A stretch of 48,273 bases of DNA from Pirellulaceae bacterium (lineage in GTDB: Bacteria > Planctomycetota > Planctomycetia > Pirellulales > Pirellulaceae): positions 1-48,273 of the forward strand of contig JBEBGH010000001.1 of the NCBI GenBank assembly GCA_040081565.1. The letters are read 5' to 3'. Shown piece by piece: positions 1 to 48,273 of the stretch; positions within the stretch are counted from its first letter, which is position 1, and every line of letters starts with the position of its first letter. Under the pieces are notes generated by a model. The model was not told the DNA's origin. It saw nothing but the letters and a program-made list of their open reading frames with translations, and did no database searches. The translations under genes were made by a program, and so were the position numbers.

Positions 1-135
1 GACGCAAAAAAATTTCCGCTCGAATTTTCTCGACTTTTTCAAACGAGCCTGATTGTTGGTTTTGGACCTCCAATTACCATAAAGCTGTTAGTCTCGTCGT
101 TTTAATTTGTCTTCCAACTTTTCCGGTACTTTTCT

Positions 136-792
136 ATGAGCTCTTTTTTTATTCGCTGCCAATTGGTTTTGGCAATATTATGCCTCGGGGCTGTGGCTCG
201 CGGTGACGTGCTCGCGAATTATGACTTCACTGGTTCACCAGGAAGTCAAGCCTTTGAAGCCGCCGATTTCCAGGACCCGTTTATTTCGGCGGGGAACATC
301 GTACGCGGAGGTGGCCTCAATTCGGCCGCCGGTGCTAACACAATCAATTCCAATTTTTGGTTTGGCGGCATTGGCCGGTTGTCCTACTATGAATTCACCA
401 TCACGCCGATTGGTGGTGCTGAGATGACGTTGACCAATTTGAGTTACGCCGACCGGCGAAGTGCAACTGGTCCGACCACATTTGATGTGACGACGAGCTT
501 GGATGGTGTAAACTTCACAACCCAATTGCTTTACAACGAAGTCACGGCTGGTTCCGATATTGATCGATCGATTCCATTGGCGGGGTTGGCTAACTTGACA
601 ACAACGGTGACATTTCGGATTTTTGGTTGGAGCTCAACGAACGCTGGGGGACAAAACGCCCTCCTGAATCATTCAACGACAGGTGGTTTGACGGTTGAAG
701 GCACGCTGTTTGTTGTGCCGGAGCCTGCCAGCAGCGGCGTCCTTTTGGCCCTTGGGGCATTGGGGCTAGTCATGCGACGCCGTAAACGTTAG
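136..792 (+). CDS. Secreted PEP-CTERM sorting-domain protein
   Basis: ATG at 136. The N-terminus is a hydrophobic signal (FFIRCQLVLAILCLGAVARG). The C-terminus VPEPASSGVLLALGALGLVMRRRKR is a PEP motif, a TM helix and a basic tail. A hairpin terminator follows. Confidence 0.8.
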   Translation: MSSFFIRCQLVLAILCLGAVARGDVLANYDFTGSPGSQAFEAADFQDPFISAGNIVRGGGLNSAAGANTINSNFWFGGIGRLSYYEFTITPIGGAEMTLTNLSYADRRSATGPTTFDVTTSLDGVNFTTQLLYNEVTAGSDIDRSIPLAGLANLTTTVTFRIFGWSSTNAGGQNALLNHSTTGGLTVEGTLFVVPEPASSGVLLALGALGLVMRRRKR

Positions 793-823
793 ACTACTTG
801 CAACTGGCAATGACGGAAGAACG

Positions 824-856
824 AAAAGCTGCCCTCCCACGAGGGCAGTTTTTTGT
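824..856 (+). terminator. Rho-independent terminator after the PEP-CTERM gene
   Basis: Stem CTGCCCTC (829-836) pairs with GAGGGCAG (841-848) around loop CCAC, followed by TTTTTTGTT. Confidence 0.6.
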
Positions 857-1041
857 TGCGCTGACCGGATTTTTGGCAGCCCCACCCGATTTTTGCTGCC
901 GTCAATCGTCGCACGCATCTCCGAGGCGCGACTGCTGGCAGATGAAAATCCCTGACCCCGCCAGTTTTTGTGAAAGATTGCCGTACGTGCTACGTTATTC
1001 CTTCAGGGAAAGAGCACGTTAATCAATCCGGCACGGTCCAA

Positions 1042-1668
1042 ATGAACGAGATTCCTGAAACTCGAAACAGCCTGCTCCTGCGGCTGGCCGACCCGGCAAA
1101 TGAGATTGCCTGGCAAGATTTTGTGCAAATTTATGAGCCTGTCATCGTTCGCATGGCCATGCGTCGCGGCCTGCAGGTGTCCGATGCGCAAGACCTGAGC
1201 CAGGAAGTTCTAACTCGTGTGGCTCGCACCATCGGCAAATGGAACCCCGGACGGGACCAAGGCTCATTTCGCGGCTGGCTCGCCAAAATTACACGCAATC
1301 TTGTGGTTGACCACTTCCGCAAGCGAAACCGACAACCCAACACCGTCAGCGACTCGGCCTTGGCCGAAAAGAGCTCGCCAGTCGAAGCCGATCTCTTCGC
1401 GGCCGAAGAACAGCATCAAATTTTTTGTTGGGCTGGAGACAAGGCCCGTCGCCATTTTTCGGAAACTACTTGGATCGCTTTCTGGACAAGTTGTGTGGAA
1501 GGCAAGACGCCGCAAGAGACTGCGAAACTTCTTGACGTTTCGGTAGGAGCTGTATACATCGCTCGCAGTCGCGTCCTGGCAAAAATTAAGGAGATCGTTG
1601 AGCAGGCCGGCGCAGAAATTCCTGTAACAAATATTGAGACTCGGAGCGTCAGCCATGAAGACAGATAA
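1042..1668 (+). CDS. ECF-type RNA polymerase sigma-70 family factor
   Basis: Region 2-like LLLRLADP..AWQDFVQIYEPVIVRMAMRRGL..DAQDLSQEVL and region 4 HTH ETAKLLDVSVGAVYIARSRVLAKIKE. I chose the internal ATG at 1042 (MNEIPETRNS) over the ORF-track start at 970. The 3' end overlaps the kinase gene. Confidence 0.85.
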   Translation: MNEIPETRNSLLLRLADPANEIAWQDFVQIYEPVIVRMAMRRGLQVSDAQDLSQEVLTRVARTIGKWNPGRDQGSFRGWLAKITRNLVVDHFRKRNRQPNTVSDSALAEKSSPVEADLFAAEEQHQIFCWAGDKARRHFSETTWIAFWTSCVEGKTPQETAKLLDVSVGAVYIARSRVLAKIKEIVEQAGAEIPVTNIETRSVSHEDR

Positions 1669-3154
1669 CTGTTGCTCACGCGAACAACTCGTTGATATTT
1701 TGAAGTCCACCGAGGACCAGGTGTCTTCCCAACTGGAACAGCACTTGGAGAGTTGCTCGATTTGCCGTCAGCAATTGGAAGAATTGGCTGGCCAGCGGGA
1801 TTGGTGGGTGACTGTAGGAAGCCATTTGTCTTCCACCGACGTTCGCAATTGGAACTCCACGTCAGATTTTGCGGTGGCAGGTGAAGCCCAACGCAGAGCC
1901 GTTCCGTACCAACAACTTCTCGCTGCCCCCTCGCACCCAGAGATGCTGGGCCGCATTGGTCGGTACGATGTTGAAAGTGTGATCGGCCAAGGGGGCTTCG
2001 GCGTTGTCTTCAAGGGTTTCGACACGGAACTCAACCGTCCCGTGGCGATCAAGGTCCTCGCTCCGCACTTGGCAGCCAGCGGAGTCGCGCGGCGTCGATT
2101 CGCCCGCGAGGCGCAGGCCGCCGCCGCAGTGAGCCATCCCAACGTAGTGCCGATTCACGCGGTTGACTCCCAAGCTGAATCGCCATACCTGGTCATGAGT
2201 TATGTGCCTGGTCATTCGTTGCAATCGATCGTGGCCAAATATGGTCCCCTTGATCCGAAGTCGATCGTGAGAATCGGCAAACAAATTGCTTCGGGTTTGT
2301 CCGCCGCGCATCGCCAGGGCTTGGTGCATCGCGACATCAAGCCGGCGAATATCCTGCTGGAGAACGACCTTAGCCGCGCGATGATTACCGACTTCGGCTT
2401 GGCTCGAGCCGCCGATGATGCCGCGGCAACTCAAACCGGTTGGCTCGCCGGGACACCGCTATACATGTCCCCTGAACAGGCACGCGGGGGCGACATTGAC
2501 GCTCGCAGCGATTTGTTCAGTCTCGGAAGCGTGTTGTATTACCTGGCCACGGGTCGCGAGCCGTTTCGGGGAGAATCACCACTGGCCGTTTTGCGAATGA
2601 TTGGCGAAAGTGAGCCGTTGCTGGCTCATCAAATCAACTCAGAGATTCCACGGGAACTTTCCCAGGTAATTGCTCGGCTTTTGGAAAAGGACCCCCGCGA
2701 TCGATTCGCATCGGCCGAACACCTCGAACAACATTTGGAACAATACCTGGCTCATTTGCAGCAACCTCAGGCCTGCCCCCAACCGCGCTTGGGACTCTCA
2801 CGTCGAGTAAAAAATGATTTCTGGCGAATCGGATCGGCGGCTGCAGTTCTGGGTTTGACCGCCGTAGCACTGCTGGGGCTTCGTTGGTGGCTGCCCACGA
2901 CACCTGAACTCGAACCGAGTTCAGCAATGACGTGGGCCGAGTCGCTGGAACGAATTCAAGCCGATCGGGCCTTTGACCAAGATGTCCAAAACCTCACGCG
3001 CGAAGTCCAGACGGCAGAACGTCTGATTTTCAGCCCGCTACCTGCGGATTTCGGCCTATCGGGTGACCCGCTGCAACAAGAAATCAACCGCACAAAATCG
3101 ATTTTGCAATCTGTTGAGATCAGCTTTTTAGAAGATGAGAAACCAAGGCAATAA
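1655..3154 (+). CDS. Membrane Ser/Thr protein kinase with an N-terminal zinc-finger anti-sigma-like motif
   Basis: Hanks kinase motifs are present: GQGGFGVV, VAIKVL, HRDIKPANILL, DFG, MSPEQ. The N-terminus carries H-x3-C-x2-C (HLESCSIC, nt 1742-1765). One TM helix (AAAVLGLTAVALLGLRWWL). ATG 1655 overlaps the sigma gene stop (1666-1668) by 14 nt; the start could also be 1634. Confidence 0.9.
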   Translation: MKTDNCCSREQLVDILKSTEDQVSSQLEQHLESCSICRQQLEELAGQRDWWVTVGSHLSSTDVRNWNSTSDFAVAGEAQRRAVPYQQLLAAPSHPEMLGRIGRYDVESVIGQGGFGVVFKGFDTELNRPVAIKVLAPHLAASGVARRRFAREAQAAAAVSHPNVVPIHAVDSQAESPYLVMSYVPGHSLQSIVAKYGPLDPKSIVRIGKQIASGLSAAHRQGLVHRDIKPANILLENDLSRAMITDFGLARAADDAAATQTGWLAGTPLYMSPEQARGGDIDARSDLFSLGSVLYYLATGREPFRGESPLAVLRMIGESEPLLAHQINSEIPRELSQVIARLLEKDPRDRFASAEHLEQHLEQYLAHLQQPQACPQPRLGLSRRVKNDFWRIGSAAAVLGLTAVALLGLRWWLPTTPELEPSSAMTWAESLERIQADRAFDQDVQNLTREVQTAERLIFSPLPADFGLSGDPLQQEINRTKSILQSVEISFLEDEKPRQ

Positions 3155-3199
3155 CCGGGCACTATTCCGGAAATTGTCTCAACCACAAGGAACCTTTCG

Positions 3200-3835
3200 A
3201 TGATGAAACTCTATTTGATTTTTTCGGCCGCAGTGGCGGCGCTGTTTATGACTTTACCAACTCCTCAAGAACCTTTGTCAACGCCGCGCGCGCCAGCCCA
3301 AGCATCCGCCCCGGCAGCTGTAATTGCTCCGGTCCAATATCCATCGAGGGCGCTTTTCGGGTCAACTCAAGACAGCAACACCATCGCGGTCGCTGGTTTC
3401 TACGAACAGCGGCCTGGAGAAATGTCTAAAGCAATGCAGACTTATCGCGACGCAAAATCTGATGAAGACAAGGCCACTGCCCGCGATGAGATCAAGGTCC
3501 AATTGGCCAAACAATACGACGAGTTGCTTGCCAATCAGGAACACCAAATAAAAGAGTTAGAGGATCGTATCGCAAAACTGAAAGACCAATTGTCTCGCCG
3601 CCGCGACGCCAAAGAGAAAATGGTTAATCTGAAACTGGAAATGGTGTTAAGTCAGGCCGATGGACTTGGTTGGCCCGATAATGATCACTCCGCACGAAGC
3701 CCCTTTGGAGTCAACGTTGTCCGTCCGCCAAATCCAGCAGGATGGAGTGACGCAAACTCAGTCGAGCAACGCGCCGTGGAAGAGCGCTATCGTGAGGACC
3801 AAGATCGCGCCGAACGACGAACCCGAACCAAATAA
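3200..3835 (+). CDS. Secreted coiled-coil protein, function unknown
   Basis: ATG at 3200 with a signal-like N-terminus (LYLIFSAAVAALFMTL). The central segment has a charged heptad-like pattern (QLAKQYDELLANQEHQIKELEDRIAKLKDQL). It lies 46 nt after the kinase gene and a hairpin terminator follows. Confidence 0.6.
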   Translation: MMKLYLIFSAAVAALFMTLPTPQEPLSTPRAPAQASAPAAVIAPVQYPSRALFGSTQDSNTIAVAGFYEQRPGEMSKAMQTYRDAKSDEDKATARDEIKVQLAKQYDELLANQEHQIKELEDRIAKLKDQLSRRRDAKEKMVNLKLEMVLSQADGLGWPDNDHSARSPFGVNVVRPPNPAGWSDANSVEQRAVEERYREDQDRAERRTRTK

Positions 3836-3874
3836 ATCCAAGGAAACTGTAATTGGTCTAAAGTCCATTTCATC

Positions 3875-3908
3875 AAAGCCACGGGCAAATTGCTCGTGGC
3901 TTTTTTTG
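3875..3908 (+). terminator. Rho-independent terminator
   Basis: AGCCACG (3877-3883) pairs with CGTGGCT (3895-3901), followed by a T7 run (3901-3907). Confidence 0.6.
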
Positions 3909-3998
3909 ATTCAACACTTCGAACCCTCCTTTACTAGCGGCAGGCCAATAGAAATTGAACTACAATGCGTTTTTAATTTTTTTGTTGGAGACGACTCA

Positions 3999-5897
3999 AT
4001 GCGACGCGGGTTACTTTCACGTTTCATTCTGATTGGTTTGTGTTGGTTGATTGCGAGTCAACCGCCATTCCTCGAAGCTCAACAGCAAAATGACCTGGCG
4101 ACGAAATATGAGAAGCGCGAGGCGAAAATAGCCATGCGCGACGGCGCGAAACTGCATGTTTCCATCTACTCGCCGCGCGACAAGACCCAGTCGTACCCGA
4201 TCATGCTCAATCGCACCTGTTATAGTTGCCAACCCTACGGCGAGCAGAATTACCCGAATCGCATTGGTCCTTCCAAATTTATGGAGGCCGAGGGCTACAT
4301 CTTCGTCAAATGCGATGTGCGTGGTCGCTGGAATTCGGAAGGCAAGTTCGACAATATGCGTCCGCACGTTCCAGGCGATGGGGCAATCGACGAAAGTTCA
4401 GATACCTTCGACACCATCGAGTGGCTTCTGAAAAACGTGCCCAGCAACAATGGAAAGGTCGGCATTTCAGGGATTTCGTATCCGGGTTTTTATTCGGCTG
4501 CTGCCTTGCCAGAACATCATCCGGCGCTCGTCGCCGCGTCACCTCAAGCTCCGGTTTCGGATTTCTATTTCGACGACTTTCATCATCAAGGCGCTTACCT
4601 GCTCAGTTACTTCGTAGCCACTGCGACGTTTGGCTACCAACACAACGGGCCGACTACGACCAGTTGGTATAAATCACCCAAGCCGAGCAGCGAGGATGCA
4701 TGGACGTTCTACCGCTCCATCACACCGCTCAGCAAAGCCAAGGAATATTACGGCGAGGATAATTTCTTCTGGCAGGAAATCGTCGAGCACCCGAATTACG
4801 ACGAGTTTTGGCAGAAGCGGAGCATCCTGCCGCATTTAAAAAATGTGAAAACCAACGTGATGACGGTGGGTGGTTTTTTTGACGCCGAGGACTTGTATGG
4901 TCCGCTGCACATTTACCAAGAGCTGGAAAAGAACAATCCGGGAATTCACAACACGCTGGTCATGGGACCTTGGGGTCATGGTGACTGGGCTCGAGCAACG
5001 CCGATCCAGGTTGTGGGCAACGTGCCGTTCGGACCTAACATTGCAGAAGCCTATCAGCGAGATATCGAGGCACCTTTCTTTCGTCATTTTTTGAAGGGGG
5101 TCGGCGAGAAACCGAATACCGAGGCCCATATTTTCGACACCGGTCGCCGCGAATGGAAGTCCTTCGAAAGCTGGCCGCCCAAAAATGCGTCCGACAGTGC
5201 GCTGTACCTGAGTGCAGACCGCAAGCTTACAACCCAGCCACAACCATCGCGCGAAAAACCCTTCGACGAGTTCACCAGCAATCCTGCCGATCCCGTCCCC
5301 TATCGCGATCGCCCGGACATCCGCCTGCAATTTACGCCGCGGCAATACATGACCGATAACCAGAAGTTTGCCTCGCAACGCCGCGATGTTTTGGTTTTTG
5401 AAACGGATGTGTTGCAGGAACCACTCACCATCGTCGGCGATATTACCGCCGAATTGTTTGTCAGCACCAGTCAGTCCGATGCTGATTGGGTGGTCAAGCT
5501 GATTGACGTGTATCCCGACGATCACCCACAGTTGCCGGGAACGCCAGCGAATATTACGCTGGCCGGCTATCAGCAAATGGTCCGCAGCGAGGTTCTACGC
5601 GGACGATTCCGCAATAGTTTTGAACGGCCAGAGCCGTTCGAGTCGAACAAAGTCACGCGGGTGGATGTTCCCCTGCAAGATGTCCTCCACACGTTCAAAC
5701 CTGGCCACCGAGTGATGGTGCATGTTCAAAGCAGCTGGTTTCCGCTGATCGACTTGAACCCGCAAAAATTTGTGCCCAACATCTTCAAAGCGACCGAAAG
5801 CGATTTCGTTTCGGCAGTTCACCGCGTCTATCACGACGAAAAGAACTTAAGTCGCCTCAAGATCCGGTTGTTGCCCAACGGCCAACCCCGACAATAG
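3999..5897 (+). CDS. CocE/NonD family hydrolase (X-Pro dipeptidyl-peptidase S15-like), secreted
   Basis: The internal ATG at 3999 gives a signal peptide (MRRGLLSRFILIGLCWLIAS). It has the nucleophile elbow GISYPGFY and an overall alpha/beta N-domain plus a C-terminal beta-sandwich typical of the family. The ORF-track portion 3660-3998 overlaps the upstream gene and its terminator. Confidence 0.85.
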   Translation: MRRGLLSRFILIGLCWLIASQPPFLEAQQQNDLATKYEKREAKIAMRDGAKLHVSIYSPRDKTQSYPIMLNRTCYSCQPYGEQNYPNRIGPSKFMEAEGYIFVKCDVRGRWNSEGKFDNMRPHVPGDGAIDESSDTFDTIEWLLKNVPSNNGKVGISGISYPGFYSAAALPEHHPALVAASPQAPVSDFYFDDFHHQGAYLLSYFVATATFGYQHNGPTTTSWYKSPKPSSEDAWTFYRSITPLSKAKEYYGEDNFFWQEIVEHPNYDEFWQKRSILPHLKNVKTNVMTVGGFFDAEDLYGPLHIYQELEKNNPGIHNTLVMGPWGHGDWARATPIQVVGNVPFGPNIAEAYQRDIEAPFFRHFLKGVGEKPNTEAHIFDTGRREWKSFESWPPKNASDSALYLSADRKLTTQPQPSREKPFDEFTSNPADPVPYRDRPDIRLQFTPRQYMTDNQKFASQRRDVLVFETDVLQEPLTIVGDITAELFVSTSQSDADWVVKLIDVYPDDHPQLPGTPANITLAGYQQMVRSEVLRGRFRNSFERPEPFESNKVTRVDVPLQDVLHTFKPGHRVMVHVQSSWFPLIDLNPQKFVPNIFKATESDFVSAVHRVYHDEKNLSRLKIRLLPNGQPRQ

Positions 5898-5927
5898 ATA
5901 ATAGGCTCAAGCAAAAAGCGTCGGCGA

Positions 5928-6350
5928 CTAATTGTTGTTCGCTGGAGGTTTGATCGTGATCACAGGGCAGGGTGCGTTCTGCATCACGGCTTGGGCGATA
6001 CTCCCCATCAATAGCTTGGACAAGCCCGTGCGGCCGTGAGTGCCCATCACGATCAGATCCGCCTTGCGCTTCTCGGCAAAATGCACGATCACTTCGCCGG
6101 GGTTGCCTTTCAGCGTTAAATGTTCTAGTTCGATGGATTTGTCGAACAGACCACGTTCGCGTATTCGATCTTTGGCGTCGTTAATCATAGCACCGACGAT
6201 GGTTGTCTTTTCATCCGCGCTGCCAGGCTCAATCACGTGTAACAGGATGACCTTCGACTCACCCGAGCGAGCCAATTTGCCAGCCAACTCGATCGCCAAG
6301 TCAGATGTGCTCGAGTAGTCGACCGGACACAAAATAAGATGGGTGTTCAT
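5928..6350 (-). CDS. Universal stress protein (UspA family)
   Basis: 140 aa. ILCPVDYSSTS near the N-terminus and GTHGRTGLSKLLMGSIAQAVMQNAPCPVITI near the C-terminus (ATP-binding G-x2-G-x9-G(S/T) pattern). Confidence 0.85.
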   Translation of the reverse strand: MNTHLILCPVDYSSTSDLAIELAGKLARSGESKVILLHVIEPGSADEKTTIVGAMINDAKDRIRERGLFDKSIELEHLTLKGNPGEVIVHFAEKRKADLIVMGTHGRTGLSKLLMGSIAQAVMQNAPCPVITIKPPANNN

Positions 6351-6439
6351 GGTTTGTTTAAGTCCACCATTTAATGAATTGGATGTCTGACGTTATTATC
6401 GCTGCCGTTGGCCAAAGATTCCACGCAGAGAAACGAAAT

Positions 6440-7237
6440 TTACGATCTTCGCAAATAAGCCAGCCAGTAAATCCCGGCAACGAGAATGGTGCCGCCAATC
6501 ATGTTGCCGGCAGTAACCGCGACGAGGTTCGTCGCTACGGCAGCCGTCGTGCCAATCCCTTCGACTCCCAAAAGCAGGCCGATCGGCAAGAAAAACCAAT
6601 TGGCTATGGAATGCTCTAATCCCAACACGACAAATGCCGAAACCGGAAGGATGATGGCCAGGATTTTGTCGGCGACACCTCTGCCAGCCATCGCTACCCA
6701 CACCGCCAAACAAACCAGAGCATTGCACAGGATGCCTCGCGCTAGCGCAACGTCCCACGGCAGTTGCAGCTTCGCCTCGGCAATATTCACCAGCGTCTGG
6801 GCGACGGCTCCCTCGGCCAACCGGTCGACATCAGCCCACACTACCAGCCAAACACTGAGCAAACATCCAATCACGTTGCCAAGGTAGGCCAAGACCCAAC
6901 TGCGCAAAAGCGCGGTCGTACTCACGAGTCGACTGGCCCAAGCCATCGCAATCAAGTTATTTCCGGTAAAGAGTTCGGCTCCGGCGACAACGACGAGAAT
7001 CAAGCCCATGCTGAAACCGACTCCGCCCACCATTCGCGTGAGTCCGAATCCGAGATTGCTCCCCGTAATCAGAACAGCATAGAAGATCGCCCCCATTGAG
7101 ATGAAGGCTCCCGCCAGAATCGACAGTAGCAAAAACTGAGTCGCATTCGCCTGAGCCTTGCTCACCCCCGCAGTTTCGACGAGTTTGGCAATTTCCCGAG
7201 GCGTTCGCGATTCCATTGAAGTTTTTATTTCATCCAT
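6440..7237 (-). CDS. Formate/nitrite transporter (FNT) family channel
   Basis: Six hydrophobic helices with FNT-like motifs (AGAELFTGN; LGLEHSIANWF). The start is taken at the internal ATG (MDEIKTSM, CAT at 7235-7237). Confidence 0.85.
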   Translation of the reverse strand: MDEIKTSMESRTPREIAKLVETAGVSKAQANATQFLLLSILAGAFISMGAIFYAVLITGSNLGFGLTRMVGGVGFSMGLILVVVAGAELFTGNNLIAMAWASRLVSTTALLRSWVLAYLGNVIGCLLSVWLVVWADVDRLAEGAVAQTLVNIAEAKLQLPWDVALARGILCNALVCLAVWVAMAGRGVADKILAIILPVSAFVVLGLEHSIANWFFLPIGLLLGVEGIGTTAAVATNLVAVTAGNMIGGTILVAGIYWLAYLRRS

Positions 7238-7301
7238 TGAATGCCGCTTTCCATTTTGTTTTGCTTCACAAGCGGACAGACACGTCGAAGGTATCACCGT
7301 G

Positions 7302-8216
7302 TTACTTGTTGCCTTGTTCGTTCAAAAAACGATCGAACCACTCAATCGAGGCCTGAGTCGCTCGCTTCGAATCGTCGCCGCGAAAGCCATGTCCAGCGCC
7401 TTCAATAGTGATCAACTCGCAGGGCACCTTGTCTTCATCAAAAGCCGCCTTGATCTCTTCGCTATGACGCAACGGAACCAGTCGGTCCTTGGTCCCGTGA
7501 ATGAGCAAGGTCGGTGCATCGTCGGGCGTGACACACACTAACGGCGAAACGTCTTCGCCTTTGGCTTTGTCGAAATCCAAGGCTGGAAAATCACGACTCG
7601 GGCCCACCATCGAGCGCAAGTCCGTCGGCGGGAAATAGGCGACCACCGCCGCAACCTTGGCCGAATTTTTGGGTGAGGCAGCCTCTTCGCTTTTGTCTGG
7701 GGACTTGGTTGAATTGGTGTCGGTCCCAAGCATCAACGACAAATGCCCGCCGGCGCTCATTCCGCAAACGCCCATCCGATTCGCTTCGAATCCAAAGTCA
7801 CCGCACTTGTCGTGCAAGAATTTGATCGCCTTTTTTACATCGGCCACAGCATCCGGCACTTTAAACAGAGGCGCGCTGCCATGACGCAGAAGAATCACTA
7901 CATACCCGCGGTTCACAAGTTCGTTGAGCATTTCGACTCGGCGATAAGTCTCCGGCGGAAACCAATTCGAATTCCATCCGCCACTGACGACAAAGATGAC
8001 AGCCGCACCATTTTGTTTTTCGGGGCGAATGACATCCAACGTCAGGGCCATACCCATCTTATGGCCATACACCACATCGGCCTCAATGGTCGGTGTTGCC
8101 TTCGCCGCCGCAGAGGGTGCTTCGGCAGAGGGTGCCTCTTGCGCAGTTGCAACAGTTTGAAAAATTGCGGCAAGGCTTAGTCCCAGAAGCAAAAACAATT
8201 GATGTTTGGACGACAT
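7302..8216 (-). CDS. Secreted alpha/beta hydrolase (esterase/lipase-type)
   Basis: The internal ATG (CAT at 8214-8216) gives the signal peptide MSSKHQLFLLLGLSLAAIFQTVATAQ. Nucleophile elbow GMSAGGH; the acid and His region is HGTKDRLVP...GAGHGF. The ORF-track extension to 8612 overlaps the next gene. Confidence 0.8.
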   Translation of the reverse strand: MSSKHQLFLLLGLSLAAIFQTVATAQEAPSAEAPSAAAKATPTIEADVVYGHKMGMALTLDVIRPEKQNGAAVIFVVSGGWNSNWFPPETYRRVEMLNELVNRGYVVILLRHGSAPLFKVPDAVADVKKAIKFLHDKCGDFGFEANRMGVCGMSAGGHLSLMLGTDTNSTKSPDKSEEAASPKNSAKVAAVVAYFPPTDLRSMVGPSRDFPALDFDKAKGEDVSPLVCVTPDDAPTLLIHGTKDRLVPLRHSEEIKAAFDEDKVPCELITIEGAGHGFRGDDSKRATQASIEWFDRFLNEQGNK

Positions 8217-8388
8217 AATACAAACCATTAATGTTGCGAAGCGAAAATAAGTTCCGCCTTTCCCAGAATCTGACCCCAGCTGGGATAGGCCGTTGGTCAA
8301 TTGTATTTGACTTCGAATCGATCGTGTTGGCTCGAACGCAGCTTTTTTGGCCCGCGACAGGTGCAAGTGATCGCAACTCTCGATTGCC

Positions 8389-8883
8389 TTACGAATTAAT
8401 GACGCGCTCGAGACGAGGATCTCGATTTCGCAAATCAATTCCACCCTCCAGAGTGGATTTAAGATTGGCAAGGTAAAACGTCCAGCCTTCTCCGCAGCCC
8501 ACAAAATAAGTCGAGCGGCCTTGATCGTCGTCAGGAATGTTCTCCTGCCGCAATTCGACGAGAGTCGTTTCATGTTCGCGGAGAATCGCGATCGTAACGA
8601 CCATTGGGTCATGAAAAGTGAACTTCAGACGATCGGTGCCGTTAGCCTCAAGAATCTCGCCGCGCAAGTTGGCTTCATCGCCCCAGCCATGCCAAGCCCA
8701 CAGATAGCGATCGCCGGACATGAAATAATCTTGCTTTCCCCGCTCGCCGCCCGCTGCCATTGAACACTCGGCCCCACGCAGCAGCCAGCTTTCCAATCCA
8801 TGGCAGGTGGCCCAAGCACGATAAATGGCTTCTGGCTTCGCATTGATTGTCACTCGTTTGGTAAACCGGGTCCAATCACTCAT
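8389..8883 (-). CDS. SRPBCC superfamily protein (Aha1/AHSA1-like domain)
   Basis: 164 aa starting at MSDWTRFTKRVTINAKPEAIYRAWAT. The length and pattern (W..GW......G.I.....P...L.F.W) are typical of the activator-of-Hsp90-ATPase-like SRPBCC fold. Confidence 0.65.
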   Translation of the reverse strand: MSDWTRFTKRVTINAKPEAIYRAWATCHGLESWLLRGAECSMAAGGERGKQDYFMSGDRYLWAWHGWGDEANLRGEILEANGTDRLKFTFHDPMVVTIAILREHETTLVELRQENIPDDDQGRSTYFVGCGEGWTFYLANLKSTLEGGIDLRNRDPRLERVINS

Positions 8884-8988
8884 GAGATCCCTCCGGGCAT
8901 CGGCGATTCGAGACAAAAAACGACATGAAAGGAAGTTTAATCGAAGGCTTCGCCCGGGCCAACGAGTACCGGTCAATTGACGTGGTCG

Positions 8989-9006
8989 ATAGCCGACATC
9001 GGCTAT
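8989..9006. promoter_or_regulatory. 18-bp near-perfect palindrome in a divergent intergenic region
   Basis: ATAGCCGA-CA-TCGGCTAT lies between the SRPBCC gene (-) and the AbgT gene (+). It is a candidate operator only. Confidence 0.25.
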
Positions 9007-9269
9007 TCCCCTTTTGCGCTCCAAGCAAATCCGTTTGTCGTAATCTTGATACTAGCACGCAGCGCGAGCAAGTGTGTTCTTGGCGGGTGAAAACAGAACT
9101 CGCCTTGCGCCTCGTGCTGATACTGTCGTTCAACAAATCTTGTCGGAGTCGCCGTGGGTTTGCACGCACGCCGCAAGAAGTGATTACAATGATGCCACGC
9201 GGTATGTGGTTAACGCTTGTGGCCAGCAAATCGTTCGGTTTTTTATGCAAATGGGAAGGTAACTTAATC

Positions 9270-10892
9270 ATGGCTTCCGAGATTCCAACGGGTTCGCGGC
9301 GTCGCTGGGTCGATCGTTTCTTGGGCTTGCTCGAGCGATTGGGAAATCTGTTGCCCCATCCGGTAACGCTGTTTGCATTGTTCAGCCTGGTTACGATTCT
9401 GTTGAGCGGAATTGGTGCGTGGTACGACTGGGAAGTGGTGGATCCTCGCCCAGAAAAAGTTCGAAACCCTGATGGCTTGGTACACGTCGTGTCCTTGATG
9501 AGCGCCGACGGATTGCGAAAGATCACGACCAATCTGGTCAAGAACTTTACGGATTTCGCGCCGTTGGGCACCGTGCTGGTTGCGTTGTTGGGCGTGGGAC
9601 TTGCCGAACATAGCGGGCTGCTGTCGGCCGCAATTCGGCTGCTGGTTTTTGGGGCGCGGCGCGAGCTCGTTACCATGGCCCTCGTGTTTGCTGGAGTTAT
9701 GTCCAATACGGCTTCTGAGATTGGATATGTCGTGCTCATTCCTCTGGGAGCGGCAATCTATTATTCGTTAGGCCGTCATCCGCTCGCTGGATTAGCGGCG
9801 GCGTTCGCGGGAGTTTCGGGCGGCTACAGCGCGAATCTGTTGTTGGGAACGATCGATCCTCTATTGGCCGGAATCACGACCCCCGCAGCCCAAATGTGGT
9901 CCCCGGGTTACGACGTGAATCCCGCGTGCAACTGGTACTTCATGGCGGCCAGTACGTTTCTGGTCACTGCGGTGGGAACTTGGGTGTCGATTTCAATCGT
10001 TGAGCCGCGGCTCGGAAAATTTTCGACTGAGGATGCGGACCAGGAATGGTTGTCGGCTCCAAAGTTGGAGCGATTGAGCGGACTGGAGTTTCGCGGATTG
10101 CTTACGGCTACTTTGTCAGTTTTGTTAGTGACCGCCGCATTGGTTTATCTGTGCTGGCCCGTCGGGAAGGAAACCACCGGAACGCAAAAGTGGCTGGCAG
10201 ATCATTTCCTGTTTGGTTCGTTGGGAATTACCGAAACGGGCAAGAAGGGGCCGGCGTTTCTCGATGGTGTGGTGGCGATTATTTTCGTGGCCTTCCTTGT
10301 TCCCGGCCTGGTCTACGGCTGGGTGCTGGGAACAATTCGAAGCGACAAGGACATCATCAAGTCGATGACCAAATCGATGACTTCCATGGGTTCGTATATC
10401 GTCTTGGTTTTTTTCGCTGCTCAGTTCGTCAAGTTTTTCGATTGGACAAACTTGGGGACGATCCTTGCCGTGAACGGTGCCCAAGGGATCGAGGCGTTGA
10501 ATCTCGACAATGCGGGAGTCTTTGTACTGTTCATCCTGGTTTGTGCCCTCGTCAATTTGCTGATGGGGAGTGCGAGCGCCAAGTGGACTTTTATGGCACC
10601 GATCTTTGTGCCCATGCTGATGCAAGTCGGCTACAGTCCGGAGGTGATTCAATGTGCCTACCGTATCGGCGATTCGTGCACGAATGTGATCTCGCCGATG
10701 ATGTCTTACTTCGGGATGATTTTCGTCTTTGCGACGCGATATGATCGCAAGTTTGGTATGGGTTCGATAATCAGCTTGATGTTTCCCTATGCGGTAATCT
10801 TTCTGATTTTCTGGACCGCGTTCTTCTATGTCTGGGTGTTCCTGCTGCAACTGCCAGTCGGTCCCAACGCACCCACGTACTTCGTCAAATAA
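9270..10892 (+). CDS. AbgT family transporter (p-aminobenzoyl-glutamate transporter family)
   Basis: The start at ATG 9270 (MASEIPTGSRRRWVDRFLGLLERLGNLLPHPVTLF) is the characteristic AbgT N-terminus. About 540 aa and polytopic. Confidence 0.85.
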   Translation: MASEIPTGSRRRWVDRFLGLLERLGNLLPHPVTLFALFSLVTILLSGIGAWYDWEVVDPRPEKVRNPDGLVHVVSLMSADGLRKITTNLVKNFTDFAPLGTVLVALLGVGLAEHSGLLSAAIRLLVFGARRELVTMALVFAGVMSNTASEIGYVVLIPLGAAIYYSLGRHPLAGLAAAFAGVSGGYSANLLLGTIDPLLAGITTPAAQMWSPGYDVNPACNWYFMAASTFLVTAVGTWVSISIVEPRLGKFSTEDADQEWLSAPKLERLSGLEFRGLLTATLSVLLVTAALVYLCWPVGKETTGTQKWLADHFLFGSLGITETGKKGPAFLDGVVAIIFVAFLVPGLVYGWVLGTIRSDKDIIKSMTKSMTSMGSYIVLVFFAAQFVKFFDWTNLGTILAVNGAQGIEALNLDNAGVFVLFILVCALVNLLMGSASAKWTFMAPIFVPMLMQVGYSPEVIQCAYRIGDSCTNVISPMMSYFGMIFVFATRYDRKFGMGSIISLMFPYAVIFLIFWTAFFYVWVFLLQLPVGPNAPTYFVK

Positions 10893-10913
10893 AGTAAGGC
10901 AAAAGAAATCGAA

Positions 10914-11744
10914 TCAGCTCTTTGGGCTTTGCTGTCGGCGGATTTCGTACAGAAGAATTCCGGTAGCGACGGCAACATTCAAGGACGTTACGTGCCCCAA
11001 CATCGGAATAATGGCATGCTGGTCCGCATGAGCCAGCAACTCCGGGCTGATTCCATGGGCTTCGCTTCCGACCAGCAAGGCAATCGGACCCCTGAGTTGT
11101 GAGTCCCAAAGACTCGTGCTGGCGTTGGCATCGGCCGCGACGAGTTGTATCCCGAGTTCCTTGAGGCGAAGCACCGAGCGGACCAGATCGTGTTGCCGGA
11201 TAATGGGGATGTGGTTGACGGCACCCGATGAAGACCGAGCAACATGGGGTGTTACTTCCGCCTGATTTCGGTCGCCGACAATCACTCCCGCGACATTTGC
11301 GCCGTCGCAACATCGAAGTATCGCGCCGAAATTAAACGCGTCTTGAATGCGATCACAAATCACGACCACCGATGGACGGTTTGCTGTTTCACCCGAATCG
11401 GTCGATTGAGTCGCGAAATCGTCAGCCATTCGCTTCAGTGTTTTTTCAAAGTCCACCATCGAACAATAGGGAAATTCTCCCAAGCGCGCGGCCAAGCCCT
11501 GGTGTTCGGTCGAGTGCGTCAACTGCTCGAGTCGAGAATAGTCGACGATTTCCAGTGGAATTCCCTCCCGCTGTTTCGCTTGCAAGAGTTGCGAAGACTG
11601 CGCGAATGCCTCGGCACTCACGAAGATTTCCAACACGGGCCAGATGCCTGATTGAAGCGTTTCGCAAACGGCGTGATGGCCCCAGAGCCAACTGCGTTGA
11701 TGACTGCCGCTAAAGCTGGTCTTTTTCTTTTTTCGAGAAGACAT
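10914..11744 (-). CDS. TrmH/SpoU family RNA 2'-O-methyltransferase (RlmB-like)
   Basis: N-terminal substrate-binding-like WGHHAVCETLQ. SpoU motifs are LLVGSEAHGISPELL and IPMLGHVTSLNVAVATGILLYE. The start is taken at the internal ATG (CAT at 11742-11744). Confidence 0.85.
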   Translation of the reverse strand: MSSRKKKKTSFSGSHQRSWLWGHHAVCETLQSGIWPVLEIFVSAEAFAQSSQLLQAKQREGIPLEIVDYSRLEQLTHSTEHQGLAARLGEFPYCSMVDFEKTLKRMADDFATQSTDSGETANRPSVVVICDRIQDAFNFGAILRCCDGANVAGVIVGDRNQAEVTPHVARSSSGAVNHIPIIRQHDLVRSVLRLKELGIQLVAADANASTSLWDSQLRGPIALLVGSEAHGISPELLAHADQHAIIPMLGHVTSLNVAVATGILLYEIRRQQSPKS

Positions 11745-11914
11745 GGCAGTGGTGTTTCTGAATTCCCTACGGCTCGGGGATGTGATCCGTCGAGATTTCA
11801 ACTGGTACGCCAGTCTGTTCTAATCCAATTATTGTAACCGGCAGCGAACACCAGCTCGACGCTCGATTATCATGGGACTTAAACTTTTGGGCATTTTTTT
11901 CTTGCGGAGCAAGC

Positions 11915-14563
11915 ATGCGAATGAATCGTGGTTTTTGGTTGTTGAGTCTTTTGGTTTGCGTATTGGCTACCGGCAAAACGCAGGGTCAAACAGAACAGAA
12001 AACGGCACCGGCGGAAAAACCCGTCGAAGAAATCAAGTTGCAAGAAGGCTGGGTTCTCTCCCAAGGGATGCCGCCTCGCGGACGAATTTCATTGCGTACC
12101 GATGCCATCGAATGGGCTTGGCTGAACAAAAAACTTTCGTTGCCGGATCGTGCAGCGGCCGAGTCCCCAAGCGGCCCAGACTTGCCGGCTTGGAAACGTG
12201 TCGTGGCGGATGCCAACGGCGGCTTTGCGGGGCGGGAGTTAGCCAACGGCTGGCTGGCAACGTTCGCCGACGTTCCGGAAGCTGGCGTGTGGCTGCTGGA
12301 TACTCAAGGCTCCGGGATGGTGATGATCAATGGTTCACTGCGAATGGGAGACATCTACTCCAACGGGTCTGTAGAACTGCCAGTGCTCTTACAAGCGGGT
12401 TCAAACACGTTGATTTTTGCCGGATCTCGCGGCCGAGTTGCGGCGCGTTTGCGACGACCCGAGAAGAACATCTTCTTCAGCCTTCGCGACACGACCTTTC
12501 CTCACATTCTCCGCGGCGAAACCGAGGAGTTATGGGGCTCTTGCTTGCTGGTCAATGCGACCAGCGAATCGCAATCGGGATTGATGGTTAAGGCTTCGGG
12601 GGCTGGATTCACTGCGGTTGAAACGTCCATGCCCTTTTTGCCACCTCTCTCGACTCGCAAAATCGCATTTCGATTAGTACCGGATGGAACTGCGGCGGCG
12701 AACGTTTGGGAAGCCGAAAAAATTGCGATCAATCTGGAGTTGTTGAGTTTGGCAAATGACGTATCCCAAAAGGCGTCAGACCCTGGGAAAGGCAGAGAGG
12801 GTCAGACCCCTTTTGGAATAGATCCAAAGCAAACGATTATCGATCGCGCTGCTGTCGATTGCGGGGTGCGGAATCCTACGCAAACCCATCGTCGAACCTT
12901 TCGCAGCGAGTTGGATGGCAGCGTGCAGTACTACGGCGTCGTGCCTCCAATGGAAAACGCCCCAGCTTCAGAAAATCGACCGGGGCTGATCCTCTCCTTG
13001 CACGGAGCGGGAGTGGAGGGCGAGGGTCAGGCTGGCGTGTATGCCGCGAAGCCTAATACCTACGTCATCACGCCGACGAACCGACGAAGCTTTGGTTTTG
13101 ATTGGGAGGATTGGGGTCGTTGGGATGCGTTGGAGGTGCTGGCCATCGCACAGAAGCGATTCAATACCGACCGCCAGCGAACGTATTTGACCGGCCATTC
13201 GATGGGAGGCCACGGGACCTGGCATTTGGGCACGTTATTCCCGGACAAATTTGCGGCGATCGCGCCAAGTGCTGGGTGGATCAGCTTCACGACCTATGCC
13301 GGACGCGGTGCGCAGTTGCCAACCGATCCTGTTTCACAAATGATTCGGCGACCCCTGTTGATCGGGGACACCGTCGCACGCGTGCAAAATCTGCAGAACC
13401 AAGGCGTCTACATTCTTCACGGTGACAAAGACGACAATGTTCCGGTAGACCAAGCCCGAACGATGCGCAGCGAACTCGCCAAATTCCATCCCAACTTTGT
13501 TTACAAAGAACAACCGGGTGCAGGGCACTGGTGGGGCAATGAGAGTTGCGATTCACCGCCGCTCATTAACTTCCTGTTCAGCCATCAACTGCCACGGACC
13601 GAGCAAATCAGCCACATCGACTTTCGAACTCCAGGAATTACTGCGTCGTCAACTTGTTTCTGGATGACGATTGCAGCGCAAAGGCAACAAGGCCTGATGA
13701 GTCACGTTGATCTCAAATTAAATCGCGAAACGGCGACGATTTCCGGGAAAACAGAGAACGTCCAGAGACTTGCCCTGCACTCACAATTCCTTACATCTCC
13801 CGCCGGTACTCCGCTAACTGAACTTGCGATCGAGATCGATGGTGACAAGCTCGAGAAAATTCCCGTCGCTGAAACGCCGACGATTTGGCTCGTACGGGAA
13901 AACGAAAAATGGACGGTAGGTAGCGATCCAAGCCACGAACAAAAGAATCCGCAGCGTGCGGGGGTCTTTAAGGAAGCCTTCAAAAACCGCTTCCTGATGG
14001 TCTACGGAACTCAGGGAACACCCGAGGAAAATACCTGGATGCTCGAGCGTGCCCGGTATGACGCAGAAACGTTTTGGTATCGGGGTAACGGTTCGGTTGA
14101 TGTTGTTCCTGATACGCATTGGGAGACGATCGCAGAAAACGATCGCAATGTCATCGTCTATGGGAACGCCACCATTAATGCGGCATGGCAAAAACTGCTT
14201 GTCGATTCGCCCCTGAAACTCGAACGAGATCATTGGTCCCTTGCCAACGAACCGAATGACGAGCAGTCCGTAGCAATTTGGATGGTCCGTCCGCGCCCCG
14301 GTAGCAAGGTTGCGTCGGTCGCGGCAATCGGCGGCTCCACGTTGTTGGCCATGCAGTCGACGCGGAGTGCTCCGTTCTTTTCTTCGGGAACGGGATACCC
14401 GGATTTGATTGTCGCGAAACCGGATTTTCTGGAAAAAGGAGTCGCCTCGGTGATGTTGGCCGGTTTTTTTGGCAACGACTGGACGTTTGAAAACGGCGAA
14501 TGGGTTCGATCAAACCAGGATGCAGTGCCCAACCAGGATCCAGCGCCAGCCAATAGCCACTAG
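11915..14563 (+). CDS. Secreted multidomain serine hydrolase (prolyl oligopeptidase/esterase S9-like core)
   Basis: Signal peptide MRMNRGFWLLSLLVCVLATGKTQG. The central alpha/beta hydrolase core has LSLHGAG, GHSMGGHG (nucleophile elbow) and HGDKDDNVP, flanked by about 350-aa N-terminal and C-terminal regions of unknown fold. Confidence 0.75.
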   Translation: MRMNRGFWLLSLLVCVLATGKTQGQTEQKTAPAEKPVEEIKLQEGWVLSQGMPPRGRISLRTDAIEWAWLNKKLSLPDRAAAESPSGPDLPAWKRVVADANGGFAGRELANGWLATFADVPEAGVWLLDTQGSGMVMINGSLRMGDIYSNGSVELPVLLQAGSNTLIFAGSRGRVAARLRRPEKNIFFSLRDTTFPHILRGETEELWGSCLLVNATSESQSGLMVKASGAGFTAVETSMPFLPPLSTRKIAFRLVPDGTAAANVWEAEKIAINLELLSLANDVSQKASDPGKGREGQTPFGIDPKQTIIDRAAVDCGVRNPTQTHRRTFRSELDGSVQYYGVVPPMENAPASENRPGLILSLHGAGVEGEGQAGVYAAKPNTYVITPTNRRSFGFDWEDWGRWDALEVLAIAQKRFNTDRQRTYLTGHSMGGHGTWHLGTLFPDKFAAIAPSAGWISFTTYAGRGAQLPTDPVSQMIRRPLLIGDTVARVQNLQNQGVYILHGDKDDNVPVDQARTMRSELAKFHPNFVYKEQPGAGHWWGNESCDSPPLINFLFSHQLPRTEQISHIDFRTPGITASSTCFWMTIAAQRQQGLMSHVDLKLNRETATISGKTENVQRLALHSQFLTSPAGTPLTELAIEIDGDKLEKIPVAETPTIWLVRENEKWTVGSDPSHEQKNPQRAGVFKEAFKNRFLMVYGTQGTPEENTWMLERARYDAETFWYRGNGSVDVVPDTHWETIAENDRNVIVYGNATINAAWQKLLVDSPLKLERDHWSLANEPNDEQSVAIWMVRPRPGSKVASVAAIGGSTLLAMQSTRSAPFFSSGTGYPDLIVAKPDFLEKGVASVMLAGFFGNDWTFENGEWVRSNQDAVPNQDPAPANSH

Positions 14564-14613
14564 CTAATTTTCAAGTCGCGATGCAGTTTTCCGCGACCAG
14601 AATTGCGGCTCAT

Positions 14614-14660
14614 CAAAAAAATTAACGCCCATGGAAACAGTTCCACGGGCGTTAACAAAA
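14614..14660. terminator. Bidirectional hairpin terminator between convergent genes
   Basis: TTAACGCCCATGG (14622-14634) pairs with CCACGGGCGTTAA (14643-14655). It is flanked by an A-run upstream and is A-rich downstream. Confidence 0.55.
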
Positions 14661-14686
14661 GAAGGTTCGTTGACTTCACGCCGCCG

Positions 14687-15334
14687 CTATTTGGATGATT
14701 TCGGTTTCATGGCGTCACGTTCTTCAAGAGTGAAAGCGCTTGCAATCTTTTCGCCGCGTCGTTGCATGTCGCGCATGCGGCCCAATTTGCCCGCAGCGGC
14801 ACTGAATGCGACATCAGGTGCCGAAGCAGAATAACAAGCCGCATCGTCGGGATCGATTCCCATTTTTCCGGCTTCGGCAAAAGCGTCTTGGTTTGCACCC
14901 AGGAAAGTAAACTGCCAACTATAGACCAGTTTTTGATGCTCGATCATCTGTTTGATCTGATCGCAATTGAATTCGTGGCTGCTGTTTTCAAGTCCGTCAG
15001 TAATGATGACGAACAGCACGAGTCCCGGTCGCTCGTCCTCCGGCATATTGTGAAGTCGTAAGCCGGTTTCCCTGATCGCTCGTCCTACCGCGTCCAGAAG
15101 CGCGGTCATTCCGCGTGGAACCACGGCACATTTGGGAACCTTACCGATCGGAATCCCGCGATGAACCATCTCGTATTCGGTGTCAAATTGCATGAGGGAG
15201 AACAGGGCTTCTCCGGGCCGTTTTGCTTGCTCCTCGATGAAATGATTGAGCCCGTTTTCCGCTTCCTGCCGACAGGATTCCATCGACCCGCTGCGATCCA
15301 AAACTACAGTAATGTCTGTCAAGTCGTCGCGCAT
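14687..15334 (-). CDS. von Willebrand factor A (VWA) domain protein, cytoplasmic
   Basis: MIDAS motif DRSGSM (D-x-S-x-S) at the N-terminus, a later T (GMTAL) and ITDGLEN. No signal peptide. Confidence 0.8.
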   Translation of the reverse strand: MRDDLTDITVVLDRSGSMESCRQEAENGLNHFIEEQAKRPGEALFSLMQFDTEYEMVHRGIPIGKVPKCAVVPRGMTALLDAVGRAIRETGLRLHNMPEDERPGLVLFVIITDGLENSSHEFNCDQIKQMIEHQKLVYSWQFTFLGANQDAFAEAGKMGIDPDDAACYSASAPDVAFSAAAGKLGRMRDMQRRGEKIASAFTLEERDAMKPKSSK

Positions 15335-15528
15335 GTGACTCTCCCTTTCTTGTTGGTTGGACTCTGTTCGAGATTACACTCCCGATGGGCGTCAGAGTCA
15401 ACGTACAAAAACAATTATCGCGAGATCGTGGACACGTTTGGTAAGTGCTTCCTGAAATTGCGCAACAACCGCGAGAAACACTCGAAAAATTCCAGCGTTT
15501 AAGCGGATTTGTCCAGCAAAAATTATTT

Positions 15529-16833
15529 TCAAATTTCTGGCAACGGACTGGTAGCATCGCCAAAGGTGTCGAGCTTCACGCCCATCTTGTGCATCATGCT
15601 CAGATACAAACGACACATTTGCCGGTCGGGTTTGTCTAGGTAGTCCAGATTCTGTCCGCCCTGAATCTGCCCCCCCGCAGAGCCAAGCATCACCACCGGC
15701 AGTTGCGTTGCATCATGATTTCCATGCAGCATGCTTGAACAGAGCATCAGCATAGAATTGTCGAGTGCCGTCCGTTCCCCTTCCTGAATTGCATCCAGCC
15801 GACGCGCGATATAGGCCACCTGTTCGAGGAAGAACTGGTTCACCTTCAGCCAGTCATCGCTGTCGCTGTGCGAAAGCAAATGATGGATCATGTAGTCCAC
15901 GCCCAGGTGCGGAAATCGAAGAGTGCCGTGATCGTTGTTTAACTTCAGCGTACAGACTCGCGTCGTGTCGGTTTGGAACGCGAGAACCAGGATGTCGCAC
16001 ATCAGTCGCATATGGTCGACGATGTCTTGAGGGATGCCGTCACCGGGGCGTGCGATGTTGGGTTTGCTCAGAGTTGGCCGCCAGCCTTGCACCTCGCCCA
16101 GTTTTCCAGCCCGTTCGATCCGCTGTTCGACTTCGCGCACCGAGTTCAGGTACTCATCCAGCTTTTGTTGGTCGGTGCGACTGATCACGCGGCGAACATC
16201 CTCGGCGTCCTCCAACACGGCGTCGAGAACACTTTTTTCGCCTCGTGTCGTCGAGTCTTTGAACAACTGATCGAACGCCAACGCGGGATAAACCTCCAAT
16301 GGTGTCGGAGTCGTCGGACTGCTCCACGAAATGTGTGAGCTGTAAAGCATTGAATAGTTCTTGTGCACCGCCGGATTGGACATCTCGCAGCCGAGGACGA
16401 GACTGGGAAGTTTGGTGGCCTTGGCGATGTGCTGGGCGACAACCTGATCGACACTTGTGCCGCTGCGAATCGAACCACCTGCGGCCAATGGCGCGCCCGA
16501 GAGCAAGTTGCCGGTTTGCGAACTGTGGATGTTTCCTTTGAGGGCTTCGGCATTGTAAAGCCCGCGAATAAAAACCAACCGTTCGCGAAAATCGTTCAGG
16601 GGCTGTAGAACTTTTCCGAGTTCCATCTGGCCGCCCGTCCCCTTGGCCCACCATTCGCGACTGTGAAAACCGCAGCCCGCGAACAGAATCGCCATCCGCA
16701 CCGGTGCCTGTCCGTCAGCATAGCGACTGCGGGCGGGTGCCCCCCAGACCTTCAACGACTCCAACCACGGCAGGGCCATCGTAACGCCCACACCTCGCAA
16801 CAAAGTGCGACGGGAAATTCGGTGCGAGTTCAT
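15529..16833 (-). CDS. DUF1501 domain protein (sulfatase-like fold, Tat signal)
   Basis: Twin-arginine signal MNSHRISRRTLLRGVGVTMALPWL. Its length (434 aa) and motifs (LFAGCGF, HHLLSHSD, LGSAGG) are typical of planctomycete DUF1501 proteins. Confidence 0.85.
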   Translation of the reverse strand: MNSHRISRRTLLRGVGVTMALPWLESLKVWGAPARSRYADGQAPVRMAILFAGCGFHSREWWAKGTGGQMELGKVLQPLNDFRERLVFIRGLYNAEALKGNIHSSQTGNLLSGAPLAAGGSIRSGTSVDQVVAQHIAKATKLPSLVLGCEMSNPAVHKNYSMLYSSHISWSSPTTPTPLEVYPALAFDQLFKDSTTRGEKSVLDAVLEDAEDVRRVISRTDQQKLDEYLNSVREVEQRIERAGKLGEVQGWRPTLSKPNIARPGDGIPQDIVDHMRLMCDILVLAFQTDTTRVCTLKLNNDHGTLRFPHLGVDYMIHHLLSHSDSDDWLKVNQFFLEQVAYIARRLDAIQEGERTALDNSMLMLCSSMLHGNHDATQLPVVMLGSAGGQIQGGQNLDYLDKPDRQMCRLYLSMMHKMGVKLDTFGDATSPLPEI

Positions 16834-17060
16834 GTTTCAGCCTCTTGAGTAAGTCAACTTTCTGGGGCCGGATAACACCGACAACTGCGTGAGCCGTTCG
16901 TCATAGACTTAAGTTTGGCGCGAGTCAACCAATTAACCTATACGAAAAGCTGGCGTCATTGACTGACTCCAGTTTGATTGAGTTAGAATATCGAAACAAG
17001 TACGGAAGTTTACCAACCAGTGTCCTTTGTGGGTTCGCGACGGCTTTTTCGAGTATTTTC

Positions 17061-17624
17061 ATGACATCGACTTCTGAAAGCCTGTTGATTCGATTGCGGT
17101 CGAGTTCGGATTCGGATGCGTGGTCCCGGTTTGTTCAACTTTACACGCCGTTGATTTTCTTCTGGGCCCGGCGGACGGGACTTTCTCAACATGATGCGGC
17201 CGATCTGGTACAGGACGTCTTGGCGATTGTGTTTCAAAAGCTGGCCACCTGGAATTATCAACCAGAGAAGAGTTTTCGTGGCTGGTTGCGAGTCGTAACT
17301 TTGAACCGTTTTCGCGAACTTGCGCGACGCAAGAAAATCACTTTCGAACCCTTGAGCGATGCAATTGGCAACAGTGCTGATCCGGCGCAGCTAGAGTCTT
17401 CCTGGGACGCGAGCTATCAGCAACGATTGGTCTTCGAGGCGATGCAGTTGCTGAAGCCCGAGTTCGCACCGGCCACTTGGGACGCTCTTCAACGAGTATT
17501 GACCAGCGGCCGCGCGGTGGTTGAAGTTGCCAAAGAAACAGGAGTCAGTGTCTGGACCATTTATGCCGCGCGAAATCGGCTGCTTAGCAGACTTCGCCGC
17601 GAATTGGCCGATTTAATCGAGTAA
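17061..17624 (+). CDS. ECF-type RNA polymerase sigma-70 family factor
   Basis: Region 2-like LLIRLRSSSDSDAWSRFVQLYTPLIFFWARRTGLSQHDAADLVQDVL and region 4 HTH VAKETGVSVWTIYAARNRLLSRLR. I chose ATG 17061 over the TTG at 16959. Confidence 0.8.
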   Translation: MTSTSESLLIRLRSSSDSDAWSRFVQLYTPLIFFWARRTGLSQHDAADLVQDVLAIVFQKLATWNYQPEKSFRGWLRVVTLNRFRELARRKKITFEPLSDAIGNSADPAQLESSWDASYQQRLVFEAMQLLKPEFAPATWDALQRVLTSGRAVVEVAKETGVSVWTIYAARNRLLSRLRRELADLIE

Positions 17625-17739
17625 ATTGCCCTCCAAAAAATAAATCGAAATTTCGTTACCAATTTTCCCAGTGCCGCGCATAGTCTCTTTCAGAACTAAA
17701 TAAACGCCTTCGACCGAAAGAGAATTCGTGCCGAAGACA

Positions 17740-20700
17740 ATGACTAAAATGTCGGGAGACGAAGAAATGGTCAGCCAAAATAACCGATGCCCGTCCACCG
17801 CCGAGTTGAACGATTACCTGCAGGGTAAATTGCCCGACGAAGTTCTGCACGGGCTGGAGAGCCATTTTGCCGTTTGCGACCAATGTGAAGAAACACTGCG
17901 CGGTTTAGGAGCAGACGATACCTTTAGTCGACTGGCCGAAAACGCAATGTCGGAACAGACACGAGAGGTAGGCGAACGCGATTTCGTTTCCAAACTGGTG
18001 ACACAATTGCGAAGCGATGTCCGCTTCCGAGTTCAGCCACGAGCGATTCAGGAGCGATCGGCCGAAGTCATTCGTTTTCTTGATCAATCGGATTCGCCGG
18101 AGTGTCTCGGCCGATTGGCCAACTATCGAATTGAGCGCGTGCTGGGAGCCGGAAGCTCGGGTGTCGTGTTCTACGCCGTTGATGAGTCGTTGAGCAGACC
18201 AGTTGCGCTGAAGGTACTGCGGCCTTCTCTCGGTTCAGCCGCGCGCCAACGGTTCATGATCGAAGCTCGAATGACTGCTTCGGTCAACCATCCTCAGATT
18301 GTCACTATCTATCAGGTCGGCGAAGAAAGGGAACTTGCCTTCATTGCAATGCAGTGGCTTCCTGGCGAGACGCTGGAATCCCGGCTCGAACGTGTGACCT
18401 TTTTGCCGGAGCCCGAGGTCCGGGCCATTGCCAGTCAGATCGTTTCCGGCCTGCAGGCGGCGCACGAAAAAATGCTGGTTCATCGCGACATCAAACCGGC
18501 CAATATCTGGCTTTGCGAGAAGACAGGCGAGGTGAAAATTCTCGATTTTGGCTTGGCGCGAATCGCCGATGACGACCCACATTTGACCAGTTCCGGAATG
18601 CTGGCCGGAACGCCCAACTTCATGTCGCCGGAACAAACTCGCGGTCAGGAACTGGATGGTCGAACCGATTTGTTCAGCCTGGGCTGTCTGATGTATCGAG
18701 CCGCAACCGGAAAACTGCCGTTTGGCGAAACCGGAATTCTGGCCACGCTGCAAGCGATTCAACATCAACAACCACGGCCGCCGATCGAGTTGAATCCGAA
18801 TATTGGAGCCGACTTTTCAGATCTGGTGATGTGCCTCTTGGAGAAACAGCCTGCCAATCGACCATCGTCGGCATTGGTCGTGCTCGAGGCGTTGAACCAA
18901 CCGCGAGAAAACTGGAAGTTCTCGGTAGTTAGTCATCATCCCCTCGAATCAGCGCCGCAAGATTTTCAACGGCCTGTTAATAGATCACAGCCTAGCGGAC
19001 CCATAAGCCAAGGCCAGTTGAAATGGACTCGCTGGGTCGCTGCCGTCGTGGTCGTCGGACTCGCGGCATGGGGGTGGAGTGTCTATGGCCAGCAGATTAT
19101 TCGTGTGGCCACCAACCGCGGTGAAATCGTAATCGACTCGAATGATGAAAATATTAGTATTGAGATTTTGAAAGACGGCGAATTGATCCGCGTCGTCGAT
19201 TTGAAGACGGAGCAGAAAATTGAAATCAAAGCCGGTGTGTATGAAATCAAGGCAGGAAAAAATGGCAACGAAAATTCAATCAGCATACAGCCCAACACCC
19301 TAACAATGACGCGCGGCGGCAAACAAGTCGTTACCATTTCGCGAACGGATCCAAAAATCGACGCGCCAGGAGCCATTTCTGCAAATCGAAATGAGCCGAC
19401 TTATGACGGGCGAACCTTTGACCAATGGATCAGCCAGTTGAAAAATGAGCAAAGCCTCAAGTTCATCAGCGAGGGTGCGGCTGCGCTCGGCTATCTGTCC
19501 CGGAACGATGAAACCAAATGCCGGCAGGCACTCGAGTGGATTCGCCCGCTCATTCGTGAACATGGATCGAAAATAATGGACGACAAGGCATCTTGGCCCG
19601 GGATCTTTAACGCTTTTTTCACGCAAATAAGCCCCCGGTATACCGTGGAGTTTGCAATTGAGGAAATCGAATCCGGCACGGAGCAAAGTCGCAACCAGGT
19701 GATATGGAATCTATTGCTGGGCACATTATACGAAGGCGACTCCCGGCTAATCGTTGATCATCAAAAAATGATTCGCGAGAATTTCCCGACGATCATGGAC
19801 AAGGCTTTAAAGTTAATCGAAAGCAATCGTCTTGACAAAAGCTCACATCAGATGCGGGATTTGTTGGCGATTGCGATCCGCTCGGCAGCGCAAGTCGCCG
19901 CTTATCCATCGCCCTTCTATGTGCCACGAGATTCAGGCTTTTCGCAGACGATGAAGAATTTGCTGGAGGAAAGGCTGGCCATGAGACACAACAAAGAAAT
20001 CCGCGCTTTTCTTGCAGCGGAACTTGTCGGCATGGAAGTCCGGTCGCAGTTGGCTGTCAATGAATTCTGTGCGCTCTTGAGCGATCCCGAATTGCCACCG
20101 GAACTGTCAAACCAAATGTATTACAACCACTTGGCGTTATTAAATCGGAATGACATTCCACAAGTGGTTCCCGCGCTAATAAAGATTTACGACAACGAAC
20201 TGATGTGTGATCGTTTGGCAATGACACTAGCCCAAAGCATCGCTAGCGGCCAATTCGGTAAAGAATCAGCACCGCTTTCGCCTGAAGAAAATCGAATTCA
20301 AATCCGAATCAAAATCCTGACCCAATTAGGAAACTATCGAGAAAAAGCTAACGCGGCGTTGACATGGCTAGACCAGTTGGCATCGCAAAAATCAGAATCG
20401 AAGGGGGATCAATCCTTGGCCCAAAAAGCCAAACAGGCTGCAAGGCAGATTCGCAATTTGGATTTGAAAGAAGACGGAGCCGAAGGAGGTGGTGATTCTG
20501 GTGGCGGCGCGGGCACGGGTGCCAGGGACGAGACGGGAAAGGGGGACTCCACAAACTCATCTGTAATTAATGAAAAAAAATCAGGCCATTCGGAGCCTGC
20601 CGAGTCGCCAAAAGTCGTTGAGAAAACGCTGCAGGGAAATACACTCACCGAGTGGATGAAAATTGCTGAAACGGAACTCGACCGAAAAACTTTAATGCAA

Positions 20701-21351
20701 GCTTGTATTTCAATCGGCGAGTTGGCTGCACATGATCGAACGAGGGTGGAAAGCGCATTTCATACTTTGCTCGAACTGCTCGAATCTAATTGGGACGCTC
20801 CGGTCGAGCATTCCACCGTCTTCACCTCTGACCCGGCTTCGACAGATGTGATCATCGTGGCAACGATCCGCTCGCTAAATAAGATTCAAGTTGAATTCAA
20901 GGTTCGAAGTGAAATCGCATTTCTTGATCAATGGGCCGTGGAATTGGTCACGAAGGTAGTACGGGAAAGACCCATCGTGAATGGTATCGGTTCGACGTCC
21001 CAAGGAGGCAAGTTGATTCAAGATGGCATTGGAGATGCTGCGTGTGAATTTTTCGCGCGCCATCTGAAACCGGAGCAAGCGATCGAATTTATCGAGCAAA
21101 ACTTGGTGTCCGGGTCCGACAATAGCAGCTTTCGTCTGCAGCATCTCTTCTCCGAGTCCGAATTCGTAACGACGATCAACAAAGTACTGCCGGAGTTGAT
21201 CAAATCCATCGAAAAATGGCCTGCCGTCGCCAAATCGGAAGCGCAAAAGTCGAACACGCATGAATTCCTTCGCATGGGCATCTTTTACCTCAAAAATGAT
21301 GAATTCAAAGCGGTCGCGGAATCGGCGATGAAAGCACTATCGAACAAATAG
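17740..21351 (+). CDS. Giant membrane Ser/Thr protein kinase with an N-terminal anti-sigma-like zinc motif and a roughly 750-aa helical-repeat ectodomain
   Basis: H-x3-C-x2-C (HFAVCDQC, nt 17863-17886). Kinase motifs are GAGSSGVV, VALKVL, HRDIKPANIWL, DFG, MSPEQ. TM helix WVAAVVVVGLAAWGW. The C-terminal region is alpha-helical and HEAT-like with a Gly-rich low-complexity tract (EGGGDSGGGAGTG). The start could be GTG 17728 or ATG 17740. Confidence 0.85.
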   Translation: MTKMSGDEEMVSQNNRCPSTAELNDYLQGKLPDEVLHGLESHFAVCDQCEETLRGLGADDTFSRLAENAMSEQTREVGERDFVSKLVTQLRSDVRFRVQPRAIQERSAEVIRFLDQSDSPECLGRLANYRIERVLGAGSSGVVFYAVDESLSRPVALKVLRPSLGSAARQRFMIEARMTASVNHPQIVTIYQVGEERELAFIAMQWLPGETLESRLERVTFLPEPEVRAIASQIVSGLQAAHEKMLVHRDIKPANIWLCEKTGEVKILDFGLARIADDDPHLTSSGMLAGTPNFMSPEQTRGQELDGRTDLFSLGCLMYRAATGKLPFGETGILATLQAIQHQQPRPPIELNPNIGADFSDLVMCLLEKQPANRPSSALVVLEALNQPRENWKFSVVSHHPLESAPQDFQRPVNRSQPSGPISQGQLKWTRWVAAVVVVGLAAWGWSVYGQQIIRVATNRGEIVIDSNDENISIEILKDGELIRVVDLKTEQKIEIKAGVYEIKAGKNGNENSISIQPNTLTMTRGGKQVVTISRTDPKIDAPGAISANRNEPTYDGRTFDQWISQLKNEQSLKFISEGAAALGYLSRNDETKCRQALEWIRPLIREHGSKIMDDKASWPGIFNAFFTQISPRYTVEFAIEEIESGTEQSRNQVIWNLLLGTLYEGDSRLIVDHQKMIRENFPTIMDKALKLIESNRLDKSSHQMRDLLAIAIRSAAQVAAYPSPFYVPRDSGFSQTMKNLLEERLAMRHNKEIRAFLAAELVGMEVRSQLAVNEFCALLSDPELPPELSNQMYYNHLALLNRNDIPQVVPALIKIYDNELMCDRLAMTLAQSIASGQFGKESAPLSPEENRIQIRIKILTQLGNYREKANAALTWLDQLASQKSESKGDQSLAQKAKQAARQIRNLDLKEDGAEGGGDSGGGAGTGARDETGKGDSTNSSVINEKKSGHSEPAESPKVVEKTLQGNTLTEWMKIAETELDRKTLMQACISIGELAAHDRTRVESAFHTLLELLESNWDAPVEHSTVFTSDPASTDVIIVATIRSLNKIQVEFKVRSEIAFLDQWAVELVTKVVRERPIVNGIGSTSQGGKLIQDGIGDAACEFFARHLKPEQAIEFIEQNLVSGSDNSSFRLQHLFSESEFVTTINKVLPELIKSIEKWPAVAKSEAQKSNTHEFLRMGIFYLKNDEFKAVAESAMKALSNK

Positions 21352-21398
21352 GTTGCCGATTCGTGGTATTTCCTGATTCTTTCCGGCTGCGATAATTT

Positions 21399-24300
21399 TC
21401 ATCGACTGGGTTCGATTGCAGTTCGGCCACGAATCGTCCGGAACTGGCGGCTGGTTACAATCGCCTCGATGGCAACGCTGAAACGAAAGCCGTTTTGTGC
21501 CAGCGATCGCTGCATTTGATCGAGCAACGGCTCGTCCGAATGTAGAACCTCCCGGCCCAGGGCGTAGCCCAAAAGTTTTTGGCAAAAGTGCCGCACAAAC
21601 TCGTCGCGCCGTGTCGTCGCAATATAAGCCTGCATTCCGGCAATACCGTCAATCGTCGTTCCATCCATTAGACGCGCCGCTGTATCCACCGGCTCCGCTT
21701 GCATCCGACCAATCGCATCAAATTGTTCCAGCGCGAAACCATAGGGATCGATGCGCACATGGCACTTCGCACACTGCGGTTGACTGCTGTGCAGCTCAAT
21801 CAATTGCCGGGCCGTCAATCCTTCCGGCACGGAGTCAGGCAATTTCGGAACGTCGGCTGGCGGACGCGGCAGTCGTTCGCCTAGCAATGTTTCCGAGACC
21901 CAAACTCCGCGAAGGATCGGACTGGTTCGCGAAGCTCCCGATTGACTGGCCAGTACGGTGGCCATTCCCAGGATCCCGCCCCTCCCGTGTGCGCGCATGC
22001 CGGCCAGTTTTTGCCACTCCGGCCCTTGCACGCCAGAAATTCCGTAATGCCGGGCCATTGCTTCATTCAAGAAGGCATGGTCGCCATCGATGATGTCGAG
22101 AATCGAACCATCGTTGCGAAACAGGTCCTCGAAGTATCGGACAGTCTCTTCATACATGTCGCCGCGTAATTTTGCAAACTCGGGGAACAACTGCTCGTTC
22201 TTGTCGTTGTTTTGATCGAAGTCCCGGACATGCAACCATTGGCAGGCGAACTGGATGGCCAAACGGCGTGTTCGCGGGTCGCGCAGCATTCTGCGTGTCT
22301 GCAAAAGCAGTTCTTCCGGTACTGGTCCCGTCGTGTTTGCCGCGAGCTTATCGCTGCGAGCGGATTCCAAGAGCGGTTCGTCAGGGATTGAAGACCACAG
22401 GAAATAGCTCAGGCGGGTCGCCAATTCGTTAGACGAAACGGGAGCGGGTCGGGCTTCTTCGCCAGCGTTTTCAAGTTTGTAAAGAAAGGCGGGCGATGTC
22501 AGCACGCGAGCCAGCGTCAACCCAATCGCTTCCTCGTGACGCAATTCGCCTTGGCGAAGTTCACGGTACAGGTCCCGCAGTTTCTGCTCTTCATCTGGAG
22601 TCAAAGTTCGCCTCCAGACACGACTGGCAAGTTGTACAACGGCAGCCAAATGGCCCGGTTCGCATTCAATCTTCCGCGCGCGAAAGGCCTCGGCGCGTTT
22701 GTAAATCGGGTCGCGCATCGGAGCAAACGCGGTCACCAGATCCGGACGGTCCTGGGTGGCAAACTCGGAAATTTGTTCAAAAGCCGTCGTGAGCAAAAGT
22801 GGCTCTTGGCTGACAAAAAACAACTGATCCCACAAACGATCGAGTTCCGCCTGTTGTTCCTCATTCAGCATTAGCCGCTGCAGGTATTCGTCCTCGCGGT
22901 GGTACAGAGTCAACGTTACGACTTCGTCGACCGGCACGATTCGTCCGTAACAAAGCGCAGCCGGAAACAGTTCGCGAAACTCGTCCATGGCCCGTTCCAA
23001 TTTTTCCCGCGCGGGACCGGGAATGGCAATGATCGGATCGTTCCAGCTGATGGACTGGTCGACGGGACGGGAATTTGAGGCGCGCAGTTGCACTGCTCCG
23101 CCTTTCGCCGTAGAGCCAGCCGCAAAATGCAAAGTCCCTGTCGTGCGAAATGTCGTATTCGCAAGTAGTTGGGCCGGTAATTTGATCTCCAAAACATGAC
23201 TCGCCTCCAGGCACAAGTTAGCTGCATCGACCGCCGTTCCATCGGGGCCAGTCCCAAACATCGCGGCATCCAATCCATAAACGGAACTCGCGTCACTGGG
23301 ATTTGGGGTCACGGCATCCAACCAACGCAATGGGCCATTCCAAGCCAACAATTGCCGCCGAAACTCCCGGTCACCTTCGTTGAGAGAAGTCGTCTCTGTC
23401 GCGGTCATCAATTGCTGAACGGATTTCTCCAAATCTTCGATTTCGGCATTCGGCCGCTTTTGCAAGATGGCCGTCCGCCACTCGGCGATGGAAGAACCCG
23501 TCGGAAGCGACGAACGAGATTCAGGGCCAATCGCTTGAGCACAAAAATGCCAGACCTCAGAGTTGCCCAGTGTGTCTGCCAAAGGATTCGCTTCTTGAAT
23601 GCGGTCGACGATGTCGGTCGCCAAATTCCAAACGCGTTTTTGTTCGCCGACCTCAGTCAATGTCAGATCGACCCGCGTCGTATCACATGAGTGATCGCCG
23701 GTTCGGGGATTGATGATCAACGAAACGACATCTCCGCGCAGGACTTCAATTTCATTTGCTGCGGCGAAGGTCGCTTGATTCGCAGAATCGATGCTGCCTT
23801 GTTTGACAATGTTCAGACCGATTGAGTTTTGATGCAGCACGCTCCATTCGACGCCGTTTCCACAATTGTTGTCGGCGTCGGCCACGATTCCGTCGAGTTT
23901 AATTTTTCCATCAAGCGGACTTCGCCAGGCGATGACCGATTCGAGTGCTGGTGAGGGATGAACGAAAACGCTGCGGGCGGGAAGTGTAAGCGTCGAAAAG
24001 GCGATCGTATCATCAGAGCGATTCGACAGAATGCTTGGGTTTTGGGGAGAACCCCAACCATTGATCGCCTCATAACCCGAGACCTTTGCCAGTTGTTCTG
24101 TGAAATGCCCTTTTATTTCGCGGCTGGCCGGGCCCAAGCCCAAATACGCCGTCCAAGCCTTCAGGAGCACGGGGTTGAGGCCTCGACTGTCGGCCACGGA
24201 TTCGATGGATTGGTTGCTCGCGTGAAACTCGCGAACCGCAGACAAATACTGCGCCGTGGCGGGTAGTGCATTGGCGATCAGCAATTCGACTTGCGAGCTA

Positions 24301-25568
24301 ATTGCGCGAACATCGCGCAGGAAAATTGGGGGCCGACCATTGCCAAACTCCAAACGCGGTTGCTGCCATTCAGCGAAGTCCGCTGAGCCAACATCGCTTA
24401 CCTTGGCTGCCGCCAGATAAAGAATCAATTCGCCTTCACCGGCATCGGCCAACGGCAAACTGAATTCTTGACTAGCGACGACAGGAGAGATCGCCTCCAT
24501 CCAAGACACCGGTCCGCCTGCTCGTCCGATTTGACCGACCGGATTAAATCGCCACAAAAACGTGTGGGATTGCTCGACGTAAGCCACGAGTTGCGGGACA
24601 TCGTCGATCGTTGCGGCCTTCCATTTCTTGCGCAACTCGCTCAGTCCCAGCCCTGGAGTCTCACGGTCTTCTCTTACCAGCGCCTCCCAGAGTTTGCCGA
24701 GGTATTTTGGATTCAAGGATCGTTCCTCGGCGACTTTTTCAATCGACGATTTTCCGCTTAACAATTCCTCACGATGAACGATCGTTGCCTGAAAGTAGCG
24801 CGTCAACGGAATCACGCCGCCGTGATTGGTGTCGAATTTGATGCCTTGCAAATCTACCGGCATCCCGCCCCCTTCATCGGCAAAGCGGCGATAGAACTCC
24901 TGAATCCGGTTCAAGTGTTCGTCAGAATGATCGCGTCGACTGGCGAACGGTGAAAAGCGGATTCCATCGGGGAGCAGCACCACATGCCGGGCAACTTCAT
25001 GGGCAGCATCGAGGTATTTCGTCATCAGGGCGGGAGACATGCCTTGGGCGGCCCCCGAGTTGGTGAACCCTTCGCCCGCCGCACCATCCACCGGGAACTC
25101 CCGCGTCGGGTTCAGCGAATCCACGCCGGTCAAATCCTGGATGGTGTAGTTGTATTCGGCGTTGCTCAACCGCCGCAGAATCACCGGCCCTGGATCACCG
25201 GCATTGGCCAGTGCAGCCCGCTTGAGCCACTCGTGCACCCACTCGTTCAACTTTGCTGCTTCAGCGTCGGTTGGCTGCGGCGAACCTTCGGGTGGCATCT
25301 GAGATTGCTTCAGCACCTCGCGGACTTTTTGCCAAAGGTCAAATTGCTTCCCCAAGTCGGCGAACGTCCGCGACGCACCGAGATCTATTTCAGCTTCGGC
25401 ATCATCACCCTCATGGCATTCGACGCAGTAGCGGTTGAGCAAGGGTCGCACGTCTTTAGCGAAAGAGTTTTCAAAGTTCGCAGCATCAGATTCTTGCTGT
25501 GCGAACGCAATCGTTGACCCGTCCAGGCAACACAGCCCCAACAGACCAATGACCAAAACAAATCTCAT
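21399..25568 (-). CDS. Planctomycete DUF1587/DUF1592/DUF1595/DUF1588/DUF1585-type giant secreted protein with heme-binding-like CxxCH motifs
   Basis: Signal MRFVLVIGLLGLCCL. N-terminal CVECH and C-terminal CAKCHVRIDPYGFALEQFD (DUF1585-like). TSPAFLYK (DUF1588/1592-like). The start is taken at CAT 25566-25568. Confidence 0.8.
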   Translation of the reverse strand: MRFVLVIGLLGLCCLDGSTIAFAQQESDAANFENSFAKDVRPLLNRYCVECHEGDDAEAEIDLGASRTFADLGKQFDLWQKVREVLKQSQMPPEGSPQPTDAEAAKLNEWVHEWLKRAALANAGDPGPVILRRLSNAEYNYTIQDLTGVDSLNPTREFPVDGAAGEGFTNSGAAQGMSPALMTKYLDAAHEVARHVVLLPDGIRFSPFASRRDHSDEHLNRIQEFYRRFADEGGGMPVDLQGIKFDTNHGGVIPLTRYFQATIVHREELLSGKSSIEKVAEERSLNPKYLGKLWEALVREDRETPGLGLSELRKKWKAATIDDVPQLVAYVEQSHTFLWRFNPVGQIGRAGGPVSWMEAISPVVASQEFSLPLADAGEGELILYLAAAKVSDVGSADFAEWQQPRLEFGNGRPPIFLRDVRAISSQVELLIANALPATAQYLSAVREFHASNQSIESVADSRGLNPVLLKAWTAYLGLGPASREIKGHFTEQLAKVSGYEAINGWGSPQNPSILSNRSDDTIAFSTLTLPARSVFVHPSPALESVIAWRSPLDGKIKLDGIVADADNNCGNGVEWSVLHQNSIGLNIVKQGSIDSANQATFAAANEIEVLRGDVVSLIINPRTGDHSCDTTRVDLTLTEVGEQKRVWNLATDIVDRIQEANPLADTLGNSEVWHFCAQAIGPESRSSLPTGSSIAEWRTAILQKRPNAEIEDLEKSVQQLMTATETTSLNEGDREFRRQLLAWNGPLRWLDAVTPNPSDASSVYGLDAAMFGTGPDGTAVDAANLCLEASHVLEIKLPAQLLANTTFRTTGTLHFAAGSTAKGGAVQLRASNSRPVDQSISWNDPIIAIPGPAREKLERAMDEFRELFPAALCYGRIVPVDEVVTLTLYHREDEYLQRLMLNEEQQAELDRLWDQLFFVSQEPLLLTTAFEQISEFATQDRPDLVTAFAPMRDPIYKRAEAFRARKIECEPGHLAAVVQLASRVWRRTLTPDEEQKLRDLYRELRQGELRHEEAIGLTLARVLTSPAFLYKLENAGEEARPAPVSSNELATRLSYFLWSSIPDEPLLESARSDKLAANTTGPVPEELLLQTRRMLRDPRTRRLAIQFACQWLHVRDFDQNNDKNEQLFPEFAKLRGDMYEETVRYFEDLFRNDGSILDIIDGDHAFLNEAMARHYGISGVQGPEWQKLAGMRAHGRGGILGMATVLASQSGASRTSPILRGVWVSETLLGERLPRPPADVPKLPDSVPEGLTARQLIELHSSQPQCAKCHVRIDPYGFALEQFDAIGRMQAEPVDTAARLMDGTTIDGIAGMQAYIATTRRDEFVRHFCQKLLGYALGREVLHSDEPLLDQMQRSLAQNGFRFSVAIEAIVTSRQFRTIRGRTAIEPSR

Positions 25569-25747
25569 GACACGGCACTTCGCTTGCATGCGTCGACTCA
25601 GGGTCAAGAAAACAAATCGTTCGGTTGCAGCATACTTGGATTTCAACAGTGAACCACAAAACCGAAACTGTGAGTATAGATCAATACCGACTCAAATCCT
25701 ATTAATGCCACGAACTCGTCGAGGTTTCTTCGCATCGACGTTTGCGC

Positions 25748-25783
25748 GAAAGAAAGCCCTCGAGGGGCGTCCCCGAAGGCTTA
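25748..25783 (-). terminator. Putative terminator downstream of tuf
   Basis: On the minus strand AAGCCTTCGGGG-ACG-CCCCTCGAGGGCTT forms a 12-bp stem including two G-U pairs, followed by TCTTTC. Confidence 0.45.
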
Positions 25784-25857
25784 GTTGATTGAGTTCAAGA
25801 ACCGCAGTCGATTCCTGAAAAGCGGCATCCAGTGGCAATCGACTTGAAGCCGTCCCG

Positions 25858-27033
25858 TCAGTCACTAACCGAGGTGACGACGCCGGAGCCGACGGTTTTG
25901 CCCCCTTCGCGGATAGCAAAGTGGCTACCCAGGTTGATCGCGACAGGTTTGTCGAGATGAACCGTGACCACCGCGTTGTCTCCCGGCAAAACCATTTCGC
26001 GGTCGGCAGGGAGAACGATCTCCCCGGTGACGCTGGTGGTGCGGAAGAAAAACTGAGGTTTGTATCCGGCGAAGAAAGCCGTATGTCGGCCCCCTTCGTC
26101 TTTGCTCAGTACGTAGACTTCGCCAGTGAACTTTGCCCGCGGCCGAATCGAGCGGGGAGCCGCAACGACCTGGCCGCGATGCACATCATCGGCTTTGACT
26201 CCGCGCAGGAGAAGGCCGACGTTTTGACCCGCTTCACCAACAGCGATCGGCGCGTTGAAGGCCTCGATCGCCGTGCAAACCGTTTCGATCCCATCGCCGA
26301 GGCCCAGGATTTCGACGGCGTTGCCGGTTGCAATTCGGCCTTGCTCGATCTTGCCGGTGACGACCGTGCCACGGCCCTCGATGGTGTGAACGCCTTCGAT
26401 TGGCATCAGGAACGGTTTGTCGACCGCCCGTTTCGGATCGCTGATGTGCTGATCCAACGCGTCGAGGAGTTGCTCGATGCATCGGATCGCATTCACGTCC
26501 GTCGGGTTTGCCAAAGCCCCCCGTGCATTGCCGCGTATGAAGGGCGTCCGTTCGCCGTCGAAACCGTATTTCGTGAGCAGTTCACGAGTTTCCATTTCAA
26601 CGAGTTCGATCAGTTCGACGTCGTCGACGAGATCGCATTTGTTGATGAAGACAACGAGTTCGGGCACGCCGACTTGCCGCGCGAGCAGAATGTGTTCGCG
26701 CGTCTGCGGCATCGGACCTTCGGTTGCGGCCAGCAGCAAGACAGCACCGTCCATCTGCGCCGCGCCGGTGATCATGTTCTTGACATAATCGGCGTGGCCC
26801 GGACAGTCGATGTGGGCGTAATGTCGCTTTTCCGTTTCGTACTGGACGTGACTGGTGATGATGGTCACCGTCTTGTTGGCGTCGCGTACGATGCCGCCTT
26901 TGGCGATGTCGGCGTAAGGCTTGTGTTTCGCGAGACCTTTCGCTGCCTGAACGGCCAGAATTGCTGCTGTCAAAGTGGTCTTGCCATGGTCGATGTGACC
27001 GATGGTGCCCACGTTCACGTGGACTTTGGTCAT
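25858..27033 (-). CDS. tuf: Elongation factor Tu (divergent, short N-terminus)
   Basis: GHIDHGKTT (G1), [21 protein letters not shown] (G3), NKCD (G4), and a C-terminal [15 protein letters not shown]. The start at CAT 27031-27033 is preceded by GGAGG. The ORF-track extension to 27144 is not needed. Confidence 0.9.
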
Positions 27034-27323
27034 GGGAGAACCTCCTTGATTGCAAAAAAGAGTTGCAATCTTCAAGGGGTAACGGCGAACTTGGACAACC
27101 GCTGCGAGGGTAATCGCTGCGATTTTTTTTATCACGACAGGCAAATCCAGAACAAGTCTCGCCGGAATTGAATGTGGTTAAGACCGGCTTTTGGCCTCGC
27201 AGGTTCGGAGGTGCCAAATCAAAGGAGCCATTTTGACCCCCAACCCGTCAATCCGCTCCATCGACAACTGACAAGCGACGTAAGCCAACCCGCTTTTTTG
27301 CGCTGTCGTATCGACGGCAACCC

Positions 27324-27890
27324 TTAATCCTCATCAAAGCCGCCTTGAAATGAAAGCCGTTGCTTCACGAACTTACCGTTATCAAAAAAGAGAGAATATA
27401 TGTGCTCTTCTTCCCAAGACGCATTAATCTCTATTAATACATACCGTCCCGCAGTTCTCTTTCGGTCTCCGGGGCATCGCGCCTTGATTGGTACAGTCAG
27501 GCCACAAACTCGCACAACTTTTCTAAGATCCTCAAAGCTCTGAATTCTCGGAATTCTGCGCTGTCTTGCCCGTCGTCCCAAGATCTCTCTTGCCGATTCA
27601 TTAGCTTTCCGAATTCGTTGCAAGAACGCCTCCTTGTTCTTAAGCCATTCTTGCCAAAAAAATTGATAAATCATTGGAAGATAAGTGGCCGCATTCCATT
27701 TCTTTAAGAACAATTCAAGTGTTTTTATTGTGTATGCACTAGGTTGCTTGCCGGGTGGCGACACAAGCGTACCGTACACCTTGCCAACACCAGGTAGCGA
27801 GACTCTGCCTTCCCAGAGAATGTCATAGTCAATTCGAAATCGTCCAAGCGCCGGTATGTAAAGGTCTTTACTAGATGAAGCGTTGTGCAT
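27324..27890 (-). CDS. Hypothetical protein (AT-rich orphan ORF)
   Basis: A 188-aa ORF with non-repetitive, balanced composition. Spot counts of four 60-nt lines give 32-47% GC, against mostly 55-60% in neighbouring genes. I recognise no motif with certainty. Confidence 0.5.
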   Translation of the reverse strand: MHNASSSKDLYIPALGRFRIDYDILWEGRVSLPGVGKVYGTLVSPPGKQPSAYTIKTLELFLKKWNAATYLPMIYQFFWQEWLKNKEAFLQRIRKANESAREILGRRARQRRIPRIQSFEDLRKVVRVCGLTVPIKARCPGDRKRTAGRYVLIEINASWEEEHIYSLFFDNGKFVKQRLSFQGGFDED

Positions 27891-28126
27891 GGCAATTCCT
27901 CAAAAACTACTCTCCCTCGTTCTTGGGTCGGCAAACCAATTTTCGACGAATCCGTCCCAGTTCAACAAGCGTGGAAGCTGTTCAATCACTGCGAGATTGA
28001 TTTTACTCGATCGCAAGAGTCAAAAGAACAACTTCGCCAAATGATTGGCGCGGCGGTTGGTTTGCTTCATACTGACGATTGATTTAAGCCAAAAAAATGA
28101 TTTGGGCATACCATGCGGAGGTGACG

Positions 28127-30415
28127 ATGTGGCGCAACTTTTTTTTCATAGCGATTTTGTTGGCACTATCTTGTCAACTTGCAGTAGCCCAAGTGCAATT
28201 GAAACAGGCGACCGATGTCGAGACGCAGCCATTGATCATCCAGTGCCAACGCTTGGCGGAGGCTTTGGAGTATCTCGGCGCCCCGCTGAACGAAGCTGCG
28301 AAGGCTAAAATCGCCAACGCGGAAAAACTTGATTCTCCCGAAGCCATTCGCAAATCAATTCAGTCCGCGCTGGATCCGTTGTGTGTTGCCGAAATTGAGA
28401 TCAATCCGGAATCGCGAGTTAAAGTCAACGAAGGTCCGGCAAAGAGGGAACTTGACCAAAATGGATGGCGAGTCTTTCTGGTGAAGGTGCACAACCAGGC
28501 TGGCGTGACCGCGCCTCTGCGGGTTCAAAGTGACCAGGCCGCTCCGATCGCCGGTTCGCCGGCGGATCAAGTGCCCGATCGTTGGCTGGACATTCAAGTC
28601 TTCGACCAACGCCCGCTCGCGGCCAATCTCAGCGGCATTCAGTTGGAATACCGTCCGCTCTTGATGTACAGCCGCGACATCGGAAAGCGAACGGCAGAGA
28701 TCGCTTTCAACGTCGGCCAAGGGACGCAGGATATTGGCTTCCGCAACGATATTTTATTGACGTTTGATTGCTTGGCCGGAATCAAAATCCCTTTAGAAAT
28801 CAAAGATGAAAACGGTAAGCCGACGACGGCCGCGCTGGAGATCACCGATAGCCAAGGACGCGCGTACCCTTCAACGGCCAAGCGTAGCGCTCCCGACTTC
28901 CACTTCCACCCGCAGATCTATCGCCACGACGGCGAATCGATCCACTTACCTCGCGGCGACTACCAAATTCGAATTACCCGCGGCCCGGAATACCTTGAGG
29001 AGACGAAATCATTCAAAGTCGACGACGAGGCCCAGGCGCTCAAGTTCCAGCTGCGCCGCTGGATTGACCCGTCGCTCAAGGGTTGGTGGAGCGGTGATCA
29101 CCACATTCACGCGGCGGGCTGTGCGCATTATGCGGACCCGACCCAAGGTGTTCATGCCCCGGACATGCTGCGGCATTGTCAGGGCGAAGACCTGAAGATC
29201 GGTGCCAATCTGACCTGGGGACCTTGCTTCGACTATCAGAAGCAATTCTTTACCGGCACGATCGACAAGGTTTCGACGTATCCCTATTTGCTGCGTTATG
29301 ACATTGAAGTCTCCGGATTCGGATCGCACGAGTCGGGGCATTTGTGTTTGTTGCGATTGAAAGACCAGATGTATCCGGGGGGCAATTCAACCACACATTG
29401 GCCGAAGCTGGGCTTAAACACGTTGCGTTGGGCCCAAAAGCAAGGAGCCGTTTGTGGACCCGCTCACAGCGGTTGGGGACTCGAGGTCAAAACCGACGCG
29501 CTTCCCAACTTTGTCGTCCCTCCCTACAGCGGCATCGGCGCGAATGAATACATTGTCGATGTCACTCATCTGGTGGACGGCCCGGATGGAACGATTGTCC
29601 CCGCCATGGATTTTATTTCGTTGTGCGACACACCCATGATTTGGGAATTGAACATTTGGTACCACACGCTGAATTGCGGGTTCCGGACGCGCGGCAGTGG
29701 CGAGACGGATTTTCCTTGCATCTACGGCGAACGGGTGGGACTGGGACGTTCGTATGTCAAGATTGCGGGCGAGCTGACCTACGACGCTTGGTGCGAAGGA
29801 ATTTCGCGAGGCAACAACTACGTGTCCGACGGCCGCAGTCACCTGATGGATTTTTGTGTGGCCAACAAACCAGCAGCAGAGAAGGCGACTCAGAAAGTTC
29901 CCGCTGCCGCGCCCGACAGCGAGCATTCGCTGAGCGGGCCGGGTGTACTGAAGTTTTCTTGTGATGTCGCCGCCCTTTTGCCAGAAGTTCCGACGGGAAT
30001 CGCGGAGCGACCTTACGCGCAGCAACCTTACTGGCACATCGAGCGGGCCAGAATCGGCAAGACCCGCGAGGTGCCCGTCGAACTCATCGTCAATGGATTC
30101 CCGGTTGAGCGTCAGCAAATCGTCGCCGATGGCGTGCAGCGCACGTTGACCTTTGAAACCCGGATCGAACGCAGCAGTTGGGTTGCCCTGCGCATCCTCG
30201 GCTCCAGCCACACCAATCCGATCTTTGTGATCGTCGACGAACAACCCATCCGCGCTTCAAAGCGAAGCGCCCAGTGGTGCCTGGATGGCGTCGAGCAATG
30301 CTGGGGTCAGAAGCAACGGTTCTTCCCGCCGGAAGAAATGGAGGACGCTGTCGCGGCCTACGATCACGCTCGGCAGGTCTACCGAAAAATTATCGAAGAA
30401 TCGCCCAAAGACTGA
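28127..30415 (+). CDS. Secreted CehA/McbA-like (PHP-type) metallohydrolase family protein
   Basis: Signal peptide MWRNFFFIAILLALSCQLAVAQ. The WWSGDHHIHAAGCAHY histidine cluster is typical of PHP/CehA-type metal sites, and there is a later GPAHSGWG. Confidence 0.6.
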   Translation: MWRNFFFIAILLALSCQLAVAQVQLKQATDVETQPLIIQCQRLAEALEYLGAPLNEAAKAKIANAEKLDSPEAIRKSIQSALDPLCVAEIEINPESRVKVNEGPAKRELDQNGWRVFLVKVHNQAGVTAPLRVQSDQAAPIAGSPADQVPDRWLDIQVFDQRPLAANLSGIQLEYRPLLMYSRDIGKRTAEIAFNVGQGTQDIGFRNDILLTFDCLAGIKIPLEIKDENGKPTTAALEITDSQGRAYPSTAKRSAPDFHFHPQIYRHDGESIHLPRGDYQIRITRGPEYLEETKSFKVDDEAQALKFQLRRWIDPSLKGWWSGDHHIHAAGCAHYADPTQGVHAPDMLRHCQGEDLKIGANLTWGPCFDYQKQFFTGTIDKVSTYPYLLRYDIEVSGFGSHESGHLCLLRLKDQMYPGGNSTTHWPKLGLNTLRWAQKQGAVCGPAHSGWGLEVKTDALPNFVVPPYSGIGANEYIVDVTHLVDGPDGTIVPAMDFISLCDTPMIWELNIWYHTLNCGFRTRGSGETDFPCIYGERVGLGRSYVKIAGELTYDAWCEGISRGNNYVSDGRSHLMDFCVANKPAAEKATQKVPAAAPDSEHSLSGPGVLKFSCDVAALLPEVPTGIAERPYAQQPYWHIERARIGKTREVPVELIVNGFPVERQQIVADGVQRTLTFETRIERSSWVALRILGSSHTNPIFVIVDEQPIRASKRSAQWCLDGVEQCWGQKQRFFPPEEMEDAVAAYDHARQVYRKIIEESPKD

Positions 30416-30475
30416 TCTGCCTCGACTTGAACTTCTGACGGTTTTGAAAAACTCTCAACTCAATTTGGATTATTG

Positions 30476-33400
30476 ATGCGAAGATTGACATTGCGCTTGA
30501 TGATGTGGCTCGTTGTAGTTCAGTTTGGTACTTGTCTCGCAATTGCGGTTCAGGAGCAGGGACCCGCAGCAACGCGGTCAAGAAACTCAAACTACAAAAC
30601 GATCGAAATCGAAGGCTGGTCCGTCAAGGTCAGCGAACAATTGTTGCAGCAGGAAAAAGAGGCGACCGACCGCGCTCTGGAACTGCTTACGAAACAACTT
30701 CAGGAAATTAACCAGGTCGTTCCCGCTGCGGCCGTTGCTGAATTGCACAAGGTGCCGCTCTGGATTTCTCCCGAATATCCCAACGTGCAGCCGAGGGCCG
30801 AGTACCATCCCGGCGCTGGTTGGCTGCGCGAAAACAACCGCGATCCGGCAATGGAAAAAGCGGTCGAGTTCACCAACGTGCGAATCTTCGAACAGGAAAC
30901 GGCGCGAATGCCTAACTTCGCGCTCCACGAGTTGGCACATGCCTACCACGATCGGGTTCTGCCGGATGGTTTTGGTAACAAGGCAATTAAAGCCGCATAC
31001 AAGCAGGCTAAGGCCGATGGTTTGTACGATGACGTTGAACAGCGTTTTGGCGATGGCCGCTCCGCAAAAGTTCGCGCCTACGCGATGACGAACCCGCAAG
31101 AATATTTCGCCGAGTGCAGTGAAGCGTTCTTCTCAACGAATGATTTCTATCCCTTCACCCGCGATCAACTCGCCAAATACGATCCTCGGATGTGTGAAGT
31201 TTTGAAAGAGGTCTGGGGCCAAACGGATGCCGCAGCTAAATCTGGCAATCAGGAAAAAGCCTACTCGGATTGGGCGCATAACAGCTCGATCTTCATCCTC
31301 ACGACGCCCGAAGGAGCCGATCTGCAGGAGTCAGCAACGCTTGAAAATTTCCCGCTGCTTGTGCGGTTGAACAAGCAAACCTTTGACTTCGCACAAGCAA
31401 AACCCACTGGCGACGATATCCGCTTCTCCACCGCTGACGGTCAACCGCTCGCCTATCAAATCGAAGAATGGAACTCAGCTAGCGGAACCGCTGCGATCTG
31501 GGTTCGCATTCCGAAAATTGTTGGCAACTCGCGGCAGGAAATCAAAGTTCATTGGGGCAATGCCCAGGCTGCGAGCGAATCCAGTGGCGCGGCGGTGTTC
31601 AACGAATCAAACGGCTATGTCGTGGCCATGCACATGGGGGATTCACAAAGCGTCGGCAAAGACGAAGTCGGGACGGTCTTGCCGGTCGATGCCAAAACCG
31701 AGTCCGCTGGCGGCTTAATCGGGTTCGCGCGCCGCTTCGGCGACGGGCGAGGGATTGCCTGCGGCGAAAAACTCGATGCTCTGCCGCGTGGTTCGCAAGC
31801 CCACACGACCCAAGCGTGGATCAAGGCGGCAAAGGCCGGAGGCACCGTCATCGGCTGGGGCAAGGAACAAAGTCGCGGCAAGGTCGTGCTCATTTTTGAC
31901 AGCCCGCCGCATATTCGGTTGGATTGCTATTTCTCCGGTGCCAATGTGGCCAGCGAAAGCCGATTGCCTTTATCCGAATGGGTGCATGTCGTTCACACCT
32001 GCGCACCCGGCGACTCGCGAGTGTACGTAAACGGCCGACTCGATGGAGTCAGCGCTCGCAATGACTCGCCGCTCGATCTCCCCAGCCCTGCCGGGATGTG
32101 GATCGGCGGCTGGTACGGTCATTACAGTTTTCAAGGGGAACTCGACGAAGTCCGCATCTCCAGCGTCCCGCGGTCGGCCGATTGGATCCGCCTCGAGTAT
32201 GAAAATCAAAAGCCGCTACAGACCACAGTCGGCCACATTGTTCAACCCGGAGAAGAATTCTCTGTCTCGGACAAGTCGCTGCAAATCGCCGAAGGCCAAT
32301 CGGCCTCTGTTTCCGCCCGCGCCGATGGTGCTCAAAAAGTCTACTGGGCGATCAAGCGAGGCGACCACGAAACCATTGTCGCCGTCGACCAATTCAGCTT
32401 TGACTTTCACGCCGGCCGCGTCACCGGCGACGCCTCCGCGACTTTGCAATTCAAAGCAATCTTTGCCAAGCCGCCAGGGTCTGACGCCAAATCGCGAAGT
32501 CTTCGAAGTGATTTGGGGTCTGACCCTCTTCCTTCGGCGGCTTCCGAAGTCCGCACTATCGATATCCCAATCACCATTCGCGAATCCATTCCCGAACCCG
32601 TCGTGACGCTCGCGGCACCGACCAAATGGGACGGTCGCACGACCATCGAAGTTGTTCCGCAAATCGCCAACTTGAAACAAATGCAAGCCTCTGGAGCCGA
32701 CAAACTGAAATTCAATTGGACTGTAGCCGGACTTGCGGCGATTCGCGAAGTCCGCCCCGACCGCCTGCTGTTGACTCGCGCACAAAACAGCGGCGAGCTG
32801 ACCGTCACGTTGAAAGTCGACAACGGCGGCGCTGAAACCACGGCCGCAACCTCCATCAGCGTGCGAGAACCCGACACCGAACCTTGGATCGCCCGCACCC
32901 CCGAGCCAGATGAAAAGCCGGTCGACAACCAGTTCTACCCGCGCGACGATCGCAACGAGGGAACGCTCTTCTGCAACGGGACGTTAGCTGCGGCCGCCGA
33001 TTCGGTCGTGTTGAAGATTTTTGCTGATGACAAGCTCTACAAAACCGAAGCGCAATCTCCCGGGGCCGACCAACGTTACGCTTTCGCCGTCAAGCTCAAA
33101 CCGGGCTTGATCAAGTACCGTGTGGAGCTGGTTTCCGTCAGCGCCAAAAAAGAAACGGTTTTGCACACCGCTGCCAACATCGTCTGCGGCGACGCCTATC
33201 TCATCGACGGCCAGTCCAATGCCCTCGCGACCGATTGGGGACCCGATAAATACGAAACCTCCAGCGAGTGGGTTCGTAGCTTCGGCAGCAACAGCGGCGA
33301 CATCAGGCGCGGCTGGGGGAATGCTGTTCGCCGCGAAGGTGGGCATTTTGAAATCGGCTGCTGGGGAATGGATTTGGCGCAGAGCCTTGTCGAGCGCCAC

Positions 33401-34237
33401 AAGATTCCGATCTGCATCATCAACGGCGCGGTTGGCGGTACGCTGATCGAAGCCCACCAACGTAGCTCCGATAACCCCATCGATCCGGCAACGATCTACG
33501 GGCGGATGCTGAACCGCATCCAACAGGCCCGTCTGACGCACGGCATTCGCGGCGTGTTTTGGCATCAAGGCGAAAACAATCAGGGAGCTCAAGGCGCGAC
33601 CGGCAAATACGGCTGGGAAACCTACGAGCAATATTTTGTCGACATGGCCGGCGCCTGGCAGCAGGATTTTCCCAACATCCAGCATTTTTACCTTTTCCAA
33701 ATCTGGCCGAACGCCTGTGCGATGGGTGGCCAGCCGGCCAGCGATCGACTGCGCGATGTGCAGCGCCGCTTGCCACGGCTCTATTCGAACATGACCGCGA
33801 TGGCCACGCTAGGAATCAAGCCCGAAGGAGGTTGCCACTATCCGCCTGCGGGTTACGCCGAGCTGGTGCGACAAGTGCTCCCCGTTGTCGAGCAGTTCAA
33901 CTACGGCGTGGTTCCCGCTCAGCCCGTCACTTCACCGAATCTGCAGCGTGCCTCATTCACCAGCGACCGCCGCGACGAGATCGCGCTGGAGTTCGACCAA
34001 CCGATGTCCTGGGACAACGCCCTCATCACCCAATTCTATCTCGACAGCGCAGCGGGTCTGGTTTCCTCTGGCTCGGTCAGCGGCAACGCCATCACCCTCA
34101 AACTCACCGTCCCCTCGACCGCCAAGACGATTTCTTACCTGGTCGACAAACGATGGGACTCTAAAAATCTCCTCTACAGCCAAAACCAACTCGCGGCATT
34201 GACGTTTTTCGAAGTGCCCGTATTACCCGCAAAATAG
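30476..34237 (+). CDS. Secreted multidomain protein: HExxH metallopeptidase-like domain, DUF2341/LamG-like lectin region and sialate O-acetylesterase-like (SASA) domain
   Basis: Signal MRRLTLRLMMWLVVVQFGTCLAIA. HELAH at 30926-30940 with downstream NPQEYFAECSEAFF (MtfA/anthrax-LF-like pattern). IRFSTADGQPLAYQIEEWN and LDEVRISSVPRSADWIRLEYENQ (DUF2341/LamG-like). GDAYLIDGQSNA (about 33188-33223) and FWHQGENN (SASA-type esterase). Confidence 0.8.
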   Translation: MRRLTLRLMMWLVVVQFGTCLAIAVQEQGPAATRSRNSNYKTIEIEGWSVKVSEQLLQQEKEATDRALELLTKQLQEINQVVPAAAVAELHKVPLWISPEYPNVQPRAEYHPGAGWLRENNRDPAMEKAVEFTNVRIFEQETARMPNFALHELAHAYHDRVLPDGFGNKAIKAAYKQAKADGLYDDVEQRFGDGRSAKVRAYAMTNPQEYFAECSEAFFSTNDFYPFTRDQLAKYDPRMCEVLKEVWGQTDAAAKSGNQEKAYSDWAHNSSIFILTTPEGADLQESATLENFPLLVRLNKQTFDFAQAKPTGDDIRFSTADGQPLAYQIEEWNSASGTAAIWVRIPKIVGNSRQEIKVHWGNAQAASESSGAAVFNESNGYVVAMHMGDSQSVGKDEVGTVLPVDAKTESAGGLIGFARRFGDGRGIACGEKLDALPRGSQAHTTQAWIKAAKAGGTVIGWGKEQSRGKVVLIFDSPPHIRLDCYFSGANVASESRLPLSEWVHVVHTCAPGDSRVYVNGRLDGVSARNDSPLDLPSPAGMWIGGWYGHYSFQGELDEVRISSVPRSADWIRLEYENQKPLQTTVGHIVQPGEEFSVSDKSLQIAEGQSASVSARADGAQKVYWAIKRGDHETIVAVDQFSFDFHAGRVTGDASATLQFKAIFAKPPGSDAKSRSLRSDLGSDPLPSAASEVRTIDIPITIRESIPEPVVTLAAPTKWDGRTTIEVVPQIANLKQMQASGADKLKFNWTVAGLAAIREVRPDRLLLTRAQNSGELTVTLKVDNGGAETTAATSISVREPDTEPWIARTPEPDEKPVDNQFYPRDDRNEGTLFCNGTLAAAADSVVLKIFADDKLYKTEAQSPGADQRYAFAVKLKPGLIKYRVELVSVSAKKETVLHTAANIVCGDAYLIDGQSNALATDWGPDKYETSSEWVRSFGSNSGDIRRGWGNAVRREGGHFEIGCWGMDLAQSLVERHKIPICIINGAVGGTLIEAHQRSSDNPIDPATIYGRMLNRIQQARLTHGIRGVFWHQGENNQGAQGATGKYGWETYEQYFVDMAGAWQQDFPNIQHFYLFQIWPNACAMGGQPASDRLRDVQRRLPRLYSNMTAMATLGIKPEGGCHYPPAGYAELVRQVLPVVEQFNYGVVPAQPVTSPNLQRASFTSDRRDEIALEFDQPMSWDNALITQFYLDSAAGLVSSGSVSGNAITLKLTVPSTAKTISYLVDKRWDSKNLLYSQNQLAALTFFEVPVLPAK

Positions 34238-35046
34238 CAAGGATGATTTTGCCTTTTTGCAAAGTCAAAGCTCAATCTTCGCGGTTCTTCCGAGCCAATC
34301 GCATAGGCGTCCAATTCGCGCATTAGCGGCTTCCAATATTCCCAATCAGCCTCCCGTTCGGCTGCCTGCTCGGTGTCGAGTTCCTGCTGCAGTGCAATTT
34401 GATTTCCACGCAATGCTTCCTCCAGCAGAGGACGCTGCTTGATCATCTCCTGCAATATTTTCGGGAACTCGGCAGCAATCTGAATGAGAGTGTCAGGTGT
34501 TCGCAATTCTCGCAGCCAAAAACGGACTCGTTGATCGGTTGGTTCGTCGCGATTCTGGTCGTAATGGGCATCAACCAATCGACGTATCATTGGCCAGTCT
34601 TTGTCACGCTGAGTCTTTTTGGCTCGCACGAGATCTTCGATTCCGAGCAACTGGTAATTGACGCGATCTGAGTCCTGCAGCGTTGTCCGTTCGTTCCAGA
34701 GACTATCGAAGTCACCACAACCACGCATTTTTGTCATCACATCCAGTCGAATACCGCTGGCTTCCGGGTGATGGCAACGGAAGTGAACCGCATGACCACG
34801 ATCCAGCCAAGCCAAATCCATTGGAGGCAATGCGATGCACTCGGCCCGCAGCTCCTTGATTGCCGCGTTCAGGCGGTTCACGTTTTCCGGATCTGCAACA
34901 AATACGATATCGCAATCCCGACTAAACTCGGCCGCGCCGTAAAACACGCAGGCCTGCCCGCCCATAAGCAGGTGCCGCACCTCGTGGGAGGAAAGCGTCG
35001 AAAGGACTTTGACTATCGGGTTCGGGATCAAGAGAACCTCCCACAT
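34174..35046 (-). CDS. Nucleotidyltransferase (minimal NTase fold) family protein
   Basis: VKVLSTLSSHEVRHLLMGGQACVFYGAAEFSRDCDIVF matches the G-G/S...D-x-D NTase signature. A later LGIEDLVRAKKTQRDKDW motif is common in this family. The start at ATG 35046 is uncertain. The 3' end overlaps the convergent upstream CDS by 64 nt. Confidence 0.6.
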   Translation of the reverse strand: MWEVLLIPNPIVKVLSTLSSHEVRHLLMGGQACVFYGAAEFSRDCDIVFVADPENVNRLNAAIKELRAECIALPPMDLAWLDRGHAVHFRCHHPEASGIRLDVMTKMRGCGDFDSLWNERTTLQDSDRVNYQLLGIEDLVRAKKTQRDKDWPMIRRLVDAHYDQNRDEPTDQRVRFWLRELRTPDTLIQIAAEFPKILQEMIKQRPLLEEALRGNQIALQQELDTEQAAEREADWEYWKPLMRELDAYAIGSEEPRRLSFDFAKRQNHPCYFAGNTGTSKNVNAASWFWL

Positions 35047-35176
35047 GCAGGTAAAACTGCCAGATCTTCTTCGATTCTTCCCAACGTTCCTGCGGAGACA
35101 GCCGATACCACTCAAGCCACGAATTCTCGTGCTCGCGTGCATCGCTTAATCGCTGGATTTTTTGGTCTGGCGTCAT
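34922..35176 (-). CDS. Small ORF overlapping the NTase gene start (possibly the N-terminal part of a frameshifted gene)
   Basis: 84 codons. The first 60 or so aa look protein-like (MTPDQKIQRLSDAREHENSWLEWYRLSPQERWEESKKIWQFYLHVGGSLDPEPD). The tail (AAPAYGRAGLRVLRRGRV) looks like out-of-frame read-through of the NTase gene. Confidence 0.3.
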   Translation of the reverse strand: MTPDQKIQRLSDAREHENSWLEWYRLSPQERWEESKKIWQFYLHVGGSLDPEPDSQSPFDAFLPRGAAPAYGRAGLRVLRRGRV

Positions 35177-35429
35177 GGGTTCAATTCTACGTCCGCTTAC
35201 ATTCTCCTGGAAGTGCGAAAACCACTTTGTCTTACGCGCTGCCCGGACGTTTTTCGAAATGCCGCTGAAATGACCACAATAAATCTTAGGAACTATATTT
35301 GGCTTCAAGCATCGAAGCCATGCCGTCAAATCGGCAGCGTTTAGCTGGCCATTTTTATGTCGGTACCGCTAGAATAACTAATGTCGTTTCTTCCGGTCGC
35401 CAATTCTCTTTGAGATTTCGGATAGAGTC

Positions 35430-36365
35430 ATGAAACCTACAAACCGTCGTCGCGGAGTTTTTATAAGTCTGTTGTTTGTTGGGGCACTTTTGATGATTTG
35501 CCAACCGATGAACGCAAAAGTTCACGGACTCATGGGGGAAGAGACTGTTGGGAACAAGCCGCTTAACGATCGCAACTATACGGCTTGGAAGAACATCATG
35601 CCGGTGGCCAATCACAAGACTCGGGTCTATCACACTTGGGTCAACGGTGACGAGCGGTTCTATTATCAAGGCAACATCGAACAGCTCAATCAACTTTTGG
35701 AGAATTTCAGCCTGCTGGAACAAGATGTCCGAGAGATCATTATTTTGCCTGGGCCCGGTTCGGTTTCCAATTTTGATCGGGATCAGAAGTTCAGTTTCAA
35801 TTGTGAAATGCACCTTGTTGGCGGAATTGCCAAACACCAATCAGGACTAGATAAAGGAAACCTGTTTTGGCCAAGCCATCCCCGGCTCACGATTCGAATT
35901 GACGATCAGATTGACTTGGAAGCATTGAAGATACCGGCGAGCTGCCGACTGGTTTCGCCAAACGAAATGAAACAGCGATACACGGATGGGCTGACCAGCA
36001 GTGATGAGACAATTCGCGGCTGGGGAGCAGGCTATTTGGCCAATCTGAATCCTCATGATCGCGAGGCGTTGAAGTCCATTGCCAGTTTGCTTGACGACAA
36101 AAACGATTGGGTCGCGCTGAATTCAATCACAGTGCTCGGAAGCCTCGGCAACCAAGCGCGGGAATTTCTGCCACGACTGGAAACCATCGCCACCAGCAAG
36201 CTCAAGTCCAACGCAGAAGCTGCCGAAACGGCCATCGCTTCGATCAAGGCCGCCAACGTCAAAGAACAGATCGAGAATGACGAACAACAAAAAGTCCTTT
36301 TTCAATCTCGTCTAGAAGTCATCAATCGATTCATCGATAATAACCAGACCCAAGAACCTCGCTAG
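35430..36365 (+). CDS. Secreted HEAT/ARM-like repeat protein
   Basis: Signal MKPTNRRRGVFISLLFVGALLMICQPMNA. The C-terminal half has HEAT-like units (IRGWGAGYLANLNP..., DDKNDWVALNSITVLGSLG...). Confidence 0.65.
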   Translation: MKPTNRRRGVFISLLFVGALLMICQPMNAKVHGLMGEETVGNKPLNDRNYTAWKNIMPVANHKTRVYHTWVNGDERFYYQGNIEQLNQLLENFSLLEQDVREIIILPGPGSVSNFDRDQKFSFNCEMHLVGGIAKHQSGLDKGNLFWPSHPRLTIRIDDQIDLEALKIPASCRLVSPNEMKQRYTDGLTSSDETIRGWGAGYLANLNPHDREALKSIASLLDDKNDWVALNSITVLGSLGNQAREFLPRLETIATSKLKSNAEAAETAIASIKAANVKEQIENDEQQKVLFQSRLEVINRFIDNNQTQEPR

Positions 36366-36371
36366 ACGCGA
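36252..36371 (+). repeat. Direct repeat copy A (3' end of the HEAT-repeat gene plus its stop)
   Basis: By hand alignment 107 of 120 nt are identical to 38893-39012, with only 3 mismatches in the first 82 nt. Confidence 0.9.
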
Positions 36372-36854
36372 AGGGGCTAGAATCAATACTGGCGACGGGG
36401 ACGAGTATCGTCGCTTCGTACCCTCGACCATGGTATGAACGGTTTTCGAGGATCAATGTTCGTTTCTGCACGCAAATTTGATTCAACGTTTTTCAGTTTT
36501 CACGCCGAGCTTGCGCGACAAGTCCTCCCCAGGCGAACTCAATATCCACAAGGAAGACTTGGATCCTTGGATCGGAAGCGATAATTGAGCATGCTCGTCG
36601 GCACAGGTTTTACGAGCCGAGAAATTTGGCAGGAAATCGTCAAGAAATCATTTTATTTCGGATTCTGTAAAGCCAAAGTGGCGGATGGCGACCAGATAAT
36701 GGGCTTCCTGGTTAAGGTATAACTTGTTTTCGGAATTGTAATTGGTTTGATTTTATTGCATTGTGCAACGGATTCATTGAGTTTCCGGGCGTTTGCATTT
36801 CAATGGTCGACTCGTTTGGCGTTTTTTGGCTGCTCAGAAAAGAGGGGGTGATCT

Positions 36855-38885
36855 ATGCGGACAATGATTGCGGTTATTTTCGGCGTGGTTCTGGCTAGTG
36901 TGAACAGTGCCTTTGGCCAAAGGGTTCCAGATAGTCCACCGCCAAGTACGTCCACTGAGTTTCGCTACTATCGCCTCGGCAATACGGGGATCCAAGGGGA
37001 TTGGAACGAGGCGATTTGGGTCGGGCCGGACGGGGATCCGTGGATCGGCGGTTACGACCCAATCTTCGAGGAAGGCGGGATGGCAAAGCTCATCCAGGCC
37101 GAGGATCGTTTTGTGAACTTGTCCAACGTGGACTTTCGAATTTTAGGTCATCCGAACAACACTGGCACGGTGCGCGTTCAGGACATCGTTGCCGACCGCC
37201 GCGGAGTGCTCTGGTTCCCCACCTGGACGGCAGTGTTCTCGTATGACCCGAAAGTTGGTTCGTCATCATTGAAACGATACGACCTCGACGGGCCGGGCGG
37301 AACTTTTGGTGGTGCCGCTGACGCCGAAGTGGCACCCGACGGAACAATGTGGGTGGCAAGAGGGTTTTCGGTCGGCGTCGACCGGTTCAACCCCTCGACC
37401 CGTCAATGGACCCATTGGGACGTGCTTGCGGATCATTTGGCCATTCAGCCGAAACCGTCCGGTGGATACTACGTCTGGGCCGAGTATCACTTCTCCTTTT
37501 TGGGCGGTGTCATCTCCCGGTACGATAGCGCCACTGGGGTGTGGACGGACATGCCCGCCGATGGCGGCAGAGGCCGTATCTTCATTCTTCAAGAGAAGGA
37601 TGCGGTTGACGACGCGGGAAACGTGTGGGCCTATGACATTGGCGATGATGTTTTTAACGATCCTCTAACTTTGGGGTACCTGCGGCCGGACGCCGTGTGG
37701 GTCGAGGTGCCGACTCCCTGGCCTTTGGGCGAACTCAACGAGTGCGCAGCATTCAAGGCCTATGGCAATGGCCTAGCGATTTGCGCATCGAGCGGGGGAA
37801 CAATCTTTGCGTGGGATGGCGACTCTTGGTCCGACTTGGGTATCGGCGGTGGCGGCGCTTCGGCCGTCGAAGCCGTTGACATCGACGTTGCCACTGGAAC
37901 GGTGTGGACAGCGGGTGCCGGCGGCGCAGCGAAGCGTGACCCATTGACAGGGCATTGGCAACGATACCGAATCACCAACTGTTCGCAGGGTGACAATTTC
38001 GTGCTTGACCTCTCGCTCACGCCCACAGGGGAAGTTTGGACGACTGCTAATATTTCTCCAGGCATTGGCGGATTCCAACATTTTGATGGCACGAAGTGGC
38101 GCGGCTTCAACCAGTTCACATACAGCCTGCCCGGAACCGGTCCGTTCCCTTTCCCTTCGGACTCCACTCAAGCCATTGTTTTTCGGCCATCCAACGGCCA
38201 TGTGGCATTAGGAATGCCCGGAGGTGGAGTGCAGGAATGGACCGGAACCGAGTACATCGACTTGGGGTTGAGCAACTGGTATCCGACGAGACTGCTCGAG
38301 GACTCTCAGGGACGCCTCTGGGCGTTTGCCAACGGCTTCACATTTATCTATTCGGGCGGAGCGTGGCAGGAGTTGGATCTGTTTTCGTCCGACGGCGCCC
38401 CGGCTGCCGATCCGGATCGGCCGGGTTGGGTGTGGATTACGGGATGGGACGGCTCGGTTAGGACCGACGGGACAATCTTCGAAAAAACTCTTCTTCCGGA
38501 ATTGCCGAATGGTTCGGCCCCCATCGGCAACGGCCAGGCGTGGGTTGGCAGCGGTTCGGGGCTGTATCTGGTCAACATGGTGACAAAGACCTTCAAGTTT
38601 TTCGGTACCGGCACGGTTCGCGGCACGAATCCGCGACCGTTTGGCGTATCACCAGATGGCATCCTTTGGTACGGGTGTGACGAAGGCCTCGGTTGGCTGG
38701 GTACGAAAGGCTCCTCGCGTCGGCAGAGCGGCATCTTTCACGCTCCACCTGGCGGAGTACCGCAATGGGGCGGGCTCGCTTGGTGGCCGCAACGAGGAGA
38801 AATTCGCGTCACCCCTAATTACTACGAAATCTGGATGACCACCCCCAGCCGCGGGATCACGGTACTGCGGGTATCCCCGCGCTAG
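36855..38885 (+). CDS. Secreted beta-propeller-like repeat protein (two-component-regulator-propeller-type repeats)
   Basis: RBS AGAGGGGG precedes ATG 36855. Signal MRTMIAVIFGVVLASVNSAFG. Recurrent units are of the type D..G.LW......G...Y (VADRRGVLWFPTWTAVFSYDP; LEDSQGRLWAFANGFTFIYSGG). The protein is Trp/Gly-rich. Confidence 0.7.
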   Translation: MRTMIAVIFGVVLASVNSAFGQRVPDSPPPSTSTEFRYYRLGNTGIQGDWNEAIWVGPDGDPWIGGYDPIFEEGGMAKLIQAEDRFVNLSNVDFRILGHPNNTGTVRVQDIVADRRGVLWFPTWTAVFSYDPKVGSSSLKRYDLDGPGGTFGGAADAEVAPDGTMWVARGFSVGVDRFNPSTRQWTHWDVLADHLAIQPKPSGGYYVWAEYHFSFLGGVISRYDSATGVWTDMPADGGRGRIFILQEKDAVDDAGNVWAYDIGDDVFNDPLTLGYLRPDAVWVEVPTPWPLGELNECAAFKAYGNGLAICASSGGTIFAWDGDSWSDLGIGGGGASAVEAVDIDVATGTVWTAGAGGAAKRDPLTGHWQRYRITNCSQGDNFVLDLSLTPTGEVWTTANISPGIGGFQHFDGTKWRGFNQFTYSLPGTGPFPFPSDSTQAIVFRPSNGHVALGMPGGGVQEWTGTEYIDLGLSNWYPTRLLEDSQGRLWAFANGFTFIYSGGAWQELDLFSSDGAPAADPDRPGWVWITGWDGSVRTDGTIFEKTLLPELPNGSAPIGNGQAWVGSGSGLYLVNMVTKTFKFFGTGTVRGTNPRPFGVSPDGILWYGCDEGLGWLGTKGSSRRQSGIFHAPPGGVPQWGGLAWWPQRGEIRVTPNYYEIWMTTPSRGITVLRVSPR

Positions 38886-38889
38886 TCGA

Positions 38890-39006
38890 ATGGCCAACGT
38901 CAAAGAACAGATCGAGAATGACGAAAAACAAAAAGCCCTTTTTCAATCTCGGCTAGAAGTCATCAATCGATTCGTTGACAAAAATCAGTCCCATGAGCGT
39001 CGCTAG
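38890..39006 (+). pseudogene. Orphan 38-codon remnant duplicating the C-terminus of the 35430-36365 gene
   Basis: It translates to MANVKEQIENDEKQKALFQSRLEVINRFVDKNQSHERR*, against AANVKEQIENDEQQKVLFQSRLEVINRFIDNNQTQEPR* at the end of the HEAT-repeat gene. It begins 5 nt after the stop of the propeller gene. Confidence 0.6.
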
Positions 39007-39012
39007 ACGCGA
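38893..39012 (+). repeat. Direct repeat copy B
   Basis: See copy A. Weaker similarity continues for about 15 nt beyond each copy. Confidence 0.9.
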
Positions 39013-39068
39013 CGCGGCTAAAACCAATCGCTGCCGAATTGGTCGGGAACCGTCGCTTAACGGAGCAT

Positions 39069-41255
39069 CTAATTCGCCGAGCGACTTCGCGGCCGCCTTC
39101 GGCTGGTCATGCCTGCCACCAAGACTATTACCAGCCCGAATCCAGCCGGCTCGGGAACGGAGCTGATTCGTAGAATCCCTGAACTCTGGAACGAAGAAGT
39201 GTCCCAGGTCAGCCCCGAGGAAAGAGGTGCGGAGCTGAAATCGAACAGCATTCCTTGCCAGTTCAAAGTGCCCCAGTCGAACAAGTCGAACTCGTCTCCC
39301 AAAATCGGCGAGTAACCGTTGAGGAAAAGACGCAGCGTGCCACCTGCATCAAATTCTCCTCTTACCCACAACTGGTCGTACTGTCCGTCGCCACTTCCCT
39401 CGATCTCAAAGAGCAACGTGCCGTCGTTTTCGAAATCGCCGTTGAGGTTCAGTAAACCCGGCGAGTTGCCAGGTGAAAATATTCCCTCGTTCAAAATGTT
39501 TCCGTGGACAAATCCGACCAGGTCGTTTGCGGGATCAAAAATCGTTCGCAAATTCAGCCTTGCTCCCGCATGGATCCGGATCCGCTCGTCGACCGTCAGG
39601 TACTGTCCGCCGACGTCGAGTGACATTTCGCCGGACTCGACATCCACGCTCTGGGTTCGGACGATGCGATCGAGAATCATCTGCCGCAATCCGGTGTGGG
39701 CAAAGATGGCCCGACCGATTTCGAGCGCAGGCGTTCCGGTCGACCAGTTTCGGCCATCGCTCCAGCGCATGGTAGGGCCAGGGCCCGAGACGACAACGCC
39801 CCCAAAACCCAACTGGCCAACCCACTGGGTGCTCCCCGGGTAAAAATTGGTTCCTGCCCCGTCCTCATCATAATGACCATATCCCGTTGCCCACCCGTCA
39901 GCCGCTATCGATTGCACACGTTCCAGCGTCCATGTCCCGCTTCCTCCCAAAATACTTTGGATCGGCAAGTCGTTCAGATCCATAATCGTTCCACCGGGGA
40001 GCCAAACAACTGCATGCCAGTAACCAAAGGCTGAGCCTGGTTCGAATTTTGCCGAGGCCCCACCAACAGTGCCGGCTTCATTGATCGTCAGCGCCTGGCT
40101 GTAGTGATACCCAGAATCGCTGATGCTCAGCGGGTTCAGTACAGTTGGTGTCGCCGTGCCAGGCGCCCACTTCAACGCATGGTCACGGACATTCAGTCCG
40201 TTCGTGTCGAATTCGCTGGATGAGCCGACGCCAGTTCCAGACTCATTCATGTCTGAAATGGATTGGAGGTAAACGTAGTCCACAGTCGCTGGCGGATGAG
40301 GACTTTCCAGCAACGTGTAATTGCCGGCGGCGTCCCAATGGATGCCCTGAAAGTTTTGCCGCCCGTCGCTGAAATATTCGGTAAAGCTGCCGAATACCGT
40401 TCCGCTATCTGTAATCCCGTAGGCTTCCGAGAAAATGTTGGTCGCGGTTGAAGTGGGCATCGCCAACTGGATGGCCGTGGTTGATCCGGCGTCCCACCGA
40501 ACCGCCCGGTGTTCATTGCTGAGACCGCTACTGTCCCAAGTGTTCGCGTAACCGACCAGTGTGCCAGCGTTGTTGATCGCCACGGCCCTCGAATGCGTAT
40601 AACCGGTGGCGCTGGTTCCAAGGTTGCCGAGTTCTACGGCCGTCGTGGAGTTGGCATCCCAACGCACCGCGCGCGTACCGAAGTCCGTGCTTGCTGATGT
40701 GCCAACGTAGCTGTAACCCCCAGCGATTCCGCTGTCGCTGATTGCGAGTGCTTCCGAGTACGCAACGGCATTGGAGAGATGTCCAAGATTGACCGGCGCG
40801 GTTGACCCCGCGTCCCAGCGGGCTGCCTGTTGTCCAATATTGTTCGAAGACGTATCGATCAGCGTGTAGCTGCCGGCCACCTGACCGTTGTTGTTCAGGG
40901 ACCAGGCAAAAGAACTGTAGGTTCCGTTGTACGGATTGGTGTTCACATCCAGCAGTTCATAGGCATTTCCCGAGCCATATTCCCAGCGGATCCCGCGGCT
41001 GCCAAGAAAAGTACCGGTCTGATAATGCGAGAAATTGCCGATGGCCTGTCCCGAGCCGTTGACCAAAATGGCGATAGGACTGGCAATGAGGCCCGACCCG
41101 TTCGGCGATTGCCATACCGGCGGGTTGTCGAGCAGCAAAGTGCCTTGAGATGGCGTTTGCGCTGGCCCTAACTTTGGCACCAAGGCCAAACAAACGGCCA
41201 GATATAATCCGGCGGTCAGCCGAATGCAAGAATTGATCGGCCATCTTACGCTCAT
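39069..41255 (-). CDS. Secreted HAF-like extracellular-repeat protein with a PEP-CTERM anchor
   Basis: Signal LTAGLYLAVCLALVPKLGPAQ. There are at least 6 repeats of the type (H/R)A(V/L)(R/K)W(D)..(G/S)T....L (AARWDAGSTAPVNLG, RAVRWDANSTTAVELG, RAVRWDAGSTTAIQL, GIHWDAAGNYTLL, HALKWAPGTATPTVL, HAVVWLPGGTIMDL). The C-terminus is VPEPAGFGLVIVLVAGMTSRRRPRSR. Confidence 0.8.
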   Translation of the reverse strand: MSVRWPINSCIRLTAGLYLAVCLALVPKLGPAQTPSQGTLLLDNPPVWQSPNGSGLIASPIAILVNGSGQAIGNFSHYQTGTFLGSRGIRWEYGSGNAYELLDVNTNPYNGTYSSFAWSLNNNGQVAGSYTLIDTSSNNIGQQAARWDAGSTAPVNLGHLSNAVAYSEALAISDSGIAGGYSYVGTSASTDFGTRAVRWDANSTTAVELGNLGTSATGYTHSRAVAINNAGTLVGYANTWDSSGLSNEHRAVRWDAGSTTAIQLAMPTSTATNIFSEAYGITDSGTVFGSFTEYFSDGRQNFQGIHWDAAGNYTLLESPHPPATVDYVYLQSISDMNESGTGVGSSSEFDTNGLNVRDHALKWAPGTATPTVLNPLSISDSGYHYSQALTINEAGTVGGASAKFEPGSAFGYWHAVVWLPGGTIMDLNDLPIQSILGGSGTWTLERVQSIAADGWATGYGHYDEDGAGTNFYPGSTQWVGQLGFGGVVVSGPGPTMRWSDGRNWSTGTPALEIGRAIFAHTGLRQMILDRIVRTQSVDVESGEMSLDVGGQYLTVDERIRIHAGARLNLRTIFDPANDLVGFVHGNILNEGIFSPGNSPGLLNLNGDFENDGTLLFEIEGSGDGQYDQLWVRGEFDAGGTLRLFLNGYSPILGDEFDLFDWGTLNWQGMLFDFSSAPLSSGLTWDTSSFQSSGILRISSVPEPAGFGLVIVLVAGMTSRRRPRSRSAN

Positions 41256-41506
41256 AAAATTGTCTCTTGATGAAAAAGTCTAGAGTCAAACGAGGTGACA
41301 AAACCTCAAGCCAGCCGTTGTTTCAAACTGCGAAACCGCTGCCATTCTCGATTCACCGGATGCATATTTCGCCAAAGTTTTCCGGAATTTCTGGAAAAAG
41401 AATGCAATTTGATCCCCAAAATTTTTTTGCTTGCCTGTCGAAACAAGGGGCGTCGTGTGGTGCAAAGGATCACGAGGTTTTACAATCGAGCCAATCCTCG
41501 AGTTCA

Positions 41507-41657
41507 GGCACGCCTCGGAGATGCGTGCGACGTCAGAGATGCGTGCGAGGATAGTTGAGGCAGAGTATGGCACGCCTCGGAGATGCGTGCGACGTTAGCG
41601 ATGCGTGCGAGGATGGTTGAGGCAGAGTGTGGCACGCCTCGGAGATGCGTGCGACGT
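41507..41657 (+). repeat. 62-bp tandem repeat, about 2.4 copies
   Basis: Copies start at 41507, 41569 and 41631. Copies 1 and 2 differ at 4 of 62 positions. Each unit holds two copies of GATGCGTGCGA and the inverted pair GCACGC/GCGTGC. Confidence 0.9.
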
Positions 41658-42595
41658 TTTTACAGGTTCTTTCGACTCTACTTTTCCAAGGCGCGACGTT
41701 GGCTACACCCATAATCCACTGTCGCAACTTACAAAAGTGGTACGGCCAGCATCACGTTTTGCGGGATGTTGATTTCCAGATTAAGCCTGGCCAGCTCACC
41801 GGCTTTCTGGGCCCCAACGGTTCCGGCAAAACGACAACCATTCGGATCTTATTGGGGCTGCTCAAACCCAACTCAGGTTCAACGACCATCTTCGGCAAGT
41901 CTTGTCAGACAGACGGCAAGACCGTTCGCGCGGAAATCGGCTACCTGCCGGGTGAAATTCAGTTTTATACAAACCTGAGCGGTCGACGAACCTTGCATTA
42001 TCTGGCTCGCGTCCGGCGTCGAGATTGCACGGACGAAATCGATCGGCTGGCCGAGGTGCTGGAACTGGATTTGGACAAGAAGGTCAGGAAATACTCCACC
42101 GGAATGCGGCAGAAGCTCGGGCTGATCCAAGCCCTGATGCACAAGCCGCAACTGTTGATTCTGGATGAACCCACCAGTGCTCTCGATCCGCTGGTGCGAG
42201 CTGTCGTATTTGATGAACTGCGGAATGTCGTCCGCGATGGGCGATCCGTGCTGTTCTCCAGCCATTCACTCAGCGAAGTCGAGGAGTTGTGCGACGAGAT
42301 TATCATCGTTCGCCGCGGAAAAATTGTCGAGCAGCAACAAATCAGTCACTTGAAGAGCAAGGCGTTGCGACGAGTGAAAGTTGTCTTTGCGTCCACTGCA
42401 GAAATTCCGGCGTCTCTTCCGGCATCCTTGCACGTCCGCGCGAACGACAATACGTTGGTCGGCACCTGGACAGGCAAGACAGCAGACCTGGTCGGGTGGC
42501 TGGCAACCCAAAAGATCGAGGACGCTACGATCGAAGCCCCCGATCTCAGCGACTTGTTCCTGACCTATTACCGCGACGAAGAATCGGGCCAATGA
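41645..42595 (+). CDS. ABC transporter ATP-binding protein (ABC-2 exporter type)
   Basis: Walker A GPNGSGKTT, signature YSTGMRQKLG, Walker B LLILDEPTSALD and an H-loop SSHSL. The start is ambiguous: ATG 41645 lies inside repeat copy 3 with GGAG immediately adjacent, and TTG 41699 with AAGG 8 nt upstream is an alternative. Confidence 0.85.
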   Translation: MRATFLQVLSTLLFQGATLATPIIHCRNLQKWYGQHHVLRDVDFQIKPGQLTGFLGPNGSGKTTTIRILLGLLKPNSGSTTIFGKSCQTDGKTVRAEIGYLPGEIQFYTNLSGRRTLHYLARVRRRDCTDEIDRLAEVLELDLDKKVRKYSTGMRQKLGLIQALMHKPQLLILDEPTSALDPLVRAVVFDELRNVVRDGRSVLFSSHSLSEVEELCDEIIIVRRGKIVEQQQISHLKSKALRRVKVVFASTAEIPASLPASLHVRANDNTLVGTWTGKTADLVGWLATQKIEDATIEAPDLSDLFLTYYRDEESGQ

Positions 42596-43410
42596 TCAAT
42601 CGAGCAATCTTTCGCAAAACTCTCAATGACTCCGCTAGCCTGACGGCGGCGGCCGCGTTCGGCATCATTGGCTTTGTCATTCTATTTGTCTGGGCGATGC
42701 TCAACTTGGGGGACGAAGTCCTCAGTTTCGCTTCTCGGTTTTCGTTTTTGCGAAAGGTATTTGAAGCCGGATTCGGCATCAAGGTCGAAGGCGAAGTCTC
42801 CATCAACATCCTGTTTTCCGTCAGCTTCACGCATGCAGTCGTCTTGGCCCTTTCCTGGGCGGTAATGATTGCGATCTCGACGCGAGTCACTGTTGGCGAA
42901 ATTGAGAAGGGGACTGCGGATTTGTTGTTGACGTTGCCGGTGTCTCGTAGCGAGGTTTATATTTCGACGTCGCTGGTCTGGATTCTGGCCGCGATCCTGT
43001 TAGCCTTTTGCCCGGTCATTGGCGTGTGGGTTGGCTCGCTGATTTTCAAAACTCCGGAAGAGGTTGAGGTCGTACGCTATTTCAAACCCGCGGCGAATTT
43101 TCTCTGTCTGCTGTTGGCGGTCGGGGGCATTTCAAGTTTGGTTGCCTGTTGTCTGGATCGCCGTGGCCCGGCCATCGCGATTGTCGTCGGAGTCGTGCTG
43201 ATATCTTCGGTCCTAAATTTCATCGAACCCTTCATTGAATCCCTCAAGCCCCTCCGCTTTTTTGGCCTGCTCAACTATTTCCGCCCTGTCGACGTCTTCC
43301 GAGCCAACACTTGGCCTTTGAACTCCATGAGCATCCTGCTTCTCCTCTCCTTCACTTGCTGGTTCCTCGGCCTCCTCATCTTCCACCGCCGCGAAATCCC
43401 GACAGCGTGA
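42592..43410 (+). CDS. ABC-2 type transporter permease
   Basis: ATG 42592 overlaps the ATPase stop (ATGA). 272 aa with about 6 hydrophobic helices. The ORF-track extension to 42289 lies inside the ATPase gene. Confidence 0.75.
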   Translation: MINRAIFRKTLNDSASLTAAAAFGIIGFVILFVWAMLNLGDEVLSFASRFSFLRKVFEAGFGIKVEGEVSINILFSVSFTHAVVLALSWAVMIAISTRVTVGEIEKGTADLLLTLPVSRSEVYISTSLVWILAAILLAFCPVIGVWVGSLIFKTPEEVEVVRYFKPAANFLCLLLAVGGISSLVACCLDRRGPAIAIVVGVVLISSVLNFIEPFIESLKPLRFFGLLNYFRPVDVFRANTWPLNSMSILLLLSFTCWFLGLLIFHRREIPTA

Positions 43411-43892
43411 TTCGAAGTGATCGCCGCACACGCCGATGGCATGACGGCGCGAAACTGCGTCGGTTCTTCGAGCAGAAGCTGACGGTCAAAGATGTCGAGG
43501 CCCTTGCTCCGGCGATCTTCGCGGCGGTCAAAACGCCAAGCCCCGCGGACATGATGTTCGGCAACGAAATTCGCGTGGGGGGCTTCATGGCCCTGGCGAA
43601 ATACAACTACCGCGAAGCGATCGAGCTGGGTGTGCTGTTCGCCAAAACCCAAGGTGGCCACGGCAGCGAAAACCGCACCGGCGAGATCATGAAAGAAATC
43701 ACCCGCTTCGGCTCCGCCGCCAAAGACTCCATCCCCGCCCTTCGTGAACTCATCGCCGACTTCAACGCCCAATCCCACGGCAGCGAATTCCCCAAAGGCG
43801 AACTAAACACCCGCCGCATCCCCGCCACCCAATCCGGCATCGACGCAATCGAGTCTGCAATTACTTACTCCGACATCCGCACGATCATGTAA
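43407..43892 (+). CDS. Hypothetical helical-repeat protein, possibly the 5'-truncated remnant of a larger gene
   Basis: The open frame has no ATG until codon 39 or so. The only plausible start is GTG 43407, overlapping the permease stop (GTGA). The sequence (IPALRELIADF...) resembles the C-terminal HEAT-like end of larger planctomycete proteins. Confidence 0.35.
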   Translation: MIRSDRRTRRWHDGAKLRRFFEQKLTVKDVEALAPAIFAAVKTPSPADMMFGNEIRVGGFMALAKYNYREAIELGVLFAKTQGGHGSENRTGEIMKEITRFGSAAKDSIPALRELIADFNAQSHGSEFPKGELNTRRIPATQSGIDAIESAITYSDIRTIM

Positions 43893-44005
43893 AGCCCTGC
43901 CAACAGACTTTTTGCCGAACAGACTTGAAACATGCCTGTATCGCGTGTATCATTATGTGATTCGTACTCCACGCGCAGCTATCGGTCTTGTAAAGAGCAG
44001 TAGAG

Positions 44006-47000
44006 ATGTCAAACTTCCCGTTTGGGCAAACCATTAGGAAAATTGCTGAAAAAAAGGGCATTAGCCAGTCGGAATTGGCAAAGATAGCCGGTGTATCACG
44101 TGTGCAAATAAACCGAATATTTAATGCAACATCGGAGAGTATTCGAGAGGAAACAAGGCAAAAGCTGCTCGATGCTCTTGGGATTAACTGCGACGAACTT
44201 GAAGTTTCTGATGCTCTCAAATCCTACAAACAAAAGGTGGTGGAAAAGTACAGCGTCAGGTCATTCGCCGGCATGGGATTCGTCGAACCGCAGAAGCGAA
44301 AGCTCGATTCGTTTTATGTTTCACCAAAAGCCGTTAGAAAACAACTGAGCCCAACGGCCAGCGAGTCGAAGAAGTCAGGCGATCCGAGTTGTCACACTGG
44401 ATTAACTTTGCGGCGAAAGTTCGAAAAGAGAGAGGAACCGACGGCAGCGGACGCAATGGTTATGACCTATCCCAATGCGATTGTTTTAGGAGCTCCAGGA
44501 TCTGGCAAGACAACATTAGTGCAATTCATGGCTCAGCGAGTTGCTGATGGAAAGGTCGCCGACGTTGAAATCCCGGTTGTCGTGCGTCTAGCCGAGTTCG
44601 CGTTGGCATTGGAAACACACCCTGAAATTGATTTCATCGATTGGATTGTATCGCGAGCCGAAGAAGTTGGCTGCTCTGACTTGGACGTGCCTCTAAGGCA
44701 ATTGCTGGAGAAAGAATCGCGAGCGATTTTGTTTTTGTTAGATGGGCTCGATGAAGTTCCTGAATCAGAACGCATCAGGAGTAAAGTGGTTAGCGCGACA
44801 GTCGACTTTGTTCGTCGCTTTCCTAATCAACGATACGTTGTCACCTCTCGACCAGCCGGATTTGACCCCCAGCCATGGTCGCCGCTCGGTTTTGAATTTC
44901 TTGAATTGCAAGAGTACAAACGCAGTGAGATTGAAGCCGTGGTGAAGAAATGGAGTTCAATTTTGTCGGGAGACGGAGAAACATCTGAGAATATCGAACA
45001 AGAGTTGCTCGAGGCGATTTTTGCAAATGAGCGAGTACGGCAATTGGCGGCGAATCCTCTGGTGTTGACGATTCTCATAGTCTTGTGCAAATCTCGCGGT
45101 TACGCGTTGCCAAGGCGGCGAGTTGATCTTTACGCAAAACTTTCCGAGGTCTTTCTCGAATCATGGGAAGCCAGCAAACGCAAGGAAACGGGCTATCGCG
45201 AAACTCGTGTAGTTGACTTGGATACTAGAGAGTTGGCGTGGCTTGTGGCAGACTTGGCGTTAGCGATGCAGCGTGCTCGTAAGGTGACTGCACCGCGCTG
45301 GTGGATTGTTGATCGGTTTCAAGAGACCCTTTGTACAAAAATTGGTTTTTCAGCAACCGAAGCGAAAGCGCAAATCGACCCCATCCTTAGATTCATATCA
45401 ACCCGCGCGGGTCTTCTTGCACAGCCACTACCTGACGTATTCGCTTTCGAACATCGGACCTTTCAAGAGTATTTTGCTTCGCTTGGAATTATCGAGGAGG
45501 CAGAATCCAATGATCGACCAATGAGTCTATCGCATTTGCTAAAAGACATGCTTTACGACTCATCGTGGCAGGAGGTTGTGCAGCTGGTCAGTGCTCAAGT
45601 CAGCCCGGCGCGTGCCGAAGAATTACTCAAAACAATTGTTGACGATCCCGATCCACTCGGTCGTTTTCTGGGACGCGGCACCGTTTTGGCTCTTCGCTGT
45701 CTAAGCGACGGAACGACGATTTCCAATCGTAAGTTCACAGATTCTATTTTCAGGAGCCTGCTTGAACGGGGTGGTTCGGAATGGTTGGGAATTACCGCTG
45801 AAATTTTTGCAACTCTCGATGGCCTTGCAGGGACACGTTACGAGCAGGCAGCTAGAGCAGCAAAAAACACAATGCTTGAAAATGCCCAATCGGCGCTGCA
45901 ACCCGAACAATATCAGTGGCTTGTGTTTGAAGGCTGCGTGCGCGAATCCGAAATCGAATGCCCTCCTTATGACGACTCGAAAGCGATCACAACGGCAAAG
46001 ATGACCTGCCGCAGTCTTTCTGAAGACATCAAGCTGATCAACATGCGTTTACTGCAAAGTTCACCCAAAGAGTGGTTTAGCATTGCAAGTAAGTCACTCG
46101 ACAACCGGAGAATAGATGAAGGCGACGCCATTACAATTTTTGAAGGAATTTATCTCGCTGTTTCCAAAGACAAAACATTAAGAGAAGAAGCAAGAAGCGT
46201 GTCACAGCGAGAGATTTCTCGAAAATCGGCTCCGACGGGCACTCGACGGGCAGCCACTCGCGTTTTCAAATCAATCGCTGAATCAGAATCAAATTGGCAG
46301 TTCCTGTTGGATCGGATTCTTGACAACGACGATGACGAGACTTTTCGTCATGATGCGGCGATGATGCTTGGGCGGGATGCCTTTAAGTCAAGGACGATAC
46401 GCGAGATGCTCATGCGAACATGCCGTGATAGACGTATTCCCTCTTGGATTCGTTCGGGCGTGGTTTATGGAATGCGAGAAGCAGTGCTGGATCATCCAGA
46501 TATCGAAAAGTTGCTTGTTGAGCTGGCATCGAAGTCGAATGGACCGAGCGAAACCGCAGTGGTGGCACTAAAACCAGTTAGTGATCGTTACATCGAAGAT
46601 TTCAAGAAGTGGGCGCAAGACGATTCGCCGCGTGCAAAGCCTGCCTGCGAAATTCTGGCGTCACTTTACGCGGCGGGCAAGGTCGACTGGGATTCGTTCG
46701 CTACCGACGTCGTCGCGCTTAGACTTTCGGAATGTGGGCATCCTGATTCCAAAATGGGAGAACCGTGTCCTTGCGCCTTGAATGCCATTCGGGAAATTGT
46801 GGTTACTCGAGATCGAATTGCTGGAATGACCCTAGAAAATATCTTGGCAAAACACTTGCTGCCCTTGGAGACGAAAATCACAAGTGCGTTCTTATTCGGA
46901 TCGGTTGCGCGTGCCGACCAAGAAGCAGATAGTGACGTCGACTTGATGTTGATCGGTGACCTTCACATGAGAGATTTGGCAAGTTTCATTAAGCCTGTTG

Positions 47001-47182
47001 AAAAGATTGTCGGGCGTCGACTGAATCCTGCCGTCTATTCGTTGGCGGAATTCACGAAGAGGAATCGAGAAAACAATACCTTCGTGAAGGACGTCATGGG
47101 GAAACCGAAATCGTTTGTAAAACTACCTGGGAAAATATGCACGGAGGAGCAATTAGAAAATGAGCTTGGAAGAATGGTTTAG
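44006..47182 (+). CDS. HTH(XRE)-NACHT NTPase-helical repeat-nucleotidyltransferase (MNT) fusion protein (NLR-like STAND protein)
   Basis: aa 1-65 form an XRE HTH (IRKIAEKKGISQSELAKIAGVSRVQINRIFN). Walker A GAPGSGKTT is at nt 44489-44512 (K168). Walker B is ILFLLDGLDEV (nt 44726-44755). VVTSRP is the NACHT sensor-1-like motif. aa 560-940 or so are helical repeats. aa 942-1058 form an MNT domain with FLFGSVARADQEADSDVDLMLIGD (G965-S966, D977-x-D979). Confidence 0.85.
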   Translation: MSNFPFGQTIRKIAEKKGISQSELAKIAGVSRVQINRIFNATSESIREETRQKLLDALGINCDELEVSDALKSYKQKVVEKYSVRSFAGMGFVEPQKRKLDSFYVSPKAVRKQLSPTASESKKSGDPSCHTGLTLRRKFEKREEPTAADAMVMTYPNAIVLGAPGSGKTTLVQFMAQRVADGKVADVEIPVVVRLAEFALALETHPEIDFIDWIVSRAEEVGCSDLDVPLRQLLEKESRAILFLLDGLDEVPESERIRSKVVSATVDFVRRFPNQRYVVTSRPAGFDPQPWSPLGFEFLELQEYKRSEIEAVVKKWSSILSGDGETSENIEQELLEAIFANERVRQLAANPLVLTILIVLCKSRGYALPRRRVDLYAKLSEVFLESWEASKRKETGYRETRVVDLDTRELAWLVADLALAMQRARKVTAPRWWIVDRFQETLCTKIGFSATEAKAQIDPILRFISTRAGLLAQPLPDVFAFEHRTFQEYFASLGIIEEAESNDRPMSLSHLLKDMLYDSSWQEVVQLVSAQVSPARAEELLKTIVDDPDPLGRFLGRGTVLALRCLSDGTTISNRKFTDSIFRSLLERGGSEWLGITAEIFATLDGLAGTRYEQAARAAKNTMLENAQSALQPEQYQWLVFEGCVRESEIECPPYDDSKAITTAKMTCRSLSEDIKLINMRLLQSSPKEWFSIASKSLDNRRIDEGDAITIFEGIYLAVSKDKTLREEARSVSQREISRKSAPTGTRRAATRVFKSIAESESNWQFLLDRILDNDDDETFRHDAAMMLGRDAFKSRTIREMLMRTCRDRRIPSWIRSGVVYGMREAVLDHPDIEKLLVELASKSNGPSETAVVALKPVSDRYIEDFKKWAQDDSPRAKPACEILASLYAAGKVDWDSFATDVVALRLSECGHPDSKMGEPCPCALNAIREIVVTRDRIAGMTLENILAKHLLPLETKITSAFLFGSVARADQEADSDVDLMLIGDLHMRDLASFIKPVEKIVGRRLNPAVYSLAEFTKRNRENNTFVKDVMGKPKSFVKLPGKICTEEQLENELGRMV

Positions 47183-47603
47183 AAATTCATGGCTGACCAA
47201 AGCCAACCCCAACAAATCTGAGATAGTTCAGCTTTTGGAAGTTGCAGACCGTGACCTTGCAGACGGGCAAGTCGTAGGCGTCAGTGTCGATGGACGTTAC
47301 GTTCATCTGTATGAAGCTGCCTTAGCGCTTTGTAGTGTCGCCTTGCGCGCTTGTAGTTATCAAGTGAAAAAAGGGCAGGGAAATCACAAAAGGACAATCG
47401 AGTCTTTACCTTTGACCCTTGGAAATGAGTATTCCAAAATCGCTGACCAAATTGATACTGCTTCACGCTTGCGCGGTCAGGCGCAATACGATCGAAGCGG
47501 AGTTGTCAGTGAATCGGACGTAAAGGAACTGCTTGCGATTGTGGTCGAATTAAGGTCCAAGATCACGATTTGGCTAAAAGACAATTATCCTTCCCTGATT
47601 TAA
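47160..47603 (+). CDS. HEPN-like domain protein, putative cognate partner of the MNT domain
   Basis: ATG 47160 is preceded by GGAGGAG (47144-47150) and overlaps the upstream CDS by 23 nt. The 147-aa all-helical pattern matches classical HEPN: ADRDLADGQ...RYVHLYEAALALCSVALRA...GNHKRTIESL...ASRLRGQAQYD. It has R105-x4-Y110 rather than Rx4-6H. Confidence 0.6.
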   Translation: MSLEEWFRNSWLTKANPNKSEIVQLLEVADRDLADGQVVGVSVDGRYVHLYEAALALCSVALRACSYQVKKGQGNHKRTIESLPLTLGNEYSKIADQIDTASRLRGQAQYDRSGVVSESDVKELLAIVVELRSKITIWLKDNYPSLI

Positions 47604-47617
47604 GGCGGCCGCGGCCA

Positions 47618-47941
47618 TTAATCGCTGCATGCTGAATTTGGAAAAACGAACTTCTTCCAAAAAGCCAAGCGACTCAAAAAAGATTTTGGTTTTGCGGTTG
47701 GTGGCGTTGGAGGTTTTGCCGGGCTGGTTAGCTCCGTGATTTGGGTTGGTTGGGGGCGGGTGCCGGTGGCGACTTCGGTGATGATGCGTTTTAGGAGGTT
47801 GTTGATGGGGTCGGTGGCGTTTAGGGCGATTGCGGCGTTGATGGTTTTTGTTGCTTCTGGGATTCGGGCTGCGAGGAGGTAGGCGCAGGCTAGATTGCCG
47901 AGGGTTTCGGCGTCGTCGGGGTGGATCGCGGCGGCTTTCAT
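47618..47941 (-). CDS. Small TPR-like/Pro-Thr-rich ORF, possibly a gene fragment
   Basis: MKAAAIHPDDAETLGNLACAYLLAARIPEATKTINAAIAL resembles a single TPR unit, followed by a P/T-rich tail. The + strand is strongly G+T-skewed here. The alternative 131-aa frame is R/P/H-rich junk. Confidence 0.35.
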   Translation of the reverse strand: MKAAAIHPDDAETLGNLACAYLLAARIPEATKTINAAIALNATDPINNLLKRIITEVATGTRPQPTQITELTSPAKPPTPPTAKPKSFLSRLAFWKKFVFPNSACSD

Positions 47942-48145
47942 CTTGCTTGAAATGAATATGCGACACCATTCGACCTTTGGTCAGGCGTTCTTGCCCGTGT
48001 CAGGCCAAAAAAAGAAATTCTTGCAGAAGTCAGAAAAAAGCGGTGGATGGCGACGGCGTTTTCGCAGAAGTGTAAGTAGCGGATCGCAAAATGTGTCGTT
48101 GAGTTGAACGTTTCCCTAGCCATCTTGAACACCGAGGTTACTGGC

Positions 48146-48273
48146 ATGAAATCAAAGCTGTACAGTTTGTTCTTTTTTTTGTTCGTGTTCGTACTTTCGG
48201 CAAAGACTGGATTTGGCGATCTTTTGGTCGCCGCCACGCATCAAGGGAAAGTCTTGCAGTATTCCAACACAGG
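48146..48273 (+). CDS. 5' end of a secreted protein gene (partial, runs off the window)
   Basis: ATG 48146. MKSKLYSLFFFLFVFVLSAKTGFG is signal-peptide-like, and the frame stays open to the window end. Confidence 0.4.
   Translation, partial: MKSKLYSLFFFLFVFVLSAKTGFGDLLVAATHQGKVLQYSNT

What the first reader, a model, noticed from the sequence alone, without database searches (positions are those of the whole stretch)
44006..47603. NLR-like NACHT protein fused to an MNT antitoxin-type domain, with an overlapping HEPN-like partner gene: candidate new defence architecture
Seen in sequence: one 1058-aa ORF combines an N-terminal XRE-type HTH, a NACHT P-loop NTPase (GAPGSGKTT; LFLLDGLDEV; VTSRP), about 380 aa of helical repeats and a C-terminal minimal nucleotidyltransferase domain (GSVAR...DSDVD). 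A 147-aa HEPN-like ORF starts 23 nt before its stop and has its own GGAGGAG RBS. Established knowledge: bacterial NACHT/STAND proteins act as antiphage sensors coupled to effector domains. MNT/HEPN pairs are toxin-antitoxin modules (type VII HepT/MntA) in which the MNT enzyme neutralises the HEPN RNase by nucleotidylylation. Inference: the antitoxin enzyme is covalently attached to an NLR-like sensor. A ligand- or ATP-driven conformational change or oligomerisation of the NACHT module could switch off MNT activity and release the HEPN toxin (abortive infection). The HTH could autoregulate the operon or sense DNA. I am not aware of this exact HTH-NACHT-repeat-MNT plus HEPN arrangement being described, but I cannot search to confirm that.
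Basis: partly seen in the sequence, partly recalled or inferred. Interest (0 to 1): 0.85.

Follow-up and report, generated by a model that had tools for sequence, protein, structure and literature searches.

The report
NLR-like sensor fused to antitoxin enzyme
A Planctomycete operon joins an animal-NLR-like ATPase sensor to the enzyme half of a known two-gene nucleotidyltransferase/HEPN module, with the HEPN protein encoded by an overlapping gene; this conserved family looks like an undescribed way of wiring an immune-type sensor to a toxin-antitoxin-type output.

Summary
A 1058-aa ORF (44006-47182) carries an XRE HTH, a NACHT NTPase, about 375 aa of helical repeats and a C-terminal minimal nucleotidyltransferase (MNT) with an exact GSX10DXD motif. 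A 147-aa ORF (47160-47603) overlaps it by 23 nt behind a GGAGGAG site.

The partner is a HEPN-fold protein, but not HepT. It belongs to the AF0298-like "HEPN-T" class (R105-x4-Y110 plus invariant H76, no His in the motif).

The MNT domain plus the partner equal PADLOC candidate system PDC-M05. That system is already catalogued, and one paper reports phage protection. Only its ~50-aa wHTH head has been replaced by about 900 aa of HTH-NACHT-repeats.

More than 100 full-length homologues exist, almost all in Planctomycetota. The partner follows the fusion gene in 18 of 18 loci with DNA. Catalytic residues of the NACHT, MNT and HEPN parts are invariant. The repeat region is the most variable part. 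Several loci lie beside CBASS, TIR or OLD-type defence genes.

Best reading: an NLR-gated, type VII-like MNT/HEPN abortive-infection module. The direction of control and the HEPN toxicity are inferred, not shown. I found no description of this arrangement in the accessible literature. Verdict: a new variant of known kinds.

The parts
43902..43953 (+). Upstream control region: sigma70-like promoter (TTGAAA-17-TATCAT, 43925-43953), direct repeats AACAGACTT x2 (43902-43926), and tandem GC[CG]TGTATC x2 (43934-43951). Candidate operator for the N-terminal HTH.
   Evidence: TGTA[AT]C is about 20-fold enriched in the 150 nt upstream of the NACHT gene across 16 loci (19 observed, 0.97 expected). The tandem 9-nt-spaced form occurs in the window, L002 and L085 and nowhere else in 253 kb. 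The motif was chosen post hoc, so the P value is inflated. Promoter-like sites as such are not above the shuffled expectation.
44006..47182 (+). Gene for the 1058-aa HTH-NACHT-helical repeat-MNT protein.
44033..44200 (+). XRE-type helix-turn-helix (aa 10-65); R32 and T50 invariant.
   Evidence: Pfam HTH_3 6.6e-10; invariants; helices 6-57 in the model.
44456..45625 (+). NACHT module (NBD plus helical and winged-helix domains, aa 151-540). Walker A G162-T170 at 44489-44515, Walker B D246-V251, S281-R282.
   Evidence: Pfam NACHT 3.7e-12; invariant motifs in 91 sequences; Foldseek NLRC4 4kxf 4e-11, NLRP3, NOD2.
45626..46750 (+). Helical (HEAT-like) repeat region, aa 541-915, with a beta-hairpin insert at aa 649-678. 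The presumed ligand-sensing part.
   Evidence: Model secondary structure; HEAT_2 hits in most homologues. Sub-region aa 646-915 is the least conserved part, with 25% mean pairwise identity.
46751..47125 (+). Linker helix (P920, C921) plus minimal nucleotidyltransferase domain (aa 916-1040). GSX10DXD = G965-D979 at 46898-46942.
   Evidence: PADLOC PDC-M05A 2.3e-29 over aa 942-1039. BLASTP to a standalone PDC-M05A (L089): 31% identity, 4e-23, aa 900-1039 against 50-184. Profile hits to solved MntA proteins: 5yep_A 7e-5, 9xbd_E 8e-5, 8xeh_E 2e-4. Invariant G965, S966, S976, D977, D979, G984, G1003.
47126..47182 (+). C-terminal tail with a short helix (aa 1047-1057; L1054 near-invariant) and the stop codon. 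It is encoded partly in the overlap with the partner gene and is a candidate HEPN-contact element.
   Evidence: Model (pLDDT about 68); conservation. The contact role is an inference by analogy with the C-terminal helix of some MntA proteins (PMC11586414 abstract).
47143..47149 (+). GGAGGAG ribosome-binding site of the partner gene, inside the upstream gene.
   Evidence: A purine-rich SD-like run precedes the partner start in all 15 loci examined, and the overlaps are 23-89 nt.
47160..47603 (+). Gene for the 147-aa HEPN-fold partner (PDC-M05B family). H76 at 47385-47387; R105-x4-Y110-D111 at 47472-47492.

Best explanation
This is a two-gene, NLR-like conflict (probably anti-phage, abortive-infection) system. 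It arose when the enzyme gene of a PDC-M05-type MNT/HEPN pair was fused to the C-terminus of an HTH-NACHT-helical-repeat STAND protein. Shown: the architecture, the intact active-site residues of all three enzymatic or putative enzymatic parts, strict co-inheritance and translational coupling of the two genes, a fast-evolving repeat region, and descent from PDC-M05. Inferred: in the resting, monomeric, ADP-type state the C-terminal MNT domain binds the HEPN dimer and keeps it inactive, most likely by nucleotidylylating the invariant Tyr110 that sits in the R105-x4-Y110 active-site loop (as MntA does to HepT). Binding of an invader-derived ligand to the variable repeats then drives NTP-dependent opening or oligomerisation of the NACHT module. 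This stops or occludes MNT, or releases or clusters HEPN. Unmodified HEPN (R105/H76 site) then cleaves RNA and arrests the cell. The N-terminal XRE HTH probably autoregulates the operon through TGTAWC repeats over its promoter.
For: Architecture and folds. Family: more than 100 full-length homologues at 28-45% identity with the same domain set, almost all Planctomycetota. Coupling: the partner lies directly after or overlapping the fusion gene in 18 of 18 loci with DNA, and in none of 71 NACHT-only loci. The only close homologue that truly lacks the NTase (P0108, a serpin fusion) is followed by a cellulase gene. Overlaps of 23-89 nt with an SD-like run occur in all loci. Active sites under selection: Walker A/B, TSR and GSX10DXD are invariant in 91 sequences; H76, R105 and Y110 are invariant in 15 NACHT-linked partners and in at least 121 of 122 other family representatives. 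Origin from a TA-like pair: canonical relatives are wHTH-NTase (191-210 aa) plus an overlapping 147-aa HEPN gene. The fusion keeps M05A residues ~50-184. NACHT-linked partners form one NJ clade that excludes the canonical ones. Type VII precedent: MntA oligoAMPylates a Tyr next to the HEPN motif using GSX10DXD (PMC13000451; PMC11586414); solved MntA proteins are the best PDB matches of the C-terminal domain. The closest solved HEPN (9xbd) is crystallised with its NTase, and a Tyr-to-Phe variant of the aligned Tyr was deposited (9xbc). Sensor-like variability: repeats aa 646-915 show 25% identity against 44-52% for MNT, WHD and HEPN. Defence context: CBASS type III + PDC-S02 flank the pair in L084; an OLD/AriA-like ATPase in L002; DUF8370-TIR in L001, L005 and L085; an E1/E2/JAB-patatin gene in L102. 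A PDC-M05 pair protected E. coli against at least one phage. The locus GC of 0.48-0.50 against 0.55-0.57 in the flanks suggests horizontal acquisition.
Against: There is no experimental datum for this family. The partner lacks the canonical HEPN His and is not a HepT/DUF86 protein. RNase activity or toxicity of this HEPN-T/PDC-M05B class is not shown in any paper I could read; Anantharaman et al. only propose an alternative H/R site. NLR-type sensors normally switch fused enzymes on by induced proximity, which is the opposite of what a simple 'antitoxin off' model needs. In the window and in 8 further loci the nearest neighbours are not recognisable defence genes, so island association is partial (about 6 of 17 distinct loci, three of which share the same TIR neighbour). 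No member was found on viral contigs or plasmids. The third NTase carboxylate is not obvious. Monophyly rests on an unsupported NJ tree.
Confidence: 0.45

Rival explanations
1. NLR-activated two-component nucleotidyltransferase. The HEPN protein is not a toxin but the substrate-binding or regulatory subunit of the MNT enzyme, like the C-terminal domain of kanamycin nucleotidyltransferase. Ligand-driven NACHT oligomerisation switches the enzyme on. It then nucleotidylylates a host or phage target, or makes a nucleotide signal.
For: This is the original HEPN hypothesis and the KNTase analogy (PMC3710099). The partner lacks the motif His. PDC-M05A is typed 'NT_KNTase_like', and KNTase is among the PDB hits. 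Kibby et al. file the NACHT-fused pol-beta NTase under 'nucleotide-signal-generating' effectors. It fits the usual NLR activation-by-proximity logic. There are weak local hits to Hailong HalB.
Against: H76, R105 and Y110 are invariant across about 140 diverse family members. They sit exactly where Anantharaman et al. place the alternative HEPN catalytic site: the helix2-helix3 insert and the end of helix 3. HEPN domains that merely serve MNTs typically lose these residues. The best sequence matches of the NTase are MntA antitoxins. No receptor or effector for a signal is conserved next to the pair.
Confidence: 0.2
2. Recruit-and-cluster model. The MNT domain mainly tethers HEPN dimers to the sensor. 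NACHT oligomerisation brings HEPN dimers together into an active higher-order RNase, as for other HEPN enzymes that need dimerisation. Nucleotidylylation is only a resting-state safety catch or a reset.
For: Same evidence as the best explanation for coupling and active sites. HEPN activity depends on oligomeric state in related systems (PMC13000451 abstract; PMC11586414). Kibby et al. argue that C-terminal effectors behind repeats end up where N-terminal effectors normally sit. The high pTM of 0.88 indicates a fixed position of MNT on the solenoid.
Against: No structural or interaction data exist. It cannot be distinguished from the best explanation with these tools. It requires stable MNT-HEPN binding, which is not shown.
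Confidence: 0.2
3. Not immunity. A STAND-type transcription regulator (HTH output, like MalT/AfsR-class regulators) that has picked up a selfish MNT/HEPN addiction module, or that regulates it in response to a physiological signal.
For: The N-terminal XRE HTH is conserved (R32, T50 invariant). A conserved TGTAWC element lies upstream. Many loci, including the window, sit among ordinary genes. The family is restricted to one phylum with complex regulation.
Against: The NTase is fused in frame and its catalytic residues are invariant, which a passive passenger would not require. The repeat region evolves fast, like an immune sensor. Defence genes recur as neighbours. The PDC-M05 family was identified by embedding in defence islands, and one member was active against phage.
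Confidence: 0.1

Closest known systems
PDC-M05 (PADLOC phage-defence candidate: M05A wHTH-KNTase-like nucleotidyltransferase + M05B HEPN protein)
   Same: The partner matches M05B end to end (2.8e-41). The C-terminal aa 942-1039 match M05A (2.3e-29). Gene order is the same and the genes overlap. Identical conserved residues: GS..DxD, and H76/R105/Y110.
   Different: M05A is about 200 aa with an ArsR/HVO_A0114-like wHTH head. Here that ~50-aa head is replaced by about 900 aa of XRE HTH, NACHT NTPase and helical repeats. NACHT-linked partners form their own clade with extra invariant residues H49, C58 and K71. PADLOC would not call this locus PDC-M05 through a full-length A component.
Type VII toxin-antitoxin HepT/MntA (Shewanella SO_3166/3165, Aphanizomenon, Legionella HEPN-MNT)
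   Same: An MNT with GSX10DXD is encoded upstream of a small HEPN protein. A Tyr sits in the HEPN active-site loop. Solved MntA proteins are the best PDB sequence matches of the C-terminal domain, and HepT structures are among the top fold matches of the partner.
   Different: The HEPN here is not DUF86/HepT. The motif is R-x4-Y-D, not RX4HXY, and the His comes from the helix2-helix3 insert (AF0298-like HEPN-T). The NCBIfam MntA model scores 21 bits against a cutoff of 60. The MNT is the C-terminal domain of a 1058-aa STAND protein. AMPylation and toxicity are untested.
[quoted passage not shown]
   Same: N-terminal HTH, a NACHT with NLRC4/NLRP3-like fold, C-terminal HEAT-type repeats, and an extra element after the repeats. 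[quoted passage not shown]
   Different: No PADLOC or NCBIfam model of a validated NACHT/Avs system matches (the best, EruA, scores 21 bits against a cutoff of 1000). The output here is an antitoxin-type enzyme with a separately encoded HEPN partner, a link not made in the texts I could read. No NTase label was found in the stored part of their Table S1.
Fused MNT-HEPN proteins (FhepTA, Shewanella; NAR 2026)
   Same: They show that an MNT/HEPN module can be rewired by fusion, and that MNT controls HEPN both by oligoAMPylation and by blocking its dimerisation.
   Different: There MNT is fused to HEPN itself, with no NTPase sensor. Here MNT is fused to a NACHT sensor and HEPN stays separate.
Cmr1-MntA (PDB 9z7q/9z7v/9z7x)
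   Same: By its name, an MntA-type NTase covalently joined to a subunit of another immune sensor (type III CRISPR). It shows a weak profile match to the C-terminal domain (E 0.11). It may be a conceptual precedent for a sensor-tethered MntA.
   Different: The sensor is different (an RNA-guided complex). No paper is available in the library, so the mechanism and any HEPN partner are unknown to me.
Hailong (HalA/HalB)
   Same: A pol-beta-type NTase that acts as a continuously working 'off' enzyme of a toxic effector (own knowledge). Local hits to HalB over the GS..DxD region.
   Different: Only the catalytic motif matches (24 bits against a cutoff of 190). The effector there is an ion channel, not HEPN, and there is no NACHT.

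Membership tests
NACHT / NLR-like STAND NTPases | P-loop NTPase with Walker A GxxxxGK[ST] and Walker B hhhhD[GAS]hDE | tested here: met
   G162APGSGKTT170 and LFLLD246GLDEV251. The core residues G162, P164, G165, G167, K168 and D246-D249 are invariant in 91 homologues; T169, T170, E250 and V251 are at >=90%. Pfam NACHT 3.7e-12, above the cutoff.
NACHT / NLR-like STAND NTPases | NBD-helical-winged helix module with the NLR fold | tested here: met
   AF2 model pLDDT 89.9. Foldseek top 48 hits are NLRC4, NLRP3, NOD2, NAIP, NLRP1 and similar, E down to 4e-11.
NACHT / NLR-like STAND NTPases | C-terminal repeat or sensor region | tested here: met
   Helical repeats aa 522-908. HEAT_2/HEAT Pfam hits in most homologues. 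It is the most variable region.
Validated anti-phage NACHT/Avs systems (bNACHT, Avs1-5, EruA) | Match to a curated model of a validated system | tested here: not met
   PADLOC gives no bNACHT/Avs hit for the NACHT part. NCBIfam EruA scores 21 bits against a cutoff of 1000.
Validated anti-phage NACHT/Avs systems (bNACHT, Avs1-5, EruA) | Protection against phage that depends on the NTPase | not testable with these tools
   Needs experiments.
PDC-M05 | M05B: ~147-aa HEPN-type protein | tested here: met
   PDLC04377 2.8e-41, aa 1-147 against profile positions 1-146 of 149.
PDC-M05 | M05A: ~200-aa protein with an N-terminal wHTH plus a KNTase-like NTase | tested here: inconclusive
   Only the NTase half matches (profile positions 91-189 of 201, 2.3e-29). 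BLASTP covers M05A residues 50-184. The wHTH head is absent and is replaced by HTH-NACHT-repeats.
PDC-M05 | A gene immediately upstream of, and overlapping, the B gene | tested here: met
   23-nt overlap in the window, 23-89 nt in 15 loci, and 26-47 nt in canonical pairs.
Type VII TA HepT/MntA | MNT antitoxin with the GSX10DXD motif | tested here: met
   G965-S966-X10-D977-V-D979, invariant. Motif definition from PMC11586414. The profile hits 5yep_A MntA at 7e-5.
Type VII TA HepT/MntA | Curated MntA equivalog model | tested here: not met
   NF047752 scores 21.4 bits against a cutoff of 60, over a local match of 29 residues.
Type VII TA HepT/MntA | HEPN toxin of the DUF86/HepT type with RX4HXY | tested here: not met
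   No DUF86 hit. The motif is R105-G-Q-A-Q-Y110-D111, with no His in the motif in any of 15 NACHT-linked partners.
Type VII TA HepT/MntA | MNT nucleotidylylates a Tyr of HEPN and thereby neutralises an RNase toxin | not testable with these tools
   Y110 is invariant and aligns with the Tyr mutated in PDB 9xbc. This is suggestive only.
HEPN superfamily | Four-helix up-down bundle of the HEPN fold | tested here: met
   Model pLDDT 96.5. The top Foldseek hits are 1ufb, 2hsb, 1ylm, 6m6u, 8xeh and 1wol, all HEPN, with probability 0.9-1.0 and TM 0.4-0.68, though E-values are only 0.06-0.3. Profile against 9xbd_A: 5e-4.
HEPN superfamily | Rx4-6H catalytic motif at the end of helix 3 | tested here: not met
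   R105 is present and the His is absent (Tyr110/Asp111 instead). An invariant H76 lies in the helix2-helix3 insert, as described for AF0298-like HEPN-T and AbiV.

The most novel reading that the evidence does not exclude
This would be the first example of an NLR-type (NACHT) immune sensor whose output is not a fused killer domain but a fused enzymatic antitoxin. Ligand sensing by the variable repeats stops the C-terminal MNT from nucleotidylylating Tyr110 of a separately encoded, non-canonical HEPN RNase (or releases that RNase), so the cell is arrested by loss of a neutralising modification. It would show how a free-running type VII-like TA or PDC-M05 module acquires a dedicated trigger. It would also give the abundant, archaeal-enriched PDC-M05 family a testable mechanism.
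Probability: 0.35. Interest if true: 0.8.

Novelty: new variant of a known kind. Interest (0 to 1): 0.62.

Why it matters
How toxin-antitoxin-like modules are triggered during infection remains largely open (own knowledge). Type VII HepT/MntA and PDC-M05 are among the most abundant such pairs, and none of the papers read here names a trigger for them. Here the neutralising enzyme is covalently wired to an NLR-like ATPase with a fast-evolving repeat sensor, in a family of more than 100 members whose catalytic residues are all intact. That points to a concrete, testable trigger pathway. It also adds an 'antitoxin as effector' logic to bacterial NLR-like immunity, where the known outputs are nucleases, NADases, proteases or pores. 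The point mutants are defined (K168, D977/D979, Y110, R105, H76). The family also shows that database 'NACHT domain-containing protein' or 'HEAT repeat' annotations in Planctomycetota hide a two-gene system that current defence finders would miss or half-call.

Tried and rejected
1. Natural split variants. Database homologues without the NTase (P0027, P0106) looked like three-gene versions. tblastn shows that the NACHT/MNT reading frame is broken by frameshifts (L102 runs through three frames; in L103 '...WDARL*' then 'VNKVEGYLMAV...' is contiguous with intact homologues, and its partner gene is frameshifted too). They are errors or decaying copies. L011 is the same.

2. Mobile carriers. There is no full-length member and no partner on IMG/VR viral contigs or PLSDB plasmids. 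Only NACHT-only relatives were found.

3. Homology of the repeat/linker region (aa 540-960) to NACHT-only relatives, to test a link with Kibby's 'NCC-H' element: no hits.

4. Pattern scan with the diverse partner alignment failed because no conserved stretch was available.

5. Literature. Searches for PDB 9xbd and for Cmr1-MntA found nothing relevant. Searches combining NACHT/NLR/STAND with MntA/HepT/HEPN/antitoxin gave only general papers.

6. Promoter and terminator scans are not above the shuffled expectation, and no intrinsic terminator follows the partner gene.

7. PADLOC hits for the nearest neighbours in L007-L012: none. The window's own flanks are an ABC transporter and unknown genes.

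8. Model coordinates are not exposed. I therefore could not measure the H76-R105-Y110 geometry or the docking of MNT on the solenoid.

Full report
**1. The observation**

They overlap by 23 nt. A GGAGGAG site lies at 47143-47149, 10 nt before the second ATG.

Pfam finds these domains in the large protein:
- HTH_3, aa 10-65, 6.6e-10.
- NACHT, aa 159-317, 3.7e-12.
- Polbeta nucleotidyltransferase, aa 950-987, 2.8e-6, above the curated cutoff.
- NTP_transf_2, aa 956-1016.
- A weak HEAT_2 hit.

An AlphaFold2 model built on 91 homologues is confident (pLDDT 89.9, pTM 0.88). Only aa 116-141 are disordered. An all-helical region spans aa 522-908 with a beta-hairpin insert at 649-678, followed by an alpha/beta domain at 943-1032 and a last helix at 1047-1057. 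Foldseek places the model next to NLRC4, NLRP3 and NOD2 (E down to 4e-11). The locus has lower G+C (0.48-0.50) than its flanks (0.55-0.57). Other genes in the window carry Planctomycete-specific PSD/PSCyt domains.

**2. The small protein**

On its own it barely touches Pfam HEPN (E=0.075). Four further results settle the fold:
- It matches PADLOC model PDC-M05B end to end (2.8e-41).
- It belongs to a large family of standalone ~147-aa proteins: 1116 clusters at 50% identity in an exhaustive HMMER search.
- 13 of 38 diverse members hit Pfam HEPN and 7 hit HEPN_SAV_6107. A family profile hits PDB 9xbd 'HEPN domain-containing protein' at 5e-4.
- Its AF2 model (pLDDT 96.5) has only HEPN domains as top structural matches: TT1696, AF0298, YutE, HepT, Legionella HEPN and ST0689. 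Probabilities are 0.9-1.0 and TM-scores 0.4-0.68, though E-values are modest at 0.06-0.3.

It is not a canonical HEPN RNase motif carrier. The conserved pattern is R105-x4-Y110-[D/E], with no His in the motif, plus an invariant H76. In the model H76 lies in the insert between helix 2 (43-64) and helix 3 (89-111), and R105/Y110 lie at the end of helix 3. This is exactly how Anantharaman et al. describe the AF0298-like HEPN-T proteins and AbiV, for which they propose an alternative His/Arg active site (PMC3710099). H76, R105 and Y110 are invariant in all 15 NACHT-linked partners and in at least 121 of 122 other family representatives.

**3. The C-terminal domain**

Residues 942-1039 match PADLOC PDC-M05A (2.3e-29), but only positions 91-189 of the 201-position profile. 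G965-S966-X10-D977-V-D979 is an exact GSX10DXD, the motif of MntA-type enzymes (PMC11586414). It is invariant in 91 homologues.

A profile of this domain hits solved MntA antitoxins first:
- S. oneidensis MntA 5yep_A, 7e-5.
- 9xbd_E, 8e-5.
- Legionella MNT 8xeh_E, 2e-4.
- Then HalB and kanamycin NTase.

9xbd therefore holds the closest solved relatives of both halves of the module. The companion entry 9xbc carries Phe at the position aligned with Y110, which suggests its depositors study that Tyr. I found no paper for it.

Canonical relatives of the partner sit behind 191-210-aa wHTH-NTase genes that overlap them by 26-47 nt (L088-L090). BLASTP aligns window aa 900-1039 with residues 50-184 of such a protein (31% identity, 4e-23). 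The fusion therefore kept everything except the ~50-aa DNA-binding head.

**4. Conservation and coupling**

The word-indexed search returned more than 100 full-length homologues (28-45% identity, 1000-1105 aa) with the same Pfam set. Where named, they are nearly all Planctomycetota, for example Fuerstiella marisgermanici. In species-representative genomes, all nine full-length or near-full-length matches (one cut by a contig end) are Planctomycetota: Pirellulaceae, Kuenenia, Gemmataceae and Isosphaeraceae. The other 71 loci hold NACHT-only relatives from cyanobacteria, Chloroflexi and other groups.

A homologue of the 147-aa protein follows or overlaps the end of the fusion gene in every locus with DNA:
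- L001-L012.
- L084-L087, including one uncalled gene in L086.
- L102 and L103.

None of the 71 NACHT-only loci has either the MNT or the partner. The one close homologue that truly lacks the NTase (P0108, a serpin fusion) is followed by a cellulase gene. Two database proteins that seemed to lack the NTase are frameshifted copies.

Overlaps are 23-89 nt, always with a purine-rich SD-like run.

Mean pairwise identity by region in 12 matched loci:

| Region | Identity |
|---|---|
| HD1-WHD-HD2 | 0.52 |
| HEPN partner | 0.50 |
| MNT | 0.44 |
| NBD | 0.39 |
| HTH | 0.33 |
| Repeats aa 646-915 | 0.25 |

So the output is constrained and the repeats evolve fast, as expected for a sensor.

In an NJ tree, the 15 NACHT-linked partners fall in one clade (22 of 147 tips). 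The clade excludes the three canonical-context proteins and carries extra invariant residues H49, C58 and K71. This fits a single fusion event, but the tree has no support values.

**5. Genomic context**

- L084: the pair lies between a complete CBASS type III operon (cyclase 1.6e-118, HORMA, TRIP13, NucC) and a PDC-S02 gene.
- L002: an OLD/AriA/GajA-like ATPase is the upstream neighbour.
- L001, L005 and L085: all share a divergent DUF8370-TIR gene (PDC-M36A-like). In Fuerstiella it is interrupted by an ISL3 transposase and lies near an integrase.
- L102: an E1/E2/JAB-patatin fusion upstream and transposases downstream.
- Eight other nearest neighbours gave no PADLOC hit. The window's own flanks are an ABC transporter and unknown genes.

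The defence-island signal is real but partial. No member was found on viral contigs or plasmids.

**6. Regulation**

A sigma70-like promoter (43925-43953) precedes the gene. It is overlapped by AACAGACTT x2 and by tandem GC[CG]TGTATC x2. TGTA[AT]C is about 20-fold enriched in the 150 nt upstream of the NACHT gene in 16 loci (19 observed, 0.97 expected). The 9-nt-spaced tandem form occurs upstream in the window, L002 and L085 and nowhere else in 253 kb.

The motif was picked from these same sequences and part of it may simply be the -10 element, so this is only a lead. It fits autoregulation by the conserved XRE HTH (R32 and T50 invariant).

**7. Mechanism**

Shown:
- The anatomy.
- Intact catalytic residues.
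- Obligate pairing and translational coupling.
- Descent from a PDC-M05 pair.
- A variable repeat region.

Established elsewhere:
- MntA enzymes oligoAMPylate a Tyr beside the HEPN motif and thereby silence HepT (PMC13000451, PMC11586414, PMC7641770).
- Bacterial NACHT proteins are anti-phage sensors with variable effectors, some C-terminal (Kibby et al.).
- A PDC-M05 pair protected E. coli against at least one of T4, T5 or T7, although a later survey still calls its antiviral role unconfirmed.

Inferred: in the resting state the MNT domain holds and nucleotidylylates HEPN at Y110. Ligand binding to the repeats drives NTP-dependent rearrangement or oligomerisation. That ends the neutralisation (or clusters HEPN), and HEPN arrests the cell by RNA cleavage.

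The weak point is the direction of control. NLR logic normally turns a fused enzyme on, whereas here the fused enzyme is the presumed off switch. I therefore keep two close rivals: a NACHT-activated two-component NTase with HEPN as its substrate-binding subunit, and a recruit-and-cluster model. A non-immune STAND regulator reading also remains.

**8. Comparison and novelty**

- The module half is PDC-M05, which is known and catalogued. The A component is met only in part.
- It works like type VII HepT/MntA but fails membership. The partner is not DUF86, has no RX4HXY, and the MntA equivalog model scores 21 bits against a cutoff of 60.
- The sensor half is a genuine NACHT/NLR-like protein but matches no validated system model. 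[quoted passage not shown]
- Kibby et al. mention a NACHT-fused 'novel pol-beta fold nucleotidyltransferase' as a presumed signal-generating effector. That may include this family, but no link to a HEPN partner or to MNT/HEPN TA modules appears in the text or in the stored supplementary table.
- A PDB entry named 'Cmr1-MntA' hints that tethering MntA to an immune sensor has a precedent in type III CRISPR. No paper was available.

I rate this a new variant of known kinds: a conserved, previously unremarked wiring of an NLR-like sensor to an enzymatic-antitoxin/HEPN pair. Interest is 0.62. It is mechanistically provocative and directly testable, but it is built from known parts and has no functional data.

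Noticed in passing
L001:2274-5766 (-), L005:3405-5510 (-), L085:5438-7543 (-): A 554-701-aa DUF8370 + TIR_2 protein (PADLOC PDC-M36A-like plus Aga_TIR) lies divergently, directly upstream of the NACHT-MNT gene in three loci of one subclade. In Fuerstiella it is split by an ISL3 transposase. It could be a third component or just an inherited island neighbour.
   Followed up: partly
window 43902-43951; also L002, L084, L085, L001, L006, L012 upstream regions: TGTA[AT]C repeats are about 20-fold enriched in the 150 nt upstream of the NACHT gene (19 observed, 0.97 expected). They are tandem with 9-nt spacing in the window, L002 and L085, and absent from the most divergent clade. This is a candidate operator or -10 element. 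The motif was chosen post hoc.
   Followed up: partly
L084:4706-7865 (-) and 11766-12878 (-): A complete CBASS type III operon (cyclase, HORMA, TRIP13, NucC) and a PDC-S02/DUF1016 gene flank the NACHT-MNT/HEPN pair on either side.
   Followed up: yes
L102:1-2468 (-): A 1170-aa protein combines Prok-E2_A, ThiF (E1), Prok-JAB and Patatin domains next to the (frameshifted) system. It is an unusual single-chain ubiquitin-like conjugation plus phospholipase fusion.
   Followed up: no
L011:6001-9068, L102:4019-7147, L103:3986-7499: The NACHT-MNT gene (and in L103 also the HEPN gene) is broken by frameshifts. This is either long-read assembly error or gene decay. It explains the apparent 'NTase-less' database proteins P0027 and P0106.
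   Followed up: yes
L088:2945-6490: Two tandem NTase + small-protein pairs (181+133 aa and 191+147 aa) are followed by two ADP-ribosylglycohydrolase genes and preceded by a SAM synthetase-like gene.
   Followed up: no
PDB 9z7q/9z7v/9z7x; PDB 9xbd/9xbc: Solved but, in this library, unpublished structures: 'Cmr1-MntA' (an MntA fused to a type III CRISPR subunit), and a HEPN+NTase complex that shares the RN..YD/His pattern of the partner, with a Tyr-to-Phe variant.
   Followed up: partly
window 44001-48000 against the flanks: The G+C of the locus is 0.48-0.50 against 0.55-0.57 in the preceding 7 kb. This is consistent with horizontal acquisition. The GC skew is also strongly positive (up to 0.22).
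   Followed up: no
window 17728-21351 (+), 21399-25646 (-), 39069-41255 (-): A 1207-aa Ser/Thr kinase, a 1415-aa PSD/PSCyt (DUF1585/1587/1588/1592/1595) protein and a 728-aa protein with a PEP-CTERM-like tail mark the window as Planctomycetota-like chromosome. None is related to the finding.
   Followed up: partly
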